Of a stretch of DNA of 64,000 nt, positions 1 through 64,000 are shown one piece after another; position 1 is the first letter of the stretch, and each line of letters opens with the position of its first letter. The DNA is from an uncultured Bacteroidales bacterium. GTDB lineage: Bacteria; Bacteroidota; Bacteroidia; Bacteroidales; GCA-2748055. The position numbers and the translations under genes are program-made. The notes under the pieces are model-generated. The model searched no databases. It was given only the letters and a program-made list of their open reading frames with translations, and was not told the origin of the DNA. The stretch lies in contig CAVZZV010000002.1 of assembly GCA_963779845.1 (NCBI GenBank), positions 53,140 through 117,139 on the forward strand. Reading direction: 5' to 3'.

Positions 1-1975
1 ATCGGCGGAACCCGCATTTAAAACAGTAATGTTATTGCTTGGAAAGTCCAGTCGATTAGAGCCTACATTTTCATGATAATTGGCTTCAAAGGAATGGGCG
101 GCCAACACATCAAAACGATGCTTGCCAAGATCTTTCTTATATTCCACCAATTGTTGTAATGTTTTATAACTATTAAAAATATTATTTACCGTCAAACTTG
201 ATGGCGTAAGAAAAACATTGTCATTGAGCCGTTGGGTTGCCTCAAATGCATCGTTCCTCCCGTTCAACTGGGTATATCCCGCCAATCAACGAAACTTTTA
301 AATTTTTAAAAACATCCCAATCCAAGCGGGCATTACTGTTCAAATCTGTTGTTTTGTTTTTATAAAAACCATCACTGGCCAATAACGAAACTGGTGTTCC
401 TACCCCGGCTAATCCTAATCCATAATCCCCATTGCTCAATATCGCAGGATAAATTGCCGGATACCTGAGCACCCAACCGATAATGCCTAAAGTCCCTTGT
501 GCATTGCCAGGAACAGACCCGGGAGTATTTGGCTGGTTATCGAGTGCCTGAATACCGGACAACCTGGTTGTCAATGTCAGGTTTTTTGCCAACTTAGAAG
601 TAAGGTTAAGGCGTATGTTATATCGGTTGTAATCGTTCTTGTCAATAATACCATTTTGGTACAAATATCCCATAGACAACAAATATTGCGTTTCACCCAC
701 TTTTTGTGAAATGGTGAGGTTGTGTGCCGTCTGAACGGAATTGTCTTTAAATATCTCATCAATATAATCCACGTTTGGGTAATGATCCGGGTCGGAACCA
801 TCTTTAAATTTTTGGATTTCTTCATCGGTATAGCCTCCCGCTCCACCTCCGGTTGCTTCATTTAACAATTCTGCATATTCCCACGAATCCACATACTTTG
901 GAAATTTGGAAGGTCTTTGAACCCCAAAATGTGCATTGTAAGAGATTTTAATTTTTTCGCTTTTCCCGGATTTGGTAGTGATCAGGATCACACCATTGGC
1001 TGCACGTGACCCATAAATAGCTGCAGATGACGCATCTTTTAAAACCGATATTTTTTCCACATCGTTTGGATCGATGTTGTCCATTGAATTGACGGGAATT
1101 CCGTCGACCAAGACTAAAGGTTCAGTTCCGGCTCCAAAAGAACCTACACCGCGAATCAGGATGCTCCCTCCCGGTGCCCCTGGTTGTCCGGAACGCTGTA
1201 TGACGGTTACTCCTGAAAGCTGCCCAGTTAGTGCTTGTCGCAACTGAGGAGTTGCCCTTTCATTGATATTTTCGGCATTTATTTGAGAAACCGAACCAAT
1301 AACATCGGCTCTCCTTTGGCTTCCATAACCAACCACTACCACTTCATCAATTGCCTTGAAATCCGTGTTGAGTTGCACATCAATTTTTGACAGGTTATTT
1401 ACCGATATTTCTTGTGTCTGCATCCCGATGAATGAAAAAACCAGCGTGGCATCGCCGGGCACGTTGGCAAGCAAATAGTTCCCATCAGCATTAGTAATGG
1501 TGCCGCTGGAAGATCCTTTCACTTGAACAGTTACACCAGGAAGCGGTTGGCCGCTAGTGTCGGTAACTTTGCCGGAAACGGACTTTTGTTGTTGTTGATT
1601 TTGAGAAAGGAAAGAGGGAGCCAGGATAATTTTCCGGTCAATAATGGTGTAAACCACATCGGTTCCTCTAAAAAGCTTATCAAGTACTATATTAATCTTC
1701 TCGTTATTAGCAGAGAAAGAAACTTCGCGATCTATGTCAACTAGTTTTTCGTTGTAGAGAAAGAAAAACTCTGAGAGTTCTTCAATTTCGTCCATCGCTT
1801 CCACTAATCTGGTATTAGAAAAATTAAGTGAAAGCCTGGCCTTTTGAGAATAGGTATCATTTGCAAAAGCTTGAAGGACAGAAACGAGTAGCAAGAATAG
1901 AGTAATTCGCATAATTCTGAATGTTTTCATTAAATAATGGAAATCACATTCATAAAAAAGTCTTAGTTTTTTCAT
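1..1975 (-). pseudogene. SusC/RagA-family TonB-dependent receptor with N-terminal STN signalling domain. The 3' end runs off the window. There is an apparent 1-nt frameshift near 272-281.
   Basis: ORF 242..1975 has a signal peptide, an STN-like segment (ARLSLNFSNTRLVEAMDEIEE...), a CarboxypepD_reg-like segment (VSGKVTDTSGQPLPGVTVQVKG) and plug motifs (VVVGYGSQRR, ILIRGVGS, VLKDASSAAIYGSRAANGVILITTKSG). After ...KVSLIGG the frame hits a stop. The adjacent frame continues as YTQLNGRNDAFEATQRLNDNVFLTPSSLTVNNIF...HSFEANYHENVGSNRLDF down to base 1. Confidence 0.85.
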
Positions 1976-2021
1976 AAATTTGCAATATTAAAAGTTAAAA
2001 AATTTGAAAAAGTTTTTTGAA

Positions 2022-2050
2022 GGAAATCGTTGGCGCGATTTCCTTTTTTT
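2022..2050. terminator. GC-containing hairpin with a T7 tract between fecR-like and susC-like genes
   Basis: The arms GGAAATCG (2022-2029) and CGATTTCC (2036-2043) are followed by TTTTTTT on the + strand. The hairpin lies downstream of the minus-strand fecR stop at 2102. Confidence 0.4.
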
Positions 2051-2101
2051 GTTTAGTTATGGATCATCTCTTAATTTCATTTTACTTAAATTTTGTTTAG
2101 A

Positions 2102-3151
2102 TTAATAGCCTTTTTTCTTGTACAATATCACTTTCGTTTTCTGTATTGTTCCATCATCCAGTAGTTTTCGATCTGTAATCCGATATCCTATGGGTGAAGT
2201 CATACTCAAATAGCGAAGGACCTCTTCCAGAGAATCATCCTGAAAAGTTCCGCTGAAAACGTACTTTTCTAACTCCTTACCAACCAGCTCCAAATCCACA
2301 TTATACCATCGTTCAATTCGTCGCGTAACTTCTGCCATTGGGTCACCCCGGAATACAAGTTTACCCTCTTTCCATGCAGAAAATTTTGAAGCGTCGGTTG
2401 CTTCAATATTAATAATTCCATCATTAAAAATCAATCGTTCATCAGGTTTCATTTCAATGGCTGTTGTTAGACCTGAAGTAGAAAATTCAACCTTCCCTTC
2501 TTCAAGTACAACCTCCAGGTATTCTTCTTCGGAATAAGAATTGAGGTTAAACTTTGTTCCCAACACCTTCACTTTTGAATCTCCAGCTGCTATTTCAAAT
2601 GGATGTTCTGTATCATGTGCCACATCGAACCAGGCTTCTCCATTCAAAACAATTTGCCTATTATTACTAAACGGAAGACTATAATCGAGAGAAGAGCCAC
2701 TGTTTAGCCATCCTGTGGTGCCATCGGGCAAAGAAAAACTGAACCGTGAACCCAGTGGTGCAAACAAGGTAGATTTTACCGGACTTTCAGCTAAAATTGG
2801 TTCTTCCTGTTTTTGTTCCATAAACCCGATAGCACCGGCTATAAGTATGGGAATAAGCAACACAGCTGCTGCCACCGAGTACCAACGATAAATCTTTTTT
2901 ACAATGGTTTGTTTTTTCTGATTTCCATTTTTATTAATGGTATGGTGAATGCGGTCAAGCAAATACGCAAGGTTATGATTTTCTTCAGGATGATTCTTCA
3001 GATATTCATCAAATTTCTTCTGTATCTGTTGTCTGAATTCGCTATTATCTTCATTATCCGTAAAGAGGGTCAAAATGTATTTTTCCTCCTCTGTATCGGA
3101 AAGTCCGTTACTGAACCGATCCAGTTTATCTATATCTTTTTGATTAAACAT
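2102..3151 (-). CDS. FecR-family anti-sigma factor / transmembrane sensor
   Basis: 349 aa with a central single TM segment (WYSVAAAVLLIPILIAGAIGF) and a FecR-type periplasmic domain with a C-terminal ...VLRYLSMTSPIGYRITDRK... segment. It sits between an ECF sigma gene and an STN-SusC gene. Confidence 0.85.
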   Translation of the reverse strand: MFNQKDIDKLDRFSNGLSDTEEEKYILTLFTDNEDNSEFRQQIQKKFDEYLKNHPEENHNLAYLLDRIHHTINKNGNQKKQTIVKKIYRWYSVAAAVLLIPILIAGAIGFMEQKQEEPILAESPVKSTLFAPLGSRFSFSLPDGTTGWLNSGSSLDYSLPFSNNRQIVLNGEAWFDVAHDTEHPFEIAAGDSKVKVLGTKFNLNSYSEEEYLEVVLEEGKVEFSTSGLTTAIEMKPDERLIFNDGIINIEATDASKFSAWKEGKLVFRGDPMAEVTRRIERWYNVDLELVGKELEKYVFSGTFQDDSLEEVLRYLSMTSPIGYRITDRKLLDDGTIQKTKVILYKKKGY

Positions 3152-3165
3152 TCACTTTTATTTTA

Positions 3166-3197
3166 AAAATCCTCCTTGAAATACAGGAGGATTTTTT
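3166..3197 (-). terminator. Perfect 10-bp hairpin with flanking T/A tracts, 15 nt upstream of the fecR start
   Basis: AAAATCCTCC (3166-3175) pairs with GGAGGATTTT (3186-3195) around a 10-nt loop. T runs follow the stem on both strands. Confidence 0.45.
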
Positions 3198-3360
3198 ACT
3201 TAACTAACTAAACTATCACTATGAAAAAAATGTATAGTCTTCTACCTTATAACTAATATGCTCTCACTAATGAAATCTCACGTAAAAAATGAACTTTTTT
3301 TTCATTTCCAATGAAACCCACCACAAGTAGCGCATATACAGTCTTTTAAAATGGGTGTTT

Positions 3361-3948
3361 TTATTGAATAAAAATAGCGAAGAATAGTAAAAGGGCGAAA
3401 TTCTTTTCGGATAAGTTTTTTCGTAAGAATTTAATAGTAGCTGATATTTGATTATCGACCGTTCCCGGAGCCAGGTTCATTTCATCTGCAATTTCCCGTG
3501 TACTTTTTCCCTCTTTCCGGCTTTTTATAAATATCACTTTTTGCTTTTCAGGAAGTTTATCAATCAACTTTTCAATTTGTTCAAGGGTTGATTTATATTC
3601 CAACTGGTCTTCCAAATTAACGGAAAGGTTTTCTTTAAACCCAATTTCATTTTGAAACTTTACCTGGATTTGCTTTTTCCTGAAAAGCCCACACAGATTA
3701 TGGTAAGTGATAGTAAAAAGATAAGATTTAAGGGAAAATTCTTTTTTTAGGTTAGCACGGTTTTCCCATATTTTGAGAAAAACATCCTGAACAAGCTCTT
3801 CTGTATATTCCTTCGACTTAAGATATTTTAAGGCGAATCCGAACAATCGGTCTCCGTACTTTCTAAAGATCTGGTCAAATGCTTCTATGTCTCCCTTTTG
3901 AAGCTTTTCGACCAATTCATAATCGGAATGATGTTCATATTTAGCCAT
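3361..3948 (-). CDS. ECF-type RNA polymerase sigma-70 factor
   Basis: 195 aa. Region 2-like sequence is FDQIFRKYGDRLFGFALKYL...VQDVFLKIWE. Region 4 HTH is LPEKQKVIFIKSRKEGKSTREIADEMNLAPGTVDNQI. Confidence 0.9.
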   Translation of the reverse strand: MAKYEHHSDYELVEKLQKGDIEAFDQIFRKYGDRLFGFALKYLKSKEYTEELVQDVFLKIWENRANLKKEFSLKSYLFTITYHNLCGLFRKKQIQVKFQNEIGFKENLSVNLEDQLEYKSTLEQIEKLIDKLPEKQKVIFIKSRKEGKSTREIADEMNLAPGTVDNQISATIKFLRKNLSEKNFALLLFFAIFIQ

Positions 3949-4341
3949 TTAAGTTTAAATTTTCTAATACAAATATAAAGAAAAGAAATTTAAGGAAGAT
4001 TTTTGAGATTGCAAAGGAGGAGTTAGGAGTTATTAAACTTCAAATCAAGGATATTGAAGAAAAACAAATACCTGAACTGCTGAAGAAACTGGAAAAAGCT
4101 GGTGCTCCGGCTATTATGGAATAGAGCCTGACAACTTTACTCACCAATGATTTCAAAGTAGCCAGAATCACCAGAAAACCTGACGCTGTTTTTTGATATA
4201 TTCTCAGTTTCCACGGACAATCCGCCACTGCAAATAACCAAGGGTCTGGTCTTGAATGGTAAGCTAAATTCTACCACTTCTCCTCCTGCAGCCAGTCCGG
4301 TTATTCTACGTTCAGAATCATTATTCGAGCGTGAGTCATAA

Positions 4342-6630
4342 CTAAATATGCCCAGTACATGAATTGGTTTCTGTTTGGCTTCTTATACGGACCTTATGTA
4401 ATCCGAAACCCAGGTTCAGTATACCCTTCCGGTTCTCTAAAAAGTTGAGATTATTATCGGTATCCACAAATCCAATATTGGTAGTCTGAGACAAGCTTAG
4501 CTCATCGTCGACATAGACTTCAAGTAACCCTCCCTCAGGATTATCTACATAAGCCACAGATAGATCAGTTCCTAATACATCTATTTCAATAGATTTTCCG
4601 GGCATCAGTGTGATCATTTTCGATCCGTAAGGAGCACCCCATTCTGAGGAAAAATCTAAAACTTTTACTCCTTTGATTTTCCAATTGAGATTATCCATTG
4701 GGAAAAACCGTCTATTGGGATTTATTTTGGAATCAACATAGGTCAATGTAGCGTTTGTACCTTTGATTTCAAGAATATGTCTGTCTCCAAGTCTACAGTG
4801 GCCATGTCTAAACATTGAATTCCGGAGGTCTCTATTGGGTAAGGATCGACGAGATTGCAATTGGATTCCGTCAACGTAGGGTTCAGGAGGTTCATTATCT
4901 ACTCTGCCCCAGCAATTAATGGCGTTATCTTCAAAAATAAACCTGTTTTTTCTTATTCTTGAGCTGGTGGAATCAAAGGTTACCATTTCTCCCTCCCAGC
5001 CATAAGTATTTTCATGAACTCGTTCAGGTAATTGAAGCTGAGCCTGTCCTGTTTCAATAGGATCCCAACACTCGAAGGCTTTTTCAATTTGTTTAAACCA
5101 GAGATAATGGCCAGCAGCTTGTGGATGACCATCTGCCGGAACCAATGCATATCTGTTGCACCATCGTACAAGGTCATCGAATGTTTTACTGAAGTCGATA
5201 TATGGGATTTGATACCTTAAAGACAAGGCTTGTAAGTCCCCCGTATTCGGCGTATAAGATCCGAAATTTTGAAATTGGCAAAAAAGAAATTCTGTATTCG
5301 GATAATGGCTTTGAATCCATCTGATAGAACCCTCAAAAACAGCTACTTCATCGGGGGTATCCGTTTTTTCGTTTGCACCACTTCCGAAAATTACCAAATC
5401 AGGTCTGGGACCCTCTTGGCGGGCAAACAAGTCCGGGTATAGATCTTCCCATGAACTGCCTTCCTTGTGGCCATTAGCGTTTGGATCGGGAGGGATCGAA
5501 AGTGAGCAATATTTCTTTAAACCGGATTGAGCCTCTCCTACTGAAGAACCGCCACATGCCATAAAATTAATACATATTTGATCGGCGGTAAGATTAAACT
5601 TTCGCATCAATTCAAGTTTTAACCTTCCCGCATAGGTAAAATAATGTCGCCATTGTCCGAAATAACCTTCAAGATCAGGACGATTTACCATTGTCGCATT
5701 GAAAAGACCTTCTGCTAGGGGTTGTTTGAAAGTCTCTGATGATGGATCTTCATCATAAAGATACATGGGTGGGTTGGCACTACCAATATCTATACTTGAG
5801 CCCATTACGATAATATGAATTGGCTCCCCTTTCCATAATTTCTGGATGGTCCTGGGTAGGTGTTTATAGTAACTGGTCATTTCTCTGGGCCCGGGTGTTT
5901 CAACGCTTCGGGGTCCCGTTAATGAAAGCTTTGGTGAGTATATGTAAACAGTATCTTCATTGTCAATATTCTCAAACTCTACCCTAATCCCAATGGTATT
6001 AATATCTGAGGAACTGGATATGTTTCCCACGGAAACTTTTCCTTCAATAACTGCATCTTCTATTAAAATTGAGGTTTTGCCAGCATTTTCATTGGAGGCA
6101 ATATATTCCTTGGCCACTACCAGCTCACCTCTTGAATGTCTTGGGAATGTATCCGAGCGGTCCATTCCAAAATCTTCTGGAATCCACTCCCCATCTTCGC
6201 TGTCCAACTTCATGAGCATTATCCTGGCCTTGATTTGATTTCCCTCCTTTTGATAGCCATGTACTGAAAGCCTCAGCTGATCATTGTGAGAAAGACCTGC
6301 TTCGGGTAGGGTAAAAAACTGCCAGATCTTTTTACCTGGCTGAATTGCAACAATATTATGAGTAGAAAAATCTGGGCGGATCATATCTGAAACATGTGAT
6401 TCCCTTATAGTTTCTATGTCTCCCCACGATTCAGTATTCCAGAACGCTGTATTATGAGACGAAAAATTCCCAGGTTGCCCTTCGCGGTGATTGATAAAGG
6501 CATGAAAATCAAAGTTTGAATTCAGCAACAAATTTGCCGAATTGCTTTCAACCTGTGAGAAAGCTGGGAAGATAAAAATGAGTCCAATTATGGGAATCAA
6601 TATCAGCTTTCTTAATTCTAATTCTTTCAT
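4342..6630 (-). CDS. Secreted protein with a central SGNH/GDSL-like hydrolase domain (putative carbohydrate esterase). The C-terminus is possibly extended to 4137 by a frameshift.
   Basis: 762 aa with an N-terminal signal peptide. It has SGNH-like blocks: IIVMGSSIDIGS (block I-like), VIFGSGANE (block III-like) and PADGHPQAAGH (block V-like). It sits in a PUL context. Confidence 0.5.
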   Translation of the reverse strand: MKELELRKLILIPIIGLIFIFPAFSQVESNSANLLLNSNFDFHAFINHREGQPGNFSSHNTAFWNTESWGDIETIRESHVSDMIRPDFSTHNIVAIQPGKKIWQFFTLPEAGLSHNDQLRLSVHGYQKEGNQIKARIMLMKLDSEDGEWIPEDFGMDRSDTFPRHSRGELVVAKEYIASNENAGKTSILIEDAVIEGKVSVGNISSSSDINTIGIRVEFENIDNEDTVYIYSPKLSLTGPRSVETPGPREMTSYYKHLPRTIQKLWKGEPIHIIVMGSSIDIGSANPPMYLYDEDPSSETFKQPLAEGLFNATMVNRPDLEGYFGQWRHYFTYAGRLKLELMRKFNLTADQICINFMACGGSSVGEAQSGLKKYCSLSIPPDPNANGHKEGSSWEDLYPDLFARQEGPRPDLVIFGSGANEKTDTPDEVAVFEGSIRWIQSHYPNTEFLFCQFQNFGSYTPNTGDLQALSLRYQIPYIDFSKTFDDLVRWCNRYALVPADGHPQAAGHYLWFKQIEKAFECWDPIETGQAQLQLPERVHENTYGWEGEMVTFDSTSSRIRKNRFIFEDNAINCWGRVDNEPPEPYVDGIQLQSRRSLPNRDLRNSMFRHGHCRLGDRHILEIKGTNATLTYVDSKINPNRRFFPMDNLNWKIKGVKVLDFSSEWGAPYGSKMITLMPGKSIEIDVLGTDLSVAYVDNPEGGLLEVYVDDELSLSQTTNIGFVDTDNNLNFLENRKGILNLGFGLHKVRIRSQTETNSCTGHI

Positions 6631-6754
6631 AGAGTTTTATTTAAATACTTGTCTTTTAATTGCCTGGACTAAAAGGTGGGGATTCTGTTCCAAGATGAAA
6701 TCAAAATTGTATGCACTTTGGACTCACTTTAATTATACACCACCTGAAAATCTA

Positions 6755-8180
6755 TTAAACAATTACTGGATGATCCACAATCTCTTCTGTTGTCCTGTCC
6801 CAGTAAAGTTTTTTTCCTTCCCGATAAGCTTGTGTGGCCATAATGCTGGCTACAGAATGCCAGAAACCGGTATGAATGTTCCCATTGGGTACTTTACTTC
6901 TTTCCCTCATGCAATCAATCCAATTATCTAGGTGATATCTGCTGTTATCACTAACGTTAACAGGGCCCATTTTCATCTCATATTCTTCGGTGGTTATGAT
7001 TTCTGCTTTTCCACCTTTAACAGCCTCTTTCATACCTTCATAAAAATCAAAGCCACCTGGCAAGATGCTGATGCTCGGGAATAAAAAACCAGCGGGAACT
7101 ACCTTCTCCTCCATGTGCGAACAAGGTTCCCTCTTTTCCCCGGATACAGGTGTAATCGCCAAATTTATTTGCATAATTTGAGGTGTAGGAATGTAAGAAA
7201 CTTTGCATCGTCATAGATTGCCAGTGCCTGGAAGGTGTCAGGGTTTTGACGAATATCCGGCCAGCCAAATATTCCACCATTTGCTACCATCGAATCAGGA
7301 ATAGCTGTATCTGTATAAAAATGAACTAATCCGCTGGCATGACTCATCCATTGTGAGGTAATCCCGCCAGAATAATCACGAAATATCCTGAATTCAAAAT
7401 ATTTCCATGGATCGAACGGAACATAGGGCTTACCAAGAAGCCAGCGGTTCCAGTCGGTATCTTCTTCTCTTATAGCGGCAACATCCGGATCTTCGGAACA
7501 TGCCAGCGGTGATCATTGTCATTCCAGACTTGTTCGATCTTTGTTATTTGTCCAAGTTTTCCTGAGCGAACAATTTCACGTACTTTCAATTGAATAGGAT
7601 CGCTTACCCATTGCGAACCCAATTGTACCACCTGATTAGAAGCGAGAACAGCACTTCGAGCCAATTTTGCATCTTTCACATCGATAGCCATGGGTTTTTC
7701 ACAATAACAATCTTTGCCTGCTTTTACTACCTCTGCCAATAGCTTTGCATGCTGAAAATCACCTGTACCGATCATGACAGCATCAAGTGATGGCATGTTT
7801 AGCATTTCTTCTGAATATTTAAACTGTTTCACATCTGCCCCAAATAATTTTTTGCAATTGGCGGCAGCCTTTTCTTTATTGTTTTTCCAAATATCACATA
7901 CGGCAACTACACCGAGGTTTTTGTCTTTCGCTGATGTGTTCACCATACTCTGATGCCCAGTGCTCCGGGAACCACAGCCCAAAAATCCAATATTAATCCG
8001 ATCATTGGAACCAATAATTCGTTTATAGGAAACTGCGCTCATAGGCAACGCACCGGATGTAACAGAGATGCCTGCTAAACCAGCTGCTGTTTTACCAATG
8101 AAATTTCTACGTGATACACTTTTTTTAGTCATCATGAGTGTATTTTTAATTAATTGGGTTCTGTCGCATCTTTTCAACAA
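6755..8180 (-). pseudogene. Tat-signal Gfo/Idh/MocA-family oxidoreductase, broken into at least 4 reading-frame segments
   Basis: The N-terminal ORF 7470..8180 has a twin-arginine motif (SRRNFIGKTAAGLAG) and a Rossmann segment (INIGFLGCGSRS). The C-terminal half continues across ORFs 7165..7347(+upstream), 7047..7280 and 6755..7174 in other frames. Confidence 0.75.
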
Positions 8181-8265
8181 TCGACTAAAATACTAAATTA
8201 AATTTTAATCTATGTGAAATCCCCCCGAAAAAATGAGCCAGTCTAAAATGGATATTTTTTCTATG

Positions 8266-8312
8266 TGGAGCATATTGGAATCGAACCGATGACCTCTTGA
8301 CTGCCAGTCAAA
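8266..8312 (-). other. tRNA 3'-half remnant (anticodon arm, variable loop, T arm and acceptor 3' strand, with no 5' half)
   Basis: The minus strand reads TTTGACTGGCAGTCAAGAGGTCATCGGTTCGATTCCAATATGCTCCA. This gives a 5-bp anticodon stem, a 7-nt loop CTGGCAG, a GGTTCGATTCC T-loop and an acceptor strand plus A. Upstream there is no sequence complementary to the acceptor (GGAGCAT absent). Confidence 0.5.
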
Positions 8313-8677
8313 TTTATGTCTTTCCTATATTTTCCTATTCTTGGTTAATAATTGACTATCAGTAATAAAATGGATATGGGATTTATTTAAATGACACAAC
8401 CCGATTCTCCCAAAAGTCCAACCCAGAAATACCGTTTAACAGCTAAAGGAAAGGAAGTAAAAATCCAATTAGAAAATAATTCGTCGAAATAATAGTGAGT
8501 ATAAAAATTACCTGTGTTGGTGTTAAATTTTTAAAAAGTTTAACAGTAAATTACGGGAATCAAATCTTTTTGAAATAAGTCTGTACAAAAATAATAGTAA
8601 CCTTTATTCCTGAACGAAATATTCCTTTTACCAAAAAGAAATCTCATCTACTTATTAATTTCCTGTGCATCAACATT

Positions 8678-11677
8678 CTATTCGTTCCTGAATATCTGAT
8701 AATAGATAACAAAATAACCTTCCTGAACCTTAGGATGGAAACTGTCCAGGACTTTAGAAGTCCTTCCTTCATCCAATAAAATATTCTGGTATTCCTTTTG
8801 CTCCTTTATTTTTCCATCTAAATCTTTTATGGTGACGATCAGATTTACCTTTTCCGCATTGCCAAGATGCATGATCACAGGTTCGATTTCATCCTCCGGA
8901 CCATAAACAATATCCACATTATGACTTCCCGCAAGTGTGTGCTGGAATGCCATTTTAACGGCATAAAAGCCAAGTTTAGCATATCCATAATAATCAATCA
9001 GGGGTTTTTCATAGGTTGCGGTATTGCCTCCGCCGTGTAATGTACACCAGGCTAAACCATCATAATCCAACCAGCGTTTTTTCTTGTATGCTTCAAATCC
9101 GCTGAAGGCTTGCCAGGCTTGACTTGTCTCCCATTCATTCACTGTCAGTTGCCTTCCAATCGAGCCTTCATCATATTCCAGTTCATAGGATTTAATCTGA
9201 TAAGAAGGTTTGCCTTTGCGCAAGTTCCAATTGGGCTGTGCAGCAGATTCTTCGCTTTCGAAGTCAAAATATGCTCTCTCTTTACTGTTCAGATAATCGG
9301 TCCTGTATCCTGCCACTCTCCAGCCCTGCTCTCCACTCCAATCTTTTGGATAGGGATACATTCGCAGCGTGGACCAATCTGTACCATAACCGGTAGCATG
9401 ATCCATATCACCCCTGGTAATATTGGAGGCCGTCCAGATGGGAGCCGGATCTACGGGATTTCCCTTCTGATCGAGAGTTCCCTCATCATTTCTGGGAAAT
9501 AACCTGGAATTATTGGCAACAGGACTTATCAGGCGGCTGGGATCATGAGGATATATGTGGTCATATACTTTCTCATACCATGGAACCACCTCCGAATTAA
9601 AGTCGATAAATTTCGGATGATTTCCCGGTTGCCACATTACAATGGAGGGATGATTCCGAACCTGTTTCACATATTTCGGTAATCCCTCGAAATCAAGTAG
9701 CCAGGGACTCCCTGTTCGTACCCAGGTACCGGTAGTCCATTGAAACATTACACCAAGCTGATCTCCTAATTCGGCCATCCGTGGATCATTGACGCCACCT
9801 TTCATTCCATGATGAATACTCATTCGAATGGTGTTGGCGTTCATGTTTTTGATCATCAATATTTCTTTGACCAGCCATTCTTCCGGTCCGGCCCTGAGCC
9901 ATTCAGTAATTTTATCTAGTGGGGATTTATAACCAAACAATAAAGCACCATTCATCATGGAAGGCTTTCCATTGATCCGAAAAGTTCCACCTTCCTGGCT
10001 TACTGTGCGTATGCCTGTAGTAAATACAAAATCATCAATGGATTCTCCATCTTCATTAAATAAAGTAGTTACAACTTTATAAAGGAAGGGCTGTTCCGGT
10101 GTCCATAACTCCGGTCTGGGAATCGTTACATCAGTAATGAATTCCACATTTTTCATCAAACGCAAAGAAACCGGGATTTCTTTTGTAACAATAGGTTTTG
10201 ATGATTCCACAGGATACCAAGGAAGAAATTCAATTTTAAGATGTCCTGAGAATTCTCTTGTTTTTTTCATTTCACGTTCTTCAAATTCCCAATCTTCATT
10301 AATAAGATTGATTCTTAGCTCCTGTTCCGCAAAATGATCATTAATTGATTTTGTGAAAGTAAATAGATCCTGAATATGACTTTTATCCGTTAAATCAATA
10401 TGCATTCTACCTGCGAACCATCCAGTAAATAAATCAGAGGCTGTATGCCTGTTTGTATGTTGTACCTTATTGGGAAATACTTTGACAGCAATAATATTTT
10501 CTTTATCGCTAATAAGATATTCGGAAATATCAAGTGTTCCTGGATATCGATGATGTTGCACCAACACAACTTGTCCGTTGATCCAGATTTCTCCACCCGG
10601 ATCCAGCGTTTCGTAATTTAAACACGCTTTTTCAAATTCTCCGGGTGTGAAAGTCGTACGCATATAGAGATCCTCTCCGGCATAACGTTCTCCTCCGTGA
10701 GGATGGGGAAGTGTTGTTGCAGGCCAGTGATTATCATCATAATCCAGACTTTGCCAGTTTTCCATATTTGGTTTTAGGGCAAAATCCTGGTCGATAAAAG
10801 TATTTATACTAAAAGGTACATCCCTTGTATGAGAATCTTCAGTAAATTCGGCTTTTTCGTAGCTGACACCATAGACATCATCCAGCACAAGCCCCTGTTC
10901 CCCGCGAATTACCAGTTGATTTACAGATTGGCAGGTTAAAAGGGGAATAAAATCGGCTACCAGCTTCTCATTTAGGTATACATTATAGCGACAGTTTTCA
11001 AGATCAACCTCCAATTTTAAAGTTCTCGAATCAAAAGCTGTATTCTGTTTTATGACGTAACTAACTTCTTCCCCTTTGGAATGAATAAGCAATTCATCAC
11101 CTTTTATTTCCAGGGAAGCCACAGGCGTTTCATCACTGGCCAGGCTGAATCTGGATTTACTTATGTTTCCACTTAACTTCCATTCAATAAAAAAACGCCA
11201 TTTCTGTTTGTCAATGGGAATAATGATTTCATCATCCCTGATAAACCTTAACTGCTCATTTTCTGTTTCAACGGCCTTATTGTCTTTCCAAACCTGCATT
11301 TCAGCAATCTCGCTTTTTTCCATGCCGGATTTATACCCCATCCATTTCCAGGATTTAAGTGGAATTCTTTTCCTTACCTCAGGCTCCGGTTGTGGTTTTA
11401 ATTTACTCATTGCCTGCGTAAGTTGGTCATCTGATACAACTTTGGTATCCAGGTTAGGATCATTAAAAAATTCTTTAGCTGCTTTAGCATAATGTTTTAA
11501 GTATTCCACTCTATCTTCTGTGTTGAAAACAGCGGTTTCACCTTTGAAGTCAGTTTCCCCGTTTGCTTTCGGACTATTGGAAAGGTATCTCAATTCAAAT
11601 GATTCAGAAATAGGTTGAGATAAAGCAGATATTTCAAAAAGAAAAAATAGGACTACGAATAATATTGGTGATTTCAT
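8678..11677 (-). CDS. GH2-like glycoside hydrolase (sugar-binding and TIM-barrel domains) with a non-canonical acid/base motif
   Basis: 999 aa with a signal peptide. Its GH2-type motifs include GGEIWINGQVV, NANTIRMSIHH and VRNHPSIVMWQPGNHP, which aligns to the canonical NHPSIxMWSxGNE. Confidence 0.6.
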   Translation of the reverse strand: MKSPILFVVLFFLFEISALSQPISESFELRYLSNSPKANGETDFKGETAVFNTEDRVEYLKHYAKAAKEFFNDPNLDTKVVSDDQLTQAMSKLKPQPEPEVRKRIPLKSWKWMGYKSGMEKSEIAEMQVWKDNKAVETENEQLRFIRDDEIIIPIDKQKWRFFIEWKLSGNISKSRFSLASDETPVASLEIKGDELLIHSKGEEVSYVIKQNTAFDSRTLKLEVDLENCRYNVYLNEKLVADFIPLLTCQSVNQLVIRGEQGLVLDDVYGVSYEKAEFTEDSHTRDVPFSINTFIDQDFALKPNMENWQSLDYDDNHWPATTLPHPHGGERYAGEDLYMRTTFTPGEFEKACLNYETLDPGGEIWINGQVVLVQHHRYPGTLDISEYLISDKENIIAVKVFPNKVQHTNRHTASDLFTGWFAGRMHIDLTDKSHIQDLFTFTKSINDHFAEQELRINLINEDWEFEEREMKKTREFSGHLKIEFLPWYPVESSKPIVTKEIPVSLRLMKNVEFITDVTIPRPELWTPEQPFLYKVVTTLFNEDGESIDDFVFTTGIRTVSQEGGTFRINGKPSMMNGALLFGYKSPLDKITEWLRAGPEEWLVKEILMIKNMNANTIRMSIHHGMKGGVNDPRMAELGDQLGVMFQWTTGTWVRTGSPWLLDFEGLPKYVKQVRNHPSIVMWQPGNHPKFIDFNSEVVPWYEKVYDHIYPHDPSRLISPVANNSRLFPRNDEGTLDQKGNPVDPAPIWTASNITRGDMDHATGYGTDWSTLRMYPYPKDWSGEQGWRVAGYRTDYLNSKERAYFDFESEESAAQPNWNLRKGKPSYQIKSYELEYDEGSIGRQLTVNEWETSQAWQAFSGFEAYKKKRWLDYDGLAWCTLHGGGNTATYEKPLIDYYGYAKLGFYAVKMAFQHTLAGSHNVDIVYGPEDEIEPVIMHLGNAEKVNLIVTIKDLDGKIKEQKEYQNILLDEGRTSKVLDSFHPKVQEGYFVIYYQIFRNE

Positions 11678-11895
11678 TTTTTGAGGTTATACTATTTTGA
11701 CTGTTATAAACTAATGTCGCCTTCAGGGTTTGGTATTGATTCCGGCGTTCCTATTTTCCCAACAATTTTTTCGTTGATAATTTCGAATATAATCTGGTCT
11801 TTGCCATTGCTGCCAATCATATTTTGTCCATTTCCCCATTCCGGGTGGCCACCAATAAAGAGCCTTTGAAAAAATTTGTGTAAACGGGTAGCTAC

Positions 11896-12325
11896 TCATA
11901 TTCTGCATCTATCGCCAAATTTAATAATAAATTGATTAATAATAATTCCCCGGGATCTAATTGGCATGGTCCATTTCTGTTGGATGTTATTTACTGCCAG
12001 GTAAACAGCATTGATCGCCTGGCGGATACCTGCCAGATTATCAGTACATGCTATCAAGATGTCCTCTACTCCTCGATCCTTTAAAACTGTTTGTACATTC
12101 ATCCAGAAAGAGGCGCTTTCGGTCTCTGAGATCCACATACCAAGTACTTAATGTTGATTTTTAAGGTTTTATTACTGTAACCGTTGCGACTGTTATCGCT
12201 ACCGTTTTCCCTGGATTGATTCTTTTCGTAGCCAAGATGCTCATCCATCTCCGCTTTTAATATGCCTTCAACAGCTTGTTTGTAGAGGTCATGGAAAAAA
12301 TCATCAAGTTCTCCCTGGGATTACA
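11896..12325 (-). mobile_element. IS256-family transposase remnant (frameshift plus large internal deletion)
   Basis: The minus-strand frames read GELDDFFHDLYKQAVEGILKAEMDEHLGYEKNQSRENGSDNSRNGYSNKTLK... and then WISETESASFWMNVQTVLKDRGVEDILIACTDNLAGIRQAINAVY...KWTMPIRSRG. The catalytic middle part is missing. Confidence 0.8.
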
Positions 12326-12466
12326 CAAAATTCTTTACACTTCCCATTTTTATTTTTTTACTCTTTATGAATCCACAAAAGTGGGATGTATGTAAAATTT
12401 GGTCGCCAAGTGATACAATTGTGTTAACTATTATTTAAGTATCTTCACTGGAAAATCAAATTAAAG

Positions 12467-14014
12467 CTAACGATCGCTATGTAAGAATGACACCTTATTA
12501 TTACAATCTTCATACATTATCTTGTCTTTGCTTAACTTGCTGTTTATTATCCTAATATACCTTGATCCATTGCCTTTCACAAGTATTTTTTTACTTGATT
12601 TACCCATATTTTCAATTATGATATTTGAACTGTTATCAAATGTTAGAACTACATCATCCTTAGGCTCAACATTTATGTTTTTAATTAGAATTGCATTCGC
12701 ATCGATCATTAAAATTCCTTGTTCCGACTTTACATTTATATTTTCCATGGTAATCGCTTCGATGGGCATTTCTGGCAATCCCTGTATTCGAATAGCATAT
12801 TCTCCTGCATGTTCGCATTGAATATTTCGGAAATTCATATTTCGGATTCGGGGAGTCATTCTGGTTAGTGGATGAGCCGGATATCGTTCGGTATAGCGGG
12901 GCATATGTATTTTTATGGCTTCGTTAACCATTGACCCCATCTTTATATCTTCAAACCAAACATTTTCAATGGCTTCGCCTCTTCCACGTGCTGTTTTAAT
13001 CCTTAATCCTCGATCTGTTCCATTAAACTCACAATCGTGAATATAAATGTTTCGAATCCCGCCCGATGTTTCGCTTCCGATAACTACGCCACCATGGCCT
13101 TTTAAACTCACACAATCTTTAACTTCAATATTCTCGGTTGGAATTCCTTTTTTATATCCATCAATTCCCCTACCGGATTTTAGTGTAATGCAATCGTCTC
13201 CTGTGTTTAACGTGCAACCTTCTATCAATACATTTTTACAGGATGAAAGGTTAATACCATCACCATTCCCGGTTTTTCCATATTCTCCGATCGTTTCTAC
13301 GGATACATTTCTGATGGTAATATTCTCTGAATAAACCGGATTAACCGTCCAGTAAGCGCCATATTTTACTGTAATATCTTCTATTAGAATATTCTTACAA
13401 TAAATAGGCATTATAAAACAAGGTGCAAGTAAAGTTTTATTTATGTCATCAAATATACGTTCACTAAGCGGGACATCATTTTCTGCCATTTCCATTAAGC
13501 TTACAAAGGGGTCTTCGCTTTCTGGAATTGCATTTCGATAATCCCACCAGGTTTTACCCTGCCCAAATAAAACTGCTTTACCAATTACTCCAATATTAGA
13601 TGCGCCGTTTGCATAAATAAAGGCTGAATGTTTGTAGCAATCTATTCCCTGATGCCGGGAAAGCACAGCCGGAAGATAATCATCGGTGTCGGTACTGAAC
13701 AGAATTTCAGTTCCCTCTTCAAATTTCACGCATACATTATCTTTCAAAACAATTGGGCCTACCAGCCATTTCCCTTTGGGCACTGTAACGTAACCTCCTC
13801 CTGAGTTTGTTGCTTTTTCAATGGCATCAGCGAATGCTTTTGTACATTTTTCCTTTCCTCCTTCCCGGGCTCCAAAATCCATGACGGAAAAATATTTTTC
13901 CGGAAAGGTAGGCTGGTTGACCTCTATTTCAAATGGCGGGGTAGTTTTATCTTGAGCCTGAGAAGGGTCAAAAAACATAACCAACAGTAGCAAAAGACAT
14001 ATTCTCCTATTCAT
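12467..14014 (-). CDS. GH28 glycoside hydrolase (polygalacturonase-like parallel beta-helix)
   Basis: 515 aa with a signal peptide. It carries the GH28 signature blocks GDGINLSS, NTGDDCITLKSG, GHGGVVIGSE and RGLRIKT. Confidence 0.85.
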   Translation of the reverse strand: MNRRICLLLLLVMFFDPSQAQDKTTPPFEIEVNQPTFPEKYFSVMDFGAREGGKEKCTKAFADAIEKATNSGGGYVTVPKGKWLVGPIVLKDNVCVKFEEGTEILFSTDTDDYLPAVLSRHQGIDCYKHSAFIYANGASNIGVIGKAVLFGQGKTWWDYRNAIPESEDPFVSLMEMAENDVPLSERIFDDINKTLLAPCFIMPIYCKNILIEDITVKYGAYWTVNPVYSENITIRNVSVETIGEYGKTGNGDGINLSSCKNVLIEGCTLNTGDDCITLKSGRGIDGYKKGIPTENIEVKDCVSLKGHGGVVIGSETSGGIRNIYIHDCEFNGTDRGLRIKTARGRGEAIENVWFEDIKMGSMVNEAIKIHMPRYTERYPAHPLTRMTPRIRNMNFRNIQCEHAGEYAIRIQGLPEMPIEAITMENINVKSEQGILMIDANAILIKNINVEPKDDVVLTFDNSSNIIIENMGKSSKKILVKGNGSRYIRIINSKLSKDKIMYEDCNNKVSFLHSDR

Positions 14015-14086
14015 TTTCTATTATTTTTGTTTGAGTATTACTTTTTCAAATTTTCAATTTGCTTTTTTAAGTATAAAACATAATTA

Positions 14087-16157
14087 TCAGAAATCATCGA
14101 CGCCGTCATCCATTTCGTTCGATTCCAATGTCTTCTCGCCATTGATAACTGAAGCATATTTCCTGCGAGCTTCAACCAGTTTAATGCCACGTGCAATCTT
14201 CTGTTCGTAATCTCCCTGTTGGTCATTACTACGCAAAAGTTTGGTACCGGAGGCATCATCCGCACCTTCCTCTATCACTGGTAGTTTGAACCAACATATA
14301 TCCAAATCGTCCTTGTGGGTCGTGCGAAAATCGACCAGCCTTTGAGTAGCCTCTAAACGCTCTTTAAGCGGTGCCTCTGAACCCAAACGATTGAGATTGA
14401 TAGCATGAAAGGCAAGTCGGGAGTGCTGATTGGAGAGCTGCAATTGTTTGATCAAACGCAACTGTTCAGGGGTGATATACTTGCTCCTTTCTTTCGGATT
14501 GAGATTGTTGTAATCTCTACCTCCCTGAAGTGCCTTGGCAGCCGCCTGCGCCAAAATGGCATCTGTCTTATCGAAGTCAGCATCATTGTATAGCAGATCA
14601 ACACACAAAAGCTGCTTACTACGGAAAAGCTTCTGTCCGGGGGTAATGCTAAAGATTAAATCCTTATTCTTCATCGCGCGCCCTTCCCACATATTTTCAC
14701 GCCAGTAAGCGTAGTATGATTTAATATCGTCTGCAGCTGCGCCATAGGCACTGCAATACTCATCTTCTAATTCTGAAAATGTTGCATTAGGGTCATTAAA
14801 AGCCTTGGACATGACATAGTTTGTTATACCGGTAGTCGGCCAAAAACCATATTTAGTATCGTAATCAGTTCCACGTAAAGTAAAGTATTGATTAGCGATT
14901 TTGTACTTTTCAAACATGAACTTTTCAAAACCCATAGGAAGTCCGGTATCTTGATTCAAATCGTTGGGACGCAAATAGACTATCTGCGCATTGGCTTTTT
15001 TCCATTTCTGGTAATAGTCATGGGATTCCTCGTGAGTGACCATTAAATTTGGCAGAAGAGAAGACGATGATATTATCTTCCAATTTCTCACGACGTGGTG
15101 GAAAATGGTAACGGCTGTAAGCATAAAAGAGAGTATGCACATCTGGCCTAAGTTCACGAGCTTTGCGCTGAACCGCATTGGTAAAATAGACATAACGATC
15201 AGTCATATGACGATCATTAATGTTCAATTCCTCTTCGCCTGGCAATACAACATCGAGCGCCAAACATTCTTCACAAACGCAAAAGTTACGCGAGTCATTT
15301 TCAATTACATTAAGATACTGCGGCATACCTTTTTCTTGCCATTCTTCAATAATTTTATCCACCAGTGCTGTACTGCTACAGCACATCTTAATGCGATTGG
15401 CGCGCTTTTCTCCACCAACTGGAGCACGAGTGCCTTTATCGGACAAAGCGAAAAATTCAGGATTGGTTTTACCATACTTTTCCCACCATTTAGTGAAAGA
15501 ATGACCATAGCCAAAATTAATATGACTGCCCAATCGCATGCGTCTACGCCAATCAAGTTCCTTTTCATTATGCTTCTTAAATTCCTCAAGTGTGTAAAAG
15601 TCATGTTTCACATCCACCTGATCGTTACGAAAGCACATTCTTATGTGACGCTTCACTAATTCCTGTTCCCAGGAATAATTTCCGCTATCAAAAACGATGT
15701 TCTTACTATGTGGATAGAGTGTTCCATCTCTACCAGGCTGAACCCAACGCACACCCAAATCTTCTAAAAACATATACACTGCGAAAGCGGAGCCATATCG
15801 TGGTTTTTTATCGCCAATCGAATCATCGCCATACAAATAGGTGGCCTTACTCCCTCGAACCTGTTTCGCCTCTTCCGGCTTGAGTGCTTCATTGTCATAA
15901 TCAGGAGCGATACCAACGTAGAACGTGTAATTACCTTCTAGCGGGGTGGAGGTTATCTTTATAGTTTCACCAGTGATTAATTTTAAATGGTCTGTCAACT
16001 CCCGGGCAGCTAAAGATACTTGTTCATTAGGCTCTTCTCCTACAACGATGACGCACTTTTTTGGATTGACTACAATCTGCTTACTAGATGCCCAATTATT
16101 AGCATTCTTACTTTGCTTTGCGTAAATTGTGAACACACTTGCTCCTACGATAGCCAA
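14087..16157 (-). pseudogene. DUF4838-like glycoside-hydrolase-related protein split by one frameshift
   Basis: ORFs 15018..16157 (signal peptide, ...NFCVCEECLALD...) and 14087..15193 overlap by 176 nt in different frames. Together they make one protein of about 700 aa. The family name is from memory of similar PUL proteins. Confidence 0.55.
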
Positions 16158-16291
16158 CGCAACAGCTATTGTGGTGACGATTTTTTCTTCTTCATACCTT
16201 TTTTCATTAAAAAATTATAAATAGTTTTCTTCTTGTTTATTTACTATTTCTTTGATTACTGCCTTACAATAGTTTACTTTTTTTAAGAAAA

Positions 16292-18501
16292 TCAGAAATC
16301 AAGGGCGAATCGCTTTTGTCCTTCACCCATTTCTATTTTTCTAAGGCCGTATCCATCAATTACTGGAACAACAAATGTCAATATTACAGGAACAGACCAG
16401 TCGGTATCAAGAACTCCTCTGACTCTCCCTTCCTCATATTTTATATCTGAAATTTCCAACCCACCGCATGCGAAGTTAAGATCGGTACCGATGAACATCG
16501 CTGATTTTCCATCCCAAGCAACGATTTTCATCAGCTTGCTTTTATGTCCCTCAATATTTTTAAGGTCAAGTGTTTCACCCTTTGATAAATAGCCCAGAAT
16601 CTTCTGGCTTTGAAAATCATATATTAGGAACTTTCCTCCCACTAAATTACCTATTATATTTTGATCGAGTATAACTTGATAATCCTTACTTTTATCTGAC
16701 CAGTTTGCTATGGTAAGCATATTCCAATCTCCTAATTTATTGCATTTAGGAGTAATGTGTGTTACCATCAATCGGGTACGTTTGTATTAAAAATGTCAAC
16801 AGGTTTTGATGTTGAATTAACTGATGGAACAACATACTTATATAGCATCTTACGATCTTTGTCTAATACAGAAAAGTCTTCGGTGAAGTTGATTAAGTTT
16901 CCACAAATGAACTGATTAATCGTATTGGTAAACGCTTCTTCATCTGTAAATTTACCTTGTGTGAATTTATCTATAACTGTGTTTTTTTTCTCTCTTCGAA
17001 CCAACATTGCATCAGAATTTACATGCCACAAATCAGCCATCCATGTTCAACGAATATTCTGCTGGTATATAGGTAATTATTCATCCCAATTAGCGCGCGC
17101 GTCACTTCCAGAGGCTTGTGAATTGGCAATCCCCAATGATGCACCATAATGACCACCACAAATCCAAATATAAGTGTCATTCCCAGCACCGCGATGAATT
17201 GCCTCCAGCCCTCTGCGATATGCTTCAAGAGATGTTGCAGTTTTATCATAAAATTGCTGGTCATTATCATTGAATACAGCTCTCATAAAATCGAACTTTA
17301 AATATTTGTAGCCCCAGTTGCGAGATACTTTTCTGTATTGCTTTTCGAGATATTCACATGCGCCTGGATATGTCGGATCAAGAATAAAGTGATCACGGTC
17401 TAACATATGAAAAATAATCTCCTGACCTTTACTATTCTTTAACAACCATTCAGGATGATTTTTAGCCAGATTAGTTTCACCATCAACTAGAAAGGGAGCT
17501 GTCCAGATACCAGGTGTATAACCGACCGATTTAATCTGTTGTGCAGCCCATTTCATTCCCGCGGGAAATTGATTGTTGGCTTCGAAATCTCCCCAGCGAT
17601 TTATTCCCCAACATGCATCTATAAGAAATACATCAAATGGCAGATGTTCCTTTTTAAATTGTAGAATATCATTTTTAAAAATGTTTTCATTATAATTTCT
17701 TGCATGGTAATACCATGTACAATATACAGCTGGAGCATTTTTTGCTGGTAGATTTATATTGTGAAATGATCTGACACGCTTGGTATAATCTGTTATGAGG
17801 GAGTGCGCATTATTCCCTTTCGAAAGTATAACCCATTGACTTGACCTATTTCCGTTCTTTGGTAGCTCTACTCCTTCAAAATTACAATTTGATAAAATAT
17901 TGTCTAATTGCATATTGTTATCAAATGAAACAGAGATCTCAGCCAAATGATTATTAAATGTCTGATACCCGATAAATAAATTTTCGCCGACACCATTATT
18001 ATTGTTTATTATGAAGAATGGATCACAGGTAAAAGTTTCTTCGGCTGCTGGTACTTCGCATTTTGGTTTACCGTTTTTGTAACGATATTGTGTTAGAACT
18101 CTCCAATCAGAGATTTTTCCAAATTTAAAAGAATCTTTCCCATCAATAAAAAGAGGATATAGATTTTTAAGTCTAATAGGCTTTTCAGATGTATTTGTAA
18201 AAATCTGACGAAAAGCAATAAGATCTTTTTTTTCAGAAATCCATGTCTGACAGGTCAACAACCCAATATTATTTGAATAAGTAATAGAATTTAATTGTCC
18301 GTTATACCCAAATAATGTTTTAGGACTGGTGGTTTCGTCCTTTATTTTCCAGTTAACTGGATCTGATAACTGTGGAATACACTCAGGCTTACGCATACGA
18401 AGTGAGAAATTAAAATCGTCAGATGATATGAAAGTAATCTGATCCTTACGATTGATTTGAAATTCCTGGGCTTCAACATTTATTTGGAATATCAAAATCA
18501 T
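16292..18501 (-). pseudogene. Alpha-galactosidase-like glycoside hydrolase (clan GH-D, GH36/GH27-like) broken into three ORFs
   Basis: The segments 17077..18501, 16768..17040 and 16292..16771 are collinear. Motifs are CTWYYHARNY, DVFLIDACWG, WTAPFLV and YLKFDFM. The C-terminal beta-sandwich part lies in the two downstream ORFs. Confidence 0.6.
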
Positions 18502-18519
18502 AAATAACTTTAGTGTTGT

Positions 18520-18849
18520 GGATATAGCATTTTTATTTATTGCTTTATTCAGTTTTAGCAAAACCCTCACTAACCCGTCTCCTGTAAATGAGGCAATTTT
18601 GCAAATACGGTTTATTTCACAAAACGAAGACATGATAATTGAAAACAAAATCTGGTTAACCCCGAACTTTGTAGCACTATGCCACTCGGTTGGGAATAGA
18701 GTGCTGACTGATTTTATGATGCCTTGCTTTTTCATGTATTTTGCTACTGTATTAAGTCCTGAATACTTCATGATATTACTTCCTGTAAACGAATATCTTA
18801 CAACCTGTGACTGGCCTTTTAGTTTTTCTTTGTATTTTTCAACTGCCAA
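18520..18849 (-). pseudogene. IS1380/IS4-like transposase N-terminal remnant fused in frame to the alpha-galactosidase-like ORF
   Basis: MAVEKYKEKLKGQSQVVRYSFTGSNIMKYSGLNTVAKYMKKQGIIKSVSTLFP...ILFSIIMSSFCEINRICKIASFTGDGLV resembles transposase N-termini. It runs without a stop into ...KLFMILIFQINVEAQ, a truncated signal peptide. Confidence 0.5.
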
Positions 18850-18951
18850 GTTGGCGGTTATTTCTCGTTGAAACTTTATTTTGTAACTACTTGAAAATAA
18901 GTAATTAACATCACTTTTTCTAATTTTTAATTTACTTTTTCAAGTAATATT

Positions 18952-19208
18952 TTATAAGCTCAAATCTTCTTCAATCATTTCCAGCCATTCTGAGTTGCTT
19001 TCAACCATAAGACTGGCCAGTATAAAGGGTCCGGTAGCCTTGCCATCATTTGAACCAACCGGTTCGCTAATGTAATATTCAAAGGAACCATCTCTGCGAG
19101 CCTTATCTTCCGGTCCCAATCCGGCAACCCGACAAACCGATGTTATAGTCATATTTCCATTCTCTTCGACTTCCATAAAATTTTTCAGGATCCCATTGTA
19201 TGCTTTAA
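18952..19208 (-). pseudogene. GH105/GH88-like unsaturated glycuronyl hydrolase, C-terminal remnant only
   Basis: The sequence ...VCRVAGLGPEDKARRDGSFEYYISEPVGSNDGKATGPFILASLMVE* is typical of the C-terminus of these (alpha/alpha)6 hydrolases. The reading frame starts directly at the IS21 left end (19209). Confidence 0.45.
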
Positions 19209-19283
19209 TTGGAAAAACCGGCCATACTGACCACCCTTCTACGATTTAAAGTGACCACCATTACCGGAGCAAATTGACCACCC
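19209..19283. repeat. IS21 left-end repeat block (3 copies of the TGACCACC-containing unit)
   Basis: The three copies are ...CATACTGACCACCC, ...TTAAAGTGACCACCATTACCGGAG and CAAATTGACCACCC. They are inverted relative to the right-end block. Confidence 0.8.
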
Positions 19284-19336
19284 ACATTTTTTCATCAAAA
19301 AAGAACTCTTTTCACGTTGTCAGTTGTTAAACAAAT

Positions 19337-19729
19337 TTACATATTTTCTTCGTTAATTTTTTTTCTTTTTCTCCTCATAGATTCACCTTCTAGTTCAATA
19401 CGATGAGATTGATGTATTAATCTATCCAGGATAGCGTCTGCAATGGTTTTTTCTCCTATGATTTCATACCATCCTTTAACAGGGATTTGGGAAGTTACTA
19501 TTATAGATCCGCTATTATGTCTGTCTTCGATGATCTCTAAAAGTGCGATCCTGTTTTGATTATCAAGAGGTTGAAGCCCAAAGTCGTCAAGGATAATTAG
19601 GTTTTGTCTTTCGATCTTAGCATCGGTTATCATTGACACAAACTGATCTAAAGTATAGTCATCTGTTTTTCCTGTTTCAACAGCTATCTTAAATTCTCCA
19701 TGCATCCCATATAGCTTCATCTGTTTCAT
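19337..19729 (-). pseudogene. istB: IstB-like helper ATPase with an internal deletion (Walker A region missing)
   Basis: The 130-aa ORF joins the IstB N-terminus (MKLYGM...DQFVSMI) directly to the C-terminal part (LIILDDFGLQPL...SIIVTSQ...ADAILDRLIHQSHRIELEGESMR). Confidence 0.8.
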
Positions 19730-19937
19730 TTTCGTTAGTGTAATTTCATTTATTTTTTTGATTTTATTATTTATAATAGTTTTTCACCTCTAATGTTATT
19801 ATGTTCAGGAAGTTCCTGATCTGTTTCTTCTTCCTCTATAAGCATATCCAGTCTGTTTTTCAAGGATGTTTTGTATAACCTTGTAGTTATATACCTTGAA
19901 GTCTAATGCTCTCTTACAAGCTTTGATAAGCCTTTCA

Positions 19938-21053
19938 TTACCAACTTTTTTTGCATAACGACAGCACTCCCATACAGCTCTTATAGGCTTGTTCAGGATG
20001 TTGTTTTATTTCCAGCAGATTAGTAATGAAGAGCTTTACATCTTCATCTATTGAGGCTGCCCAGTTGATAAATCGTTGTGGAGTCCATTCTGTAATAAAC
20101 TGATGAGTTGTTGCTAAATGTTCCGTAACCGTTGTATAATTATAGAGCCGCAAATCTCTTTTGTGGATAGCAATGCGATTGTATTTATAATAAACTTCTA
20201 CCTTTTCACTGGTGTACATTATCTTTACCTTTTTACGGATATGCTGGAAAGGCACACTGTAATAATGTTTATCCACACCCAGCAAAACATGTCCGTTTTG
20301 CATTACTGTCGCAAAGCAAGTTGCTTTATTTCATAGCGTTCCACTGGCAGTGGCGATAGCTTTTCCTTTTCTATTTCATTAAACAAATCTTTTCGTGAGT
20401 GTGGTCGCCCGGTAAGTTTCTAGTTGTTATGTATTTCCAACTCTTTCCAAATAGCTTCATTCAGATCCTTTAGGTTATGAAAGACCTGTTTTCTTAGTAC
20501 TGGGTATATCCTTTGATAAAGTATTTTGACAGCTCCCTCTGCTAAAGATTTATCCCTGGGTTTATAAGCTCTGGCTGGTAGTATGGTAGTCCCATAATAC
20601 TCTGCAAAATCCAGAAAGGTCTCATTTATAGTCGGCTCATATCGGTTACTTTTTGAGACAGCGGACTTTAAGTTATCTGGGACAATGGCAGCAGGAACTC
20701 CTTCATACTAATGCATGGCGTTTTCTGTTGAGACAATAAAATCTTCTTTCTTTTGGCTCTCTAGATGCTTCTGCATAGGTATATTGACTTGCCCCTAGAA
20801 TAGAAACATAGAACTGTACTTCTTTAATCTCCCCTGTATCTTTATCAACCAGCTCCAGTGTTTTTCCTGCATAATCAATAAACATCTTGTCTCCGGCTTT
20901 ATGGTTCATATGCATCACTGGGTTGACTTTCTTGCTCCAGCGCAGATAGTGCTCGCAGAACTGAGAACTCATTAAACCGTCAGGTTGCTGCTTATAATAC
21001 TCCTCCCACATCGATTGCTTGGTTGTGCCGGTCTTTTTAAGCTCCCGTTCCAT
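19938..21053 (-). pseudogene. istA: IstA transposase, multiply frameshifted
   Basis: ORF 20703..21053 reads LMSSQFCEHYLRWSKK...HKAGDKMFIDYAGKT...VSILGASQYTYAEAS. ORF 19938..20303 is the C-terminal part. The DDE middle lies in other frames. Confidence 0.8.
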
Positions 21054-21180
21054 ATATGGAAAAAGGCATAAACGGTCTTTAACTTCGGGGAAAGAGTCTG
21101 CGTATTACTAACATACATTTATTAAAAATTAAATGCACGAAAATACGGCTTCAACAACATGAAAAAGGGATGCTTTTTTT

Positions 21181-21325
21181 AGGTGGTCAGTTTGCTCCGG
21201 TAATGGTGGTCACTTTACTCCGGTAATGGTGGTCACTTTACTCCGGAATCGGGTGGTCACTTTGGACCGGTAGGGGTGGTCAGTTTAAACCGGTTTTCGG
21301 TGGTCAATTTGACCGGTTTTTCCAA
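21181..21325. repeat. IS21 right-end block: six tandem 22-24-bp repeats (GGTGGTCAnTTTnnnCCGG...)
   Basis: The units are GGTGGTCAGTTTGCTCCGGTAAT, GGTGGTCACTTTACTCCGGTAAT, GGTGGTCACTTTACTCCGGAATCG, GGTGGTCACTTTGGACCGGTAGGG, GTGGTCAGTTTAAACCGGTTTTC and GGTGGTCAATTTGACCGGTTTTTCC. Confidence 0.85.
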
Positions 21326-21339
21326 TCAGGCCAATTTAT

Positions 21340-21582
21340 CATCGATTACAGCAAAGGATCCAAGCGCATATTACCATAAACTTTGTAGCATACAAAATAT
21401 ATAAAGAGCTAGAAAGACAATTAAGGGAGAAAATGGCCGAATTTAGCTGTAAGCAAGCGATAGATATCGCAAAGACTATTTATGCCATCGAAATAAAAGA
21501 CCCTAGTACTGGTAAGGTCTCCAAAGAAACGCTATTCCTAAATGACGAACAAATACGACTGGCTGATCTATTTGAATTCTAA
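21340..21582 (+). pseudogene. DDE transposase (IS4/IS1634-like) C-terminal remnant
   Basis: The frame reads AHITINFVAYKIYKELERQLREKMAEFSCKQAIDIAKTIYAIEIKDP...LFLNDEQIRLADLFEF*. No N-terminal part is present. Confidence 0.4.
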
Positions 21583-21819
21583 GTTGGGTGTCCCAGTGCG
21601 GAACTCAGGAGATCCGCCTCCGGATCCGGACGAACCTCGATTGGTATAAAACCAGGTGTGATTGCTGTTGCTTCGTCTTTCGAATTTTCCTCACGGTATT
21701 TCTCTACCCAGTAATGGAATGTAGCATCTACACACACACTCAACGGTTAAATTGAAAGATGGGTTGGTAGGACGGATACGGGTTTGAGAAATTCTATGTG
21801 AATTTCAAGACTTTATTTG

Positions 21820-22296
21820 TCAATCTTCAATAGTTATCTCAAATTCAGCAATCTCAGAAATGGCATTGCTTTCATTCACAACTAAAAATCTGAAAACATG
21901 AATACCAATTGATTTTTGGTCTGCTGTTATTGTAAAAGTATTTTCAGCATCCGATTGACGCAATCGCGTTCCAATACGTTGATATTCTAAATTTTCACTA
22001 TGTGGATCGGAGGCATGTACTATAACAGAAGTCTCACCCTCATTTAATACAGATTTTGTTGCAGTTATTGAATCAATAGTCGGGGATAGCATTGTATTAT
22101 CTGACTGTATATAACATACATTATTCATTATATCAGAAGACTCACTATTGGGATCAGTAGCCATAGCTATTATCAATGCTGTTGAATCCAATTTCACAAC
22201 TCTTTTACTTGTTGCAAATAATTCAATCTTTGGTTGACGGATTGAAGAATCAAATTCCGGCGAAGGATGGTCAACACTTCCGTCTTTTCCAGCCAA
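21820..22296 (-). CDS. Hypothetical protein, possibly 5'-truncated
   Basis: 158-aa ORF with no recognisable motifs. It lacks a signal peptide and adjoins transposase debris. Confidence 0.3.
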   Translation of the reverse strand: MAGKDGSVDHPSPEFDSSIRQPKIELFATSKRVVKLDSTALIIAMATDPNSESSDIMNNVCYIQSDNTMLSPTIDSITATKSVLNEGETSVIVHASDPHSENLEYQRIGTRLRQSDAENTFTITADQKSIGIHVFRFLVVNESNAISEIAEFEITIED

Positions 22297-22443
22297 TTAC
22301 ACTGACCTTTAATCTTCAAGCACAGAGTTAGAATCTCTCATAACCATGAATAATCTTCCCTGTTTTCACTCAAATCCTGGCGCCAAACTGGCAACAATGA
22401 AAAAACCACCTACAAAATAAATTGTAAGTGGTTGATTTTTAAG

Positions 22444-22517
22444 TGGGCCCAGCTGGGCTCGAACCAGCGACCCTCTGATTATGAGTCAGATGCTCTAACC
22501 AGCTGAGCTATGGGCCC
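22444..22517 (-). tRNA. tRNA with CAU anticodon (elongator Met or lysidine-modified Ile2), CCA not encoded
   Basis: The minus strand reads GGGCCCATAGCTCAGCTGGTTAGAGCATCTGACTCATAATCAGAGGGTCGCTGGTTCGAGCCCAGCTGGGCCCA. It folds as a full cloverleaf with a 7-bp acceptor stem and the anticodon loop CTCATAA. Confidence 0.95.
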
Positions 22518-22610
22518 TAAATACTTTAATTGCTTAGGAAGCAATAGGCTGGACAATTTATTATTAAATAAAGAACCTTGGAACCAGCTGACCGATAGCT
22601 GGCGGGAATG

Positions 22611-22642
22611 ATCCCTGAAAACAGTTTCCTGTTTTTAGGGAT
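22611..22642. terminator. 14-bp stem / 4-nt loop hairpin
   Basis: ATCCCTGAAAACAG (22611-22624), loop TTTC, then CTGTTTTTAGGGAT (22629-22642), with one mismatch. It lies downstream of the minus-strand 28992->22761 gene string. No clean U-tract follows. Confidence 0.4.
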
Positions 22643-22760
22643 TGCAATATTAAGGAATTGTATGCAATTTACCAATAATAAATTGAATTTATCTTCCTTT
22701 GTTTTGAGAAGAATTATACATCTGGATAATTTCGGGTAAATGCTATTTTGCAGGCCCCTT

Positions 22761-23069
22761 CTATATTGGGGAATCCACTATTGGATGGTCATTCTCAAAG
22801 TCATAAAAGGTCTTTCTCATCAGGTCTGAAAGGAGAAGTTTATAGCTTATAAAGGATTCCAGGCGTGAAATATAGGCATTATTAAGTCTTTCGCGTTCGA
22901 GGGCGATGGCCTGACTATCTATTTCACCATTGGAATATCGTTGATGGCTTATTTCAAAGCTTTTCTCCGCTACCAGTACATTTTTCTCCATCAATCTCAA
23001 TCTTCGCAAACTGCTCCTAAGTTGCCCGATCAGTGTTCTTACCGCTCTTTCAATACTAATTTCTGAAAA
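22761..23069 (-). pseudogene. TolC-family outer-membrane efflux protein, C-terminal remnant (about 100 aa)
   Basis: ...RRLRLMEKNVLVAEKSFEISHQRYSNGEIDSQAIALERERLNNAYISRLESFISYKLLLSDL matches the last coiled-coil repeat of TolC-like proteins. The open frame begins only about 13 nt after the stop of the upstream gene. Confidence 0.6.
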
Positions 23070-23082
23070 ACCATCAAGTTAA

Positions 23083-24528
23083 TCAATTGACCAATGGGCA
23101 ATCAAATGTTTTGTTCTTTTTCATGCAGCCAAATACCAGGTTCATTCCGATACGCACGTTGATATCCCTCGTATCATAGGGCCAGAGGGCAACAGAGGGG
23201 CCCGTATCCGTTATGATGTATAAATTGAAGGGCCCCGGGGTTAAGGACAAACCGATCCCCAGATTATTGTATTTCTGGTTCATTACCGTGTAACTAAGGC
23301 TGGCGTTCAGGGCTTTGAAAGGATGGAAATTGGCAGAGAGGGTTAGTTGCTCGCGGATGTCACGCGGATAGAAAACTGTTTTCGACAACAAGCCGAAACT
23401 AATTTTAGGGTGTACGAAAAACGCTGCCCCTGCATACAGTTTTGTGGGAAGCCATGTATTATAGGATGCCTCTTTTGTATCGGATTGAATATAGGTTTGG
23501 TCCAGGGAATCAAGAAATGTCTCCACAAAATCTTCGTCATCAAGGTTCACCTCAATGCCCCTGAAATCATAGTCTGCATTACTGCTGATGTTTATTGCAT
23601 TGTCCTTCCATTTTATGGATCCCAGATCGACCAGGCTTGCTGATACCTGAAGCCAATTTGTAGCCTTGAAATCGGCCCCGATATCAAGGCCGAGTCCGAA
23701 ATTTTCCGGGTTTAAGATTAACCGGAAAAGATCATTTTTGAGCTCCCCATCCTCCTTCAAATCTGAATTTTCCAGATCGACCATTCCCTCAGAATCATAG
23801 GCAAAATCCAAAAAAGGCAGGGAGGCGTTTACCAGTAAGTCCGAATGGACCTTCCATAACTCTTCTGAAGTTTCCAGCTTCATATCGAAGCGTTTTGTTT
23901 GCAGGTTTGCCTGTCCGAACAGCAATTTACCACGGATCCCCACCGTCAGTTTTTCTCCTATCTGCTGGGAAATTCCCATGGCTAACTCGGTAAATGAGGT
24001 GAGATCTACTCCCAGGCCGTTTAGATCGAAAAAAAGTGCCGAATCAGGGCCGATTAACGGGAGCCGGGCCAGGTCGGCCGGATAACCCACCCGGGCTTGA
24101 ATCCGCTGATTGATATCAAAGCTAAACCAGGTATCCCAATTTTTTGATTTAAATCCAAAAGAAGCAATTCCCAGGGTTACTTCCGACTCAAAACTGTTCT
24201 TGTTCCTGAGCAGGGCGAGAAAGGACTCCTGACTGTTTTTTATGGCAAGGGGATGCAGAAAACTGACCAGCGAATCGATTTGGGGATTGTACTCCAGCAC
24301 ATCGGTCAAACCAAATGCTGAATTTTTCGCCTGTACCTGCAGAGGAGCCATTATTGGCAAACCGATAAACGAATTGCATTCGGAATGAAAGGCCGGATTT
24401 ATCTGATATCGCTGGGGAACTCCATGCATGAAAAACATGGTATTCGATTGCTGGGCCATCGATCGGGGAACCACCAGGAACAGACTGAAAATTAGCATGA
24501 TCACGGAAAGGATAAATTTATTTCGCAT
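23083..24528 (-). CDS. Uncharacterised outer-membrane beta-barrel-like protein with a PorP/SprF-like N-terminal motif
   Basis: 481 aa with the signal peptide MRNKFILSVIMLIFSLFLVVPRSMAQQ. The mature N-terminus is QQSNTMFFMHGVPQRYQINPAF. Compare PorP/SprF in this window: QQDPEFSQTRSVLNFFNPGSAG. It has alternating beta-strand-like sequence throughout. Confidence 0.55.
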   Translation of the reverse strand: MRNKFILSVIMLIFSLFLVVPRSMAQQSNTMFFMHGVPQRYQINPAFHSECNSFIGLPIMAPLQVQAKNSAFGLTDVLEYNPQIDSLVSFLHPLAIKNSQESFLALLRNKNSFESEVTLGIASFGFKSKNWDTWFSFDINQRIQARVGYPADLARLPLIGPDSALFFDLNGLGVDLTSFTELAMGISQQIGEKLTVGIRGKLLFGQANLQTKRFDMKLETSEELWKVHSDLLVNASLPFLDFAYDSEGMVDLENSDLKEDGELKNDLFRLILNPENFGLGLDIGADFKATNWLQVSASLVDLGSIKWKDNAINISSNADYDFRGIEVNLDDEDFVETFLDSLDQTYIQSDTKEASYNTWLPTKLYAGAAFFVHPKISFGLLSKTVFYPRDIREQLTLSANFHPFKALNASLSYTVMNQKYNNLGIGLSLTPGPFNLYIITDTGPSVALWPYDTRDINVRIGMNLVFGCMKKNKTFDCPLVN

Positions 24529-24555
24529 AGTCTGATTTTTACCTTAATTTTTTGA

Positions 24556-26220
24556 TTAAAGATCGCGTGTATTCAGATTCAACCTGGCTTTAAGTTTTAA
24601 CTTAAAATCTATGGTATAATAGGAATAGTATTTAACAAATTTGTTTTGGTCAGCTCCGGTAGAATTGAGTGTGGCACGCACCAACAGATGCTTTGTTGGT
24701 TTTACTTTTTCAATCCGCGAAGCGGTTATTTCCACCGTTTTTTCCTCTGTTACAGCAGGCCCTGCTTTTTCATTATTATCCAGGCCGGCCCCATGCAGTA
24801 AAAAATCATTATCATGGAACAGGGAATCCAGTGTAACATAATTTTCATCTTTGAAATATAGCTGTAATTTAACTTGTGCCGGGATTCTGTTTTGCGCCTC
24901 CATGCCCAGGCGAAGATACTCTACGAAGTCAGTATCCTCCCCAAACTCATTTTCATAATCCCAATCGAGGGTATCTTCCAGTATAAAGCCATCGGCCCTG
25001 ACCCAGAGCGGGAGTAATACCTCCAGGTCAATCTTCATGTCGCTCGAATCGGTTGCAAAATTATTGGCAGAGGTTGGATTTCCGGGATTAGTAATAGCAT
25101 TCACACTATAAGTGAACGATTCCGGTTGTATATTCATCGCTTCATCAATATTGGAGTTATCCTTATTGATCTCGATCAGGGTGGTATCAGCCTGACCGAT
25201 CCGGTCAATAGCTGGTGCCGTGACCTGAAAGGGGTTTATGCCTGTAAAAACCAGCGTCGAAGTGGAGTTATTCTTTTTTGACCTGGCCACCATATTGGAA
25301 AGCTCCAGGCTTACCGGTACTCCATATGAATTCTCCACTGAGATCTGGATTTTTGGATCAGCAAAGAAAATATTTCCTTTCTGGAGGGCGTCGTCAAATA
25401 GGTCAATGTCAACCTCTCCGGAATTCAATAAAACTTCATGGTCCCCTAAATAACCAAATACCGATGAGAACTCAATATTTCTTATGGAAATAGCAATGCT
25501 GCAACTTTCATCCGAATTAATGGCGGCTCCCGAATTCACCAGTTTTAGCTCATAGGTAAATGGAATAGTGGTTAGGGTCGGATCGGTATTGTCGAGAGTC
25601 ACGATAGCCCCATCGACCGGAATATCCGCATCGTAAGAGAAGTTGCCGCTGGCATCACTAATTTGAACCTCCCGGCTGAACTTTTCCCCGTTGATAAGAA
25701 TATTTTCGGAAGTAACGGTTATTGACCCAGAGTGATGAAACTCCGATTCAACATGGATATGAAGAGTTGTTTGTTTTATTCTGATGCTGTCCAGCCGTTC
25801 ATTGTTCTCAAAAACAAATTCTTCTTTCTTTTCTTTTACAAAGGTTATCTCATCTCCCAACCCGCTCACCAGCCATTCGGGGATATTAATATCGGAGCTG
25901 ATGTAAATTTCCGGGAAATCCTGATCGGGAATATTTAAAATCTCACTGGCCTTATACGACATCAACTCTTTCTTGTATACAAGATAAAGCAGGCTGTCTT
26001 CAAATTTTTTAACCCGCCCGGCAGTGTCAAATTTATTAATGAGATCGTCAATGGACAGGATTCCGTATGCCAGTGGGGCTGCTATCCCGGGATTTATCTC
26101 TATTTCATCCGAAATTCGGTCAAGATCCCAATGGTCATCAAAGCAGGAATTAAGACCAAGGATGAACAGGAAAAAAAGAATCCCGCGAAATGCTCTGTGA
26201 AAGGTTTTGTGATATATCAT
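24556..26220 (-). CDS. Uncharacterised lipoprotein
   Basis: The best start is M24 of ORF 24556..26289. The signal peptide MIYHKTFHRAFRGILFFLFILGLNSC has a lipobox Cys. The remaining sequence of about 530 aa has no recognised catalytic motif. Confidence 0.6.
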   Translation of the reverse strand: MIYHKTFHRAFRGILFFLFILGLNSCFDDHWDLDRISDEIEINPGIAAPLAYGILSIDDLINKFDTAGRVKKFEDSLLYLVYKKELMSYKASEILNIPDQDFPEIYISSDINIPEWLVSGLGDEITFVKEKKEEFVFENNERLDSIRIKQTTLHIHVESEFHHSGSITVTSENILINGEKFSREVQISDASGNFSYDADIPVDGAIVTLDNTDPTLTTIPFTYELKLVNSGAAINSDESCSIAISIRNIEFSSVFGYLGDHEVLLNSGEVDIDLFDDALQKGNIFFADPKIQISVENSYGVPVSLELSNMVARSKKNNSTSTLVFTGINPFQVTAPAIDRIGQADTTLIEINKDNSNIDEAMNIQPESFTYSVNAITNPGNPTSANNFATDSSDMKIDLEVLLPLWVRADGFILEDTLDWDYENEFGEDTDFVEYLRLGMEAQNRIPAQVKLQLYFKDENYVTLDSLFHDNDFLLHGAGLDNNEKAGPAVTEEKTVEITASRIEKVKPTKHLLVRATLNSTGADQNKFVKYYSYYTIDFKLKLKARLNLNTRDL

Positions 26221-26295
26221 AAAACTAAAATTTTCGTGCTTATAACCAAATACTTCACCCTCCCTAAAAGGAAGAGGAGATATTAACATTCATCC

Positions 26296-28992
26296 CTATT
26301 TTACGGAATAATTGTATAAAAAGTTATCATTATTGGCTACAATCAGATTGAAGCGCCCGATTAAACCGGGAAAACTGCTAATACTGAAGGCCGATGAGCC
26401 TAAAAGGGGGAATCCTTCATAAAGAGAACCATCCTTGTTAAAAAGATAAATTCTGTCTGAAATGTTCGCGACAATCCCTATTTTTTTGTCTGTAGGGGAG
26501 AATTCAAATATAACCGGAGGTATGGTTATCTTATCAGGAAGGGCCTCCTCGAAGAGCAGACGGCCATCTTCGGAATAGGCCATCAATCTTTTTCCGTCAA
26601 CGAAGAGATATTCCGGCTGTCCATTTCCGTCAAGATCGGTTAGGATGAAGAAATGGTGACTACTCAACGACATTTCCAGCACTTTCTTTACACTTCCATC
26701 AAAATAGAAATAATATATTGTTCCGGAAGTGTCCGAGCCTGCGAGGTAGGCATGCTGAGATTGCAAATTGAAAGGGAACAAGGGGTTATTCGCTGAATGC
26801 TCAATTTGTTTGGTGGGAGTTACCCGTTTATCCCCTCTCCGGTCAAGGAGATATACCTGGGTTTTATCATAGGCAACAATGAAATCCCTGTTTCCTATCC
26901 GGTAATGGTTTACAGGGTGAAGGACGGGAAAATCCGATTTTTTAAATTTCCAGCCGGGAAGCACTTTCCCTTCACCATCGTACATATAAATATCATTATT
27001 CTCTGAAGGCAGACAAATGCGAAAGCTGTGATCATTCTCGTAATCAAAGAGGGATAAACCTGCAGTAGCTTTTTCACGGAGATTAACCGGAAATCGACCG
27101 ACCGGGTTCCCATTTCGATCGATGAGATAGATTTTGGAAGCAGTATTGAAAAGTAACTGAAGTTTCCCGTTATTGAAAAAATCAACCTGATGCACTTCAT
27201 CCATGATCGGGCCGTCAATCTGCTGCTTCCATAAAACAATCCCTGCATTATCCAACAGATAAATATTGTTGTACCCATCCTGTAAAAAAATTTCCTTTTC
27301 CATGGTATTATGATTTAACACAATGGCAGGCTTAAAAACAGCATTGGTTTCGAGTTTTCGTTCCCATACTGTATTCACATACTCACGGATACTGCCAGAA
27401 TAATGCAGGAAAATATGGAAATAATGTATATCCTCTTCACTTGTGCTTTGAAGGCTCACCGCATCGAATTTTTTCCAGCTTTTCAGGGCTTTATTCAGGG
27501 ACATTTTAGGTCCATCCTTTAAAACCTCAAGGATGGGGAGCATATACCGGGAAGGGTTAAAATAGATAAACAGGTTGGATTTACTGTCAAAATTGTTTTT
27601 TAGGGCGATGTAATATTTGTCATTATCGAGGGTTTTCCCCAGTTTATTTTGGTAGATGAAAGATTTTAAGGATGAAGGTGAATTGCCGAAAACAATAAAA
27701 TTGTCAACGAAGCTGAAATATTCGTAATCGGTTTCAGGATACAAAGCCGGAAAAATCAGGGAAGGCAATCCGGAAAGAGGAGACTTGTATATGTAAGTAT
27801 TTGTTTGATTATCGGCCACTACCGCCTCCCTGTATTGTTCATATTTTTCCCCTTTTCCCTCCACGGTCGATTGTACCCAGCTGGAAAGGGCCATTTCTGC
27901 AATACTCCTTGCAGATACCGAGGCAATAAAGTACTTTGAGAAACCCTTCGCCTCGCTAAGGACCACCTCTCCGGCTTCCCGGGAGAATAATAATGACAGA
28001 TTCTCAGGAAGTATTATATCCGGGGGATGGCTTCCTTCCAAATCCTTCATCCTGTTGAAAAGCTTCCTGGCATCGTTAAAGCCTGTTAACCTGAAAAAAG
28101 CAATATTCGAAGGGATAATTTTATCGATGGAAAATTCAACGGGTTCCTGGCCCTGTAGTACTGACATGAATTGCATGGAGGAATCGCTTGTTCCTGTAAA
28201 TCCGTTCAGGGTAATATTGTCAGGATTCAAATGCAGGTCAAGCACTGAAAATTCCGCGAACTCCCTCAGGCGTGTTTTTTTCTCCGGCAACAATATTTCA
28301 TTCAGCATTGGCGCCAGCTCCTGATAATTAAGGTAGATATTTGCGATTGCATCGTTCCCTCTGGTAGACCGCAGCCGTTCAAATTTTTTATTTTCCCCTT
28401 TGCCTTTTTGGTTTTTCAATGCACTTATTTCAGTTTCAATCAATTCAGTGCTGGAAGCAAGGATGAATAATCCGGAAAACTCAAAGAACGAAAGTTCGTT
28501 GAGAATATTTCCCGGTTTAAAATGAAGGTCGTATACGGTTTGTCCTTTAAATTTTCTTTTGTTGATCCCAGCCTCATTGCTTAGTATTTTCAGCATTTCC
28601 TGAGTAACTTTCTCTTTCCCGGGATTTAAAATGAAGAGGATTCCGTAACCATCCGAAACGGGATTTACAGAAATAATCATTGGGGAGCGGAGAATGGACC
28701 TAAACTGCGGAGAGTGACGGGATATACTATCAATTTGAGCTATTTGCCTGTCGATTTGGGTTATTATTTTGTAAGACCGGAATTCTTTCCATATCTCATT
28801 ATGATTATGAAGGTTGCCTGCCAGTTGTGAATAGTTTTCTGTTTCCAGAAAAAGGATGGCTGAACCGGGTACGGCTTCATAGGGCTCCAGGTTTTTTAAA
28901 CTTCCAGCCCGGAGCCATAAGTATCCGTATACCAGTCCCACGATCAGGATGGCGGGGATAAGGATAGTCAAAACTCTCTTAAATAAATCCAT
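26296..28992 (-). CDS. Uncharacterised N-terminally membrane-anchored protein with a C-terminal beta-propeller-like repeat region
   Basis: 898 aa with the N-terminal TM segment VLTILIPAILIVGLVYGYLWL. The C-terminal 350 aa or so has 7-8 repeats of the type IYLLDNAGIVLWK / IYLIDRNGNPVGRFP / IYMYDGEGKVLPGWK / VYLLDRRGDKRV / IYLFNKDGSLYEGFP, plus an FG-GAP-like DLDGNGQPEYLF. Confidence 0.6.
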   Translation of the reverse strand: MDLFKRVLTILIPAILIVGLVYGYLWLRAGSLKNLEPYEAVPGSAILFLETENYSQLAGNLHNHNEIWKEFRSYKIITQIDRQIAQIDSISRHSPQFRSILRSPMIISVNPVSDGYGILFILNPGKEKVTQEMLKILSNEAGINKRKFKGQTVYDLHFKPGNILNELSFFEFSGLFILASSTELIETEISALKNQKGKGENKKFERLRSTRGNDAIANIYLNYQELAPMLNEILLPEKKTRLREFAEFSVLDLHLNPDNITLNGFTGTSDSSMQFMSVLQGQEPVEFSIDKIIPSNIAFFRLTGFNDARKLFNRMKDLEGSHPPDIILPENLSLLFSREAGEVVLSEAKGFSKYFIASVSARSIAEMALSSWVQSTVEGKGEKYEQYREAVVADNQTNTYIYKSPLSGLPSLIFPALYPETDYEYFSFVDNFIVFGNSPSSLKSFIYQNKLGKTLDNDKYYIALKNNFDSKSNLFIYFNPSRYMLPILEVLKDGPKMSLNKALKSWKKFDAVSLQSTSEEDIHYFHIFLHYSGSIREYVNTVWERKLETNAVFKPAIVLNHNTMEKEIFLQDGYNNIYLLDNAGIVLWKQQIDGPIMDEVHQVDFFNNGKLQLLFNTASKIYLIDRNGNPVGRFPVNLREKATAGLSLFDYENDHSFRICLPSENNDIYMYDGEGKVLPGWKFKKSDFPVLHPVNHYRIGNRDFIVAYDKTQVYLLDRRGDKRVTPTKQIEHSANNPLFPFNLQSQHAYLAGSDTSGTIYYFYFDGSVKKVLEMSLSSHHFFILTDLDGNGQPEYLFVDGKRLMAYSEDGRLLFEEALPDKITIPPVIFEFSPTDKKIGIVANISDRIYLFNKDGSLYEGFPLLGSSAFSISSFPGLIGRFNLIVANNDNFLYNYSVK

Positions 28993-29148
28993 ACTTCACT
29001 AATTCGTGTAAGTCAATTATTGGCTGCCATGGAAGCAACCTATGCAGCTACAAATATCAGGAATAAACAGGAAAGGAACAGGTTTTTTTATTAACAAAGC
29101 CAATACAGGATAGTGCTCTCAGTGAGCTGAATCACCTCATTGACAAAT

Positions 29149-29820
29149 TTACCAGTTTATGCTGTCTTTTCCCATTTCTTCGAGAAGACGGTTGGTTTTT
29201 GTGAAATGACGGCAGCCAAAAAAGCCATTATAGGCCGATAAAGGGGATGGGTGGGGTGCCAGCAGGATATGATGTTTATTTTTATCAATCAGGGCCGATT
29301 TATTTTGGGCGAACCTGCCCCATAGGAGAAAAATCAGCCCCTCTTTTTGAAGAGAGAGGTTTCTGATAACCTCATCGGTAAAGGTTTCCCATCCCCGGCC
29401 CTGGTGTGAACCTGCCTGATTAGCCCGTACTGTCAGGGTGGCATTCAGAAGTAAAACTCCTTGCACCGCCCAATGTTCCAGGTTTCCGTTTACTGGTGGA
29501 GGGCAATTCATATCGGCTGAAATTTCCTTAAAAATATTCACCAGTGAAGGGGGCGGCTTAACCCCTTCAGGAACTGAAAAGCACAGACCGTGGGCCTGAC
29601 CTGCTCCGTGATATGGATCCTGACCAATGATGACGACCTTTACCCGGTCAAATGGAGTAAGGTTAAAGGCATTGAAAATAAGATCTCCGGGAGGATATAC
29701 CGGAGCTGTGGCTTTCTCTTCAAGCAGGAATAATTTTAAACGTCCAAAATATTCCCGGCTGAATTCATCTTTTAGTATTTCTTTCCAGCTCGGATGGATT
29801 TTGGGATCAACAGGAGGCAT
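29149..29820 (-). CDS. ung: Uracil-DNA glycosylase (family 1)
   Basis: 223 aa with GQDPYHGAGQAHGLCFSV, LLLNATLTV and APHPSPLSA. Confidence 0.95.
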   Translation of the reverse strand: MPPVDPKIHPSWKEILKDEFSREYFGRLKLFLLEEKATAPVYPPGDLIFNAFNLTPFDRVKVVIIGQDPYHGAGQAHGLCFSVPEGVKPPPSLVNIFKEISADMNCPPPVNGNLEHWAVQGVLLLNATLTVRANQAGSHQGRGWETFTDEVIRNLSLQKEGLIFLLWGRFAQNKSALIDKNKHHILLAPHPSPLSAYNGFFGCRHFTKTNRLLEEMGKDSINW

Positions 29821-29986
29821 AGCTAATATGTGTTATTACCGGATTTTGTTGTCTTACCGCTGTTGCGGGACCAGAAATAATGAATGTTTTCATTTTCCCC
29901 AAGTTAATGAATTGTAAGTATCTCTTATATAAAGAATTAGAGATATATAAAGCCCCTCATCAGAGTAGATTTCACCCTTGTCAGAA

Positions 29987-32165
29987 TCATGATGACCTGC
30001 GATGGATTTCCGCCAATCCCTCTTTCCTTGCCAGCCCTTCGAGAAACCGGGCCGGGGTGATCGGCAATTGAAAGGTTCTCACCCCTGTTGCGTCAAAGAC
30101 AGCATTGGCTATGGCTGCACCCATACAAATAACGGGAGGCTCACCAGCACCCCCTGAAGGCTGATCCCTTCTTATCCAATAATACCGATTCAATTTTAGG
30201 AATTGAAGAAAAGGGTGTAATCTTATAGGAGTCAAAATTTTGGGTGAATATCTTGCCCCCTTCGAAGGAAATTTCTTCGAAGAGCGCATAGCTAATGCCC
30301 ATGATGGCACAGCTTTCGATTTGAAGAACCGTTCCAAGGGGATTAACAACCAATCCTGCATCCATCGCACATACCACGCGTTCCACATTTATTTCTCCTG
30401 ATTGTTCATCCACGGAAAGCTGAACCATGACTGCCGCCCAGGTGTTAACATCGATTGCACAGGCCATTCCTATTCCTCTCCCGCCCGGGGTCCTGGCAGG
30501 TTCATATCCGAATTTCTCTGCAACTGCCGTGAGCACGTTTATCATCTTTTGATCCTTCATGTTTTTTAACCGGAACTCCAGGGGATCCATACCCGCTTTC
30601 GAGGCCATAATATCGATTTGCGATTCAATGGCGTGCGTGTGGGTATTACAGCCGGGCGCCCTCCAGGAGCCAACGGCAAGAGGCTGTTTCGGCGACTGAC
30701 CCTTTTCCACATTGTAATAGCTCACTTCGAAATCGGGAACATCGTATAAAACTTCGGTCCCCCGCGGATAATTAAAATAGGTATTGAAGTCCCAAAAGGT
30801 AATTTTCCCCTGATCATCTATTCCGGAATTAATGGTGACCAGCCCGGCCGGACGAAACTTATCAAGAAAAAATTCCTCTTCCCGGGTCCAGGCAAGCATG
30901 ACCGGTTTTCCTGATAATTTGGCAAGCAACGCTGCTTCAAGGGCTTGTTGATTATAATTCTTTCCTCCAAAGGCTCCGCCCACAAAAGGGACAATTACCC
31001 TGATATTTTCAATTGGATAATCAACCACCTTTGCAATGTCGGCCTGAAGGTAAAAGGGCGACTGAGTCGAGGCCCAAACAGTCATTTTGTCCCCTTCAGG
31101 ATTCGCCAGGGCTGTATGAGTTTCTATGGGGGCATGGGCTACATAACTATTATGATATTCGTGTTGGAAGGTTTCCTTTGATTTTCGCATTCCCTCAGCA
31201 AGTGTTCCCTTAGAGCTGAGGGGTATTCTTTCCGCCTTTGCATGGTGCATCCAATCGAAAATTGTTTGCTCGTTCACCTCTTCTTCACTAAAGGAATACT
31301 CTGCCTTTACTTTGGTAATCGCCACATCGGCCGTATCCCTGTTTTCATGAAGAATTGCAACCAAATCCCCTTCCTGTATTATTTGCACTCCGGAAATTTC
31401 TTCGGCAGCCGAGGTATCAGCATGGACCAATTTCGCGTTATGAGAGGGAGGCCTGAGAATCCGGGCATGAACCATTCCCGGGATTTTAAGATCTCCTGTA
31501 AACAATGCTTTACCCGTCACCTTGTTGACTAATCCAAGTCGTGGAAGAGAAATTCCGATAGTATTGAATTTCTTATGATCCAGTAGGACCGGTTCGTCGG
31601 TGATATGCCGCTCAATCTGTTTCCCCTTTGAAATCTCTTCATAGCGGATCAATTTTCGAGGATTTTTTATTTCCCTAACCGTGCCCTTTACCGTTTCAAG
31701 CTTTTCCGGGGGAATACCCATTTCTTCCGAGGCCAGTTGAACCAGAACCTCCCGTGCCTCTGCCGCAGCCTTACGCATAGCCAAACCAAACTTGCGGATG
31801 CTTGTTGATCCGCTGGTTCCGCTATCCCACGGGCATAAAGCGGTATCGCCCATAACCAGGTCCACATTCTCAAATTCAACACATAGTTCATCGGCCAGAA
31901 GCTGCATAATGGGCACGCGGTTTCCCTGTCCCATATCGATCTTGCCGGTAAAGCCCGTTACTTTCCCGTTTTCATTTATGTGCAGGAATGCGTTAAAGTC
32001 GGTAGGGACCTTCGGGGCAGGGGCAGGGTGGGTAGGGGTATCCCGGCCGGATGAGTTCCAAGGATGAACAAAAATAAAGATTCCTCCCCCTAAAAGCCTG
32101 AAGAATTCTTTTCGGTTCATCCTGAATTTTTCCTTTGCGTTGATTTTCACTTTTGATTTTCCCAT
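29987..32165 (-). pseudogene. Molybdopterin-binding large subunit of a xanthine-dehydrogenase-family oxidoreductase (IorB/aldehyde-oxidase-like), with a frameshift near 30166-30168
   Basis: ORF 30141..32165 carries a Tat-like signal MNRKEFFRLLGGGIFIF. ORF 29987..30388 contains ...DQPSGGAGEPPVICMGAAIANAVFDATGVRTFQLP. Removing one G from the run at 30166-30168 joins ...SVLLDKK to DQPSGGAGEPPV. Confidence 0.75.
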
Positions 32166-32167
32166 TT

Positions 32168-32644
32168 TTAGAGTCCTCCTTTTATTTCTTTAGCGGCTGT
32201 CGAAACGGCCCGCACGATTCGGGGATGAGCTCCGCACCGGCATAAATTATCCCCCATACCCTTAATGATTATTTTCTCCGAAGGATCGGGGTTTTGGTTC
32301 AGCAGGGAAACCGCTGTCATGATCATCCCAGGGGTGCAGAAGCCACATTGCATGGCATCGTTCTCAATGAAGGCCTGTTGAACAGGGTGAAGGGTTCCGT
32401 TTTTTTCGAGTCCTTCAATGGTGGTCACTTTACGTCCTTCAGCCTCAGAAACCGGTGTGCTGCAGGAATATACAGCCTCGCCGTCGATTAAAACTGTACA
32501 GGCACCGCAGAACCCTATTCCGCAGCCATACTTGGTTCCGGTAAGTCCAAAATGATCCCTGAGCACCCAAAGGAGTATTCCATTGGGGTCTGTTTGAACT
32601 TCTGCTTTTTTTCCGTTCAGAGTGAACCTTATCATTTGTTCCAT
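32168..32644 (-). CDS. [2Fe-2S]-binding small subunit of the same oxidoreductase (IorA-like)
   Basis: 158 aa. The Cys clusters are CGIGFCGACTV and MQCGFCTPGMIM...NLCRCGAHPRI. Confidence 0.9.
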   Translation of the reverse strand: MEQMIRFTLNGKKAEVQTDPNGILLWVLRDHFGLTGTKYGCGIGFCGACTVLIDGEAVYSCSTPVSEAEGRKVTTIEGLEKNGTLHPVQQAFIENDAMQCGFCTPGMIMTAVSLLNQNPDPSEKIIIKGMGDNLCRCGAHPRIVRAVSTAAKEIKGGL

Positions 32645-32658
32645 AAGTGATTTATTTT

Positions 32659-33270
32659 TTAGTTTCCAGTTTTTCCAATCTCTTTTTCAGAGTATATTCT
32701 CTGATAATCCTCCGGGGTATCCATATCTTTGAGCACCCCTTCGAAAGGCAGGTCAACCTCAAGAACATCGGAAGGGAATTTCCCGGCAAGAGCCCGGAGG
32801 CCCTCCTCCGGGGCAAGCTTCCCGATCTCCCCCCGGTATCCGGGGTGAATTAATAGAGGATGACCACGCCTGCCCTTAAAAATGGGGATAACCAATCCTT
32901 TGTCTGATTTCCTGAAGGCCCCGGCCACGGCCCGGATTGCCTCGGGTGGAATCATGGGCTGATCACCCGGAAATATCATTATTGCCTCGGCTTCAGGGGG
33001 GATTGACCGGATGCCGCAAATGACCGACGAGAGCATTCCCTGCTTGTATTTTTCATTATAACAATATTGCACCGGCCATGTTTCAATAAGGGAAATTATC
33101 TCCTCGCTCGCGGCACCAAGAACTACTGAAATATGTTCTATACCTGAATGACTGATATTTTCAAGGGCACACTCTATAATAGTTTTTCCATTAAAAGGCA
33201 AAAGCATTTTCGGTCTTTTCATTCTGACCGACTCTCCGGCGGCTAATACCAAGGCCCAAATATTTGTCAT
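32659..33270 (-). CDS. mocA: MobA-like NTP transferase, probable molybdenum cofactor cytidylyltransferase
   Basis: The start at 33270 (MTNIWALVLAAGESVRMKRPKMLLPF) overlaps the xdhC stop as ATGA. The longer ORF-track start (33393) lies inside xdhC. Confidence 0.75.
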   Translation of the reverse strand: MTNIWALVLAAGESVRMKRPKMLLPFNGKTIIECALENISHSGIEHISVVLGAASEEIISLIETWPVQYCYNEKYKQGMLSSVICGIRSIPPEAEAIMIFPGDQPMIPPEAIRAVAGAFRKSDKGLVIPIFKGRRGHPLLIHPGYRGEIGKLAPEEGLRALAGKFPSDVLEVDLPFEGVLKDMDTPEDYQRIYSEKEIGKTGN

Positions 33271-34349
33271 AAGGATAAATTTGATTTTTTGGAGTTTCTT
33301 ACCTGGATCAGTTGGGCGGCAATGCTGACAGCGATTTCCCCAACGGTTTGGGATTTTATGGCCAGTCCGACGGGCGCATAGATGGATTGCCATTGTTCCT
33401 CGCTGGCCCAGTTGTTCTGAATGAAATTCCGGTGCATCAGCATGACTTTATTCCGGCTGCCTATCATGCCAACGTAAGCCAGGTTGTTTCCTATGCATGG
33501 CCGAAGGGCTTTTTCGTCATCCTTGTGCCCACGGGTAACAATAACCACATAGGTATCGGGTGTTTTTATCAAACCCTTCATAGCCTCACCAACATCAGCC
33601 ACCAGAAAATGGTCGGCTTCAGGAATGTTGTCGGGATTTGCAAATTCAGGGCGGTCATCCACCACCGTAACTTCAAAATCGAGGGTTGCGGCTATCGGGG
33701 CAAGTGCTTTTCCAATATGACCGGCTCCGGCAATTACCAGTTTAGGCAGAGGAAATATAACCTCGAAAAATATAATTATCTCTTTATCCTTTTCAGGGAG
33801 ATAGAATTCCATAACAGCCGTACTGCCTGATCTGCCTTTGGAGAGAAGTTTTTTGATGATCAAATCTGCTTCCCCGGCCCGGGGGTCGGGTATATTAAAT
33901 GCCTCCTTACCGCTTGACCAGAATTTTTTTATCTCTGCTTTTACTTCCTCCCTGTATTCTATCGTGGTAATAAGTACACCGGGAATCCTGTTGTCGAGGG
34001 AATTTTTTAATTGTTTATATACGGAAATATTTTTCAGCGGTTCAGCATCTATTAATACACTTGCCTGACCCCCGCATATAGCATCTTCATCCCGTATAGT
34101 ATCATGGTCGAAATTAAAATGGTAGATTCCGGAATTCCCGGAATTCATCAGCTCCTGGGAAAGCTGTTTTATGCTTTCTTCCAGAATCCCTCCCCCAATG
34201 GTCCCGGTAATAATCCCTTCTTTTGCCACAAGCATCAAGCTTCCTTCCTTCTGCGGAGTTGAGCCGGAGGTTTTGATGATTAAAGCCATGGCAAGAGGGT
34301 GGCGGCCGGCATCAAGAGCATCAGTGAATTTTTTGGATGAATAGAGCAT
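33267..34349 (-). CDS. xdhC: XdhC/CoxI-family molybdoenzyme maturation protein
   Basis: 360 aa. It has an N-terminal XdhC_CoxI-like segment and a Rossmann segment LVIAGAGHIGKALAPIA. Confidence 0.8.
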   Translation of the reverse strand: MLYSSKKFTDALDAGRHPLAMALIIKTSGSTPQKEGSLMLVAKEGIITGTIGGGILEESIKQLSQELMNSGNSGIYHFNFDHDTIRDEDAICGGQASVLIDAEPLKNISVYKQLKNSLDNRIPGVLITTIEYREEVKAEIKKFWSSGKEAFNIPDPRAGEADLIIKKLLSKGRSGSTAVMEFYLPEKDKEIIIFFEVIFPLPKLVIAGAGHIGKALAPIAATLDFEVTVVDDRPEFANPDNIPEADHFLVADVGEAMKGLIKTPDTYVVIVTRGHKDDEKALRPCIGNNLAYVGMIGSRNKVMLMHRNFIQNNWASEEQWQSIYAPVGLAIKSQTVGEIAVSIAAQLIQVRNSKKSNLSL

Positions 34350-34458
34350 ATAAACTGACCAGGTTAAAAAGGATCAATGTAAACCATTCGGTATGCAAGA
34401 TATCATTTTTTTTCAATGGAAGAAAAGTCTGTTAGTTGCCAGCCAGGATAAAATTCAT

Positions 34459-34466
34459 TAATTTTG
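34459..34466 (+). promoter_or_regulatory. Bacteroidota -7 promoter box (TAnnTTTG)
   Basis: TAATTTTG lies 21 nt upstream of the ATG at 34487. It is located after the ORF-track TTG start, which argues for the ATG start. Confidence 0.45.
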
Positions 34467-34486
34467 CATTCTAATTGTTTTACTCG

Positions 34487-34702
34487 ATGGCGCTTTTTAG
34501 GATTTTATTAATATTTCTCCTTATATATTTTGTTTTCAAAATTATTGGCAGGATGATTTTTCCGGCTGCAGGGAGAAGCAATCACTTTTTTGAGGATCAA
34601 AGAGATAAGGAGGGAGATGTGATCGTTGAAGACAAATCTGCCGGAAACAAAAAAGTAAGTGATAAGGAAGGGGAATATATTGATTTTGAAGAAATTGATT
34701 AA
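34487..34702 (+). CDS. Small membrane protein (DUF4834-like)
   Basis: MALFRILLIFLLIYFVFKIIGRMIFP is followed by an acidic tail ending DFEEID. The family name is from memory. Confidence 0.55.
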   Translation: MALFRILLIFLLIYFVFKIIGRMIFPAAGRSNHFFEDQRDKEGDVIVEDKSAGNKKVSDKEGEYIDFEEID

Positions 34703-34707
34703 AACTT

Positions 34708-35259
34708 TCAGATTTTCCTGCGCAGGTTTAAAATACTCATGATTGCTTCCCCGGATTTTCTGGGAGAGGTTTTCTGTACCTCCTCCACGAAAGCTTCGGT
34801 AATCTTAAATTTCTCCACAACGTTTTCAATCATTTTTCGCCTGCAGGTAAAAATCAGGATTCCGTTAAATTGTTTTAATACCTGTTGAAATGATTCATGC
34901 CAGATCTGTTCCATTAACTCAAGAGGGCCGATTTCGTCGATCATCAATATAGGTGCCTTGTCCGCAATCGCAGATAGGATAATATCATTTCCCTCTTTAA
35001 TCGCCTCCGGATTAAAGTAAAAATCGCCTGCCCGGATATAGTCAGGAGCAGGCTTGCGGGAGGCCAGATGGATTTCCGCATTAGTTCCCAGTGCTTTGAG
35101 GATAAAGTCTTTCTGGCCATCATCATTGAAAGTCCCGTAACTGATAAATCCCCTGATATCATTCTCAAAAAGGGAAAGAAAGCTGTATATATCGCTTAGG
35201 AACATGGTTTTACCGCTACTTCGGGGGCCGGAAATGATGAAAATGGTTTGTTTCGGCAT
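34708..35259 (-). CDS. P-loop NTPase (THEP1/DUF2478-like)
   Basis: 183 aa with Walker A IISGPRSSGKT and Walker B-like ILMIDEIGPLE. Confidence 0.55.
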   Translation of the reverse strand: MPKQTIFIISGPRSSGKTMFLSDIYSFLSLFENDIRGFISYGTFNDDGQKDFILKALGTNAEIHLASRKPAPDYIRAGDFYFNPEAIKEGNDIILSAIADKAPILMIDEIGPLELMEQIWHESFQQVLKQFNGILIFTCRRKMIENVVEKFKITEAFVEEVQKTSPRKSGEAIMSILNLRRKI

Positions 35260-35271
35260 AGGTAAGGGAAA

Positions 35272-36027
35272 TCAGGATTTTAGCTCTTTTAATTTTTTCG
35301 CGAGGTTGGTGGCAAAAACAAAATTATTTAGCTCTTCGCAATCTGTCTGCATGATCTCTTCATTAGAGCCTTCCCACAATTTTTTTCCTTCAAAGATGAA
35401 GATCACCTTGGCCCCGATTTCCATTACAGAATTCATGTCGTGGGTATTGACGATAGTGGTTATCTGAAATTCTTCTGTAATTTCTTTAATGAGGTTATCA
35501 ATGAGTATAGCTGTTTTTGGGTCAAGTCCGGAATTTGGTTCGTCGCAGAAAAGGTATTTGGGATTAAGGGCAATAGCCCTTGCAATAGCGACCCTTTTTT
35601 GCATTCCTCCACTTAGTTCGGAAGGAAACAGATTGTTTGCTTCAAGGATGTTCACTCTGTCCAGGCAAAAATTTACCCGGTCCATTTTCTCCTTGTAATT
35701 AAGCTCGGTGAACATATTCAGGGGAAACATGACATTTTTTTCAACAGTCAGAGAATCAAACAATGCCGAGCCCTGGAACAGCATGCCGATTTCTTTTCTC
35801 ACCTCTTTTTTTGCTTTAAAGGAAAGATCGTTATACAGCCTTCCGTCGAACAATATTTCGCCCTCATCAATATCGAGGAGTCCCACGATAGATTTTAGCA
35901 AAACGGTCTTACCTGAACCACTCTGACCGATGATGAGGTTCGTCTGGCCTTTTTCGAACACGACCGAGACATCATCCAATACTATATTCTCGTCAAACCG
36001 TTTGGTAAGGTGTTTTACCTCAATCAT
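35272..36027 (-). CDS. mlaF: ABC transporter ATP-binding protein, MlaF-like
   Basis: 251 aa with Walker A GQSGSGKT, signature LSGGMQKR and Walker B LFCDEP. It has a 4-nt overlap with the upstream permease. Confidence 0.8.
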   Translation of the reverse strand: MIEVKHLTKRFDENIVLDDVSVVFEKGQTNLIIGQSGSGKTVLLKSIVGLLDIDEGEILFDGRLYNDLSFKAKKEVRKEIGMLFQGSALFDSLTVEKNVMFPLNMFTELNYKEKMDRVNFCLDRVNILEANNLFPSELSGGMQKRVAIARAIALNPKYLFCDEPNSGLDPKTAILIDNLIKEITEEFQITTIVNTHDMNSVMEIGAKVIFIFEGKKLWEGSNEEIMQTDCEELNNFVFATNLAKKLKELKS

Positions 36028-36765
36028 GATAATATGAGTTTAGTAAGGATAAGATTCGAAAGTAAAACCAGGATACTGCTATAAACGACGGCCTTGGTAC
36101 TAGACCGGCCTACTTCCAGAGCCCCCCCTTCCGCGTAATATCCCTGGAAGGCAGAGACCGTGACGATGATAAAGGCGTAGAAAAATACTTTTGTGATAGC
36201 ATAACTAATGTAGTGAGGATAAAAAGCAAATTGAATTCCGGTAACATAATCGGCCGGGGACATAATTTCAGTGAAAAGGCAGGTAAGATAACCACCCAGG
36301 ATACCTACAAACATGCTTAACAGAGAAAGTATAGGGAAGAAAAACAATGCCGCAATGATTTTTGGAAGCACGAGGTAACTGGCGGAGTTGACGCCCATAA
36401 TTTCAAGGGCATCTATTTGTTCCGAGATCCGCATGGTCCCGATTTCGGAGGCAATGCTTGAGCCGACTTTACCGGCGAGGATCAGGGCAACCATGGTGGA
36501 GGAAAATTCAAGAAGAAGTGAATCTCTAACCGTTACCCCCACGAGATAGGAGGGAAGGAGGGGGTTCTCCAAGGTTATAATTTGTCTGAATGGTGATCAC
36601 AGCCCCCACGAAAATGGAAATCACTACCACTATACTAAAGGAATCGATACCAATTTTTTCAATTTCCCGAATCGTCTGGCGATAATATATTCCTTTCTTT
36701 TCGGGCCGGGCAAAAACTTTTACCAGCAATAAAAAATATTTCCCGGCCTGCTCAAAAAACTTCAT
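36024..36765 (-). pseudogene. mlaE: MlaE-like ABC permease with a 1-nt frameshift near 36569-36574
   Basis: ORF 36526..36828 (probable start MKFFEQAGKYFLLL at 36765) ends ...ITIQTNYNLGEPPP...*. The next frame continues ENPLLPSYLVGVTVRDSLLLEFSSTMVALILAGKVGS. Deleting one G restores NYNL-ENPLLP. Confidence 0.75.
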
Positions 36766-36977
36766 ATAGTATAATTTTTCGTAAAAATAACAATTATCTT
36801 CCTGAAGTCCATTTTCTGCATCAAACAATTGCTTTTATTAAATGTTCCTTTTTAGGGAAAAAACAATACTTTTGAAAAATATTGAAGATTCAGATGTTTT
36901 AGATGCAGCCCAATCGCTGCAGCAATATATATTTTATAATGTGGACAGAAGTATAACTTCATCTTAATTTTGAATTT

Positions 36978-38069
36978 ATGAATAACCATGATTATTGTGT
37001 TATTATGGCCGGAGGGATTGGCAGCCGTTTCTGGCCTTTGAGCCGTTCCTCAAAACCAAAACAATTTCTCGACATCCTGGGAATGGGGAAGAGCCTTCTT
37101 CAGCAAACTTTTGAGAGATTTGAATCTATTATCCCCATGGACAATATTTATATTGTCAGCAATGCGGAATACGCAGAGGTGATAATGGAACAATTGCCGG
37201 AGTTGAATCCCGACAATATCCTCCTGGAGCCTTTGAGAAGGAATACCGCCCCATGCATTGCCTACGCGGCCTACAGGATTTTAAAAAGGGATCCGCAGGC
37301 CCGCATGGTTGTGGCACCTTCCGACCATCTGATCACGAAGGAGAAAATATTTCAGGATGTGGTTATGGAAGGTTTGAATTTCGTGGGCAATAATAATGCC
37401 TTGCTTACCATTGGTATAAAACCTTCGAGGCCGGAGACGGGCTATGGATACATCCAGGTGAATTCGGAACAAATTAAGTCCGGTAAGTCCATCATGCGAA
37501 AAGTGAAAACATTCACAGAAAAGCCTGATCGAAAACTGGCAGAGGTTTTTGTTGAAAGTGGAGAATTTTTCTGGAATGCAGGGATCTTTTTTTGGTCTGT
37601 AAAAGCAATTAATGAAGCATTTAGCATTCATTTACCGGAAGTGTCCCGTGTTTTCGCTGAAGGTATGGATCATTATGGGACCAAAAGCGAAAAAAGCTTT
37701 GTGGAGAAAACATATTCTGCATGCAAAAATATTTCCATCGATTATGGGATCATGGAAAAGGCCGAGAATGTGTTTGTCCTCACCGCCGATTTTGGCTGGT
37801 CTGACCTTGGAACCTGGGGTTCATTGTACGACCAGGTTGAAAAGGACGGGGATAAGAATGCGGTAATGGGGAAAAATGTATTCCTCTATGATGTGGAGAA
37901 TACATTAGTGAATGCCCCAAGGGAAAAGCTGGTAGTTATACAGGGTATTGATAACTGTATAATTGTGGACAGTCCGGATGTATTGCTGATCTGCAAAACA
38001 AGTGAAGAACAGCGTATCAAGAATTTCGTGAACGATGTAAAAATTGGGAAGGGAGAGGTTTACATTTAG
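36978..38069 (+). CDS. manC: Mannose-1-phosphate guanylyltransferase
   Basis: 363 aa. The N-terminus is CVIMAGGIGSRFWPLSR, the nucleotidyltransferase motif. A TAATTTTG box lies at 36965-36972. Confidence 0.85.
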   Translation: MNNHDYCVIMAGGIGSRFWPLSRSSKPKQFLDILGMGKSLLQQTFERFESIIPMDNIYIVSNAEYAEVIMEQLPELNPDNILLEPLRRNTAPCIAYAAYRILKRDPQARMVVAPSDHLITKEKIFQDVVMEGLNFVGNNNALLTIGIKPSRPETGYGYIQVNSEQIKSGKSIMRKVKTFTEKPDRKLAEVFVESGEFFWNAGIFFWSVKAINEAFSIHLPEVSRVFAEGMDHYGTKSEKSFVEKTYSACKNISIDYGIMEKAENVFVLTADFGWSDLGTWGSLYDQVEKDGDKNAVMGKNVFLYDVENTLVNAPREKLVVIQGIDNCIIVDSPDVLLICKTSEEQRIKNFVNDVKIGKGEVYI

Positions 38070-38073
38070 TATT

Positions 38074-38976
38074 CTAGTATTCCCACAAATCGTGTTCGAA
38101 ATTGAAGATTTCACCTTTAATTCTTTCGGCCTCATAGAGTATATCATCGCCAGTCAGGTAATCCGGGATAAAGCGGTTATCGAACTGGTTTGATTCTGCA
38201 TATATGAAGGAGGCAAACCTTCTCTGCATGATCAGATCGTCAAAAGAGATATTTTGCGAATCGTTGTGTGGATTGAAAACTTCGTATTTTGCAAACAGAT
38301 CCCTGTATTCCGGAAAATATATCCAGAAAAGCACTTCGCGTGTTACTTCAGGGGAGGTGGTGATATTTCCATTCACATCCACCAGCTGGCGGTTAAATAC
38401 CTTTATCGGGGCGATTCCCATGATCCTGACTTTCATCGTAGAAGCCTGTTTATCGAAGAACCATTTCTCTTTTACCAGCAATTGCTTCACATCCGGGGTA
38501 TTGATCCTGACCTGTTCATCCGGTGTACCTTTAAACAGGGTGTCGGCTCCCAGTTTGGTTATGATCTCGTTCATCCCGATAAGGGTTTCGGTCTGAAATA
38601 ACTGGTATTTATCATCCTTATAGGCATGAAGGTTCTCTTCGTTTATCCCATGAAAAATAAGGCTGATAAGGCTCATTCGCTGATTAATCGGATTTAACGG
38701 ATAGTACAATGGTTGGTTCATCTTCTCGCGAAGGTCAATAATCCTCCAGATATCTTTAGACCACATTACATCTGCTTCCCTGATGGGAGCGTAGGGGATG
38801 GCCTTTTTCTGTGGAATATGGATATTCTCATAGACATTGTAGATGTCCGGTACCCCGGCGTTCATTTGCGGGTTTCCCTGCGCAGGCTGGGTTGTCTGTG
38901 TAACTCCTGTCTGGCCGTTAACCATCAATGTAAATCCGGCTAAAACAGCTATACACGTTACAGCAATTTTATTCAT
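38074..38976 (-). CDS. gldN: Gliding motility / T9SS periplasmic ring protein GldN (PorN)
   Basis: The probable start is MNKIAVTCIAVLAGF, a signal peptide. It is the last gene of the gldKLMN order. The ORF track extends it by 32 in-frame codons (see findings). Confidence 0.85.
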   Translation of the reverse strand: MNKIAVTCIAVLAGFTLMVNGQTGVTQTTQPAQGNPQMNAGVPDIYNVYENIHIPQKKAIPYAPIREADVMWSKDIWRIIDLREKMNQPLYYPLNPINQRMSLISLIFHGINEENLHAYKDDKYQLFQTETLIGMNEIITKLGADTLFKGTPDEQVRINTPDVKQLLVKEKWFFDKQASTMKVRIMGIAPIKVFNRQLVDVNGNITTSPEVTREVLFWIYFPEYRDLFAKYEVFNPHNDSQNISFDDLIMQRRFASFIYAESNQFDNRFIPDYLTGDDILYEAERIKGEIFNFEHDLWEY

Positions 38977-39069
38977 CCGTACGAAATTTCTTTTCAATGG
39001 CCGGATGGAGCTCGCATGTACATTCTGGTCATGCGAAGTTGTGTTTTTGTAAATACATGCTCGGTTCAT
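38974..39069 (-). promoter_or_regulatory. gldM-gldN intergenic element: 28-nt conserved box plus two hairpins
   Basis: The box (minus strand) is ATGAACCGAGCATGTATTTACAAAAACA at 39042-39069. Hairpin 1 is TCGCATG/CATGCGA at 39012-39036. Hairpin 2 is CATCCG/CGGATG at 38974-39007, and its 3' arm contains the gldN ATG. Confidence 0.6.
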
Positions 39070-39081
39070 CACTATGTAGTA

Positions 39082-40665
39082 TTAAATAATTTTTAAAACA
39101 ATAGAATTAAGTGCCCTTACTTTACCATCGGGACCAATGGCTTTAATATCAGTTACAGTCAGGGTCTTCCCTGCGCTTAGCTGACTAATTATTTCGATCT
39201 GAGGTCTGGTGAATTTAGCGTTATCGGATTTTTCGGATTTGGAAAAACCTCCGGACAAAACGGCGGACACCATAAATTCGGTTACCGTAAAGTCCAGGTC
39301 AAATAGGAAGTTCTCAAGAACAGCATCCACTCCTCTGGCCGAAGTAAGCTGGGGCATGGTAATGGCCCCCTGGGAGCGGCCGGCAATTTTTGCCACGGGG
39401 GGAGGGACATCTTTTACCCGGAAGTCCATGCTGCCCATAAAGCGGCGGTTGTTGTCAACCGTAGCATAAACTCTGACGCTGATCACTTCATCTTCCGGAC
39501 CTGCAGCCGGAGAAACCTGCCATTCGCCATTGGAGGTTCTGCTGATTTTTCCTTTGGTAATATCGGCCTGTATATTTTCCTTGGGCACCCCCGAAACAGA
39601 GATGGCCACCGGATTTGCCACGCCCCTGTAAAATACGTTCATTTTAGTTGGGGAAACTACAGCACTGGCCTCGGCCACCTGGTATTCTTCTGAAAATTTC
39701 CTGACAATGGTGTTTCCGTCATCCCCTTCAATAACAATGGTTCCACCCCATTTTTTCAATCCGGTTGCAGAGGTGGTGGAGGTAAAGATCCCTTTTCCAT
39801 CCTTTACATCCAGTTTGGACCCGTCGTTAAGGGTCACCGTGGGGAGTTTCGTGGAGTCGTATGCGGCCAGGAACACCTGTGCCTTATACTCCTGTCCCTT
39901 GAAAACGTAATCTGATGACTCAAGTACAACAGCTTCAATTTTGTTAAATTTGAAGGAACCGGCATCAATCTGGCTTAAAAGATAACCCAGCATTTCCGCT
40001 TCGGTATTCCTTACATCCGATTGCATTTTGGATAATATGGTAATTACCGAGGCAAGAGGAAGATGTTCAAAGTGTTCTGATTCCCAGGAAAGTTTTTCCC
40101 CCTTGGAATGGGAACTTTTTTCCGGTGGATTGGTATCAAGGGTACTTTCAACCGATGAGACAACCGGTGCATAGTCTTCCTTGTTTTCAATCATCGAAAG
40201 AAGGCTCTCCCGGTAATAATCGATCTGCTTTTTGAGTTCTTCACCCCGTTTTTTTTGGATCATTATCTCAGCGGGCACGTCGGCATTGTCTTTAGCGGTT
40301 ACCAGGGCAAGATCAATTTCATCATCCTGAATAGCCGGGGTTTCCGGTCCTTCAGAAGTGACAATAATTTCCTTTTTTGCTTCCTGGATAAAGTGGTACA
40401 ATGAATCGGACATAGCCTGAACACGGTCTGCACGAGCTTTCCAATCGCCCACCTTGGTAGGGTTAAGTTCATTGGCTGCCTGAAAGTCGGAATAAAGGCT
40501 GTTGTTTTTCTTTGAAAAATTTTCAGTGGTTTCAGTCAAACCTCTGTCAACCAATACAAATGCGTCAAGAACATCTTTGGATACATTGAGTGCCAATAGT
40601 GCGGTAAGCACCAGGTACATCATACCAATCATTTTCTGACGCGGGGTTTCCTTACCGTGGGCCAT
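39082..40665 (-). CDS. gldM: Gliding motility / T9SS protein GldM (PorM)
   Basis: 527 aa. The N-terminus MAHGKETPRQKMIGMMYLVLTALLALNVS is the single TM segment characteristic of GldM. Confidence 0.9.
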   Translation of the reverse strand: MAHGKETPRQKMIGMMYLVLTALLALNVSKDVLDAFVLVDRGLTETTENFSKKNNSLYSDFQAANELNPTKVGDWKARADRVQAMSDSLYHFIQEAKKEIIVTSEGPETPAIQDDEIDLALVTAKDNADVPAEIMIQKKRGEELKKQIDYYRESLLSMIENKEDYAPVVSSVESTLDTNPPEKSSHSKGEKLSWESEHFEHLPLASVITILSKMQSDVRNTEAEMLGYLLSQIDAGSFKFNKIEAVVLESSDYVFKGQEYKAQVFLAAYDSTKLPTVTLNDGSKLDVKDGKGIFTSTTSATGLKKWGGTIVIEGDDGNTIVRKFSEEYQVAEASAVVSPTKMNVFYRGVANPVAISVSGVPKENIQADITKGKISRTSNGEWQVSPAAGPEDEVISVRVYATVDNNRRFMGSMDFRVKDVPPPVAKIAGRSQGAITMPQLTSARGVDAVLENFLFDLDFTVTEFMVSAVLSGGFSKSEKSDNAKFTRPQIEIISQLSAGKTLTVTDIKAIGPDGKVRALNSIVLKII

Positions 40666-40676
40666 GCTGTTAGATC

Positions 40677-41642
40677 TTATTTTTTAGTAATGACGCTCAT
40701 CGCGGAGAGCATGTTACCGTATATGTTATTTAACTCAGAGAGATTTTGACTCAATTTACTGATCTCTGTACGGTATTTTTGGGTTTCGTCCACAGATGAC
40801 CTTAAGTTCTGCATCATATCTTCCATTCCTGAGAAAACTTTGTCTGTTTCTTTGGCTCGCTGCAAACTGCCGTTTAACTGACTTGCATAGGCGCTGTTTA
40901 ATTCTGCCAGGTTTTTGTTCAGACTGCTCAATTGTTCTCCAAACTGCTTTTGTCCGGATGAAATGTTGCTATAATCACTTTTCACCGATTGGGTAATCTG
41001 GTTATAGGAGGCAGTCAGTTCAGATGCTTGTTGTGCAAATTTCTGGGCTACCTCTTCTCCCGATTTATTAACCATTTCGGCTGTTTTCTGATAGGAAGAA
41101 GCGAGGCTGTTCACCGAATCATTCAGATTTCCTGTATTTTGGGCGTAGGAGTCTGAGACCGTGTGTATAGCTTCAGAGGCTGCTCTCATGTTATTGAGGT
41201 ATTCTTTGGTAGCAACCGATGCAGCAGTAATATCTGAGAGATTTGCTGAGGTCTGGCTTAAGCTGTTAAGTCCGGTACTAAGGCTTTTTAGTGTCTCAGG
41301 CTGAATATTGGCGTCTTTAAACAACTCGTCAAATTTTTGCAATCCAATCCCTCTGCCGGAGAGACTTTCCTCCCTGAAATTGTCCATCTCATCGGGATCG
41401 GTCATGCCGGCAAGTTCAGGATATACCAATGTCCAGTCGAGTTCCTCGTGTAAAGGTTCGAAAGCAGAGAAGAAGAAAATAATTGATTCTGTGGTGAGGC
41501 CTGCTACAATCATTACACTTGCAAAGGGCCAGTGCATGATCTTGAACATAGCTCCAATAATAACAACGGATGCTCCTATACCGTAGAGTTTGGCCATGAA
41601 ATTCTTCCATCCCGAACTCTGAACAATTTCAGTAACGTTCAT
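40677..41642 (-). CDS. gldL: Gliding motility / T9SS protein GldL (PorL)
   Basis: 321 aa with two N-terminal TM helices (YGIGASVVIIGAMFKIMHWPFASVMIVAGL) and a long Ser/Asn/Gln-rich helical C-terminus. Confidence 0.85.
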   Translation of the reverse strand: MNVTEIVQSSGWKNFMAKLYGIGASVVIIGAMFKIMHWPFASVMIVAGLTTESIIFFFSAFEPLHEELDWTLVYPELAGMTDPDEMDNFREESLSGRGIGLQKFDELFKDANIQPETLKSLSTGLNSLSQTSANLSDITAASVATKEYLNNMRAASEAIHTVSDSYAQNTGNLNDSVNSLASSYQKTAEMVNKSGEEVAQKFAQQASELTASYNQITQSVKSDYSNISSGQKQFGEQLSSLNKNLAELNSAYASQLNGSLQRAKETDKVFSGMEDMMQNLRSSVDETQKYRTEISKLSQNLSELNNIYGNMLSAMSVITKK

Positions 41643-41660
41643 AATAAAACTTTTTTTAAA

Positions 41661-43022
41661 TTATTTTGCACCTAAGTATGAACGGACACATCTGAATCCT
41701 ATATAGGATTTCGCGGTATCCTGGTATTCATAATCCCTGACACTGACCTGAAGGAAATGGGCCACATCTTTCCATGAGCCGCCCCTTACCACCTTACGTT
41801 TCATTACCGGAGGATCATCGGGTTTGGCGTTGTATTTATAATCAGGATTCATATTATGTGAAAATACATAGGCAGATTCATCGTATGCGTTCGCAGTCCA
41901 CTCAGCAACGTTTCCGGCCATATCATACAATCCGTATTCATTAGGGGAATAGGAGCCTACCCGTTGGGTAATCAGAGCCCCGTCGTCGATATAATTTCCC
42001 CTTAGCGGTTTAAAATTGGCCACGAAACAACCCAGTTGGTTACGGGTATAGGGGCCACCCCACGGATACATGCTGAGATCGAGGTTGCCTCTTGCCGCAT
42101 ATTCCCATTCCGCTTCAACCGGAAGGCGGTAATCCTGTACGAAAGGTTGGTCTTCACCGGCCAGGGCCGAATTCAGGAACTGGGTCCTCCATATACAAAA
42201 TGCGCTTGCCTGCTTCCAGCTTACACCGACCAGGGGATAATTATCATAGGAAGGATGCCAGAAATATAGGTTAGCATAAGGTTCGTTGAACGAATAGGAG
42301 AAATCGGCGATCCATGCAAGGGTATCAGGATAAACCCCGACTTTATCTTTGAAAATAAAGGATTGGCGGCCTTCAACCGGAGAAGTGGTGCCATCCAGAT
42401 TAGTCACAGTTCCTTCATATTGCTCTGTCTGATAATTGTAGCGATTGGCTCGTTTGGCTGCCTGCTGCATATCGATCCAGTAATAGTTGTAAATTAACTT
42501 TTCAACGGCAAGCTCCTTACGTCCAAAAAACTGGGCATCCCCGGAATAGTACAGACCAATCCGGTCGATCGTATTCTGAACATCGCCGTTTTTATCATCA
42601 TATTCTATTTTGGTACTCCAGTCAATCAATGCAGATTCCTGTCCGTTTTTATTGGCCATAATAGGATTACCTTCTCTATCCTTAAGGATATAGTCGTCAA
42701 TCTGATCGTCCACCAACGCCTGACGAAGGATGGAATCTCTCACCCAGTAAACAAACTGACGGTATTCGTTATTGGTAATTTCGGTTTCGTCCATCCAGAA
42801 GGCGTCGATAGTGACCGTTTTGGACATGGAATTTTGGGCGAAACTGACATCCTGATCGCTGGGTCCCATAACAAAACTTCCGGCAGGAATAAAAAGCATT
42901 CCGTAAGGATTGGGTTCAACATAGCCTTTTCGACCTTCTACACCGACCAATTCACCACTGTTATAATTAGCGCAACTGCCAAGGATGGCCAGCATGCTCA
43001 GAAGGGTAAGAAAATTTTTCAT
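41661..43022 (-). CDS. gldK: Gliding motility / T9SS lipoprotein GldK (PorK), FGE-sulfatase fold
   Basis: The probable start is MKNFLTLLSMLAILGSC, which has a lipobox. It carries SUMF1/FGE motifs including RGGSWKD. The ORF track extends it by 44 in-frame codons. Confidence 0.9.
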   Translation of the reverse strand: MKNFLTLLSMLAILGSCANYNSGELVGVEGRKGYVEPNPYGMLFIPAGSFVMGPSDQDVSFAQNSMSKTVTIDAFWMDETEITNNEYRQFVYWVRDSILRQALVDDQIDDYILKDREGNPIMANKNGQESALIDWSTKIEYDDKNGDVQNTIDRIGLYYSGDAQFFGRKELAVEKLIYNYYWIDMQQAAKRANRYNYQTEQYEGTVTNLDGTTSPVEGRQSFIFKDKVGVYPDTLAWIADFSYSFNEPYANLYFWHPSYDNYPLVGVSWKQASAFCIWRTQFLNSALAGEDQPFVQDYRLPVEAEWEYAARGNLDLSMYPWGGPYTRNQLGCFVANFKPLRGNYIDDGALITQRVGSYSPNEYGLYDMAGNVAEWTANAYDESAYVFSHNMNPDYKYNAKPDDPPVMKRKVVRGGSWKDVAHFLQVSVRDYEYQDTAKSYIGFRCVRSYLGAK

Positions 43023-43023
43023 T

Positions 43024-43142
43024 CCCGAAGTACTCATCTTCGTTGTCCTGACAGACCACCTTCTCATAGCTTCAGGGGCAGAGAAACCTGCATTCTTTTC
43101 TTCATGCAGGGATCTGTTTTTGTAAAAACATGCTCGGTTCAT
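43024..43142 (-). promoter_or_regulatory. gldK leader element: 28-nt conserved box plus hairpins
   Basis: The box (minus strand) is ATGAACCGAGCATGTTTTTACAAAAACA at 43115-43142. Hairpin 1 is CCTGCAT/ATGCAGG at 43087-43110. A weaker long-range pairing CCC(T)GAAG/CTTCGGG (43024-43078) ends 1 nt before the ATG. Confidence 0.6.
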
Positions 43143-43220
43143 AGTTATCTTCATATTAATTGCAGATACAATTTGTCTATTTATAAAAATTTAAAACTTC
43201 AAGTAACCTCTTTTTCCTTG

Positions 43221-44168
43221 TTACAGGAATCTTACGCTCTTATATTTCTGGGGCGATTTATCCAGACCGAAGTCAAAGCAGTATCCCAAAGAGAGTTCAT
43301 GGCTTCCGCCACTGTAGTTGAACATCTTAGAGACAACAAAATCGTAGGAATACCCAACCCTTACGCCATTGAATAACTCAATGCCGAATAGTCCTACGAT
43401 TGCATCACCGGCTCTGTAAGAAACGCCACCCCAAATCTTTTTATTGTATTTGAGATGGGCATTCAAATAAAGCTGGTTCGCTTTTCCATCAGATTTTAGA
43501 ATGAACGAAGGCATTAACTCAAAAAGAGGGTTTGCCATTTGCAGTGTATAACCTCCTGTTATATAATAATGTCTGACGAGGTTCGTGACTGCATTTTCAT
43601 ACCTTATACGGGATTGATTCAAATGGGTTGTGGAAATTCCTAAAAAAAGATGGTCTGTTTTGTAAAAAAGGCCCAAACCCATGTCAAAACCTGCTCGTGC
43701 TTCTTTGGTTTGAGGGATTACCGGATCCCCCTGAACATCACCGCCAGTACCGGTTTCATCGGAAATGATCCATTCCGGATCGATGGATTTATTTAGCATT
43801 CCAAAATTTGCACCAAGACCTAATTTCCCTTTGCCTAAATCTATTTTATAGGAATAAGAGAGCATAAACCCAAGGTCGGAATAAAATCCGTAAGCATCAT
43901 TTAGTATTGAAATAGCGGCGCCATGATTGGCCCCGAGAAATGTAAATGGAGCATCGGCACTGAAAAATGAGGTCGAGGGAGCTCCCTTAAAACCGGACCA
44001 CTGTTCCCGGTGTACAGCGTTAAGACAAATTTTCTCATTACTACCCGCTGAACCAGGATTAAAAAAGTTCAAAACAGAACGGGTCTGACTGAATTCGGGA
44101 TCCTGCTGGGAGTAAATTTTGGTAAAACCCAAAAGAATGACGGACAATATGATTAATCTTTTTAACAT
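43221..44168 (-). CDS. porP: Type IX secretion system membrane protein PorP/SprF
   Basis: 315 aa with a signal peptide, then QQDPEFSQTRSVLNFFNPGSAG. It lies immediately upstream of gldK, as in porPKLMN. Confidence 0.85.
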   Translation of the reverse strand: MLKRLIILSVILLGFTKIYSQQDPEFSQTRSVLNFFNPGSAGSNEKICLNAVHREQWSGFKGAPSTSFFSADAPFTFLGANHGAAISILNDAYGFYSDLGFMLSYSYKIDLGKGKLGLGANFGMLNKSIDPEWIISDETGTGGDVQGDPVIPQTKEARAGFDMGLGLFYKTDHLFLGISTTHLNQSRIRYENAVTNLVRHYYITGGYTLQMANPLFELMPSFILKSDGKANQLYLNAHLKYNKKIWGGVSYRAGDAIVGLFGIELFNGVRVGYSYDFVVSKMFNYSGGSHELSLGYCFDFGLDKSPQKYKSVRFL

Positions 44169-44187
44169 TCTTCCCTATTTGAGCATT

Positions 44188-44209
44188 AAACCTGCGTTTG
44201 CAGGTTTTT
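44188..44209. terminator. 8-bp GC hairpin 20 nt upstream of the porP start
   Basis: AAACCTGC, loop GTTT, then GCAGGTTT with extra T residues. It lies downstream of the arginase-family gene on the minus strand. Confidence 0.4.
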
Positions 44210-44290
44210 CAGCTTTGTAAAATAAGTAAAAAACTAAGTATGGAACAAATTTTATCAACAGATATTTGTTAATAAAGGAGTGCCTTGAAA

Positions 44291-45449
44291 TCAACTATAT
44301 CTGCGCATTCTTCTCCACCAGCGGTCGGGGATTTCACTATTGCATGCCCTTGTGTAGTCCTCATACGAACAGGCAAGAATATGGTTACGTCCTGATAAAG
44401 AATCTACTATCGGGAGTTCAATCCACCAGCGGTCAGTAAGGCTACTTTTGTAAAAAGTCATGTTTTCAGAAGGGTGATTCGCTTTTACAATATATTTTTT
44501 ACTGTTCCCTGTTTGTGGATCTTCGTGGGTTCTAATGGAAAATCCATCAATAAAATACCAGATCGACTGGGCGGCCAAATGGGAAGTTTGGTCGTTGATG
44601 TCCTTGTTTGGATGGACTTCAAAAAATCCGATGGACTTAATTTTATCGGAAGCACCGGCGTATCTCGACATTTGGCAAAGCTCATGCCCAAAGAACCCGT
44701 TAGGACTTGGCAGGCTAACCCCGGGAGCTTCCGATTGCCTAATGCAGCTCATGTCGATACTCAACAAGTCAGTGTCACGTAATACCGGCTCAAGGCTCTG
44801 GAGATTGGCCCTTGCTTCACCCAGACGGATAGCATTCATGCCCAAGATCATCCATTTTGTCGATAAGCTTTGCCGGGGTAAAATACAGCTGATGCCCAAT
44901 GTTGATGTAGTTCAGCCTGGAGGCATTTTTTAATTTGAAAATACTTTCCAGGTAATTCCTTGAGCTAAATTCAGCTTTGTCCCATCCAAAATCCAACCTG
45001 GAATCAAGGGAGGTCAGGTTGCAATGACCTGCGAATTTTTCCATCCCAAGGGTCAGGGAATAACTCAGGTCCTGGCTTCCACCAAGGACAATAGCCACTA
45101 CATTTTTTTCAGCCAATTCCAGCAAAACATCCCTTAATCCAAAATAACTATCATTAATATTCTCTGTTTTTTTCAGATTTCCCAGATCGGCAATTTTTAT
45201 TTTTTTATGGACAGAGGTGAGCAGATATAGTTTTTCCCTTATTTTGTCCGGAGCGTTTTCGGCTCCTTTAATGAAAGCACCGCGGTCTTCCCCTGCCCCC
45301 AGGATGGCAATGTCAAAATCCGAAATGTTTTTTAAAGGGGTATCGGGAGTATGTATTTTAATGGATCTTCCAAAGCCATCCTCTCCCCGAATCAGGTTAA
45401 TGGATGGCTTTTCGAGGCTTACCGGATCAAAATAATCGACGATATTCAT
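44291..45449 (-). pseudogene. Arginase/formimidoylglutamase-family protein split by a frameshift (44817-44899 overlap)
   Basis: ORF 44817..45449 (…DIAILGAGEDRGAF…VVAIVLGGSQDLSY…) and ORF 44291..44899 (…LLSIDMSCIRQSEAPGV…) are collinear halves. The junction is ...KMDDLG / MNAIRLGEARANL. Confidence 0.65.
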
Positions 45450-45456
45450 GGTTTTC

Positions 45457-47766
45457 CTATTTCTTCTTTTTTGCTGCTTTTTCGATAATTGATTTGCAAT
45501 CTTCGAGGCTTAGCTCCCCGGGCGTCATTCCGCGGGGAATTTTATAATTCTTTTTCTCAAAGCTGATATAAGGCCCGTAACGGCCATTGAGGATTTCGAG
45601 ACCAGGCATTTCGTCAAACTTTTGGATTAATTTGTTTTTTTCCTGCTTTCGCTTTTCTTCAATAAGTTCGATAGCCCTGTCAAGGGAAATTGTTAAAGGA
45701 TTGTCAATATCTTTTTTCAGGCTGTAAAACTTCGAATTATGCCTGGCATAGGGTCCGAAGCGGCCAATTCCGATAACCACCTCCGCCTCTTCATAATTCC
45801 CCAGAGACCTGGGAAGCCTGAAAAGCTCAAGGGCTTCTTCAAGGCTAATAGTTTCCAGTCTCTGGCCTTGCAAAAGACTGGCAAAACGTGGTTTTTCGTC
45901 ATCAGTGGCTTCCCCTATCTGGACTACCGGGCCAAATCTGCCTATTTTTGCAATGACTTTTTTGCCGCTGGCAGGATCAATACCCAATTCTGTTTCCCCT
46001 CTGGCCCTGTCCCCATGTTCGGTGGTTTTCTCCACAATTTTATGAAAGGGTTTATAAAAGTGGTCGATCATTTTAGTCCACTCTTTTTTCCCGTCGGCAA
46101 TAAGGTCGAATTCCTCTTCCACGGTTGCTGTGAACTGATAGTCCATGATATTTGTAAAATACTGCTCAAGAAAATCGGTGACCACCATTCCAATATCAGT
46201 AGGAAAAAGCTTGGACTTTTCCAATCCAAAATTTTCAGTTTTTTCAGCAGATTCAATCTGGTTTTTTTTCAGGACCAGCTCTTTGTATTTTCGGGTGCTA
46301 CCCGGTCGATCTTCCTTCACCGCATAATTTCGCTGCTGGATGGTGGAGATGGTCGGGGCATAAGTGGAGGGTCGGCCAATCCCCAATTCTTCCAGTTTTT
46401 TTACCAGACTGGCTTCTGTATAACGGGGCGGATGATTGCTGTACCTCTCGGTGGCCGTGATTTTATCAAGGGCCAGAGGATCATTTTCCTTGAAGGGGGG
46501 CAACAGGCCTTTAACTTCTTCTTCCTGCTCATCATCACTCGACTCAATATAAAGTTTCAGGAACCCGTCGAATTTTAATACCTCTCCCGTGGCAATAAAA
46601 AGATCATCGATTTTGTTGTTTCCTATTTTGATGGTCGTTTTTTCCAGGAGGGCGTCACTCATTTGCGAAGCCAGGGTCCTTTTCCATATCAGTTCATACA
46701 ACTTTTTTTCCTGCGCTGTACCTGAAACGTCATTCTGGTCCATATAAGCAGGGCGGATGGCTTCGTGTGCTTCCTGCGCTCCTTTCGATTTGGTTGAATA
46801 TTTACGGGTATGAAGGTATTCTTTACCAAACGCGGACTCAATCACTTTGGCAGCAGAGGAAATGGCCGCAGACGACAGGTTCATGCTATCCGTCCTCATA
46901 TAGGTTATTTTCCCGTTTTCATAAAGTTTCTGTGCTACGACCATGGTCTGAGAAACGGAAAAGCCAAGTTTCCGGGAGGCTTCCTGTTGCAGGGTAGAGG
47001 TTGTAAATGGGGGTGCCGGCGATTTCTTCCCCGGTTTTTTGCTCACTTCCTGAACATGGAAGTTTGCCGATTTTAATTTTTCCAGTAAATTCTTTGTGGT
47101 TTCCTGATCTTTTAGCCTCTTATCAAGCTCTGCTGACATAGAAACCTGTTTCCCCTCCTTATTAACGGTATCGAAAAGCGCAATTACCCTGAAAGAAGAG
47201 CTGCTTTCATGAGCAATAATTTCCCTTTCGCGCTCTACGATAAGCTTAACAGCGACCGACTGTACCCGACCTGCAGAAAGGGAAGGCTTGATTTTTTTCC
47301 ATAAAATAGGTGAAATTTCAAAGCCCACCAACCGGTCCAGGATCCTTCTGGCCTGCTGGGCATTTACAAGATTGGTATCGATGGTCCTGGGGGTTTTAAT
47401 GGCATTTAATATGGCATCCTTGGTAATCTCATGAAAAACTATCCTATGGGTATTCTCAGGTTTAAGCTTTAATTCCTGAAACAGATGCCAGGATATCGCT
47501 TCCCCTTCGCGATCCTCATCAGAAGCAAGCCATACAAGTTTCGCATTTTTGGCCAGTTTTTTAAGTTCATCTACCACTTTTTTCTTGTCGGCAGGAACAA
47601 TATATTCTGGTTGGTAATTGTTATTAAGGTCTATACCAAAATTCTTCTTGGATAAATCGCGAATATGACCAAAACTGGATTTAACCAAAAAATCTTTACC
47701 AAGAAACTTTTCAATTGTTTTCGCCTTAGCCGGCGATTCAACGATGACCAAATTTCCTTCATTCAT
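45457..47766 (-). CDS. topA: DNA topoisomerase I
   Basis: 769 aa with the Toprim N-terminus LVIVESPAKAKTIEKFLG and the active-site segment GKITYMRTDS. Confidence 0.95.
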   Translation of the reverse strand: MNEGNLVIVESPAKAKTIEKFLGKDFLVKSSFGHIRDLSKKNFGIDLNNNYQPEYIVPADKKKVVDELKKLAKNAKLVWLASDEDREGEAISWHLFQELKLKPENTHRIVFHEITKDAILNAIKTPRTIDTNLVNAQQARRILDRLVGFEISPILWKKIKPSLSAGRVQSVAVKLIVEREREIIAHESSSSFRVIALFDTVNKEGKQVSMSAELDKRLKDQETTKNLLEKLKSANFHVQEVSKKPGKKSPAPPFTTSTLQQEASRKLGFSVSQTMVVAQKLYENGKITYMRTDSMNLSSAAISSAAKVIESAFGKEYLHTRKYSTKSKGAQEAHEAIRPAYMDQNDVSGTAQEKKLYELIWKRTLASQMSDALLEKTTIKIGNNKIDDLFIATGEVLKFDGFLKLYIESSDDEQEEEVKGLLPPFKENDPLALDKITATERYSNHPPRYTEASLVKKLEELGIGRPSTYAPTISTIQQRNYAVKEDRPGSTRKYKELVLKKNQIESAEKTENFGLEKSKLFPTDIGMVVTDFLEQYFTNIMDYQFTATVEEEFDLIADGKKEWTKMIDHFYKPFHKIVEKTTEHGDRARGETELGIDPASGKKVIAKIGRFGPVVQIGEATDDEKPRFASLLQGQRLETISLEEALELFRLPRSLGNYEEAEVVIGIGRFGPYARHNSKFYSLKKDIDNPLTISLDRAIELIEEKRKQEKNKLIQKFDEMPGLEILNGRYGPYISFEKKNYKIPRGMTPGELSLEDCKSIIEKAAKKKK

Positions 47767-47856
47767 AGCGACGTTCCCTCCTTATGGTAAGATTTTAAAA
47801 GCTGCAAAGTAAAATAAAACAAACACATAGTTCAAATTTTGATTAAAAATTATTGT

Positions 47857-47864
47857 TATTTTTG
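47857..47864 (+). promoter_or_regulatory. Bacteroidota -7 promoter box
   Basis: TATTTTTG lies 18 nt upstream of the ATG at 47883 and downstream of the ORF-track TTG start at 47853. Confidence 0.45.
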
Positions 47865-47882
47865 CCTCAAAGCACCGAAAAA

Positions 47883-50243
47883 ATGAGTTCAGATAAAAAA
47901 AAGAGCAATTATTATATCCGTATTTTCTGGTTGGTTATCCTTATTCCTCCGGTATTTATTTTCCTGATCTTCCTCCTGATTTCCATGGGGAAGCTGGGAA
48001 CCCTTCCCACTTTTGAAAGTCTTGAAAATCCCGAGAACAATCTGGCTTCTGAAATTTATACCGAGGACAAAAGGCTGCTTGGGAAATTTTTTGTCGAGAA
48101 CAGGACTTTCGCCAATTATGAAGACCTTTCCCCTTATCTGGTCAATGCCTTAATTGCCACAGAGGATATCCGGTTCGAGAAACATTCCGGCGTGGATGCC
48201 CGTGGACTGATGCGCGTTATCGTAAGGACGATTATCGGAGGACAAAATACCGGGGGAGGAAGCACACTTAGCCAGCAATTGGCCAAAAATCTTTTTAATA
48301 CCCGGGAAAACCAGCACATGAGTAAATTACGCAGGAGTATTGATCTGGTAATAATTAAACTTAAAGAGTGGAATACTGCTGTCCGGTTGGAGCGGTATTA
48401 TACTAAAAAAGAGATCCTGGTGATGTACCTTAACACCGTTTCATTTGGTCACGAAGCTTTTGGTATTAAATCGGCTTCCGATATTTTTTTCAGTTCCACG
48501 CCGGATTCATTGAACCTTCAGCAAGCAGCTACGCTGGTAGGGGTGCTTAAAGCTCCTACCTATTACAGTCCGATCCGGAATCCGGAAAATTCTATTCGTA
48601 GAAGAAACCTTGTTTTATCACAAATGGAAAAATATGACTTTATTGACGAAGCAAGGCGTGATTCTATAGCCCGGCTTCCCATTGAAATTAATTTTAATGC
48701 CCAGAGCCATACTTCCGGTCTGGGAACCCATTTCCGCACCTATTTAAGGAAGACACTGACTGCCGTAAAACCCGTTCGCGCAAACTATTACTCGTATGAC
48801 AGTTATCAGGAGGATTCTCTTCGCTGGGAGCGTGATCCTACCTATGGCTGGGTCAATAAAAACCCGAAACCCGATGGCACTCCCTATAATATCTTCACGG
48901 ATGGATTAAAAATATATACAACCATCAACTACAAGATGCAACAATATGCTGAAGAGGCGGTGTCGGAACATCTGGGCAGGTTATTGCAAAAAGAATTCTT
49001 TGCAGAAAAGAAGGGCCGAAAAAACGCACCATTCTCCAACGATCTCACATCTAAGGAGATAGAAGACATTATGGTTAGGTCCATGCGCAGGACAGACCGT
49101 TACGACATACTTAAGGCATCAGGAATGAGTCCGGATTCGATAAAGCTTGTCTTTAATACCAAAAGGAAGATGAAAGTTTTCACCTGGAATGGGGAAAGAG
49201 ATACTATTATGAGTCCCATGGACTCCGTCCGGTATTATAAATATTTTCTTCAGGTGGGAATGATGGCGATGGAACCCGGTACCGGACATGTAAAGGCATA
49301 TGTAGGGGGGCATAACAGTCGTTATTTTCAATACGATCATGTTACCCAGGGTAAAAGGCAGGTTGGATCGACCATTAAACCTTTTCTATATACCCTCGCC
49401 ATGCAGGAAGGGTATTCCCCCTGTTATCAGGTGGCAAATATCCCGGTGACCTTTGCCGTAAATGACACCACCTGGACACCCAAAAATTCAGGGAATTTCG
49501 ACATGGAGGGAAAAATGGTTACCCTGGAATGGGGCCTGGCCCATTCGGTGAACTACATCTCTGCATGGCTGGTTAAGAGACTGAATGCTCAGGCTGTTGT
49601 GGACATGATAAAAAAGATGGGGGTTAAGAGTAAGGTTGATCCCGTTCCTTCGGTTATCTATGGTACTTCTGATATCAGGCTCTCAGAAATGGTCGGGGCA
49701 TTCAACACTTTCCCCGGAAAGGGCATCTTTGTGGAACCTATATATATTACCCGTATTGAGGACAGGATGGGAACTGAAATTGGCTCTTTTCAACCAGTGA
49801 AAACAGAGTCAATCAGTGAAAAAACAGCTTATTTGATGACCCAATTATTGGGAAATGTGGTAAACCGGGGTACAGCGGGAAGATTAAGGTGGGTTTTCAA
49901 TCTTACAGCAGAAATGGGAGGGAAAACAGGTACTACCCAGAATCAGTCTGATGGCTGGTATATGGGAATTACCCCTAAACTTACTGCCGGAGTATGGGTT
50001 GGGGCAGAGGATCGTTCCGTACATTTTGATTACCTGGGAAAGGGTTCAGGCTCCTATATGGCCCTTCCTATCTATGGATATTTTATGCAGAAGGTATACG
50101 CCGATTCCACGCTGAACATAAGCCAGGAAGACCATTTTGAGAAACCGGAGGGATTCAATATGGTCCTTGATTGTCCGGATGTGGAGAAGAACGCCGGAGT
50201 GGTCCGTTCCAATTTGCATTATGAAGAGACCGATGAGTTTTAA
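47883..50243 (+). CDS. mrcA: Bifunctional penicillin-binding protein 1A (GT51 transglycosylase and transpeptidase)
   Basis: GT51 motifs are TEDIRFEKHSGVD and GGSTLSQQLAKN. Transpeptidase motifs are STIKP, SVN and KTGT. There is an N-terminal TM anchor. Confidence 0.9.
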   Translation: MSSDKKKSNYYIRIFWLVILIPPVFIFLIFLLISMGKLGTLPTFESLENPENNLASEIYTEDKRLLGKFFVENRTFANYEDLSPYLVNALIATEDIRFEKHSGVDARGLMRVIVRTIIGGQNTGGGSTLSQQLAKNLFNTRENQHMSKLRRSIDLVIIKLKEWNTAVRLERYYTKKEILVMYLNTVSFGHEAFGIKSASDIFFSSTPDSLNLQQAATLVGVLKAPTYYSPIRNPENSIRRRNLVLSQMEKYDFIDEARRDSIARLPIEINFNAQSHTSGLGTHFRTYLRKTLTAVKPVRANYYSYDSYQEDSLRWERDPTYGWVNKNPKPDGTPYNIFTDGLKIYTTINYKMQQYAEEAVSEHLGRLLQKEFFAEKKGRKNAPFSNDLTSKEIEDIMVRSMRRTDRYDILKASGMSPDSIKLVFNTKRKMKVFTWNGERDTIMSPMDSVRYYKYFLQVGMMAMEPGTGHVKAYVGGHNSRYFQYDHVTQGKRQVGSTIKPFLYTLAMQEGYSPCYQVANIPVTFAVNDTTWTPKNSGNFDMEGKMVTLEWGLAHSVNYISAWLVKRLNAQAVVDMIKKMGVKSKVDPVPSVIYGTSDIRLSEMVGAFNTFPGKGIFVEPIYITRIEDRMGTEIGSFQPVKTESISEKTAYLMTQLLGNVVNRGTAGRLRWVFNLTAEMGGKTGTTQNQSDGWYMGITPKLTAGVWVGAEDRSVHFDYLGKGSGSYMALPIYGYFMQKVYADSTLNISQEDHFEKPEGFNMVLDCPDVEKNAGVVRSNLHYEETDEF

Positions 50244-51982
50244 GCCAGCCTTCCGGGAAGGGCGGAAATCAACTCTCTCGTATAGGGGCTTCCGGGATGG
50301 CTGTAAATTGTTTCGGGAATTCCCTCCTCTTCAATTTTCCCATCCTTCATAATGATCATGCGGTCCGACATGTACTTTACCACTGCCAGATCATGGGAGA
50401 TAAAAATGTAGCTTAACCCGAAATCCCGCTTTAAATCGTTCAACAGGTTTAGGATCTGGGCCTGAACAGAAACATCAAGGGCAGATACGGATTCGTCCAG
50501 GATCAGGAATTCGGGTTCAGGGCACAGTGCCCTGGCAATACCAATCCTTTGCCGCTGTCCGCCTGAAAACTGATGGGGATATTTCTCAAGGTCTTTTCTG
50601 TTTAATTCCACCTTTTGAATAAGCTCAACGGCCCGGTCCTCGATTTCTCTTTTCGACAACCCGGGAAAATGTGTATGGATCACCTCCTTCATCATATTTC
50701 CGATGCTGATCGACGGATTCAGGGAGGAGTAGGGATCCTGGAACACCACCTGCACATTTTTGCGAAAGTTTTTCAATGCTCTTCCTTTTAGCTTTGCAAT
50801 ATTTTCTCCTTTGAAAAGGATATCCCCTGAATGGTTTTTCAGAAGTTTCAGAATGGTCTTTCCCAGGGTGGTTTTCCCACAGCCGGATTCCCCTACCAGT
50901 CCAAGGGTTTCTCCTCTGTGCAGGATAAGGCTGACATTATTCACTGCCCTGGTGGTTTCCTTTTTCAGATTGAATAAAGAAACTGAACGGAGATAGCTAA
51001 CGGAGAGATGCTTAATTTCGAGAAGAACTCCCGGGTTTTTCTCTTCTGCTTTTGCCCTCTCTGCCTTCCCGGCAGTTTTTGTTTCTTTTATTGTTCCCGG
51101 GGGCGGTGTTCCCTGTTCAAAATCCTCAATGGTAGGAAGTCTTGGAGGCTTTTCGTTCAGTGGGGGTTGACAGGCAAGCAATCCGCGGGTATATTCCGTT
51201 TGTGGATGGGTGAAAATTTGTTGCACAGGATTATGTTCAACCACCCTGCCGTTTCTCATAACGACCACTTCATCCGCAATCTCTCCAATCAAACGGAGAT
51301 CATGGGAGATAAACAATACCGAAATATTATATTCCGACTGGAGATCTTTTAAAAGTTTTATAATTCTTTTTTGAACGGTAACATCCAGGGCGGTGGTGGG
51401 CTCGTCAGCAATCAGCAGTTCGGGCCCGGTGGAAAGTGCCATGGCGATCATCACTCTTTGCCTCTGGCCCCCGCTCAGCTGATGAGGATAGGAATTATAG
51501 ATTCTCAAAGGATCTGGCATTTTCACCCGGGTAAAGAGCTCAAGAATATGAGTTTTACGATTATCACGATGGGTATCTTTATGCCTCTTCAACAGTTCAT
51601 CAATTTGTTCCCCGCATTTCATGGAAGGATTCAGGGAACTCATCGGCTCCTGGAAAATCATGGCGATCCTCTTGCCCCGGTAGTTATTCATCTCTTTTTT
51701 GTTGAGACTGAGAAGATCAACGGTCTTTTCTCCTTCGTGAAAGAGGATTTTACCCCCTGTGGAATTGAGTCCGGGGGGCAATAAACCCATGATTGAAAGT
51801 GCCGTCATGGATTTTCCTGAGCCCGATTCTCCAACTATGCCGCAAACGCGACCTCTGGGGACCGAAAAGTCTATTCCTGAAAGAATGGAGGAATCGGATT
51901 CTTTGACAGAGACGGATAAATTTTGGATTTCGAGAAGAAATGGAGGCATAAATAACGATATAAAGTATTTTATATAGGTCAA
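50240..51982 (-). CDS. ABC transporter ATP-binding protein with two fused ATPase domains (oligopeptide/microcin-type)
   Basis: It has Walker A GESGSGKS and GESGCGKT, and signatures LSGGQRQR and FSGGQRQR. The likely start is MPPFLLEIQNL at 51949. Confidence 0.85.
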   Translation of the reverse strand: MTYIKYFISLFMPPFLLEIQNLSVSVKESDSSILSGIDFSVPRGRVCGIVGESGSGKSMTALSIMGLLPPGLNSTGGKILFHEGEKTVDLLSLNKKEMNNYRGKRIAMIFQEPMSSLNPSMKCGEQIDELLKRHKDTHRDNRKTHILELFTRVKMPDPLRIYNSYPHQLSGGQRQRVMIAMALSTGPELLIADEPTTALDVTVQKRIIKLLKDLQSEYNISVLFISHDLRLIGEIADEVVVMRNGRVVEHNPVQQIFTHPQTEYTRGLLACQPPLNEKPPRLPTIEDFEQGTPPPGTIKETKTAGKAERAKAEEKNPGVLLEIKHLSVSYLRSVSLFNLKKETTRAVNNVSLILHRGETLGLVGESGCGKTTLGKTILKLLKNHSGDILFKGENIAKLKGRALKNFRKNVQVVFQDPYSSLNPSISIGNMMKEVIHTHFPGLSKREIEDRAVELIQKVELNRKDLEKYPHQFSGGQRQRIGIARALCPEPEFLILDESVSALDVSVQAQILNLLNDLKRDFGLSYIFISHDLAVVKYMSDRMIIMKDGKIEEEGIPETIYSHPGSPYTRELISALPGRLA

Positions 51983-52366
51983 AACTAAAAAAATATAATC
52001 TTACCATTACAATCAATATTTAATTTTTGGATAATATGTTTCAAGCTTACCCGTCTGATCGTTTTTTACACCTGCTGCTTTATGCATAAACATTACCTTC
52101 AACCTTAATCTCAAATTTAGATTTGCAACAGCTCCTACGAGCTTCATCAATTAGCCAGAACCCGCCTTTCTACCCTCTTAGGCAGGACCCCGGGTAAGGT
52201 ATTTGATAATAGCAATTGCCCTTTTTTAAGAATATTGTAAAAATTTCCGGTCGCTTTCCTCTTGCTTATGTTTTTGCGAACGCATACTTTCCAAGACTGC
52301 CCTATGTAGAACTAAACCTTCCAAATGTTCCCAATTGAGCAACTTTTTTTATGCATTTTAATTACG

Positions 52367-52374
52367 TATTTTTG
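52367..52374 (+). promoter_or_regulatory. -7 promoter box of three-gene module 1
   Basis: TATTTTTG lies within GTATTTTTGTAAAATCATTG. The same 20-mer, with 1 mismatch, precedes module 2 at 57728. Confidence 0.55.
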
Positions 52375-52409
52375 TAAAATCATTGTAAATACTTACTTAT
52401 TTGAGCAAC

Positions 52410-52751
52410 ATGTTAAACATCGGAAGCAAAATATCTTTACTCAGGAAAGAGAAAGGATGGTCGCAAAGCGACCTTGCAGAACAAATTAGCGCATCAAGGG
52501 AGATAATTGGAAAATACGAGCGTAACGAAAATTCACCTTCTCTTGAAATGGCTTTAAAAATGGCTAAAGCATTTGGCGTAACAGTTGATTTTCTTTTAGG
52601 TGAAGGCGAGTATTCTTCTTACGACCAAGATACCATTGACAGGATAAAAAGTATCCAGAAAATGGATACCAATACTAAATCGGTGTTGTTTAATGTAATT
52701 GACACCTACATACAAAATTTTAAAACAAAACAGGCGTTTGCCACAAAATAA
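52410..52751 (+). CDS. XRE-family helix-turn-helix transcriptional regulator (module 1)
   Basis: MLNIGSKISLLRKEKGWSQSDLAEQISASREIIGKYERNENSPSLEMALKMAKAFGVTVDFLLGE is a classic Cro/CI HTH. The start was chosen by alignment to the module-2 paralogue. Confidence 0.85.
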   Translation: MLNIGSKISLLRKEKGWSQSDLAEQISASREIIGKYERNENSPSLEMALKMAKAFGVTVDFLLGEGEYSSYDQDTIDRIKSIQKMDTNTKSVLFNVIDTYIQNFKTKQAFATK

Positions 52752-52758
52752 AAGGATT

Positions 52759-52977
52759 ATGAAACAAGTAGTTTTAAACGTACCGGACAACAAATACCCG
52801 TTCTTTATGGAACTGGTAAAAAGCCTCGGTTTTGTTAAAGTGCCTGACGAAGCTAAGTTGACAAAAAAAGAGAAGGAGTTTGTGGAAGGGACTAAAAATT
52901 CTCTCGAACAAGTGGAGCAACATTTGAAAGGAGAAATTAAGTTAAAAACCGCAGACCAGTTGTACAATGAGCTTTAA
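52759..52977 (+). CDS. Small acidic protein, putative antitoxin (module 1)
   Basis: 72 aa (MKQVVLNVPDNKYPFF...LKTADQLYNEL). It overlaps the toxin start by 11 nt. Its C-terminal third is similar to the module-2 protein. Confidence 0.55.
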   Translation: MKQVVLNVPDNKYPFFMELVKSLGFVKVPDEAKLTKKEKEFVEGTKNSLEQVEQHLKGEIKLKTADQLYNEL

Positions 52978-53299
52978 CATTTACACCACCGACTTTTTTG
53001 ACAAGGAACTGAAAAAGCTTTCCAAAAGATATCCGTCTGTAAAGAACGATTACAAAGCCCTTGTTAATTCCTTAAAAGAAGAACCCAAACAAGGACAGGC
53101 ACTTGGCAAGGATTGTTATAAAATCCGCATGGCTATTTCCTCAAAAGGTAAAGGCAAAAGCGGTGGAAGCCGTGTAATCTCCTGTGTTAAAATTATTGCT
53201 GAATCGGTTTTCTTACTGTCCATCTTTGATAAAGGAGATAAGGGAAATATTTCCGATAAAGAACTGGATAAGCTGCACCCAATAGATACTATTATGTAA
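52967..53299 (+). CDS. RelE/ParE-superfamily (HigB/Gp49-like) toxin (module 1)
   Basis: 110 aa: ...QGQALGKDCYKIRMAISSKGKGKSGGSRVISCVKI...VFLLSIFDKGDKGNISDKEL. Confidence 0.75.
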   Translation: MSFNIYTTDFFDKELKKLSKRYPSVKNDYKALVNSLKEEPKQGQALGKDCYKIRMAISSKGKGKSGGSRVISCVKIIAESVFLLSIFDKGDKGNISDKELDKLHPIDTIM

Positions 53300-53900
53300 C
53301 CCAATGCTAGTTACATCAGCTAATGTTGAAGCCCCACCAACCATGATATTCCATGCAGTATTGAAATCATCACCCCCTCCGTTTGCGGCAACATCTGCAA
53401 CTACTTCAATAAAACCAAGCCTTTCATCAACACCAGACTTTATACAGACCGGCCAGTTCAAAGAACTTCACTTCCATTTTAAAATTATCATTTTTTCTTT
53501 TAATTGAAAAAATATTTGGGCTTTCAGTTAAAAATTATTCAGTTAAAAGAAAAAGTTATGGCTGTTTTAACACACTACGGCATTTTTAACCGCTTAGGCA
53601 ACCCCCAAAGCCAGCGGGGGCAGGCAAGGTTTTTGGAGAAAAAATTTTTACGGATTTCGTTTCTGTGGATAGTTTCAGATCCTGGATAATTATCGGTTCA
53701 TACCACATAAAATTTTTTCTTCAAAACCTTTAGGCTTTACCTTGCGCGGGCATGGACGGTGGCTTTACCTTTGCGCTAAGCGGTTAAAATGAGCCTTCAG
53801 AGCTTTGACCTAGGTTTATCGGGGGATTGAGCCCGGTTCGAAGTGGTTTTCCCCGGTTTCAGGAAAGGGCCTGGTTCGAAGCGGCGGGCGAGCGGAGGGG

Positions 53901-53961
53901 CAAAAAAGACAGGGGGAACTTTACAAAATACCACTTAAATAAACAATTCATTTTGTAAAGT
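53901..53961 (-). terminator. 12-bp perfect hairpin plus T6 tract downstream of the ORF6N remnant
   Basis: ACTTTACAAAAT (53918-53929) pairs with ATTTTGTAAAGT (53950-53961). On the minus strand it is followed by ...CTGTCTTTTTTG. Confidence 0.5.
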
Positions 53962-54000
53962 GGCTGGATTTTTTGCCCTGGGGATGAGTTTGACTATGGA

Positions 54001-54560
54001 TTATTCCTTATCGTCGTGAGGTTTGTAGCCTATCTTTTTCCGGTTTTTCTGGTCAAATTCTTCCTGTTTGGCTTTTTCAAGTTGCTTCAGGTATTCAAAA
54101 ATCAGCATTATTTTATCGTCCTGCTCAATATCTTTCTTTTCAAGGTGTTCGAGCTTTTGCAATATTTCTCTGTGCGTTTCCACCAGTTCACGCATTTTCG
54201 TAAAAACCCTGATGATCTGGATATTCACCATAATTGCCCGGTCGCTGTTCAAAACACTTGACAACATGGCAACTCCCTGTTCTGTAAAAACCAACGGGGC
54301 TTTCCTTAATCCCATCTTTTCACTATTGGATATCACAATTTGTGATTTCCAATTTTCCATTTCTTCTTTGGTCATCTGGAATCATAAAATCTTCCGGAAA
54401 GCGTTTTATCATTGCGTCCTTACCGGCCTCATTTAATACCCTTGTTTCATACATCGTATAATTCGGCAAGGTCTCTGTCAATGCATCACCTTTATTGCCC
54501 CTTATCAGAGTATATTTTGGTGATGTATGTGTTTCAACCGGTGAATATTAATGCATTTTC
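54001..54560 (-). pseudogene. ORF6N (KilA-N-like) domain protein with several frameshifts in the N-terminal half
   Basis: ORF 54001..54375 reads MTKEEMENWKSQI...APLVFTEQGVAMLSSVLNSDRAIMVNIQIIRVF. Upstream pieces IRGNKVM / IDRDLAELYDV / ETRVLNEA...KRFPEDFM occur in three different frames. Confidence 0.7.
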
Positions 54561-54636
54561 TTTACGCATCATGTTTGTTTTAAAGTTATCAAAAATAGAT
54601 ATTATAAATTGAGGTTCGCAATTTGCGACACCATTT

Positions 54637-55026
54637 TCATTTCAACGGATGGAACATACCCAGCTCCTCTTTTAAATCATCCAGGTTTGCCCGGATATAC
54701 CGCTGCGTGGAGTAAATACTGGCATGACCGGCCATGTACTGCACTTCACGGATATTCTTTTCTTTTACCCACTGGCTGATGACACTTACCCGTATTTGTG
54801 TAAAACTGTTTAAGTATTCATGTTCTTGTTTTAGTTCCCGGAGCAGTTCCCGCATGGCATCTTTAATGTGCCCGCTGGTCCCGATGGTAATAAATAGCTT
54901 TTCAGATTTCTTGCCTTTCAGTTTCAGGAGCTTTGGGCGGATCCCGCTCATGTATTCCTGTAGCGGTAATATCTGGCTGGCATTGAGCTTTAAAACGCGA
55001 CCCTTTGGATTTATGGTTTTCTTTGA
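54637..55026 (-). pseudogene. Tyrosine recombinase/integrase, C-terminal remnant
   Basis: ...KGRVLKLNASQILPLQEYMSGIRPKLL...VQYMAGHASIYSTQRYIRANLDDL includes the catalytic-Tyr region. The N-terminal two thirds or so are absent. Confidence 0.7.
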
Positions 55027-55220
55027 TTATTCAATTAGTTGGGTTTATCGCTATTGGCGGAATATGGTTTATGAGAAAATGGGGGCTTTTTCTCTATGTG
55101 TTATTGACGATTGTTATTCAGGTAGAAATGTTTTTGGTAAGTAACTGGGCGCCTTACTTACTGGTGGTTCCTATAATTATCATTGGTTCTAATCTGTTAT
55201 TATACAAACAATTTAAATGA
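55005..55220 (+). CDS. Hypothetical small membrane protein (possibly a fragment)
   Basis: 71 aa with two hydrophobic helices. Its start overlaps the integrase remnant. The stop abuts the stop of the convergent ORF at 55221. Confidence 0.3.
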   Translation: MDLWFSLIIQLVGFIAIGGIWFMRKWGLFLYVLLTIVIQVEMFLVSNWAPYLLVVPIIIIGSNLLLYKQFK

Positions 55221-55685
55221 TTAGCTGATTAATATTGAGGCTATTGTTCTTTCTTTAATTTCCGTCTTTCCTTCAATAGAATATTCAAAATTTGGATACA
55301 ACAAGCTTGTTATAACAATATACCTGTTTCCTTCTAATATAAATTTATAGAAACGGTAGTTATCAGTTGTAAGAAAGCCGCCTTTCTTTTTATAAAAGCG
55401 GCTTTGGTGTATTTCTATTTTTTCTAGGTTAGAAGGTGAAATAATAGTTTCTTTTCCTTCGTCATAAAGCACTTTAACCTTTCTATTGATAAAATAATAA
55501 TCTAAGTGAAGATAAATATGCATAATACTAATAATAAAAAATGCGGCGTAAACTACATACTCAGCAATATTATTTTCAATAGGATTAGCCTTAATATACA
55601 GCCAAGTTATGAACATGATAAACCAAAAGATTATATATGGAAATAAATGTTTAACATGCTTTTTTACAGTTACACGCTGTTCCAT
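55221..55685 (-). CDS. Hypothetical membrane protein (2 TM segments plus a small soluble domain)
   Basis: 154 aa. The start codon lies 4 nt after the stop of the S74-domain remnant. Confidence 0.4.
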   Translation of the reverse strand: MEQRVTVKKHVKHLFPYIIFWFIMFITWLYIKANPIENNIAEYVVYAAFFIISIMHIYLHLDYYFINRKVKVLYDEGKETIISPSNLEKIEIHQSRFYKKKGGFLTTDNYRFYKFILEGNRYIVITSLLYPNFEYSIEGKTEIKERTIASILIS

Positions 55686-55689
55686 CTAT

Positions 55690-56120
55690 TTATTCCTTAT
55701 TTTTTATTTCTAATTCATCTAATCTAATCAAAACGCTGTTAAGTATTTTTTCATTATACTCTGTATTCATTTGATATTCTTTTAGTATGTCGTTCTGCTT
55801 ATTAATCAAAGTTTGTTGGTCTTTTAGTGCTTCTATCAAAATTGGAATAAGTTTATAATAATAAACCATCTTAAATCCGGCACTATCAGTTGTAACAAGC
55901 TCTGGGTAGACTTTTTCAACCTCCTGTGCTATAACACCGATATCTTTCTTCTCAGCATTTAAAAGTGTATCTTTCCAATTAAAAGTATATCCGTTTAAGG
56001 TTGATACCTTTTATAATGAACTATCAATTGGTGTAATATTTTCTTTTAAATTTTTATCACTGTAGAACGAATTATAACCACCATTCTCGAACCAATTTAT
56101 CCAATCTTTTGTTTGTTTGA
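55690..56120 (-). pseudogene. Tail-fibre / peptidase S74 intramolecular-chaperone domain protein, C-terminal remnant with an in-frame stop
   Basis: The minus frame reads SDKNLKENITPIDSSL*KVSTLNGYTFNWKD...KDIGVIAQEVEKVYPELVTTDSAGFKMVYYYKLIPILIEALKDQQ. The 5' side is cut by the IS3 left end. Confidence 0.65.
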
Positions 56121-56147
56121 ACTTGCAATAGTTTTCCGGACATTTTA

Positions 56148-56972
56148 TTAAGCAACTAATTGATTTATTAAATTCTCTTTTTTGTTTTTAATTGATGTTT
56201 TTATTGTCGTATGAATCCTGTTTACATTGTACCACGCTTCAATGTACTCAAAAACAGATAATTGTGCTTCTTTAAAAGTCTTGTAATTATTTTGATAAAC
56301 GTGTTCAACTTTCAATGTTTTAAAGAAGCTTTCAGCAACTGCATTATCCCAACAATCTCCTTTACGACTCATGCTTCTTTGTACAAGCTTATATGATGAC
56401 AGCAGGTTTTTAAACTCATTGCAGGCATATTGGACACCTCGATCAGAATGAAAAATAAGCACTTGGGTAATGGGTCGGTTCCTGATGGCCATCTTCCATG
56501 CAGGAATGGTTGTAAAAATCGCCTTTAAAGATTTGCTAAAAGCCCATCCAATAACTTTTCTATCATAAAGATCTATTATAACAGTCAAATAAAGCCACCC
56601 TTGGTAGGTTTTAATATAAGTGATATCAGAGACCCATACTTGCCCTGATCTGCTCACATTAAAGTCTCTGTTGAGCCTATTCTCAACCACCGGATACTTA
56701 TGCTTGGAATCTGTTGTAATAATCCACTTTTTTCGTATTACGCTCTGCATATTTTGCTTTTTCATTAATCGAGCTACTTTCGGTCGTGATACGTGTATTC
56801 CTTCTTCTAAAAGTGCTAAGGTAACCCTGGGACTGCCATAGGTCTTCTTGCTGAGCTCGTATATCTTTTTTATGCGATATGATAACTCATCGTTCAATTT
56901 ATCCCGCTTACCCGGTTTATGCACCAGCCAACCGTAATATGAACTCCTGCTTACCTTTAAAACTTTACACAT
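56148..56972 (-). CDS. IS3 OrfB (DDE integrase-core transposase)
   Basis: 274 aa: ...VWVSDITYIKT...IFHSDRGVQYA...DNAVAESFFKTLKVE. The frame continues upstream to the slippery site. Confidence 0.9.
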   Translation of the reverse strand: MCKVLKVSRSSYYGWLVHKPGKRDKLNDELSYRIKKIYELSKKTYGSPRVTLALLEEGIHVSRPKVARLMKKQNMQSVIRKKWIITTDSKHKYPVVENRLNRDFNVSRSGQVWVSDITYIKTYQGWLYLTVIIDLYDRKVIGWAFSKSLKAIFTTIPAWKMAIRNRPITQVLIFHSDRGVQYACNEFKNLLSSYKLVQRSMSRKGDCWDNAVAESFFKTLKVEHVYQNNYKTFKEAQLSVFEYIEAWYNVNRIHTTIKTSIKNKKENLINQLVA

Positions 56973-57004
56973 CTTCTCAATGGGAAATATGGAGTCGTTT
57001 GCCC

Positions 57005-57316
57005 TTATGAATTGGAATATTTGCCATCGCTCTTGGAGAAAATGCTTACAGCTTTTTTTAAGATGTCACGTTCTATCTGTGCATCGTAAAGCTCCTTCTT
57101 CAATCTGGCTATCTCTTTTTGATCTTCTGTCTGGATCTTATTTCCCTGACCAGGAAAACTTGCTTCCAGATGTTTGTTTGCTTCCCGTCTCCAACGGTAG
57201 ATCAGATCAGCTCGGATATCCAGTTCAGCTGCTAGTGCTGTGTAGTCCTCACGATTATTACTCAGTTCCAGTACCATCTGTTTAAACTCTCGATCAAATT
57301 TTCTTCTTTTTTTCAT
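57005..57316 (-). CDS. IS3 OrfA (HTH)
   Basis: 103 aa: MKKRRKFDREFKQMVLELS...ADLIYRWRRE, then a leucine-zipper-like tail. Confidence 0.9.
   Translation of the reverse strand: MKKRRKFDREFKQMVLELSNNREDYTALAAELDIRADLIYRWRREANKHLEASFPGQGNKIQTEDQKEIARLKKELYDAQIERDILKKAVSIFSKSDGKYSNS
57052..57060 (-). promoter_or_regulatory. Programmed -1 ribosomal frameshift slippery site
   Basis: The minus strand reads TTAAAAAAAGC (A7G). The -1 frame reads ...KKSCKHFLQERWQIFQFIRANDSIFPIEKMCKVLKVSR and joins OrfB. Confidence 0.75.
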
Positions 57317-57352
57317 AACAGTAAAATTAAGTTTTTTAGCTTAACTTAATGT

Positions 57353-57620
57353 CCAGATAAAGGTAGCAGTTGCATTGCTGTGGCTTTGGTCAATGCTTCG
57401 TGTTTATTACATTTTTCTTTTAACTGAATAAACTCTATGGTGTCGCCATTGGCTTTGCAACCAAAGCAGTTAAAGGTGTTTGTTTCGGGTATATTTTTAG
57501 GCTCGGCTCTTTTTCTTCATGGAAAGGGCATTTGAGCATGTGGTTTCGGTTGGCTTGTAGTCCGTAGTGGTTTAGTACTGTTTCAATGCTTAAACGCTGC
57601 TTTATTTCTTGGATTTCCAT
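57353..57620 (-). pseudogene. CHC2 zinc-finger DNA primase N-terminal remnant (frameshifted, truncated by IS3)
   Basis: MEIQEIKQRLSIETVLNHYGLQANRNHMLKCPFHEEKEPSLKIYP is followed, after a 1-nt shift, by ETNTFNCFGCKANGDTIEFIQL.... The frame runs into the IS3 right end. Confidence 0.7.
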
Positions 57621-57728
57621 TGTTTAATTTTTTTGAAAATTTCAACCTTAATCTATAAGTGACAAATTTAACGAATAAATAAAATAAAATGCAAATTTTT
57701 AGGTTTTGTTTTTCATCTTTAAATGAAG

Positions 57729-57736
57729 TATTTTTG
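57729..57736 (+). promoter_or_regulatory. -7 promoter box of three-gene module 2
   Basis: TATTTTTG lies within GTATTTTTGTAAAAACATTG, 43 nt upstream of the ATG at 57779. Confidence 0.55.
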
Positions 57737-57778
57737 TAAAAACATTGATTTTTATAGCATTTTAATAACTTATCAGTT

Positions 57779-58120
57779 ATGAAAATAGGAGATAAAATAA
57801 GTAGCTTGCGCAAGCAAAAAGGATTGAACCGAGATGAACTCGGTAAAATCGTGGGAACTTCTGGTGCAGTAATTGGAAGATATGAAAGAGACGAGATTAC
57901 TCCATCGGTTGAAATTGCAAGAAAAATGGCTGATGCATTGGAAGTTTCTTTGGACTATCTGACTGGTAGCACCAATTTTGTGATACAGGATAAAAAAATG
58001 CTTTACCGCTTGGAGCTTTTACAAAAAATAGCACAACCGGAAAGGGACAGGATTCTTTTAGTTATGGATTCTTTATTAAGAGATGCACAGATTAATTTAA
58101 TACAACAAAAACTGGCTTAA
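57779..58120 (+). CDS. XRE-family helix-turn-helix transcriptional regulator (module 2)
   Basis: MKIGDKISSLRKQKGLNRDELGKIVGTSGAVIGRYERDEITPSVEIARKMADALEVSLDYLTG. Confidence 0.85.
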   Translation: MKIGDKISSLRKQKGLNRDELGKIVGTSGAVIGRYERDEITPSVEIARKMADALEVSLDYLTGSTNFVIQDKKMLYRLELLQKIAQPERDRILLVMDSLLRDAQINLIQQKLA

Positions 58121-58122
58121 TT

Positions 58123-58356
58123 ATGAACTTACAGTATATTTCAGACAACAGGGGGAAAACAACTGGTGTGTTTATTCCGATACAAGAATGGGAAGGACTT
58201 AAATCTAAATTCAAAGGCTTAGAAGAAGTGGAACTCGGCGAACAATCGAAAGAAGAGATTTTGCAAGGCTTACAACAGGCTGTTGAAGAAATGAACCTTG
58301 TAAAACAAGGCAAATTAAAAGCCCGTGACGCTAAAGACTTGTTAAATGAGTTATAG
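58123..58356 (+). CDS. Small protein, putative antitoxin (module 2)
   Basis: 77 aa. It lies 2 nt after the XRE stop and overlaps the toxin start by 11 nt. The C-terminus ...VKQGKLKARDAKDLLNEL parallels module 1. Confidence 0.55.
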   Translation: MNLQYISDNRGKTTGVFIPIQEWEGLKSKFKGLEEVELGEQSKEEILQGLQQAVEEMNLVKQGKLKARDAKDLLNEL

Positions 58357-58673
58357 AGTTAAAACTATCCCATATTTTGACAGGCAAGCCAAACGGCTTA
58401 CCCGTAAATTCAAGTCTTTTAAAACGGAACTTTCAGAACTGTTCGATTCCTTAGAGGTTGACCCAACGCAAGGCACTGCACTTAGGCAATGACTGTTATA
58501 AAATCCGTGTTGCCATAAAATCCAAAGGTAAAGGCAAGTCTGGCGGTGCAAGAGCAATTACCCATGTAATTGCTGTTCGTGAACATGTTTATTTGCTGAC
58601 CGTTTTTGATAAGTCCGAAAAAGACAATATTTCCGATAAAGAACTTCAGGAACTCTTGAAAATGATTGAATAA
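58346..58673 (+). pseudogene. RelE/ParE-superfamily toxin (module 2) inactivated by a 1-nt insertion
   Basis: MSYRVKTIPYFDRQAKRLTRKFKSFKTELSELFDSLEVDPTQGTALRQ* is followed, in the +1 frame, by GNDCYKIRVAIKSKGKGKSGGARAITHV.... Module 1 has CTTGGC where this copy has CTTAGGC. Confidence 0.8.
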
Positions 58674-58675
58674 AA

Positions 58676-58703
58676 AAGCCCGGATGATGAACCGGGCTTT
58701 TCC
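58676..58703 (+). terminator. Rho-independent terminator after module 2
   Basis: AAGCCCGG, loop ATGATGAA, then CCGGGCTT followed by TTCC. It lies 3 nt after the stop. Confidence 0.7.
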
Positions 58704-58768
58704 TTTATATCATACAAAATAATCGTTTCCTTTTCTCAAACAAAACTCCTCGCATTTGCTTTAAAGAC

Positions 58769-59050
58769 TTATCTATTCTTGGCGCAAGCAAACAGGTTAA
58801 TATTAATTCTTCGCCTGTTTTGAGTTTTACTACTGCATAGTAAAAACCCTCTATAGCCAACATAATGAAAATTGCTGTTTTTATAAAGTGCAGGCGACAA
58901 ATAAATGATTACCTTTTCAATTTCATCATTCTTGTAAATCGTTTCTTCTCCACCTTTACGCCTGTTTAATTCAGTATTTCGAACCTCGTATTCTTCGCCT
59001 TTATTTTTAGCTAAATATGTTAAATGTAGATATAGTGAAGCTGGAAGCAT
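58769..59050 (-). CDS. Hypothetical protein
   Basis: 93-aa ORF with no motifs. It lies downstream of the Rhs toxin remnant, so it is a possible orphan immunity gene. Confidence 0.25.
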   Translation of the reverse strand: MLPASLYLHLTYLAKNKGEEYEVRNTELNRRKGGEETIYKNDEIEKVIIYLSPALYKNSNFHYVGYRGFLLCSSKTQNRRRININLFACAKNR

Positions 59051-59854
59051 CTAATAGCAAAACTATTCCAAAAACACTTGAACAATTATTTATCAAAACT
59101 AAGAAAATACAAGACATTAATCACCTACCATTCATAAGAATGAACTAGGTAAATGTAAAGGTCAAAAAATTTCTAATGATTAATCTGATAACATTCTATC
59201 TGCCTGATACCACCTATTTCTTATAGCATTTTCAAAGTTAAATCTGATATGAAATCATTTCCTAAAGGAAACAACAAATTATCGTACATATATTCTAAGC
59301 CTGCCGAAATTCTCCAACGGCAGCTCCTGCAACTGCTCCATAAGGACCTCCAATAGCTGCACCTGTGCCAATAGACAGCAAGAAGTGACTCCTAATTCGA
59401 TAGCCACATCGTCCAATTGCTAATTTCGCCACTTACGATAGGCATTGATCATAAAATAACCCTATGCATAAAGGAGTCCAATGCAGGTTCCAAGTCCTAC
59501 CACCAAAGTTTTAAAAGCAACATAAAGACCTACTATAAGTTGAGCTGAACTGTGCCGTATGTTTCCTATCTTATTGCACTATTCGGCCAAACATTCGATA
59601 TTCCAATTACCAATTTGAGTTAAACCAATTGCTCCGGATACATAGTTTGCCGCACTTCCGACCTCATTTAGTGCCATAGGTGGACGCCAATCACCTCCCC
59701 CGCTATTTGCGGCATAGAAACCTAGAAAAACTATCCCCAAAAAAACTCGATATTTTTCTTGAATAAGAATTATTAGACTCCCTAATATGACGATAGTCCC
59801 TTTGCCATTTATCATGCATTAGTGGTTTTTCCAGTCCTTAGGCTCAAGCTTATG

Positions 59855-60890
59855 TCAATTACGCCTCAGGTAATTACATGTTATTTGTTCGTTTGACCAA
59901 GTATTTACGAATCCATGTTCAGGATTTACGTAATAATATTGATTTGGCATTGCAACTGCATAGATGCAGGAAACTTCGTATGCCATAACCATCCCGGTAT
60001 CCGGTCGATGAACTTTCAGAATAGGCATAACCGGCCCCGCTGCCAGTCCCGCCCCTACCGTCAGCGTGGTCATTTTGAGAAATAATATATTGTTGCAGCT
60101 CTTACCCAATCGGTGAAATCTACATAGTATCTTTTTCCAAACCTGTCATGCGTCCCAAATACATATCCGGAGGAATTCGTATACAAAAGCGGGTTGTTCA
60201 AACAGTATGAATAACGGTTATAGCTCTGCGTGTTCGCCGGATCCGCGATCACTATGTCGGCACTGAGGAAGCGGGCCACCAGGGGATCGAATATGCTGCC
60301 ATTATTTTTATCAGGCCAAAGTAATCGAGGTGTTCATGGCCTGTATAGCCCCTGTCAAATTTTAGTTTCTCCGGTATATCGCTGTAGGTCCAATCCTCCG
60401 GGTTACGCCTTCTGCCCCAGGCATCAAAGCTCATTTCTTCATATACCTCCCCGTCCTCGTCCGTGATCACATCGATGGAGCCCAGGTGATCGGTATGTAT
60501 ATAAAAGATGGCCTGCACATCTTCGGTCTGCATTCCCGTAACATAACCATGAGAAAAGCCCCGGTGGTTCACCAGCCCGTTACCATAGGTATATTGTTCT
60601 ATCTGGCCTCTTGCATTCATTGTATTGGCGCCCCAAATGGACAATTGGTCGGATTCACGTTTTATTTCACCAAGATAACCATTATTATTGTAAATATACT
60701 CCATGGAGAGCTGAGAGGGGAACGTTAACCCGCTTAGCCGCCCGTACTGGTCATATTCAAACGATTCGACGAAGCTTTCCTGCCCGATTGTTTCGGTAAG
60801 GGAATCCAGTCGTGACAGGTTATCATAAGCATACGAGACGGATATACTATCAGGGCCGCTTTTATATAATGCGATTATAAGCTCTTCACA
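59855..60890 (-). pseudogene. Rhs/YD-repeat protein, C-terminal remnant (last repeats, core domain and variable C-terminal tip) with at least 2 frameshifts
   Basis: YAYDNLSRLDSLTE...FEYDQYGRL, YIHTDHLGSIDVITDEDGEVYEEMSFDAWGRRRN, RGYTGHEHLDYFGLI, then (shifted) NNGSIFDPLVARFLSADIVIADPANTQSYNRYSYCLNNPLLYTNSSGY. The N-terminal bulk is missing. Confidence 0.8.
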
Positions 60891-60913
60891 AATGAGTTAT
60901 AAACACCAAATTC

Positions 60914-62278
60914 TTACCCAAACAACACCTTCGGTATCTCCTGTACCTTTGAAACAAAGACAATATCCATGTTGAATCTGGAAAAGTCGAGTCCTTTCTG
61001 ACTGTATTTAGGGACAATCATGCGATCAAATCCCAGTTTCATGGCTTCGGAAATTCGCTGATCCAGCCGGTTTACAGGACGAATTTCGCCGGAAAGGCCG
61101 ACCTCCCCGGCCAGGCAGGTTTTATTGGCTATAGCAATATCTACTGTCGAGGAAAGGAGGGAGGCGATAACGGCCAGATCCGTGGCCGGATCGTCAATCC
61201 TGATCCCGCCCGCGATGTTCAGAAAAACATCTTTCGCGATCAGTTTAAAATTGGCTCGTTTTTCAAGGACCGCCAGGAGCATGTTGAGTCTCCTCATATC
61301 GAATCCGGTGGCGGATCGCTGAGGCGTAGGGTATGCCGAACTGCTAACCAGTGCCTGAATTTCGACCAGGATGGGCCGTATGCCTTCCAGGGTGGCGGAT
61401 ACTGCGACCCCGCTCAGATTGTCGGGATTCTGACTTATTAATATTTCTGAAGGGTTGGCTATTTCCCGCAGTCCCGTACCCTGCATTTCATAAACTCCGA
61501 TTTCGCTGGTCGAGCCAAAACGGTTTTTCACTGCCCGTAAAATCCGGTAAAGATGATGTTGGTCCCCTTCAAATTGAAGAACTGTATCCACAATGTGCTC
61601 AAGGACCTTAGGTCCCGCCAGGGAACCGTCTTTGGTGATATGTCCTATAATAATTACCGGAGTATGGGTCTGTTTTGAAAATTTCAGCAATTGTGCAGCA
61701 CATTCCCGTACCTGGGAAACACTTCCCGGAGAAGATTCTACATATTGGGAATGAATCGTTTGCACAGAATCAATAATCAGGAGCCCTGGTTTTTCTGCAT
61801 TGGATATGCTAAGAATGTTTTCAAGGTTGGTCTCGGTATGGATGAGGCACTCACTCTCTTTAAGAGAGCCGGTCCTTTCCGCCCTTAGACGTATTTGTTG
61901 TGCACTCTCCTCACCTGAAATATAGAGCGTTTTTAATTGATTGAGCTTAAGGGCGATCTGCAGAACCAGGGTGGATTTTCCGATTCCGGGTTCCCCTCCA
62001 ATCAGTACCAGCGAACCCGGTACGATGCCGCCACCAAGAACCCGGTTGAATTCATGGTTGAGGGTATCAATCCTGGTAAAATGCTGAAGATCGATATCCC
62101 GAAGCAAAGCGGGCTTGGACTTTTCCCCACTCTCCGTGCTAAAAATACTTTCTTTCCCGGTGGAAATAATTTCCTCCACATAGGTATTCCATTGGTTGCA
62201 GGAGGGGCACCGGCCAATCCACTTTGCAGAATCGGCGCCACAATTCTGACAAACATATACGGTTTTTTTCTTTGCCAT
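60914..62278 (-). CDS. radA: DNA repair protein RadA/Sms
   Basis: 454 aa with the zinc finger CQNCGADSAKWIGRCPSCNQWNT, Walker A GGEPGIGKST, the KNRFG motif and a Lon-like C-terminus. Confidence 0.95.
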   Translation of the reverse strand: MAKKKTVYVCQNCGADSAKWIGRCPSCNQWNTYVEEIISTGKESIFSTESGEKSKPALLRDIDLQHFTRIDTLNHEFNRVLGGGIVPGSLVLIGGEPGIGKSTLVLQIALKLNQLKTLYISGEESAQQIRLRAERTGSLKESECLIHTETNLENILSISNAEKPGLLIIDSVQTIHSQYVESSPGSVSQVRECAAQLLKFSKQTHTPVIIIGHITKDGSLAGPKVLEHIVDTVLQFEGDQHHLYRILRAVKNRFGSTSEIGVYEMQGTGLREIANPSEILISQNPDNLSGVAVSATLEGIRPILVEIQALVSSSAYPTPQRSATGFDMRRLNMLLAVLEKRANFKLIAKDVFLNIAGGIRIDDPATDLAVIASLLSSTVDIAIANKTCLAGEVGLSGEIRPVNRLDQRISEAMKLGFDRMIVPKYSQKGLDFSRFNMDIVFVSKVQEIPKVLFG

Positions 62279-62353
62279 GATTTTCGTTTAGGACACTTCC
62301 AATGAAAAGTCTAAGCTAGGGAACCCTCCTTGTTTTTCAAAAGGTAATGCCCG

Positions 62354-62845
62354 CTAATATTTTTTTATTTTCCGGACGATCGCAGAGGTGGAATAGCCTG
62401 GAAGGAATTCGACGGTGACTACTTTTCCTCCATTTCCGGTTACAATATCGTACCCCACAATATCTTTCACAGGATAGTCTGAACCTTTTACCAGAACATC
62501 GGGGACCAGGGATTTTATAAGCTCATAGGGAGTTTCCTCGTCAAACAGCACCACGGCATCCACAAACTGAAGCGATGCAAGGACCATAGCCCGCGAATCT
62601 TCGTCCTGAAGGGGTCGGCCCTCACCTTTGAGCAATTGGACAGAACGATCGGTATTGAGTCCGACCACGAAAAAATCGCCCAGTTCTGAGGCCTCAGCCA
62701 GATAGGAAATATGTCCTTTATGAAGGATATCGAAGCAACCGTTCGTGAAGACAATGGATTTACCCCGGTTTCTGCAGGACTGTTTAAGTTCAGGTACCTC
62801 TTCAATGGGAATTAACCGGGACCGTATGTCGGAAATGGCCGTCAT
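62354..62845 (-). CDS. rfaE: Cytidylyltransferase-fold adenylyltransferase (RfaE domain II-like, D-beta-D-heptose 1-phosphate adenylyltransferase)
   Basis: 163 aa with VFTNGCFDILHKGHISYL (the HxGH motif). Confidence 0.7.
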   Translation of the reverse strand: MTAISDIRSRLIPIEEVPELKQSCRNRGKSIVFTNGCFDILHKGHISYLAEASELGDFFVVGLNTDRSVQLLKGEGRPLQDEDSRAMVLASLQFVDAVVLFDEETPYELIKSLVPDVLVKGSDYPVKDIVGYDIVTGNGGKVVTVEFLPGYSTSAIVRKIKKY

Positions 62846-63903
62846 GTCGTGATCTCCGGAACAGCTTTTCGGTCAAAATGTAGCTTACTCCCATCCGCTT
62901 TCCCCTTTTTTTTTCGGAATAACAGGAAGAAAGAAAGGATCCCCAGGCTAATGGCAAGCAGGGCCTGCGATTCATGAGAAATAGTGGCAAAAACAAGTCC
63001 CTCTTCCACATTGATTCCTGGATACACCGTGGCCAGTCCGCGGGAAACGATCCAGTGAAAAGCCCCAATTCCGCTTTGTACCGGAGCAGACATCCCTAAT
63101 CCGCCAATAGCAAGTATAAACAGGCCATCAATCATCCCAAGATCTGAGGTAGCAGGAATGGCAAAGACTACCACCCAGGTCATCATCCAATAATTCAGCC
63201 AGATAAAAACCGAGTGGAAGATAAATAACCCGCGCCGCTTCATCTTATAAACCGTTTTCAAACCTTCCACGATCCCGCGTAATAGTTCCTTTGTCTTACT
63301 TACCAATTTCATTTCGGAAAGCCGCTGGCGGAAAATGAAATACGAGCCAACGAAAATTCCGGAGATAACTGCCACTATGGTCCAGATAAACCAGGAAAAG
63401 CTAAGGCTGTTGGAAATTTTATCCCCCAAGGGGATAAATACACTCTCCCGGAAGAAATTTCCAAAAGTCTGAAAGCGGAAAATGATTAACAGGATCAATA
63501 TGATAAAAAGGGTGATCAGATCCACCGCCCTTTCAACAATTACGGTACCTATTAACCTCTCCACCGGAATTTTTTCCTTTCTGGCGAGGGTTGCACAGCG
63601 GGTGATCTCCCCAATTCTGGGGAAGGCAAAGTTCGCCAGATAACCCACCATCATGGAATAAAAGGTATTGGCAAATGAAGGTTTATAATTCAGTGGCTCA
63701 ATGATCAGTTTCCACCTCGCTGCTCTTGAAAAATAGGCCAACATGGCGAAAAAGAGGGAGAGAAAGACCCAGCTGTATTGTGCTCGTTTAAGATCTGCCG
63801 CGAGGCTTTCAAAACTAATTCCTTTGAAGGCAAAATAAAGTAATAGTATTCCCAGGACAAGAAACCCCAGAAATTTAAGTATTTTTATGATGGGTGCTTT
63901 CAA
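62842..63903 (-). CDS. Polytopic membrane protein, UPF0104 / lysylphosphatidylglycerol-synthase-TM-region-like (flippase-like)
   Basis: 353 aa with about 8 hydrophobic helices. Its stop overlaps the rfaE-like start (ATGA). Confidence 0.55.
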   Translation of the reverse strand: MKAPIIKILKFLGFLVLGILLLYFAFKGISFESLAADLKRAQYSWVFLSLFFAMLAYFSRAARWKLIIEPLNYKPSFANTFYSMMVGYLANFAFPRIGEITRCATLARKEKIPVERLIGTVIVERAVDLITLFIILILLIIFRFQTFGNFFRESVFIPLGDKISNSLSFSWFIWTIVAVISGIFVGSYFIFRQRLSEMKLVSKTKELLRGIVEGLKTVYKMKRRGLFIFHSVFIWLNYWMMTWVVVFAIPATSDLGMIDGLFILAIGGLGMSAPVQSGIGAFHWIVSRGLATVYPGINVEEGLVFATISHESQALLAISLGILSFFLLFRKKKGKADGSKLHFDRKAVPEITT

Positions 63904-63914
63904 GGTTTCCTGAA

Positions 63915-64000
63915 CTATACTAGTTTATTGGTTTCGGTATCGGGAAATATTATACTGGGTTTGAATTTCCTGGCTTCTTCAAAATCCATGGAGCCATAGG
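63915..64000 (-). CDS. panD: Aspartate 1-decarboxylase, 3' end only (the gene runs off the window)
   Basis: The minus frame reads YGSMDFEEARKFKPSIIFPDTETNKLV*, which is typical of the PanD C-terminus. Confidence 0.6.
   Translation of the reverse strand, partial: YGSMDFEEARKFKPSIIFPDTETNKLV

Follow-up and report, generated by a model that had tools for sequence, protein, structure and literature searches.

Protein-coding genes can take up Rickettsia palindromic elements (RPEs) and other MITEs without loss of frame (Ogata et al. 2000, via PMC10969869). The two sequence units analysed here, at the starts of gldK and gldN, resemble them in being short (~90–150 bp), hairpin-containing, non-autonomous, located inside ORFs and confined to one lineage, and in preserving the frame, with a peptide segment added and the host protein not destroyed. 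The frame-preserving, stop-free insertion inside an ORF that characterizes RPEs is found here in units of 120 and 93 nt. Whereas RPEs form multi-copy families and occupy many unrelated genes, only two copies are known here, both placed at codon 2 in genes that share an operon; terminal inverted repeats are missing, only the 5′ half is common to the copies, and the added peptide lies in a predicted cleavable signal peptide rather than in the mature protein. Correia, ERIC and RUP MITEs are similar in size, in a short flanking direct repeat (ATGAA here), in internal hairpins and in a co-transcribed gene-boundary site, but they differ in their terminal inverted repeats, which are missing here: the 5′ end CCGAGCATGT matches the reverse-complemented 3′ ends CCGAAGTACT and CCGTACGAAA at only 4–6 of 10 positions, and the copies also differ from each other at their 3′ ends. 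An IS200/IS605-derived PATE, which would have conserved subterminal hairpins at both ends in all copies, was rejected as a candidate, because only the 5′ hairpin recurs here and those at the 3′ end are unlike in sequence and placement. A solo end of the window's IS3 element was rejected too, since the terminal repeats of that element (56132–56153 and 57339–57360, core TGTCC[A/G]GA) are unrelated to the box.

Two further systems offer partial parallels. The extended signal peptide region (ESPR) of proteobacterial autotransporters (Pfam PF13018) has the architecture predicted here, an N-terminal extension before an ordinary signal peptide, although it belongs to another phylum and protein class, and the present extension is not conserved in orthologues and is constrained at the nucleotide level; neither extended N-terminus matched PF13018 or any other Pfam family at E-values up to 10. 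Translational operators and leaders that balance subunit stoichiometry inside operons, such as those of ribosomal-protein operons, likewise pair a short sequence with a hairpin at the translation start of particular cistrons of a polycistronic mRNA. The present element differs in that it is not conserved, exists in two copies only and would need a hypothetical regulator; since the ancestral start codon lies at its 5′ edge, it is also probably translated, unlike such operators.

Within the window (the whole 64-kb stretch of DNA analysed), NCBIfam bears out the gene identities PorP/SprF, GldK, GldL, GldM and GldN. A 28-nt box, ATGAACCGAGCATGT[T/A]TTTACAAAAACA, is present twice on the minus strand with 27/28 identity, as the sequence-only reading had reported (Table). 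The copies belong to one operon, point the same way and are separated by 4,073 bp; no further match with ≤3 mismatches occurs in the 64 kb, and none of 100 dinucleotide shuffles gave any. The 3′ half of the box is AT-rich and of low complexity. The single difference between the copies is non-synonymous (F/I) and the nine codons hold no synonymous difference, so the box is conserved at the nucleotide level and not at the codon or residue level. Ungapped similarity runs for 41 nt, reaching into a common GCATGA, and the box plus the first hairpin (~59 nt) are homologous between the inserts. Near-identity then switches sharply to no similarity: the 3′ remainders have no detectable relation, with a global alignment score at chance (913 of 2000 shuffles). 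A box conserved at 27/28 positions beside unrelated 3′ parts suggests either that the box is constrained or that the inserts are mosaic in origin. The earlier interpretation of the pair as a functional cis-element is partly supported, in that the copies are homologous and non-random and the hairpin behind them is retained with two compensatory pairs.

Comparison with relatives places the box inside former coding sequence. Up to the box ATG, the porP–gldK spacer measures 78 nt here against 79–90 nt in close relatives, and the gldM–gldN spacer 12 nt against 11–20 nt. MAFFT aligns the ATGAA of the gldK box with the gldK ATGAA of seven relatives and shows a conserved GCAA-TAA...CT upstream; at gldN, the flank TACATAGTG before ATG matches CATATAGTG before atg in the relative L082, where it directly adjoins gldN. 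The alignable flanks are thus GCAA-TAA...CT followed by ATGAA (gldK) and CATAGTG followed by ATGAA (gldN). The GldK profile and the relatives' proteins align from the second gldK ATGAA onward. Because the native spacers are kept up to the box ATG, this ATG is identified with the ancestral start codon. The alignments show that the box joins the ancestral ATGAA to the initial 23 nt of an insert, and that related extra sequences were inserted right behind the ATGAA of gldK (115 nt) and of gldN (88 nt) in this lineage only.

Table. Positions of the box copies, insertion units, hairpins and native sequence at the gldK and gldN starts, numbered along the window.
Feature	Coordinates	Strand	Remarks
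28-nt box, gldK copy, ATGAACCGAGCATGTTTTTACAAAAACA	43115–43142	−	ATG at ancestral gldK start-codon position
28-nt box, gldN copy, ATGAACCGAGCATGTATTTACAAAAACA	39042–39069	−	ATG at ancestral gldN start-codon position
gldK insertion unit, 120 nt (one ATGAA + 115 inserted nt)	43023–43142	−	Frame 1 open: MNRACFYKNRSLHEEKNAGFSAPEAMRRWSVRTTKMSTSG; other two frames with stops
gldN insertion unit, 93 nt (one ATGAA + 88 inserted nt)	38977–39069	−	Frame 1 open: MNRACIYKNTTSHDQNVHASSIRPLKRNFVR; other two frames with stops
Second ATGAA of gldK	43018–43022	−	5-nt direct repeat with 43142–43138; opens lipoprotein signal peptide MKNFLTLLSMLAILGSC
Second ATGAA of gldN	38972–38976	−	5-nt direct repeat with 39069–39065; opens signal peptide MNKIAVTCIAVLAGFTLMVNGQ
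Hairpin 1, gldK copy: CCTGCAT, 10-nt loop, ATGCAGG	43087–43110 (arms 43110–43104 / 43093–43087)	−	
Hairpin 1, gldN copy: TCGCATG, 11-nt loop, CATGCGA	39012–39036 (arms 39036–39030 / 39018–39012)	−	
Hairpin 2, gldK copy: CGAAG, ATGAGTA, CTTCG	43026–43042	−	3 nt before downstream gldK ATG
Stem 2, gldN copy: CATCCG ... CGGATG, 6 bp	38974–39007	−	Includes downstream gldN ATG
Native porP–gldK spacer, 78 nt	43143–43220	−	Intact, alignable with relatives' spacers
Native gldM–gldN spacer, 12 nt	39070–39081	−	Intact
gldK (PorK/GldK) from conserved signal-peptide Met	41661–43022	−	Open frame extends upstream to 43154
gldN (PorN/GldN) from conserved signal-peptide Met	38074–38976	−	Open frame extends upstream to 39072

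The box was not found at any of 85 syntenic porP–gldKLMN loci (scan with ≤8 mismatches, nhmmer and a covariance model). Boxless relatives include those with GldK identities of 86% (the nearest), 83% and 77–80%, and the spacers of close relatives (79–90 and 11–20 nt) are too short to leave room for such an element. Neither the box nor its peptide occurs in any of the public DNA and protein collections searched, and genome, metagenome, viral, plasmid and phage collections yielded no further copy. The proposals that the box is a leader element of the gldKLMN/porKLMN operon or marks a regulon are therefore not supported; the lack of the box at orthologous loci is an outcome that the sequence-only reading had itself named as refuting its proposal.

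The sequence-only reading had also observed at both loci an open frame, uninterrupted by stops, that leads from the box ATG into the downstream gene, and this proved to be the key fact. Both insertion units are multiples of three and are stop-free only in the frame of the gene; the joint probability that both are in frame and stop-free is ~0.002 for shuffled inserts and ~0.01 for random genomic segments. The extension peptide begins MNRAC[F/I]YKN.... Counted from the box ATG, the extensions comprise 40 and 31 codons, and the 44 and 32 given previously are reached from the furthest ORF start. By the start determinants A-3, A-6, A-12 and A-13 (PMC6847099), the gldK box AUG reaches 3/4 and the downstream AUG 1/4, and at gldN both score 2/4. 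The box AUGs are predicted to be mostly unpaired, with values of 0.83 (gldK) and 0.45 (gldN) against 0.08 and 0.01 for the downstream AUGs; however, the same predictor calls the accepted gldM and porP start codons paired too, so that this start-site argument is weak.

Folding of the inserts was partly as described before. A perfect 7-bp hairpin follows each box, at 4 and 5 nt rather than 5–6 nt, and the second pairings, CGAAG/CTTCG near the gldK ATG and CATCCG/CGGATG including the gldN ATG, are there; nothing similar in sequence to hairpin 2 of gldK occurs in the gldN copy. The first hairpins are not of unrelated sequence, as both align in register around a common GCAT(G) core. Among their eight aligned pairs, four are invariant, two compensatory (C-G versus U-A), one changes to a wobble and one is unpaired in the gldK copy. 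The compensatory pairs have no statistical weight, given just two sequences and an equal result in 115 of 500 shuffles. The energies predicted for folding are ordinary (z-scores −0.5 to −2.4). No Rfam family matched either element at gathering score, and E-value mode returned nothing or eukaryotic noise far below threshold; the sole Rfam match in the window is a tRNA at 22444–22517. A programmed −1 frameshift site (X XXY YYZ) is absent: the zero-frame heptamer is C AAA AAC, whose first triplet is not homogeneous, although a hairpin does lie downstream of it.

On balance, and by a modest preference, we interpret the two units as derived, tolerated in-frame insertions whose translation adds a cleavable N-terminal extension to each signal peptide. 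The ATGAA direct repeat bounding both inserts, of the kind left by MITE target-site duplication, supports this interpretation, as do the lack of the box in relatives, its exact placement behind intact native spacers, the open reading frames and the nucleotide-level conservation. The most economical guess at the source of the inserted DNA is a mobile element or small repeat that duplicates 5 bp of its target. The window also holds an IS3 element, IS21 fragments and frameshifted genes, which point to active insertion and decay in this genome. Against this interpretation, a 31–40-residue extension ahead of a signal peptide is unusual, terminal inverted repeats are missing, the collections searched hold no further copy, and a near-identical box stands beside unrelated 3′ parts. 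Moreover, ATGAA sites would number roughly 125 in the 64-kb window (an estimate from uniform composition, not a count), so that two copies at equivalent positions of one operon are an awkward fit for a randomly transposing element.

We consider it doubtful that the inserts instead form a lineage-specific cis-regulatory RNA module, a 5′ or intercistronic leader with GldK and GldN made from the downstream AUGs. Box and hairpin 1 might then, tentatively, be bound by a hypothetical RNA-binding protein or small RNA; binding could conceivably shift the downstream pairings by which the start codon is hidden (gldN) or adjoined (gldK), and the two ring subunits would possibly be co-regulated within one polycistronic mRNA. 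Since GldK/PorK partners GldN/PorN within a single ring, a shared control point is plausible, and such a module would suit the near-identity of the box beside chance similarity in the remainder, its conservation by nucleotide rather than codon, the retained hairpin 1 with two compensatory pairs, and the predicted pairing of the downstream AUGs. It gives no reason, however, why both inserts should be in frame and stop-free. The ordinary folding energies, the lack of an Rfam match and the ease with which shuffles equal the compensatory pairs also argue against it, and the ancestral AUGs in their native contexts remain upstream and would compete, whereas extra AUGs near start sites are normally avoided in Bacteroidia (PMC6847099). 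Being missing in every relative, it would in any case not be a general T9SS mechanism.

Rather less probable is a single insertion at one gene followed by local copying of its 5′ part to the start of the other, through putative ectopic recombination or template switching at ATGAA microhomology, or through homogenization by gene conversion; the identity of the box would then reflect recency, not function. The existence of just two copies, close together in one orientation and operon, and the sharp edge between near-identity and no similarity fit this scenario. Hints of a local templated patchwork come from the gldK insert, which has a 19-nt stretch that matches the antisense strand of the nearby manC at 18/19 positions and that of the gldN interior at 13/13. 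The shared 28–41 nt, however, do not exceed the shortest length usually needed for homologous conversion, and the paired substitutions in hairpin 1 point to divergence from a longer shared ancestor and not to a fresh copy.

A DNA-level site, whether an operator for a dimeric regulator on TGTTTTT-AC-AAAAACA, an ECF promoter on GAACC or an antisense promoter, is improbable. The near-palindromic core noted earlier is indeed a perfect 7+7 inverted repeat in the gldK copy, but the one difference in the gldN copy destroys it. GAACC is common to both copies, yet it is followed at 16–17 nt by AAACAG or AACACA and not by a −10-like CGT (general ECF consensus). The opposite strand does lie one base from TAnnTTTG, but neither element has, on either strand, the TTTG (−33) and TAnnTTTG (−7) pair of a Bacteroidetes sigma-A promoter; the window contains three such pairs against 4.0 expected. 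Neither a sigma-70-type promoter nor a terminator was found at either element, and both positions lie within former, and probably still, coding sequence. Chance resemblance, to which the low-complexity 3′ half of the box and the recurrence of its 15-nt piece ATGTTTTTACAAAAA at 57745–57731 might lend some colour, is effectively refuted by the shuffles and by the matching placement of both copies at ancestral start codons.

We therefore lean, with some reserve, towards a derived and tolerated insertion and away from a conserved T9SS leader, operator or promoter. Under this interpretation, initiation would still occur at the ancestral AUG, which at gldK retains its native 5′ UTR and at gldN lies 12 nt past the gldM stop, where relatives also start this gene. 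From there, ribosomes would read in frame through 40 (gldK) or 31 (gldN) extra codons into the ordinary signal peptide. As the front end of insertions found only in this genome, the box does not qualify as a conserved element controlling the gld operon. The predicted extension would be lost along with the signal peptide and leave mature GldK and GldN unchanged, which would account for the survival of in-frame, stop-free versions only.

The 28-nt box, ATGAACCGAGCATGT[T/A]TTTACAAAAACA (also written CCGAGCATGT[T/A]TTTACAAAAACA), occurs twice on the minus strand of the window, at the starts of gldK and gldN, with 27/28 identity between copies, as the sequence-only reading had claimed (coordinates are collected in the table). 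No further site with three or fewer mismatches was found in the 64 kb, and 0/100 dinucleotide-preserving shuffles yielded a match. The surrounding genes gldK, gldL, gldM and gldN, all on the minus strand, were identified by NCBIfam profiles. The perfect 7-bp hairpins and second pairings are present behind both copies; hairpin 1, directly 3' of each box, lies 4 and 5 nt from it rather than the 5-6 nt first reported. Nor are the two hairpins of unrelated sequence: alignment puts both in the same register with a common GCAT(G) core, and of eight aligned pairs four are invariant, two are compensatory (C-G vs U-A), one is a wobble change and one is unpaired in the gldK copy. Ungapped likeness between the copies extends over 41 nt, through a common GCATGA, and past hairpin 1 the leaders resemble each other at shuffle level (913/2000 shuffles score as well). 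Predicted folding energies are ordinary (z-scores -0.5 to -2.4).

From a second ATG within the box (GC-ATG-T), a mini-ORF of 9 codons runs in a different frame and encodes MFLQKQIPA (gldK copy) or MYLQKHNFA (gldN copy), with the stop in the common GCATGA; the 41-nt similarity stretch, available in two copies only, stops exactly at this TGA. The boxes also constitute 28-bp direct repeats 4,073 bp apart that flank gldK, gldL and gldM; recombination between them would excise all three, after which gldN would follow a hybrid leader.

The insert boundaries were defined by comparison with 85 orthologous porP-gldKLMN loci of relatives (L-numbers below; 1.06 Mb in total). Among 5.8 billion proteins, none matches GldK better than at 86% identity, and the loci examined closely share one gene order (PBP1, topA, arginase-family gene, porP, gldK, gldL, gldM, gldN, convergent manC, mlaE). 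The box is absent from 85/85 of these loci in a scan allowing 8 mismatches, and nhmmer and a covariance model built from the box and hairpin 1 matched only the two training copies. This absence, which the earlier reading had itself listed among the observations that would refute it, leaves the proposed undescribed leader or regulon of the gld/por operon unsupported. The porP-gldK spacer measures 198 nt in the window vs 79-90 nt in close relatives, and the gldM-gldN spacer 105 nt vs 11-20 nt. At gldN, the 12 nt from the gldM stop to the box ATG (TACTACATAGTG) match the entire L082 spacer (AATCATATAGTG), which there adjoins the gldN ATG directly; at gldK, the 78 nt upstream of the box ATG can be aligned with the relatives' spacers, including a conserved GCAA-TAA...CT before their ATGAA. 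Because these native flanks align up to the box ATG, the comparison identifies it as the ancestral start codon of both genes. Behind the box ATGAA lie 115 nt (gldK) and 88 nt (gldN) that are missing in relatives, and each insert is closed by a second ATGAA, where the conserved signal peptide starts (MKNFLTLLSMLAILGSC in the lipoprotein GldK, MNKIAV... in GldN); alignment with the GldK and GldN profiles and with all homologues begins there. The feature is real, and a pair of lineage-specific, in-frame insertions behind the ancestral gldK and gldN start codons describes it best; that these are derived insertions at exactly those positions is well supported, and we hold it with high confidence.

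Upstream of gldK, seven close relatives (L001-L004, L081, L082, L084) share the motif GCAAATAA(TACC) within the 25 nt before the ATG and TTTTTATAAAG farther upstream, and GCAATTAA is retained in the window; this conserved motif may be a native promoter or 5' UTR signal in the clade. Non-coding gldM-gldN spacers of 65-120 nt occur in more distant relatives titled Prolixibacter, Saccharicrinis and Marinilabiliaceae, among others (L031, L041, L052, L054, L063, L064, L066, L075, L076, L079, L080), some with apparent inverted repeats (for example L079, L063, L054); the spacers are unrelated to the box. Stops close the gldN frame upstream of the signal-peptide Met, and only L063 is open back to the gldM stop; these ordinary spacers with in-frame stops were rejected as analogues.

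Both insert units, 120 nt at gldK and 93 nt at gldN, are multiples of three, and the claim that the box ATG is in frame and stop-free with the downstream gene was confirmed for both; the other two frames contain stops. The extensions comprise 40 and 31 codons from the box ATG, the 44 and 32 given earlier being maximal ORFs. Among shuffled inserts, an open frame arises with probability 0.087 (gldK) and 0.188 (gldN), and the joint chance, including 1/9 for the two lengths, is ~0.002; with random genomic segments instead it is ~0.01. In-frame, stop-free inserts are expected if translation begins at the ancestral AUG and has to enter the signal peptide in the correct frame; a frame change or a stop would have cost the cell an essential T9SS component.

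Start sites were compared by the determinants described for Flavobacterium johnsoniae (PMC6847099). Positions -3, -6 and -12 are all A before the gldK box AUG but G, U and A before the downstream one; at gldN the two AUGs tie, with 2/4 each. The ancestral AUGs, their native surroundings kept, would serve as initiation sites. The gldN box AUG stands 12 nt from the gldM stop, as in relatives, a distance that would permit coupled re-initiation; 105 nt separate the downstream AUG from the same stop, and a 6-bp stem contains it. The box AUGs are predicted to be unpaired with probabilities of 0.83 and 0.45, against 0.08 and 0.01 at the downstream AUGs. This is weak evidence, since the same predictor gives the accepted gldM and porP start codons 0.01-0.04. 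With a net charge of about +5 in both, counted from sequence, the extensions, if translated, would form a long, positively charged region before the signal peptide and would be shed with its putative cleavage. Translation of the inserts as cleavable N-terminal extensions is our preferred mechanism, at little better than an even call.

By comparison with translation, it is improbable that the two ring subunits acquired a control module acting at RNA level. Somewhat more doubtful is a module kept for a purpose on exactly the two T9SS outer-membrane ring cistrons, GldK/PorK and GldN/PorN. It would consist of an identical translation-initiation region and first nine codons (the box) plus the structurally conserved hairpin; one trans-acting factor (protein or small RNA) or a common N-terminal pre-sequence would synchronise GldK and GldN synthesis or export, independently of the intervening GldL/GldM motor genes. 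Local copying or conversion without function is about as doubtful. The box (27/28, no synonymous change) contrasts with the randomised remainder of the inserts, and this contrast would reflect nucleotide-level constraint on the box, a mosaic origin, or recent copying or conversion restricted to the box. We consider a DNA operator or promoter unlikely: a symmetric operator is disfavoured by the one differing base, which breaks the near-palindrome in the gldN copy; no Bacteroidetes TTTG...TAnnTTTG promoter, sense or antisense, lies at the box; and, on direct reading, no ECF-type -10 follows the GAACC segment.

Other identities were considered and rejected. The box elements have no Rfam match, no sigma-70-type promoter or intrinsic terminator is predicted, and no Pfam family, ESPR (extended signal peptide) among them, matches the extended N-termini. 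The ends of the window's IS3 element are unrelated to the box, an IS200/IS605-type element was likewise discarded, the arm and spacer geometry is wrong for a Xer/dif-like 28-mer (direct reading), and the heptamer of a -1 frameshift site is imperfect. Searches returned zero matches for the 28-mer in 185,579 species genomes, for the 22-mer core and the codon-degenerate MNRAC[FI]YKN pattern in JGI metagenomes, for the 22-mer in IMG/VR, for the gldK element against plasmids and phages (blastn), for both extension peptides in a word-index search of 5.8 billion proteins, and for the 40-residue extension against 1.84 billion representatives (phmmer).

In their ATGAA direct repeat, size and hairpins, the inserts are MITE-like. 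Rickettsia palindromic elements survive in frame inside genes (PMC10969869), and the gldK and gldN inserts recall them in this respect. Unlike a freely transposing element, they lack terminal inverted repeats, share only their 5' half, and are known solely at the same position of two genes of one operon; other ATGAA sites in the window are expected to number on the order of a hundred (a composition-based estimate).

A search of the window for further copies by blastn-short and local alignment gave two short pieces only, one of 15 nt that is AT-rich and one of 19 nt in manC. The former, ATGTTTTTACAAAAA, is an exact piece of the box core in an AT-rich intergenic region upstream of an HTH gene (blastn-short E 0.007, nhmmer E 50) and is probably low-complexity chance. 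The latter corresponds to ATGCAGGGATCTGTTTTTG, the plus strand of the gldK box end and first hairpin arm (43104-43122), which is 18/19 identical to the manC coding stretch 37576-37594 and 13/13 identical to the gldN interior coding strand at 38293-38305. With a score of 16, where 60 shuffles reached at most 14, the manC match is the best local one that the gldK insert has in the masked window. CAGGGATCTNTTT is found exactly three times in the window, all within 6 kb of each other, and manC 37559-37591 and gldN 38293-38325 form a 33-nt inverted repeat (82%) in different reading frames. Through this likeness, a gldK leader RNA would be complementary to the gldN and manC mRNAs; chance, templated origin and RNA pairing are the three options.

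Insertion and decay are also apparent elsewhere in the window, as an IS3 element, IS21 fragments, a frameshifted arginase-family gene and a frameshifted, IS-truncated primase-like gene. The arginase/formimidoylglutamase-family gene, between topA and porP, is split in two overlapping frames (frameshift near 44835-44842) and is a single 385-residue gene in L082; it is either a pseudogene or a sequence error. The IS3 element adjoins a frameshifted gene fragment whose other frame (57435-57620) we take to read like a CHC2-zinc-finger primase. The 52-58 kb neighbourhood is probably an integrated mobile region, because HTH, RelE-like and ORF6N genes lie there. The IS21-type remnant is a degraded insertion sequence near a tRNA gene. 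The sigma/anti-sigma/receptor trio (242-3948) represents ordinary trans-envelope signalling with no detectable link to the box.

Coordinates of the box copies and other features in the window
Feature	Position	Strand	Remark
TonB-dependent receptor	242-1975	minus	with STN domain
FecR-type anti-sigma factor	2102-3151	minus	
ECF sigma factor	3361-3948	minus	
IS21-type fragments	19337-20303	minus	IstB C-terminal part and IstA/Mu-transposase C-terminus piece
tRNA gene	22444-22517		
gldN mini-ORF	39058-39029	minus	
gldN box	39069-39042	minus	
gldK mini-ORF	43131-43102	minus	
gldK box	43142-43115	minus	
porP/sprF	43221-44168	minus	NCBIfam profile
Arginase/formimidoylglutamase-family gene	44291-45449	minus	
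IS3-family element	56132-57360	minus	terminal inverted repeats ~22 nt
rve ORF of IS3 element	56148-56972	minus	
HTH_Tnp_1 ORF of IS3 element	57005-57316	minus	
15-nt piece of box core	57745-57731	minus	
HTH gene	57779-58120		

For annotation, gene callers will pick long ORFs or the wrong ATG for GldK and GldN here; the ancestral start precedes the conserved signal-peptide Met by 40 (GldK) or 31 (GldN) codons. If translated, the extensions would be a natural case of small insertions surviving in the disposable signal-peptide part of two essential secretion-machine genes, and a natural test of AUG choice among neighbours in Shine-Dalgarno-less Bacteroidia. If the box is a binding site instead, two stoichiometric partners in one operon would have newly come under coordinate control, a rare case. 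Since no relative carries the box, the finding has no general bearing on T9SS regulation; it is a peculiarity of a single unsampled lineage that has some use for annotation and for understanding which start codons Bacteroidia select.

Follow-up and report, generated by a model that had tools for sequence, protein, structure and literature searches.

Two decaying, putative antitoxin-toxin cassettes with a probably optional XRE regulator gene in an uncultured Bacteroidales bacterium

The window, that is, the whole 64-kb stretch of DNA analysed here, contains two diverged modules, each composed of an XRE regulator gene, a small-protein gene and a PF06296 (HigB-2-like) toxin gene. The features of both modules are as follows.

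52345..53276, + strand: cassette 1, the span common to related metagenome cassettes by blastn (87% DNA identity to locus L161)
52366..52385, + strand: 20-mer of module 1, -7 box TATTTTTG (52367-52374) followed by the start-site and putative operator segment TAAAATCATTG
52410..52751, + strand: XRE1, 113-aa HTH regulator (HTH_3); NCBIfam RstR family, 84.3 bits, cutoff 80
52759..52977, + strand: small protein 1, 72 aa, putative antitoxin; 'type A' N-terminal module, conserved C-terminus ...KGEIKLKTADQLYNEL
52967..53299, + strand: toxin 1 (PF06296, HigB-2-like), native to 53276 only, the last 7 codons being unrelated DNA
57435..57620, - strand: primase N-terminal fragment, 61 aa, CHC2 zinc finger, mobile-element DnaG-type; divergent from XRE2 and truncated beside an IS3 element
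57705..57708, + strand: TTTG, candidate -33 element in the promoter of module 2, 20 nt 5' of the -7 box
57728..57747, + strand: 20-mer of module 2, -7 box TATTTTTG (57729-57736) followed by TAAAAACATTG
57779..58120, + strand: XRE2, 113-aa HTH regulator (HTH_3); RstR model, 78.6 bits, slightly below the cutoff of 80
58123..58356, + strand: small protein 2, 77 aa, putative antitoxin; 'type B' (RelB/Phd-like) N-terminus, conserved C-terminus ...KQGKLKARDAKDLLNEL
58346..58673, + strand: toxin 2 (PF06296) pseudogene with a one-base insertion at about 58481; 108 aa once repaired
58674..58705, + strand: intrinsic-terminator-like hairpin and T-tract at the end of cassette 2

The sequence-only reading had described two copies of one three-gene order, XRE, small protein and toxin, and both are present. 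The small ORF starts 7 nt after the XRE stop in module 1 and 2 nt after it in module 2, and in both modules the toxin ORF starts 11 nt before the small-ORF stop. The short gaps are signs of an operon, as is the terminator, which follows toxin 2 only. Both regulators carry an HTH_3 domain and measure 113 aa, where a range of 113-114 aa had been given. At the protein level, XRE1 and XRE2 are 35% identical, and toxin 1 and the repaired toxin 2 are 52% identical. The blastn homology of cassette 1 begins 21 nt 5' of the 20-mer and stops within the toxin 3' end.

An identical architecture had been claimed for the two modules; this holds for the gene order and the 11-nt overlaps, whereas damage to both toxin genes in the window leaves the modules short of an identical, intact architecture. 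Toxin 2, expected as a whole protein of about 110 aa, is frameshifted by a single additional base at about 58481 (GCA-C-TTAGGC), which splits it into ORFs at 58346-58492 (48 aa) and 58458-58673 (71 aa). Relatives with an identical small protein 2 have an intact toxin of 108 aa. Toxin 1 does present the predicted open frame of 110 aa, but not the native C-terminus: its final 7 residues, HPIDTIM, stand in place of the family's conserved ...LKAAGLL, and DNA homology to relatives ends at 53276 (breakpoint 53276/53277), the last 7 native codons being lost. The altered tail may or may not inactivate the toxin. Both copies score above the Pfam gathering threshold of PF06296, and the toxin-family profile matches the V. 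cholerae HigB-2 structures 5ja8 and 5jaa (E about 5e-8). The toxin, of the HigB-2 family, would be a ribosome-dependent mRNA nuclease. Intact XRE and antitoxin genes beside damaged toxins represent the usual decay route of toxin-antitoxin loci.

Cassettes of the XRE1 type were also found in L161-L171, and those of the XRE2 type in L186-L193, in other contexts, where homology is confined to about 57701-58677. In the window, the neighbourhood holds fragments of integrase, ORF6N, primase and RHS genes together with the IS3 element, and both cassettes are decaying remnants within an island of such mobile-element debris, about 7 kb long.

Toxin relatives are encoded at no fewer than 591 genome loci, and 80 loci were kept in the toxin-seeded survey. 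An unannotated small ORF extends exactly 11 nt into the toxin gene in 73 of these 80, while an XRE gene is present in only 8/80. These counts support the view that the small protein, not the XRE protein, travels with the toxin, and they bear out its earlier description as a separate toxin partner. The C-terminal motif (...GKLKxxxAxxLLNEL) was recognised in 65 of 70 overlapping small ORFs, with LNEL or LDEL as the last four residues in 49/70. At the XRE-less loci the upstream neighbours are unrelated housekeeping genes, and the pair stands alone. The two small proteins of the window show no mutual BLAST similarity, yet both fall into a single family, of which the C-terminal half is the defining part, in agreement with the unrelated N-terminal halves and similar C-termini first noticed by eye. 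Among 241 homologues of small protein 1, all annotated as 'hypothetical', no Pfam domain was found, and the small protein's AlphaFold model is of low quality (pLDDT 67, pTM 0.36). The functional core is probably the widespread two-gene antitoxin-toxin pair, and the mobile cassette is common in Bacteroidota. The C-terminal segment of the antitoxin (GK-L/I-K...LLNEL) would bind and neutralise the toxin, and the interchangeable N-terminal module would have another role, such as dimerisation or DNA binding. If the small protein did possess its own DNA-binding domain, the XRE protein would be redundant.

The XRE-seeded survey used the pattern IGRYERDE, which biases it to XRE2-like proteins, and the best 80 loci were kept. 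The three-gene order, whose frequency had been proposed for survey, was found from this side in 16/63 loci, where the XRE homologue is followed by a small ORF and a toxin (8 ParE/RelE, 3 PF06296, 3 PemK (PemK/MazF), 1 YoeB and 1 PIN). The closest relatives of XRE2 (70-86% identity) have the same XRE gene and antitoxin N-terminus but differ in the C-terminal part of the antitoxin, which is followed by a ParE toxin. The swap in small protein 2 has its junction at about window position 58217. Clean XRE deletions occur in at least four loci (L002, L005, L013 and L027), in which the -7 box and the XRE 3' end are kept, the XRE body is lost, and antitoxin and toxin are intact. This retention indicates that the antitoxin and toxin genes are under the control of the 20-mer promoter. 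The XRE gene would be a facultative regulatory head rather than an indispensable third part, because toxin-antitoxin pairs of several families have been repeatedly captured behind it. Of the tripartite paaR-paaA-parE-like system proposed earlier, the XRE gene in first position of a compact, operon-like cassette is retained, whereas a fixed third component is not, the XRE gene being dispensable and cleanly deleted.

Alternatively, the XRE protein could be the element's own immunity-type repressor (cf. RstR of CTX phage and ImmR of ICEBs1), with the divergent primase/replication promoter as its target; the toxin-antitoxin pair would then be self-regulating cargo, co-transcription would be incidental, and no functional three-part system would exist. 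This explanation is possible though unlikely. XRE homologues are divergent to a mobile-element DnaG-type primase-family gene in 33/58 loci (57%), and 47/63 (75%) have no recognisable toxin downstream. Since most homologues thus lack a toxin-antitoxin pair and over half are primase-paired, the XRE protein may mainly target the replication genes of the element instead of the toxin-antitoxin genes; with five toxin families at the other loci, the 'dedicated' regulator of the sequence-only reading has to be abandoned. Module 2 itself stands opposite a primase fragment, a position occupied by intact primase homologues of about 900 aa in L083, L110, L054 and L079, and in L167-L171 the integrase, a primase C-terminal homologue and a small gene share one strand with the XRE cassette divergent. 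The match of the XRE proteins to the RstR family and the persistence of the toxin-antitoxin pair after XRE deletion point the same way. However, in the primase-free cassettes L161-L166 and L186-L193 the homology comprises cassette and promoter only, the gaps of 2-7 nt are too short for a separate promoter, and the XRE-deleted loci keep the XRE promoter before the antitoxin gene.

The 20-mer, GTATTTTTGTAAAA[T/A]CATTG, occurs exactly twice in the 64 kb, even with 3 mismatches permitted. It precedes both modules, as had been reported, with a 19/20 match and a start one base further left. It is quite improbable that this match arose by chance between two AT-rich promoters of the Bacteroidota type and has no function past the -7 box: 19/20 exceeds all 300 dinucleotide shuffles of the two 130-nt upstream regions (maximum 17). 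The window has 57 TAnnTTTG boxes, of which only 3 continue as TAAAA, so the 20-mer is not a generic promoter here, a possibility that had been raised against it. The 19-mer TATTTTTGTAAAATCATTG is identical in the XRE1 lineage (L161-L164) and the XRE2 lineage (L081, L186 and L189-L193), which come from different samples, and the XRE-deleted locus L013 has it with one mismatch; the motif is thus conserved despite the divergence of the XRE proteins, as first suggested. Relatives of module 2 carry TAAAATCATTGATTT, with the palindrome AAATCA-T-TGATTT, and the palindrome is kept though the sequence differs in L083 (AATCA-G-TGATT) and L084 (AATTA-G-TAATT). In favour of coincidence, upstream conservation in XRE homologues outside the two window lineages is limited to the generic -7 box TAnnTTTG, the next bases differing in most, and viral contigs contain 14 exact copies of the 19-mer at unrelated sites, most of which lack a following ORF and none of which lies upstream of an XRE gene. 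The 20-mer comprises the -7 promoter box and a likely start-site and operator region.

Very improbable is a classical HigBA-like system with the XRE protein as true antitoxin (as HigA-2 for HigB-2) and the small protein as an accessory, e.g. a chaperone or adaptor: PF06296 toxins elsewhere are usually accompanied by XRE-type HigA antitoxins, toxin-first (Table 1 of PMC11980606), and the XRE proteins weakly match antitoxin models, HipB, MqsA and HigA among them, but 72/80 toxin loci have the small protein without an XRE gene, the toxin is intact in XRE-deleted derivatives, the small-protein C-terminus is the part swapped along with the toxin, and one XRE family with a conserved C-terminal domain stands beside five unrelated toxin families, so that the XRE protein does not co-vary with the toxin. 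V. cholerae higBA-2 has a toxin of the same Pfam family, but there the toxin gene precedes that of the antitoxin, a role filled by the XRE-HTH protein; in the window modules antitoxin precedes toxin, the XRE gene is separate, optional and upstream, and the antitoxin is a 68-77-aa non-HTH protein of no Pfam family.

Compared with paaR2-paaA2-parE2 of the E. coli O157:H7 cryptic prophage CP-933P, the cassettes share the regulator-antitoxin-toxin order in one operon, an HTH repressor distinct from the antitoxin, and a location within the regulatory region of a mobile element, where other genes of the element run divergently. PaaR2 acts as the element's CI-like prophage repressor, and paaA2-parE2 is embedded in the immunity region (PMC8630535). 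The likeness is one of arrangement. The toxin is a ParE gyrase poison there and a predicted PF06296 HigB-2-like mRNase here, although close relatives of module 2 do have ParE-family toxins; the divergent partner is cro/cII-like ydaS-ydaT there and a primase gene here; and the XRE gene is missing in about 90% of loci with the window-type toxin-antitoxin pair.

The XRE proteins also resemble RstR of CTX phage (NCBIfam NF041951), ImmR of ICEBs1, SinR and CapH, which are small two-part proteins, with the XRE HTH at the N-terminus and a helical region some 45 aa long at the C-terminus. The RstR model cutoff is passed by XRE1 and narrowly missed by XRE2; SinR and the ICEBs1 regulator are the top matches in the PDB, and CapH is the top match in PADLOC. 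As with RstR-type repressors, the XRE gene is divergent to the element's replication gene; in CTX phage, rstR is divergent to rstA. Nevertheless, XRE identity to any characterised repressor is low, no partner protease (ImmA, CapP) lies nearby, and integrative elements of Bacteroidota, instead of filamentous phage, are the hosts. Omega-epsilon-zeta is another three-gene toxin-antitoxin system with a separate DNA-binding regulator first and an antitoxin without a recognised DNA-binding domain, as here; unlike the present cassettes, its regulator is constant, omega is a ribbon-helix-helix protein and zeta is a kinase.

On balance, the two modules are probably mobile cassettes of about 1 kb with a facultative paaR-paaA-parE-like arrangement, an antitoxin-toxin core and an optional XRE repressor, decaying in this genome. 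Each cassette would be read from one Bacteroidota-type promoter, with its -7 box inside the 20-mer, through the XRE, antitoxin and toxin genes. The XRE protein would be an RstR/CI/PaaR2-like repressor binding at or beside the promoter and start-site region. Its family would have its home in integrative elements of Bacteroidota, usually in an orientation facing the primase gene of the element, and the repeated capture of toxin-antitoxin pairs behind it would have produced three-gene cassettes that spread as units.

As seen in the arrangement listed below, each of the two modules consists of a regulator gene, a small-protein gene and a toxin gene in that order, with a single -7 box upstream.

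XRE1 gene: 52410-52751; 113 aa, HTH_3 domain
Small ORF 1: 52759-52977; begins 7 nt after the XRE1 stop
Toxin 1 ORF: start at 52967; 11-nt overlap with small ORF 1
XRE2 gene: 57779-58120; 113 aa, HTH_3 domain
Small ORF 2: 58123-58356; begins 2 nt after the XRE2 stop
Toxin 2 ORF: start at 58346; 11-nt overlap with small ORF 2

The gaps, overlaps and lengths of both XRE proteins agree with the sequence-only reading, and each set of three genes would be expected to form one transcription unit; a terminator is present after toxin 2. An Rfam search of 51900-60300 gave zero matches. The two intact toxins of about 110 aa that had been claimed were not found, as toxin 2 is split into two frames and the tail of toxin 1 has been replaced, so that neither has a full-length intact reading frame.

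Toxin 1 (34.2 bits) and the C-terminal fragment of toxin 2 (39.4 bits) both exceed the Pfam PF06296 cutoff of 27, and profile A1 matched the HigB-2 structures 5ja8, 5ja9, 8a0x and 9tv9 over profile positions 26-105 (E 3e-8 to 5e-8). On these matches, both toxins belong by sequence to the PF06296/HigB-2 family of RelE-superfamily toxins, of which V. cholerae HigB-2 is a member. Toxin 2 is present as 48-aa and 71-aa ORFs in different frames; with a single base removed near 58480-58484, they join into a protein of 108 aa that has 52% identity to toxin 1. Other contigs encode the exact small protein 2 together with an unbroken PF06296 toxin of 108 aa, and DNA alignment places one extra base in the window near 58481 (GCA-C-TTAGGC). 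A sequencing error is unlikely because the same extra base occurs in an independent 97%-identical ENA contig (L188), whose support is not strong since it has other indels. Programmed +1 frameshifting was also considered, as the insertion at 58481 makes CTT-AGG-C, the slippery heptamer of Ty1-type +1 shifting, at which such a shift would exactly recover the conserved frame. It was judged unlikely: AGG is the most used Arg codon in the long ORFs of the window (10.8 per 1000) and therefore no 'hungry codon' here, and the toxin 2 lesion was treated as an ordinary insertion that inactivates the gene. The C-terminus of toxin 1 is HPIDTIM, at the position where every homologue reads ...LKAAGLL, and a related cassette matches its DNA only as far as 53276 (breakpoint 53276/53277); thus its last 7 codons come from unrelated DNA. 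The exact toxin 1 protein had no database record on look-up, and PADLOC gave no match for the toxins or small proteins. Both window copies are decaying remnants, and for that reason they have probably ceased to be toxic to the cell.

The relation of the small genes to the toxins was revealed by a scan of one genome per species, in which at least 591 loci with a toxin relative were found, nearly all from Bacteroidota and allies. Among the best 80 of these loci, 73 have a small ORF that extends exactly 11 nt past the toxin start, and the C-terminal motif G-K-(L/I)-K...(L/F)-L-N/D-E-L is present in 65 of 70 overlapping small ORFs. This points to translational coupling of the small gene to the toxin gene, conserved across genomes as for a type II pair. 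An XRE gene lies upstream of the pair in only 8 of the same best 80 loci and is missing from 72, where the upstream neighbours are unrelated housekeeping genes. The XRE-antitoxin-toxin order, a survey of which the sequence-only reading had called for, is therefore no fixed set. Together, the overlap in 73 loci and the XRE gene in 8 suggest that the core is a free-standing two-gene toxin-antitoxin pair, with the small protein as antitoxin candidate and putative neutraliser of the toxin.

At least two N-terminal types can be distinguished among the small proteins. Small protein 1 belongs to type A (MKVLLDIKDNK..LMEVLK.L.YVK) and small protein 2 to the RelB/Phd-like type B (M.LQ.I.DSKGK.TGVFIPI.EW); these types and the common C-terminal motif account for the earlier remark that the two proteins have unrelated N-termini and similar C-termini. 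Pfam and NCBIfam assign small protein 1 to zero families, and all of its 241 database relatives are called hypothetical. Its AlphaFold monomer model, built with 36 homologues, is poor (pLDDT 67, pTM 0.36). Small protein 2 has a RelB-like Pfam match at its N-terminus, below threshold. A type A-like N-terminal module was also detected in antitoxins accompanying PIN, ParE, MazF and YoeB toxins (hhalign probability 86%), which suggests that the type A module is present in antitoxins of all four. Small ORFs after XRE genes in L094, L095, L126, L151, L154 and L159 begin with a strand-helix-strand module of ~30 aa that resembles the N-terminus of small protein 1, and the YoeB-paired antitoxin that carries it is annotated DUF2683. 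The ~30-aa module may be a shared, uncharacterised Bacteroidota antitoxin domain.

The XRE proteins have a different distribution. Against the NCBIfam model NF041951 (RstR; cutoff 80 bits), XRE1 scores above the cutoff (84.3) and XRE2 just below it (78.6), both aligning to ~104-106 of the 108 model positions. Both are similar to SinR, CapH and the regulator of ICEBs1; PADLOC gave generic HTH matches only (capH, RmrA). At least 446 metagenome stretches with XRE2-like proteins were found in a survey that is biased, since its queries were five XRE2-like sequences, and the best 80 were retained. In these best 80 of at least 446, a small ORF and a toxin directly follow the XRE gene at 16 of the 63 loci with sufficient downstream sequence (8 ParE/RelE of PF05016, 3 PF06296, 3 PemK/MazF, 1 YoeB and 1 PIN), and none of these five toxin families was found downstream at the other 47. 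A divergent DnaG-type primase-family gene was seen at 33 of the 58 loci with sufficient upstream sequence. It occurs as a ~900-aa form, with CHC2 zinc finger and Toprim, or as a stand-alone ~540-aa form, which is homologous to the ~900-aa primases over their C-terminal half (37-55% identity) and has no confident Pfam domain. The ~540-aa family takes the position of the primase, divergent from XRE, at these loci:

L102: 2268-3854
L125
L159
L167: 974-2638 (-)

Other XRE1-type loci have genes for an integrase, for this homologue of the primase C-terminal half and for a small protein on the same strand, with the XRE cassette divergent. Because a primase gene faces the XRE gene at 33 of 58 loci and a toxin pair follows it at only 16 of 63, the XRE family would primarily regulate one family of integrative elements. 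Toxin-antitoxin pairs of many different kinds appear to have been captured in the slot behind the XRE gene. At 70-86% identity, the closest relatives of XRE2 have the XRE gene and the first ~31 antitoxin codons in common with module 2; L083 (4339-4871) and L084-L086, although of the XRE2 lineage, have an Unstab_antitox antitoxin tail and a ParE-family toxin (PF05016). For these ParE-type relatives, DNA homology ends at a recombination junction within the antitoxin gene (window position 58217), which indicates that antitoxin tail and toxin were swapped together.

The promoter segment shared by both modules, a 20-mer consisting of the -7 box TATTTTTG and 11 nt, occurs exactly twice in the window when up to 3 mismatches are allowed (52366-52385 and 57728-57747), starting one base to the left of where the sequence-only reading had placed it. 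By the consensus for Bacteroides promoters, TATTTTTG is the Bacteroidota -7 box, and transcription should start within the 11 nt. A 19/20 match is shared by the 130-nt regions upstream of the two modules, and 300 dinucleotide shuffles reach at most 17. The core 19-mer TATTTTTGTAAAATCATTG is identical in loci of the XRE1 lineage (L161-L164) and the XRE2 lineage (L081, L186, L189-L193) from different samples, despite only 35% identity between XRE1 and XRE2; in the window, the module 2 copy differs by a T-to-A change that is derived. Loci of the XRE2 lineage have the segment as a palindrome, AAATCA-T-TGATTT, which is changed and still palindromic in L083 (AATCA-G-TGATT) and L084 (AATTA-G-TAATT), a pattern that fits a candidate operator. 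Loci of the XRE1 lineage have these bases within a direct repeat, TTGTAAA-N4-TTGTAAA. The identity across both lineages and the palindromes imply that the motif is probably functional in these two lineages. For these two lineages, the possibility that it is simply a generic promoter can be set aside, since TAAAA follows only 3 of the 57 TAnnTTTG boxes of the window and the 19-mer is kept in two lineages. In other XRE lineages, conservation is limited to the -7 box. We infer that the motif may be the XRE operator and that modules 1 and 2 may cross-regulate.

Several further searches around the promoter were made. A 19-mer scan of viral contigs gave 14 matches; every one was at an unrelated site, and in no case did an XRE gene follow. 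A sigma-70 promoter scan is uninformative for Bacteroidota. Except for the XRE2-lineage palindrome, the inverted and direct repeats seen in the window are not conserved in relatives. The direct repeat TTGAGCAAC (52335-52348 and 52401-52414) brackets the module 1 promoter, with one copy where cassette homology begins on the left (52345) and a second immediately 5' of the XRE1 start codon; it is absent from L161. An inverted repeat just 3' of the -7 box, variable in sequence and constant in position, was observed in L103, L141, L154, L160, L102, L156 and others; such lineage-varying repeats could be lineage-specific operators or 5'-leader hairpins.

Several XRE-less loci of the small protein 1 clade have kept the -7 box and the last XRE codons and lost the XRE body.

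L013, 4290-4382: TATTTTTGTAAAAGCATTGTAAAC... joined to ...AAACAAAACAGGCGTTTGCCACAAAA, then the antitoxin start codon; 19-mer nearly whole
L002, 4760-4795: -7 box fused straight to CCATAAAATGAAGGGATT-ATG at TTTG microhomology
L005, 4750-4804, and L027, 3125-3209: 7-20 C-terminal XRE codons immediately after the -7 box

These four loci are independent clean deletions of XRE upstream of an intact antitoxin-toxin pair. As the -7 box remains 5' of the pair, they indicate that the promoter in the 20-mer would drive the antitoxin-toxin genes. The intact pair also appears to be tolerated by cells without an XRE gene in cis, which counts against the XRE protein as neutraliser. In L072 (3736-4784), the XRE gene upstream of the pair is without its first ~39 codons and adjoins a 276-aa ORF, transposase-like by eye; this would be another route of XRE loss.

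All three genes are present in near relatives of module 1 (XRE 85-92% identical) and in relatives of module 2 with an identical small protein. Cassettes of the module 2 type were found in unrelated contexts, beside genes for a T2SSE ATPase or a GAF sensor, with homology to the window confined to ~57701-58677, from the -33/-7 promoter to the terminator. Therefore, the three genes and promoter seem to act as one transferable unit in these two lineages, which supports a functional link and argues against the explanation that the genes are pure neighbours. In the window itself, the surroundings are as follows.

50240-51982: housekeeping ABC-transporter ATPase gene, left border of the island
54001-54375 (-): truncated ORF6N fragment
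54637-54951 (-): integrase C-terminal fragment
55221-55685 (-): 154-aa ORF, unassigned
56148-57316 (-): IS3-family element, orfA HTH_Tnp_1, orfB rve
57435-57620 (-): primase N-terminal fragment, 61 aa, CHC2 zinc finger, divergent from XRE2
59279-59815 (-): small Gly-rich ORFs, just past module 2
60252-60704 (-): RHS-repeat fragment
60914-62278: RadA-like gene, right border of the island

The island between the ABC-transporter ATPase and RadA-like genes consists of mobile-element debris. The 61-aa primase fragment, ~900 aa in relatives, adjoins the IS3 element, for which terminal inverted repeats were not found at seed 9; the remaining primase and its element are gone. Past the toxin 1 breakpoint, 53277-55700 is mobile-element debris, unrelated DNA with short ORFs. 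ORF6N lies ~310 nt downstream of the intact toxin in L161-L166, which implies that ~400 nt were replaced or inserted in the window. The RHS fragment and Gly-rich ORFs may be remnants of a polymorphic-toxin locus. In both modules the XRE and antitoxin genes are intact and the toxins damaged, which fits decay following degeneration of the host element.

Among known systems, paaR2-paaA2-parE2 is the closest in how the window modules work. In that system the regulator, PaaR2, is a prophage repressor of the CI-like kind, and the immunity region contains the toxin-antitoxin pair (PMC8630535). The likeness to paaR-paaA-parE proposed from sequence holds for the regulator-antitoxin-toxin order and the single upstream -7 box, but not for a dedicated regulator or a ParE toxin: XRE is found at 8 of 80 toxin loci, deletions exist, 47 of 63 XRE loci are toxin-less, and both window toxins are PF06296. 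Neither PaaR2 nor PaaA2 was among the PDB matches at E <= 0.01. The modules are not members of the paaR-paaA-parE family, being set apart by toxin family and non-constant regulator. In a published survey, PF06296 toxins are ribosome-dependent mRNases with the usual order toxin then antitoxin (PMC11980606). In classical HigBA, the toxin likewise comes first and the antitoxin is an XRE-HTH protein, whereas here the order is XRE, small protein, toxin. The distinction from classical HigBA made earlier is borne out by this order and by the absence of XRE from 72 of the best 80 toxin loci; with order and antitoxin type different and XRE optional, the modules are not classical HigBA.

A far-reaching reading would combine these observations in one joint claim: that the RstR-like XRE gene and promoter serve Bacteroidota mobile elements as a portable 'regulatory head', making PF06296, ParE/RelE, MazF, YoeB and PIN pairs repressor-controlled addiction or defence cassettes, with an identical 19-bp promoter/operator core despite 35% XRE identity, co-resident cassettes as one cross-regulated network, and antitoxins built from a shared undescribed ~30-aa N-terminal module and toxin-specific tails. 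As a whole, we consider this claim rather improbable. From the comparisons made here, we rate the modules as a putative antitoxin-toxin family, undescribed and very common in Bacteroidota, whose repressor head is facultative and derived from mobile elements.

To our knowledge, few toxin-antitoxin systems of three genes with a separate regulator have been described, most of them from Proteobacteria and Firmicutes. The practical meaning for the host genome is modest; effects in trans might still come from the XRE proteins and antitoxins that survive in both modules. These findings point to a very common unannotated Bacteroidota antitoxin family ('hypothetical protein', no Pfam domain), which would partner HigB-2-type toxins in a gene order that is the reverse of the textbook case. 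Moreover, the locus shows how three-gene toxin-antitoxin systems may arise and disintegrate: an element repressor repeatedly acquires pairs of at least 5 toxin families, the cassettes then travel as units, and later the repressor gene is repeatedly deleted, with its promoter left 5' of the pair.
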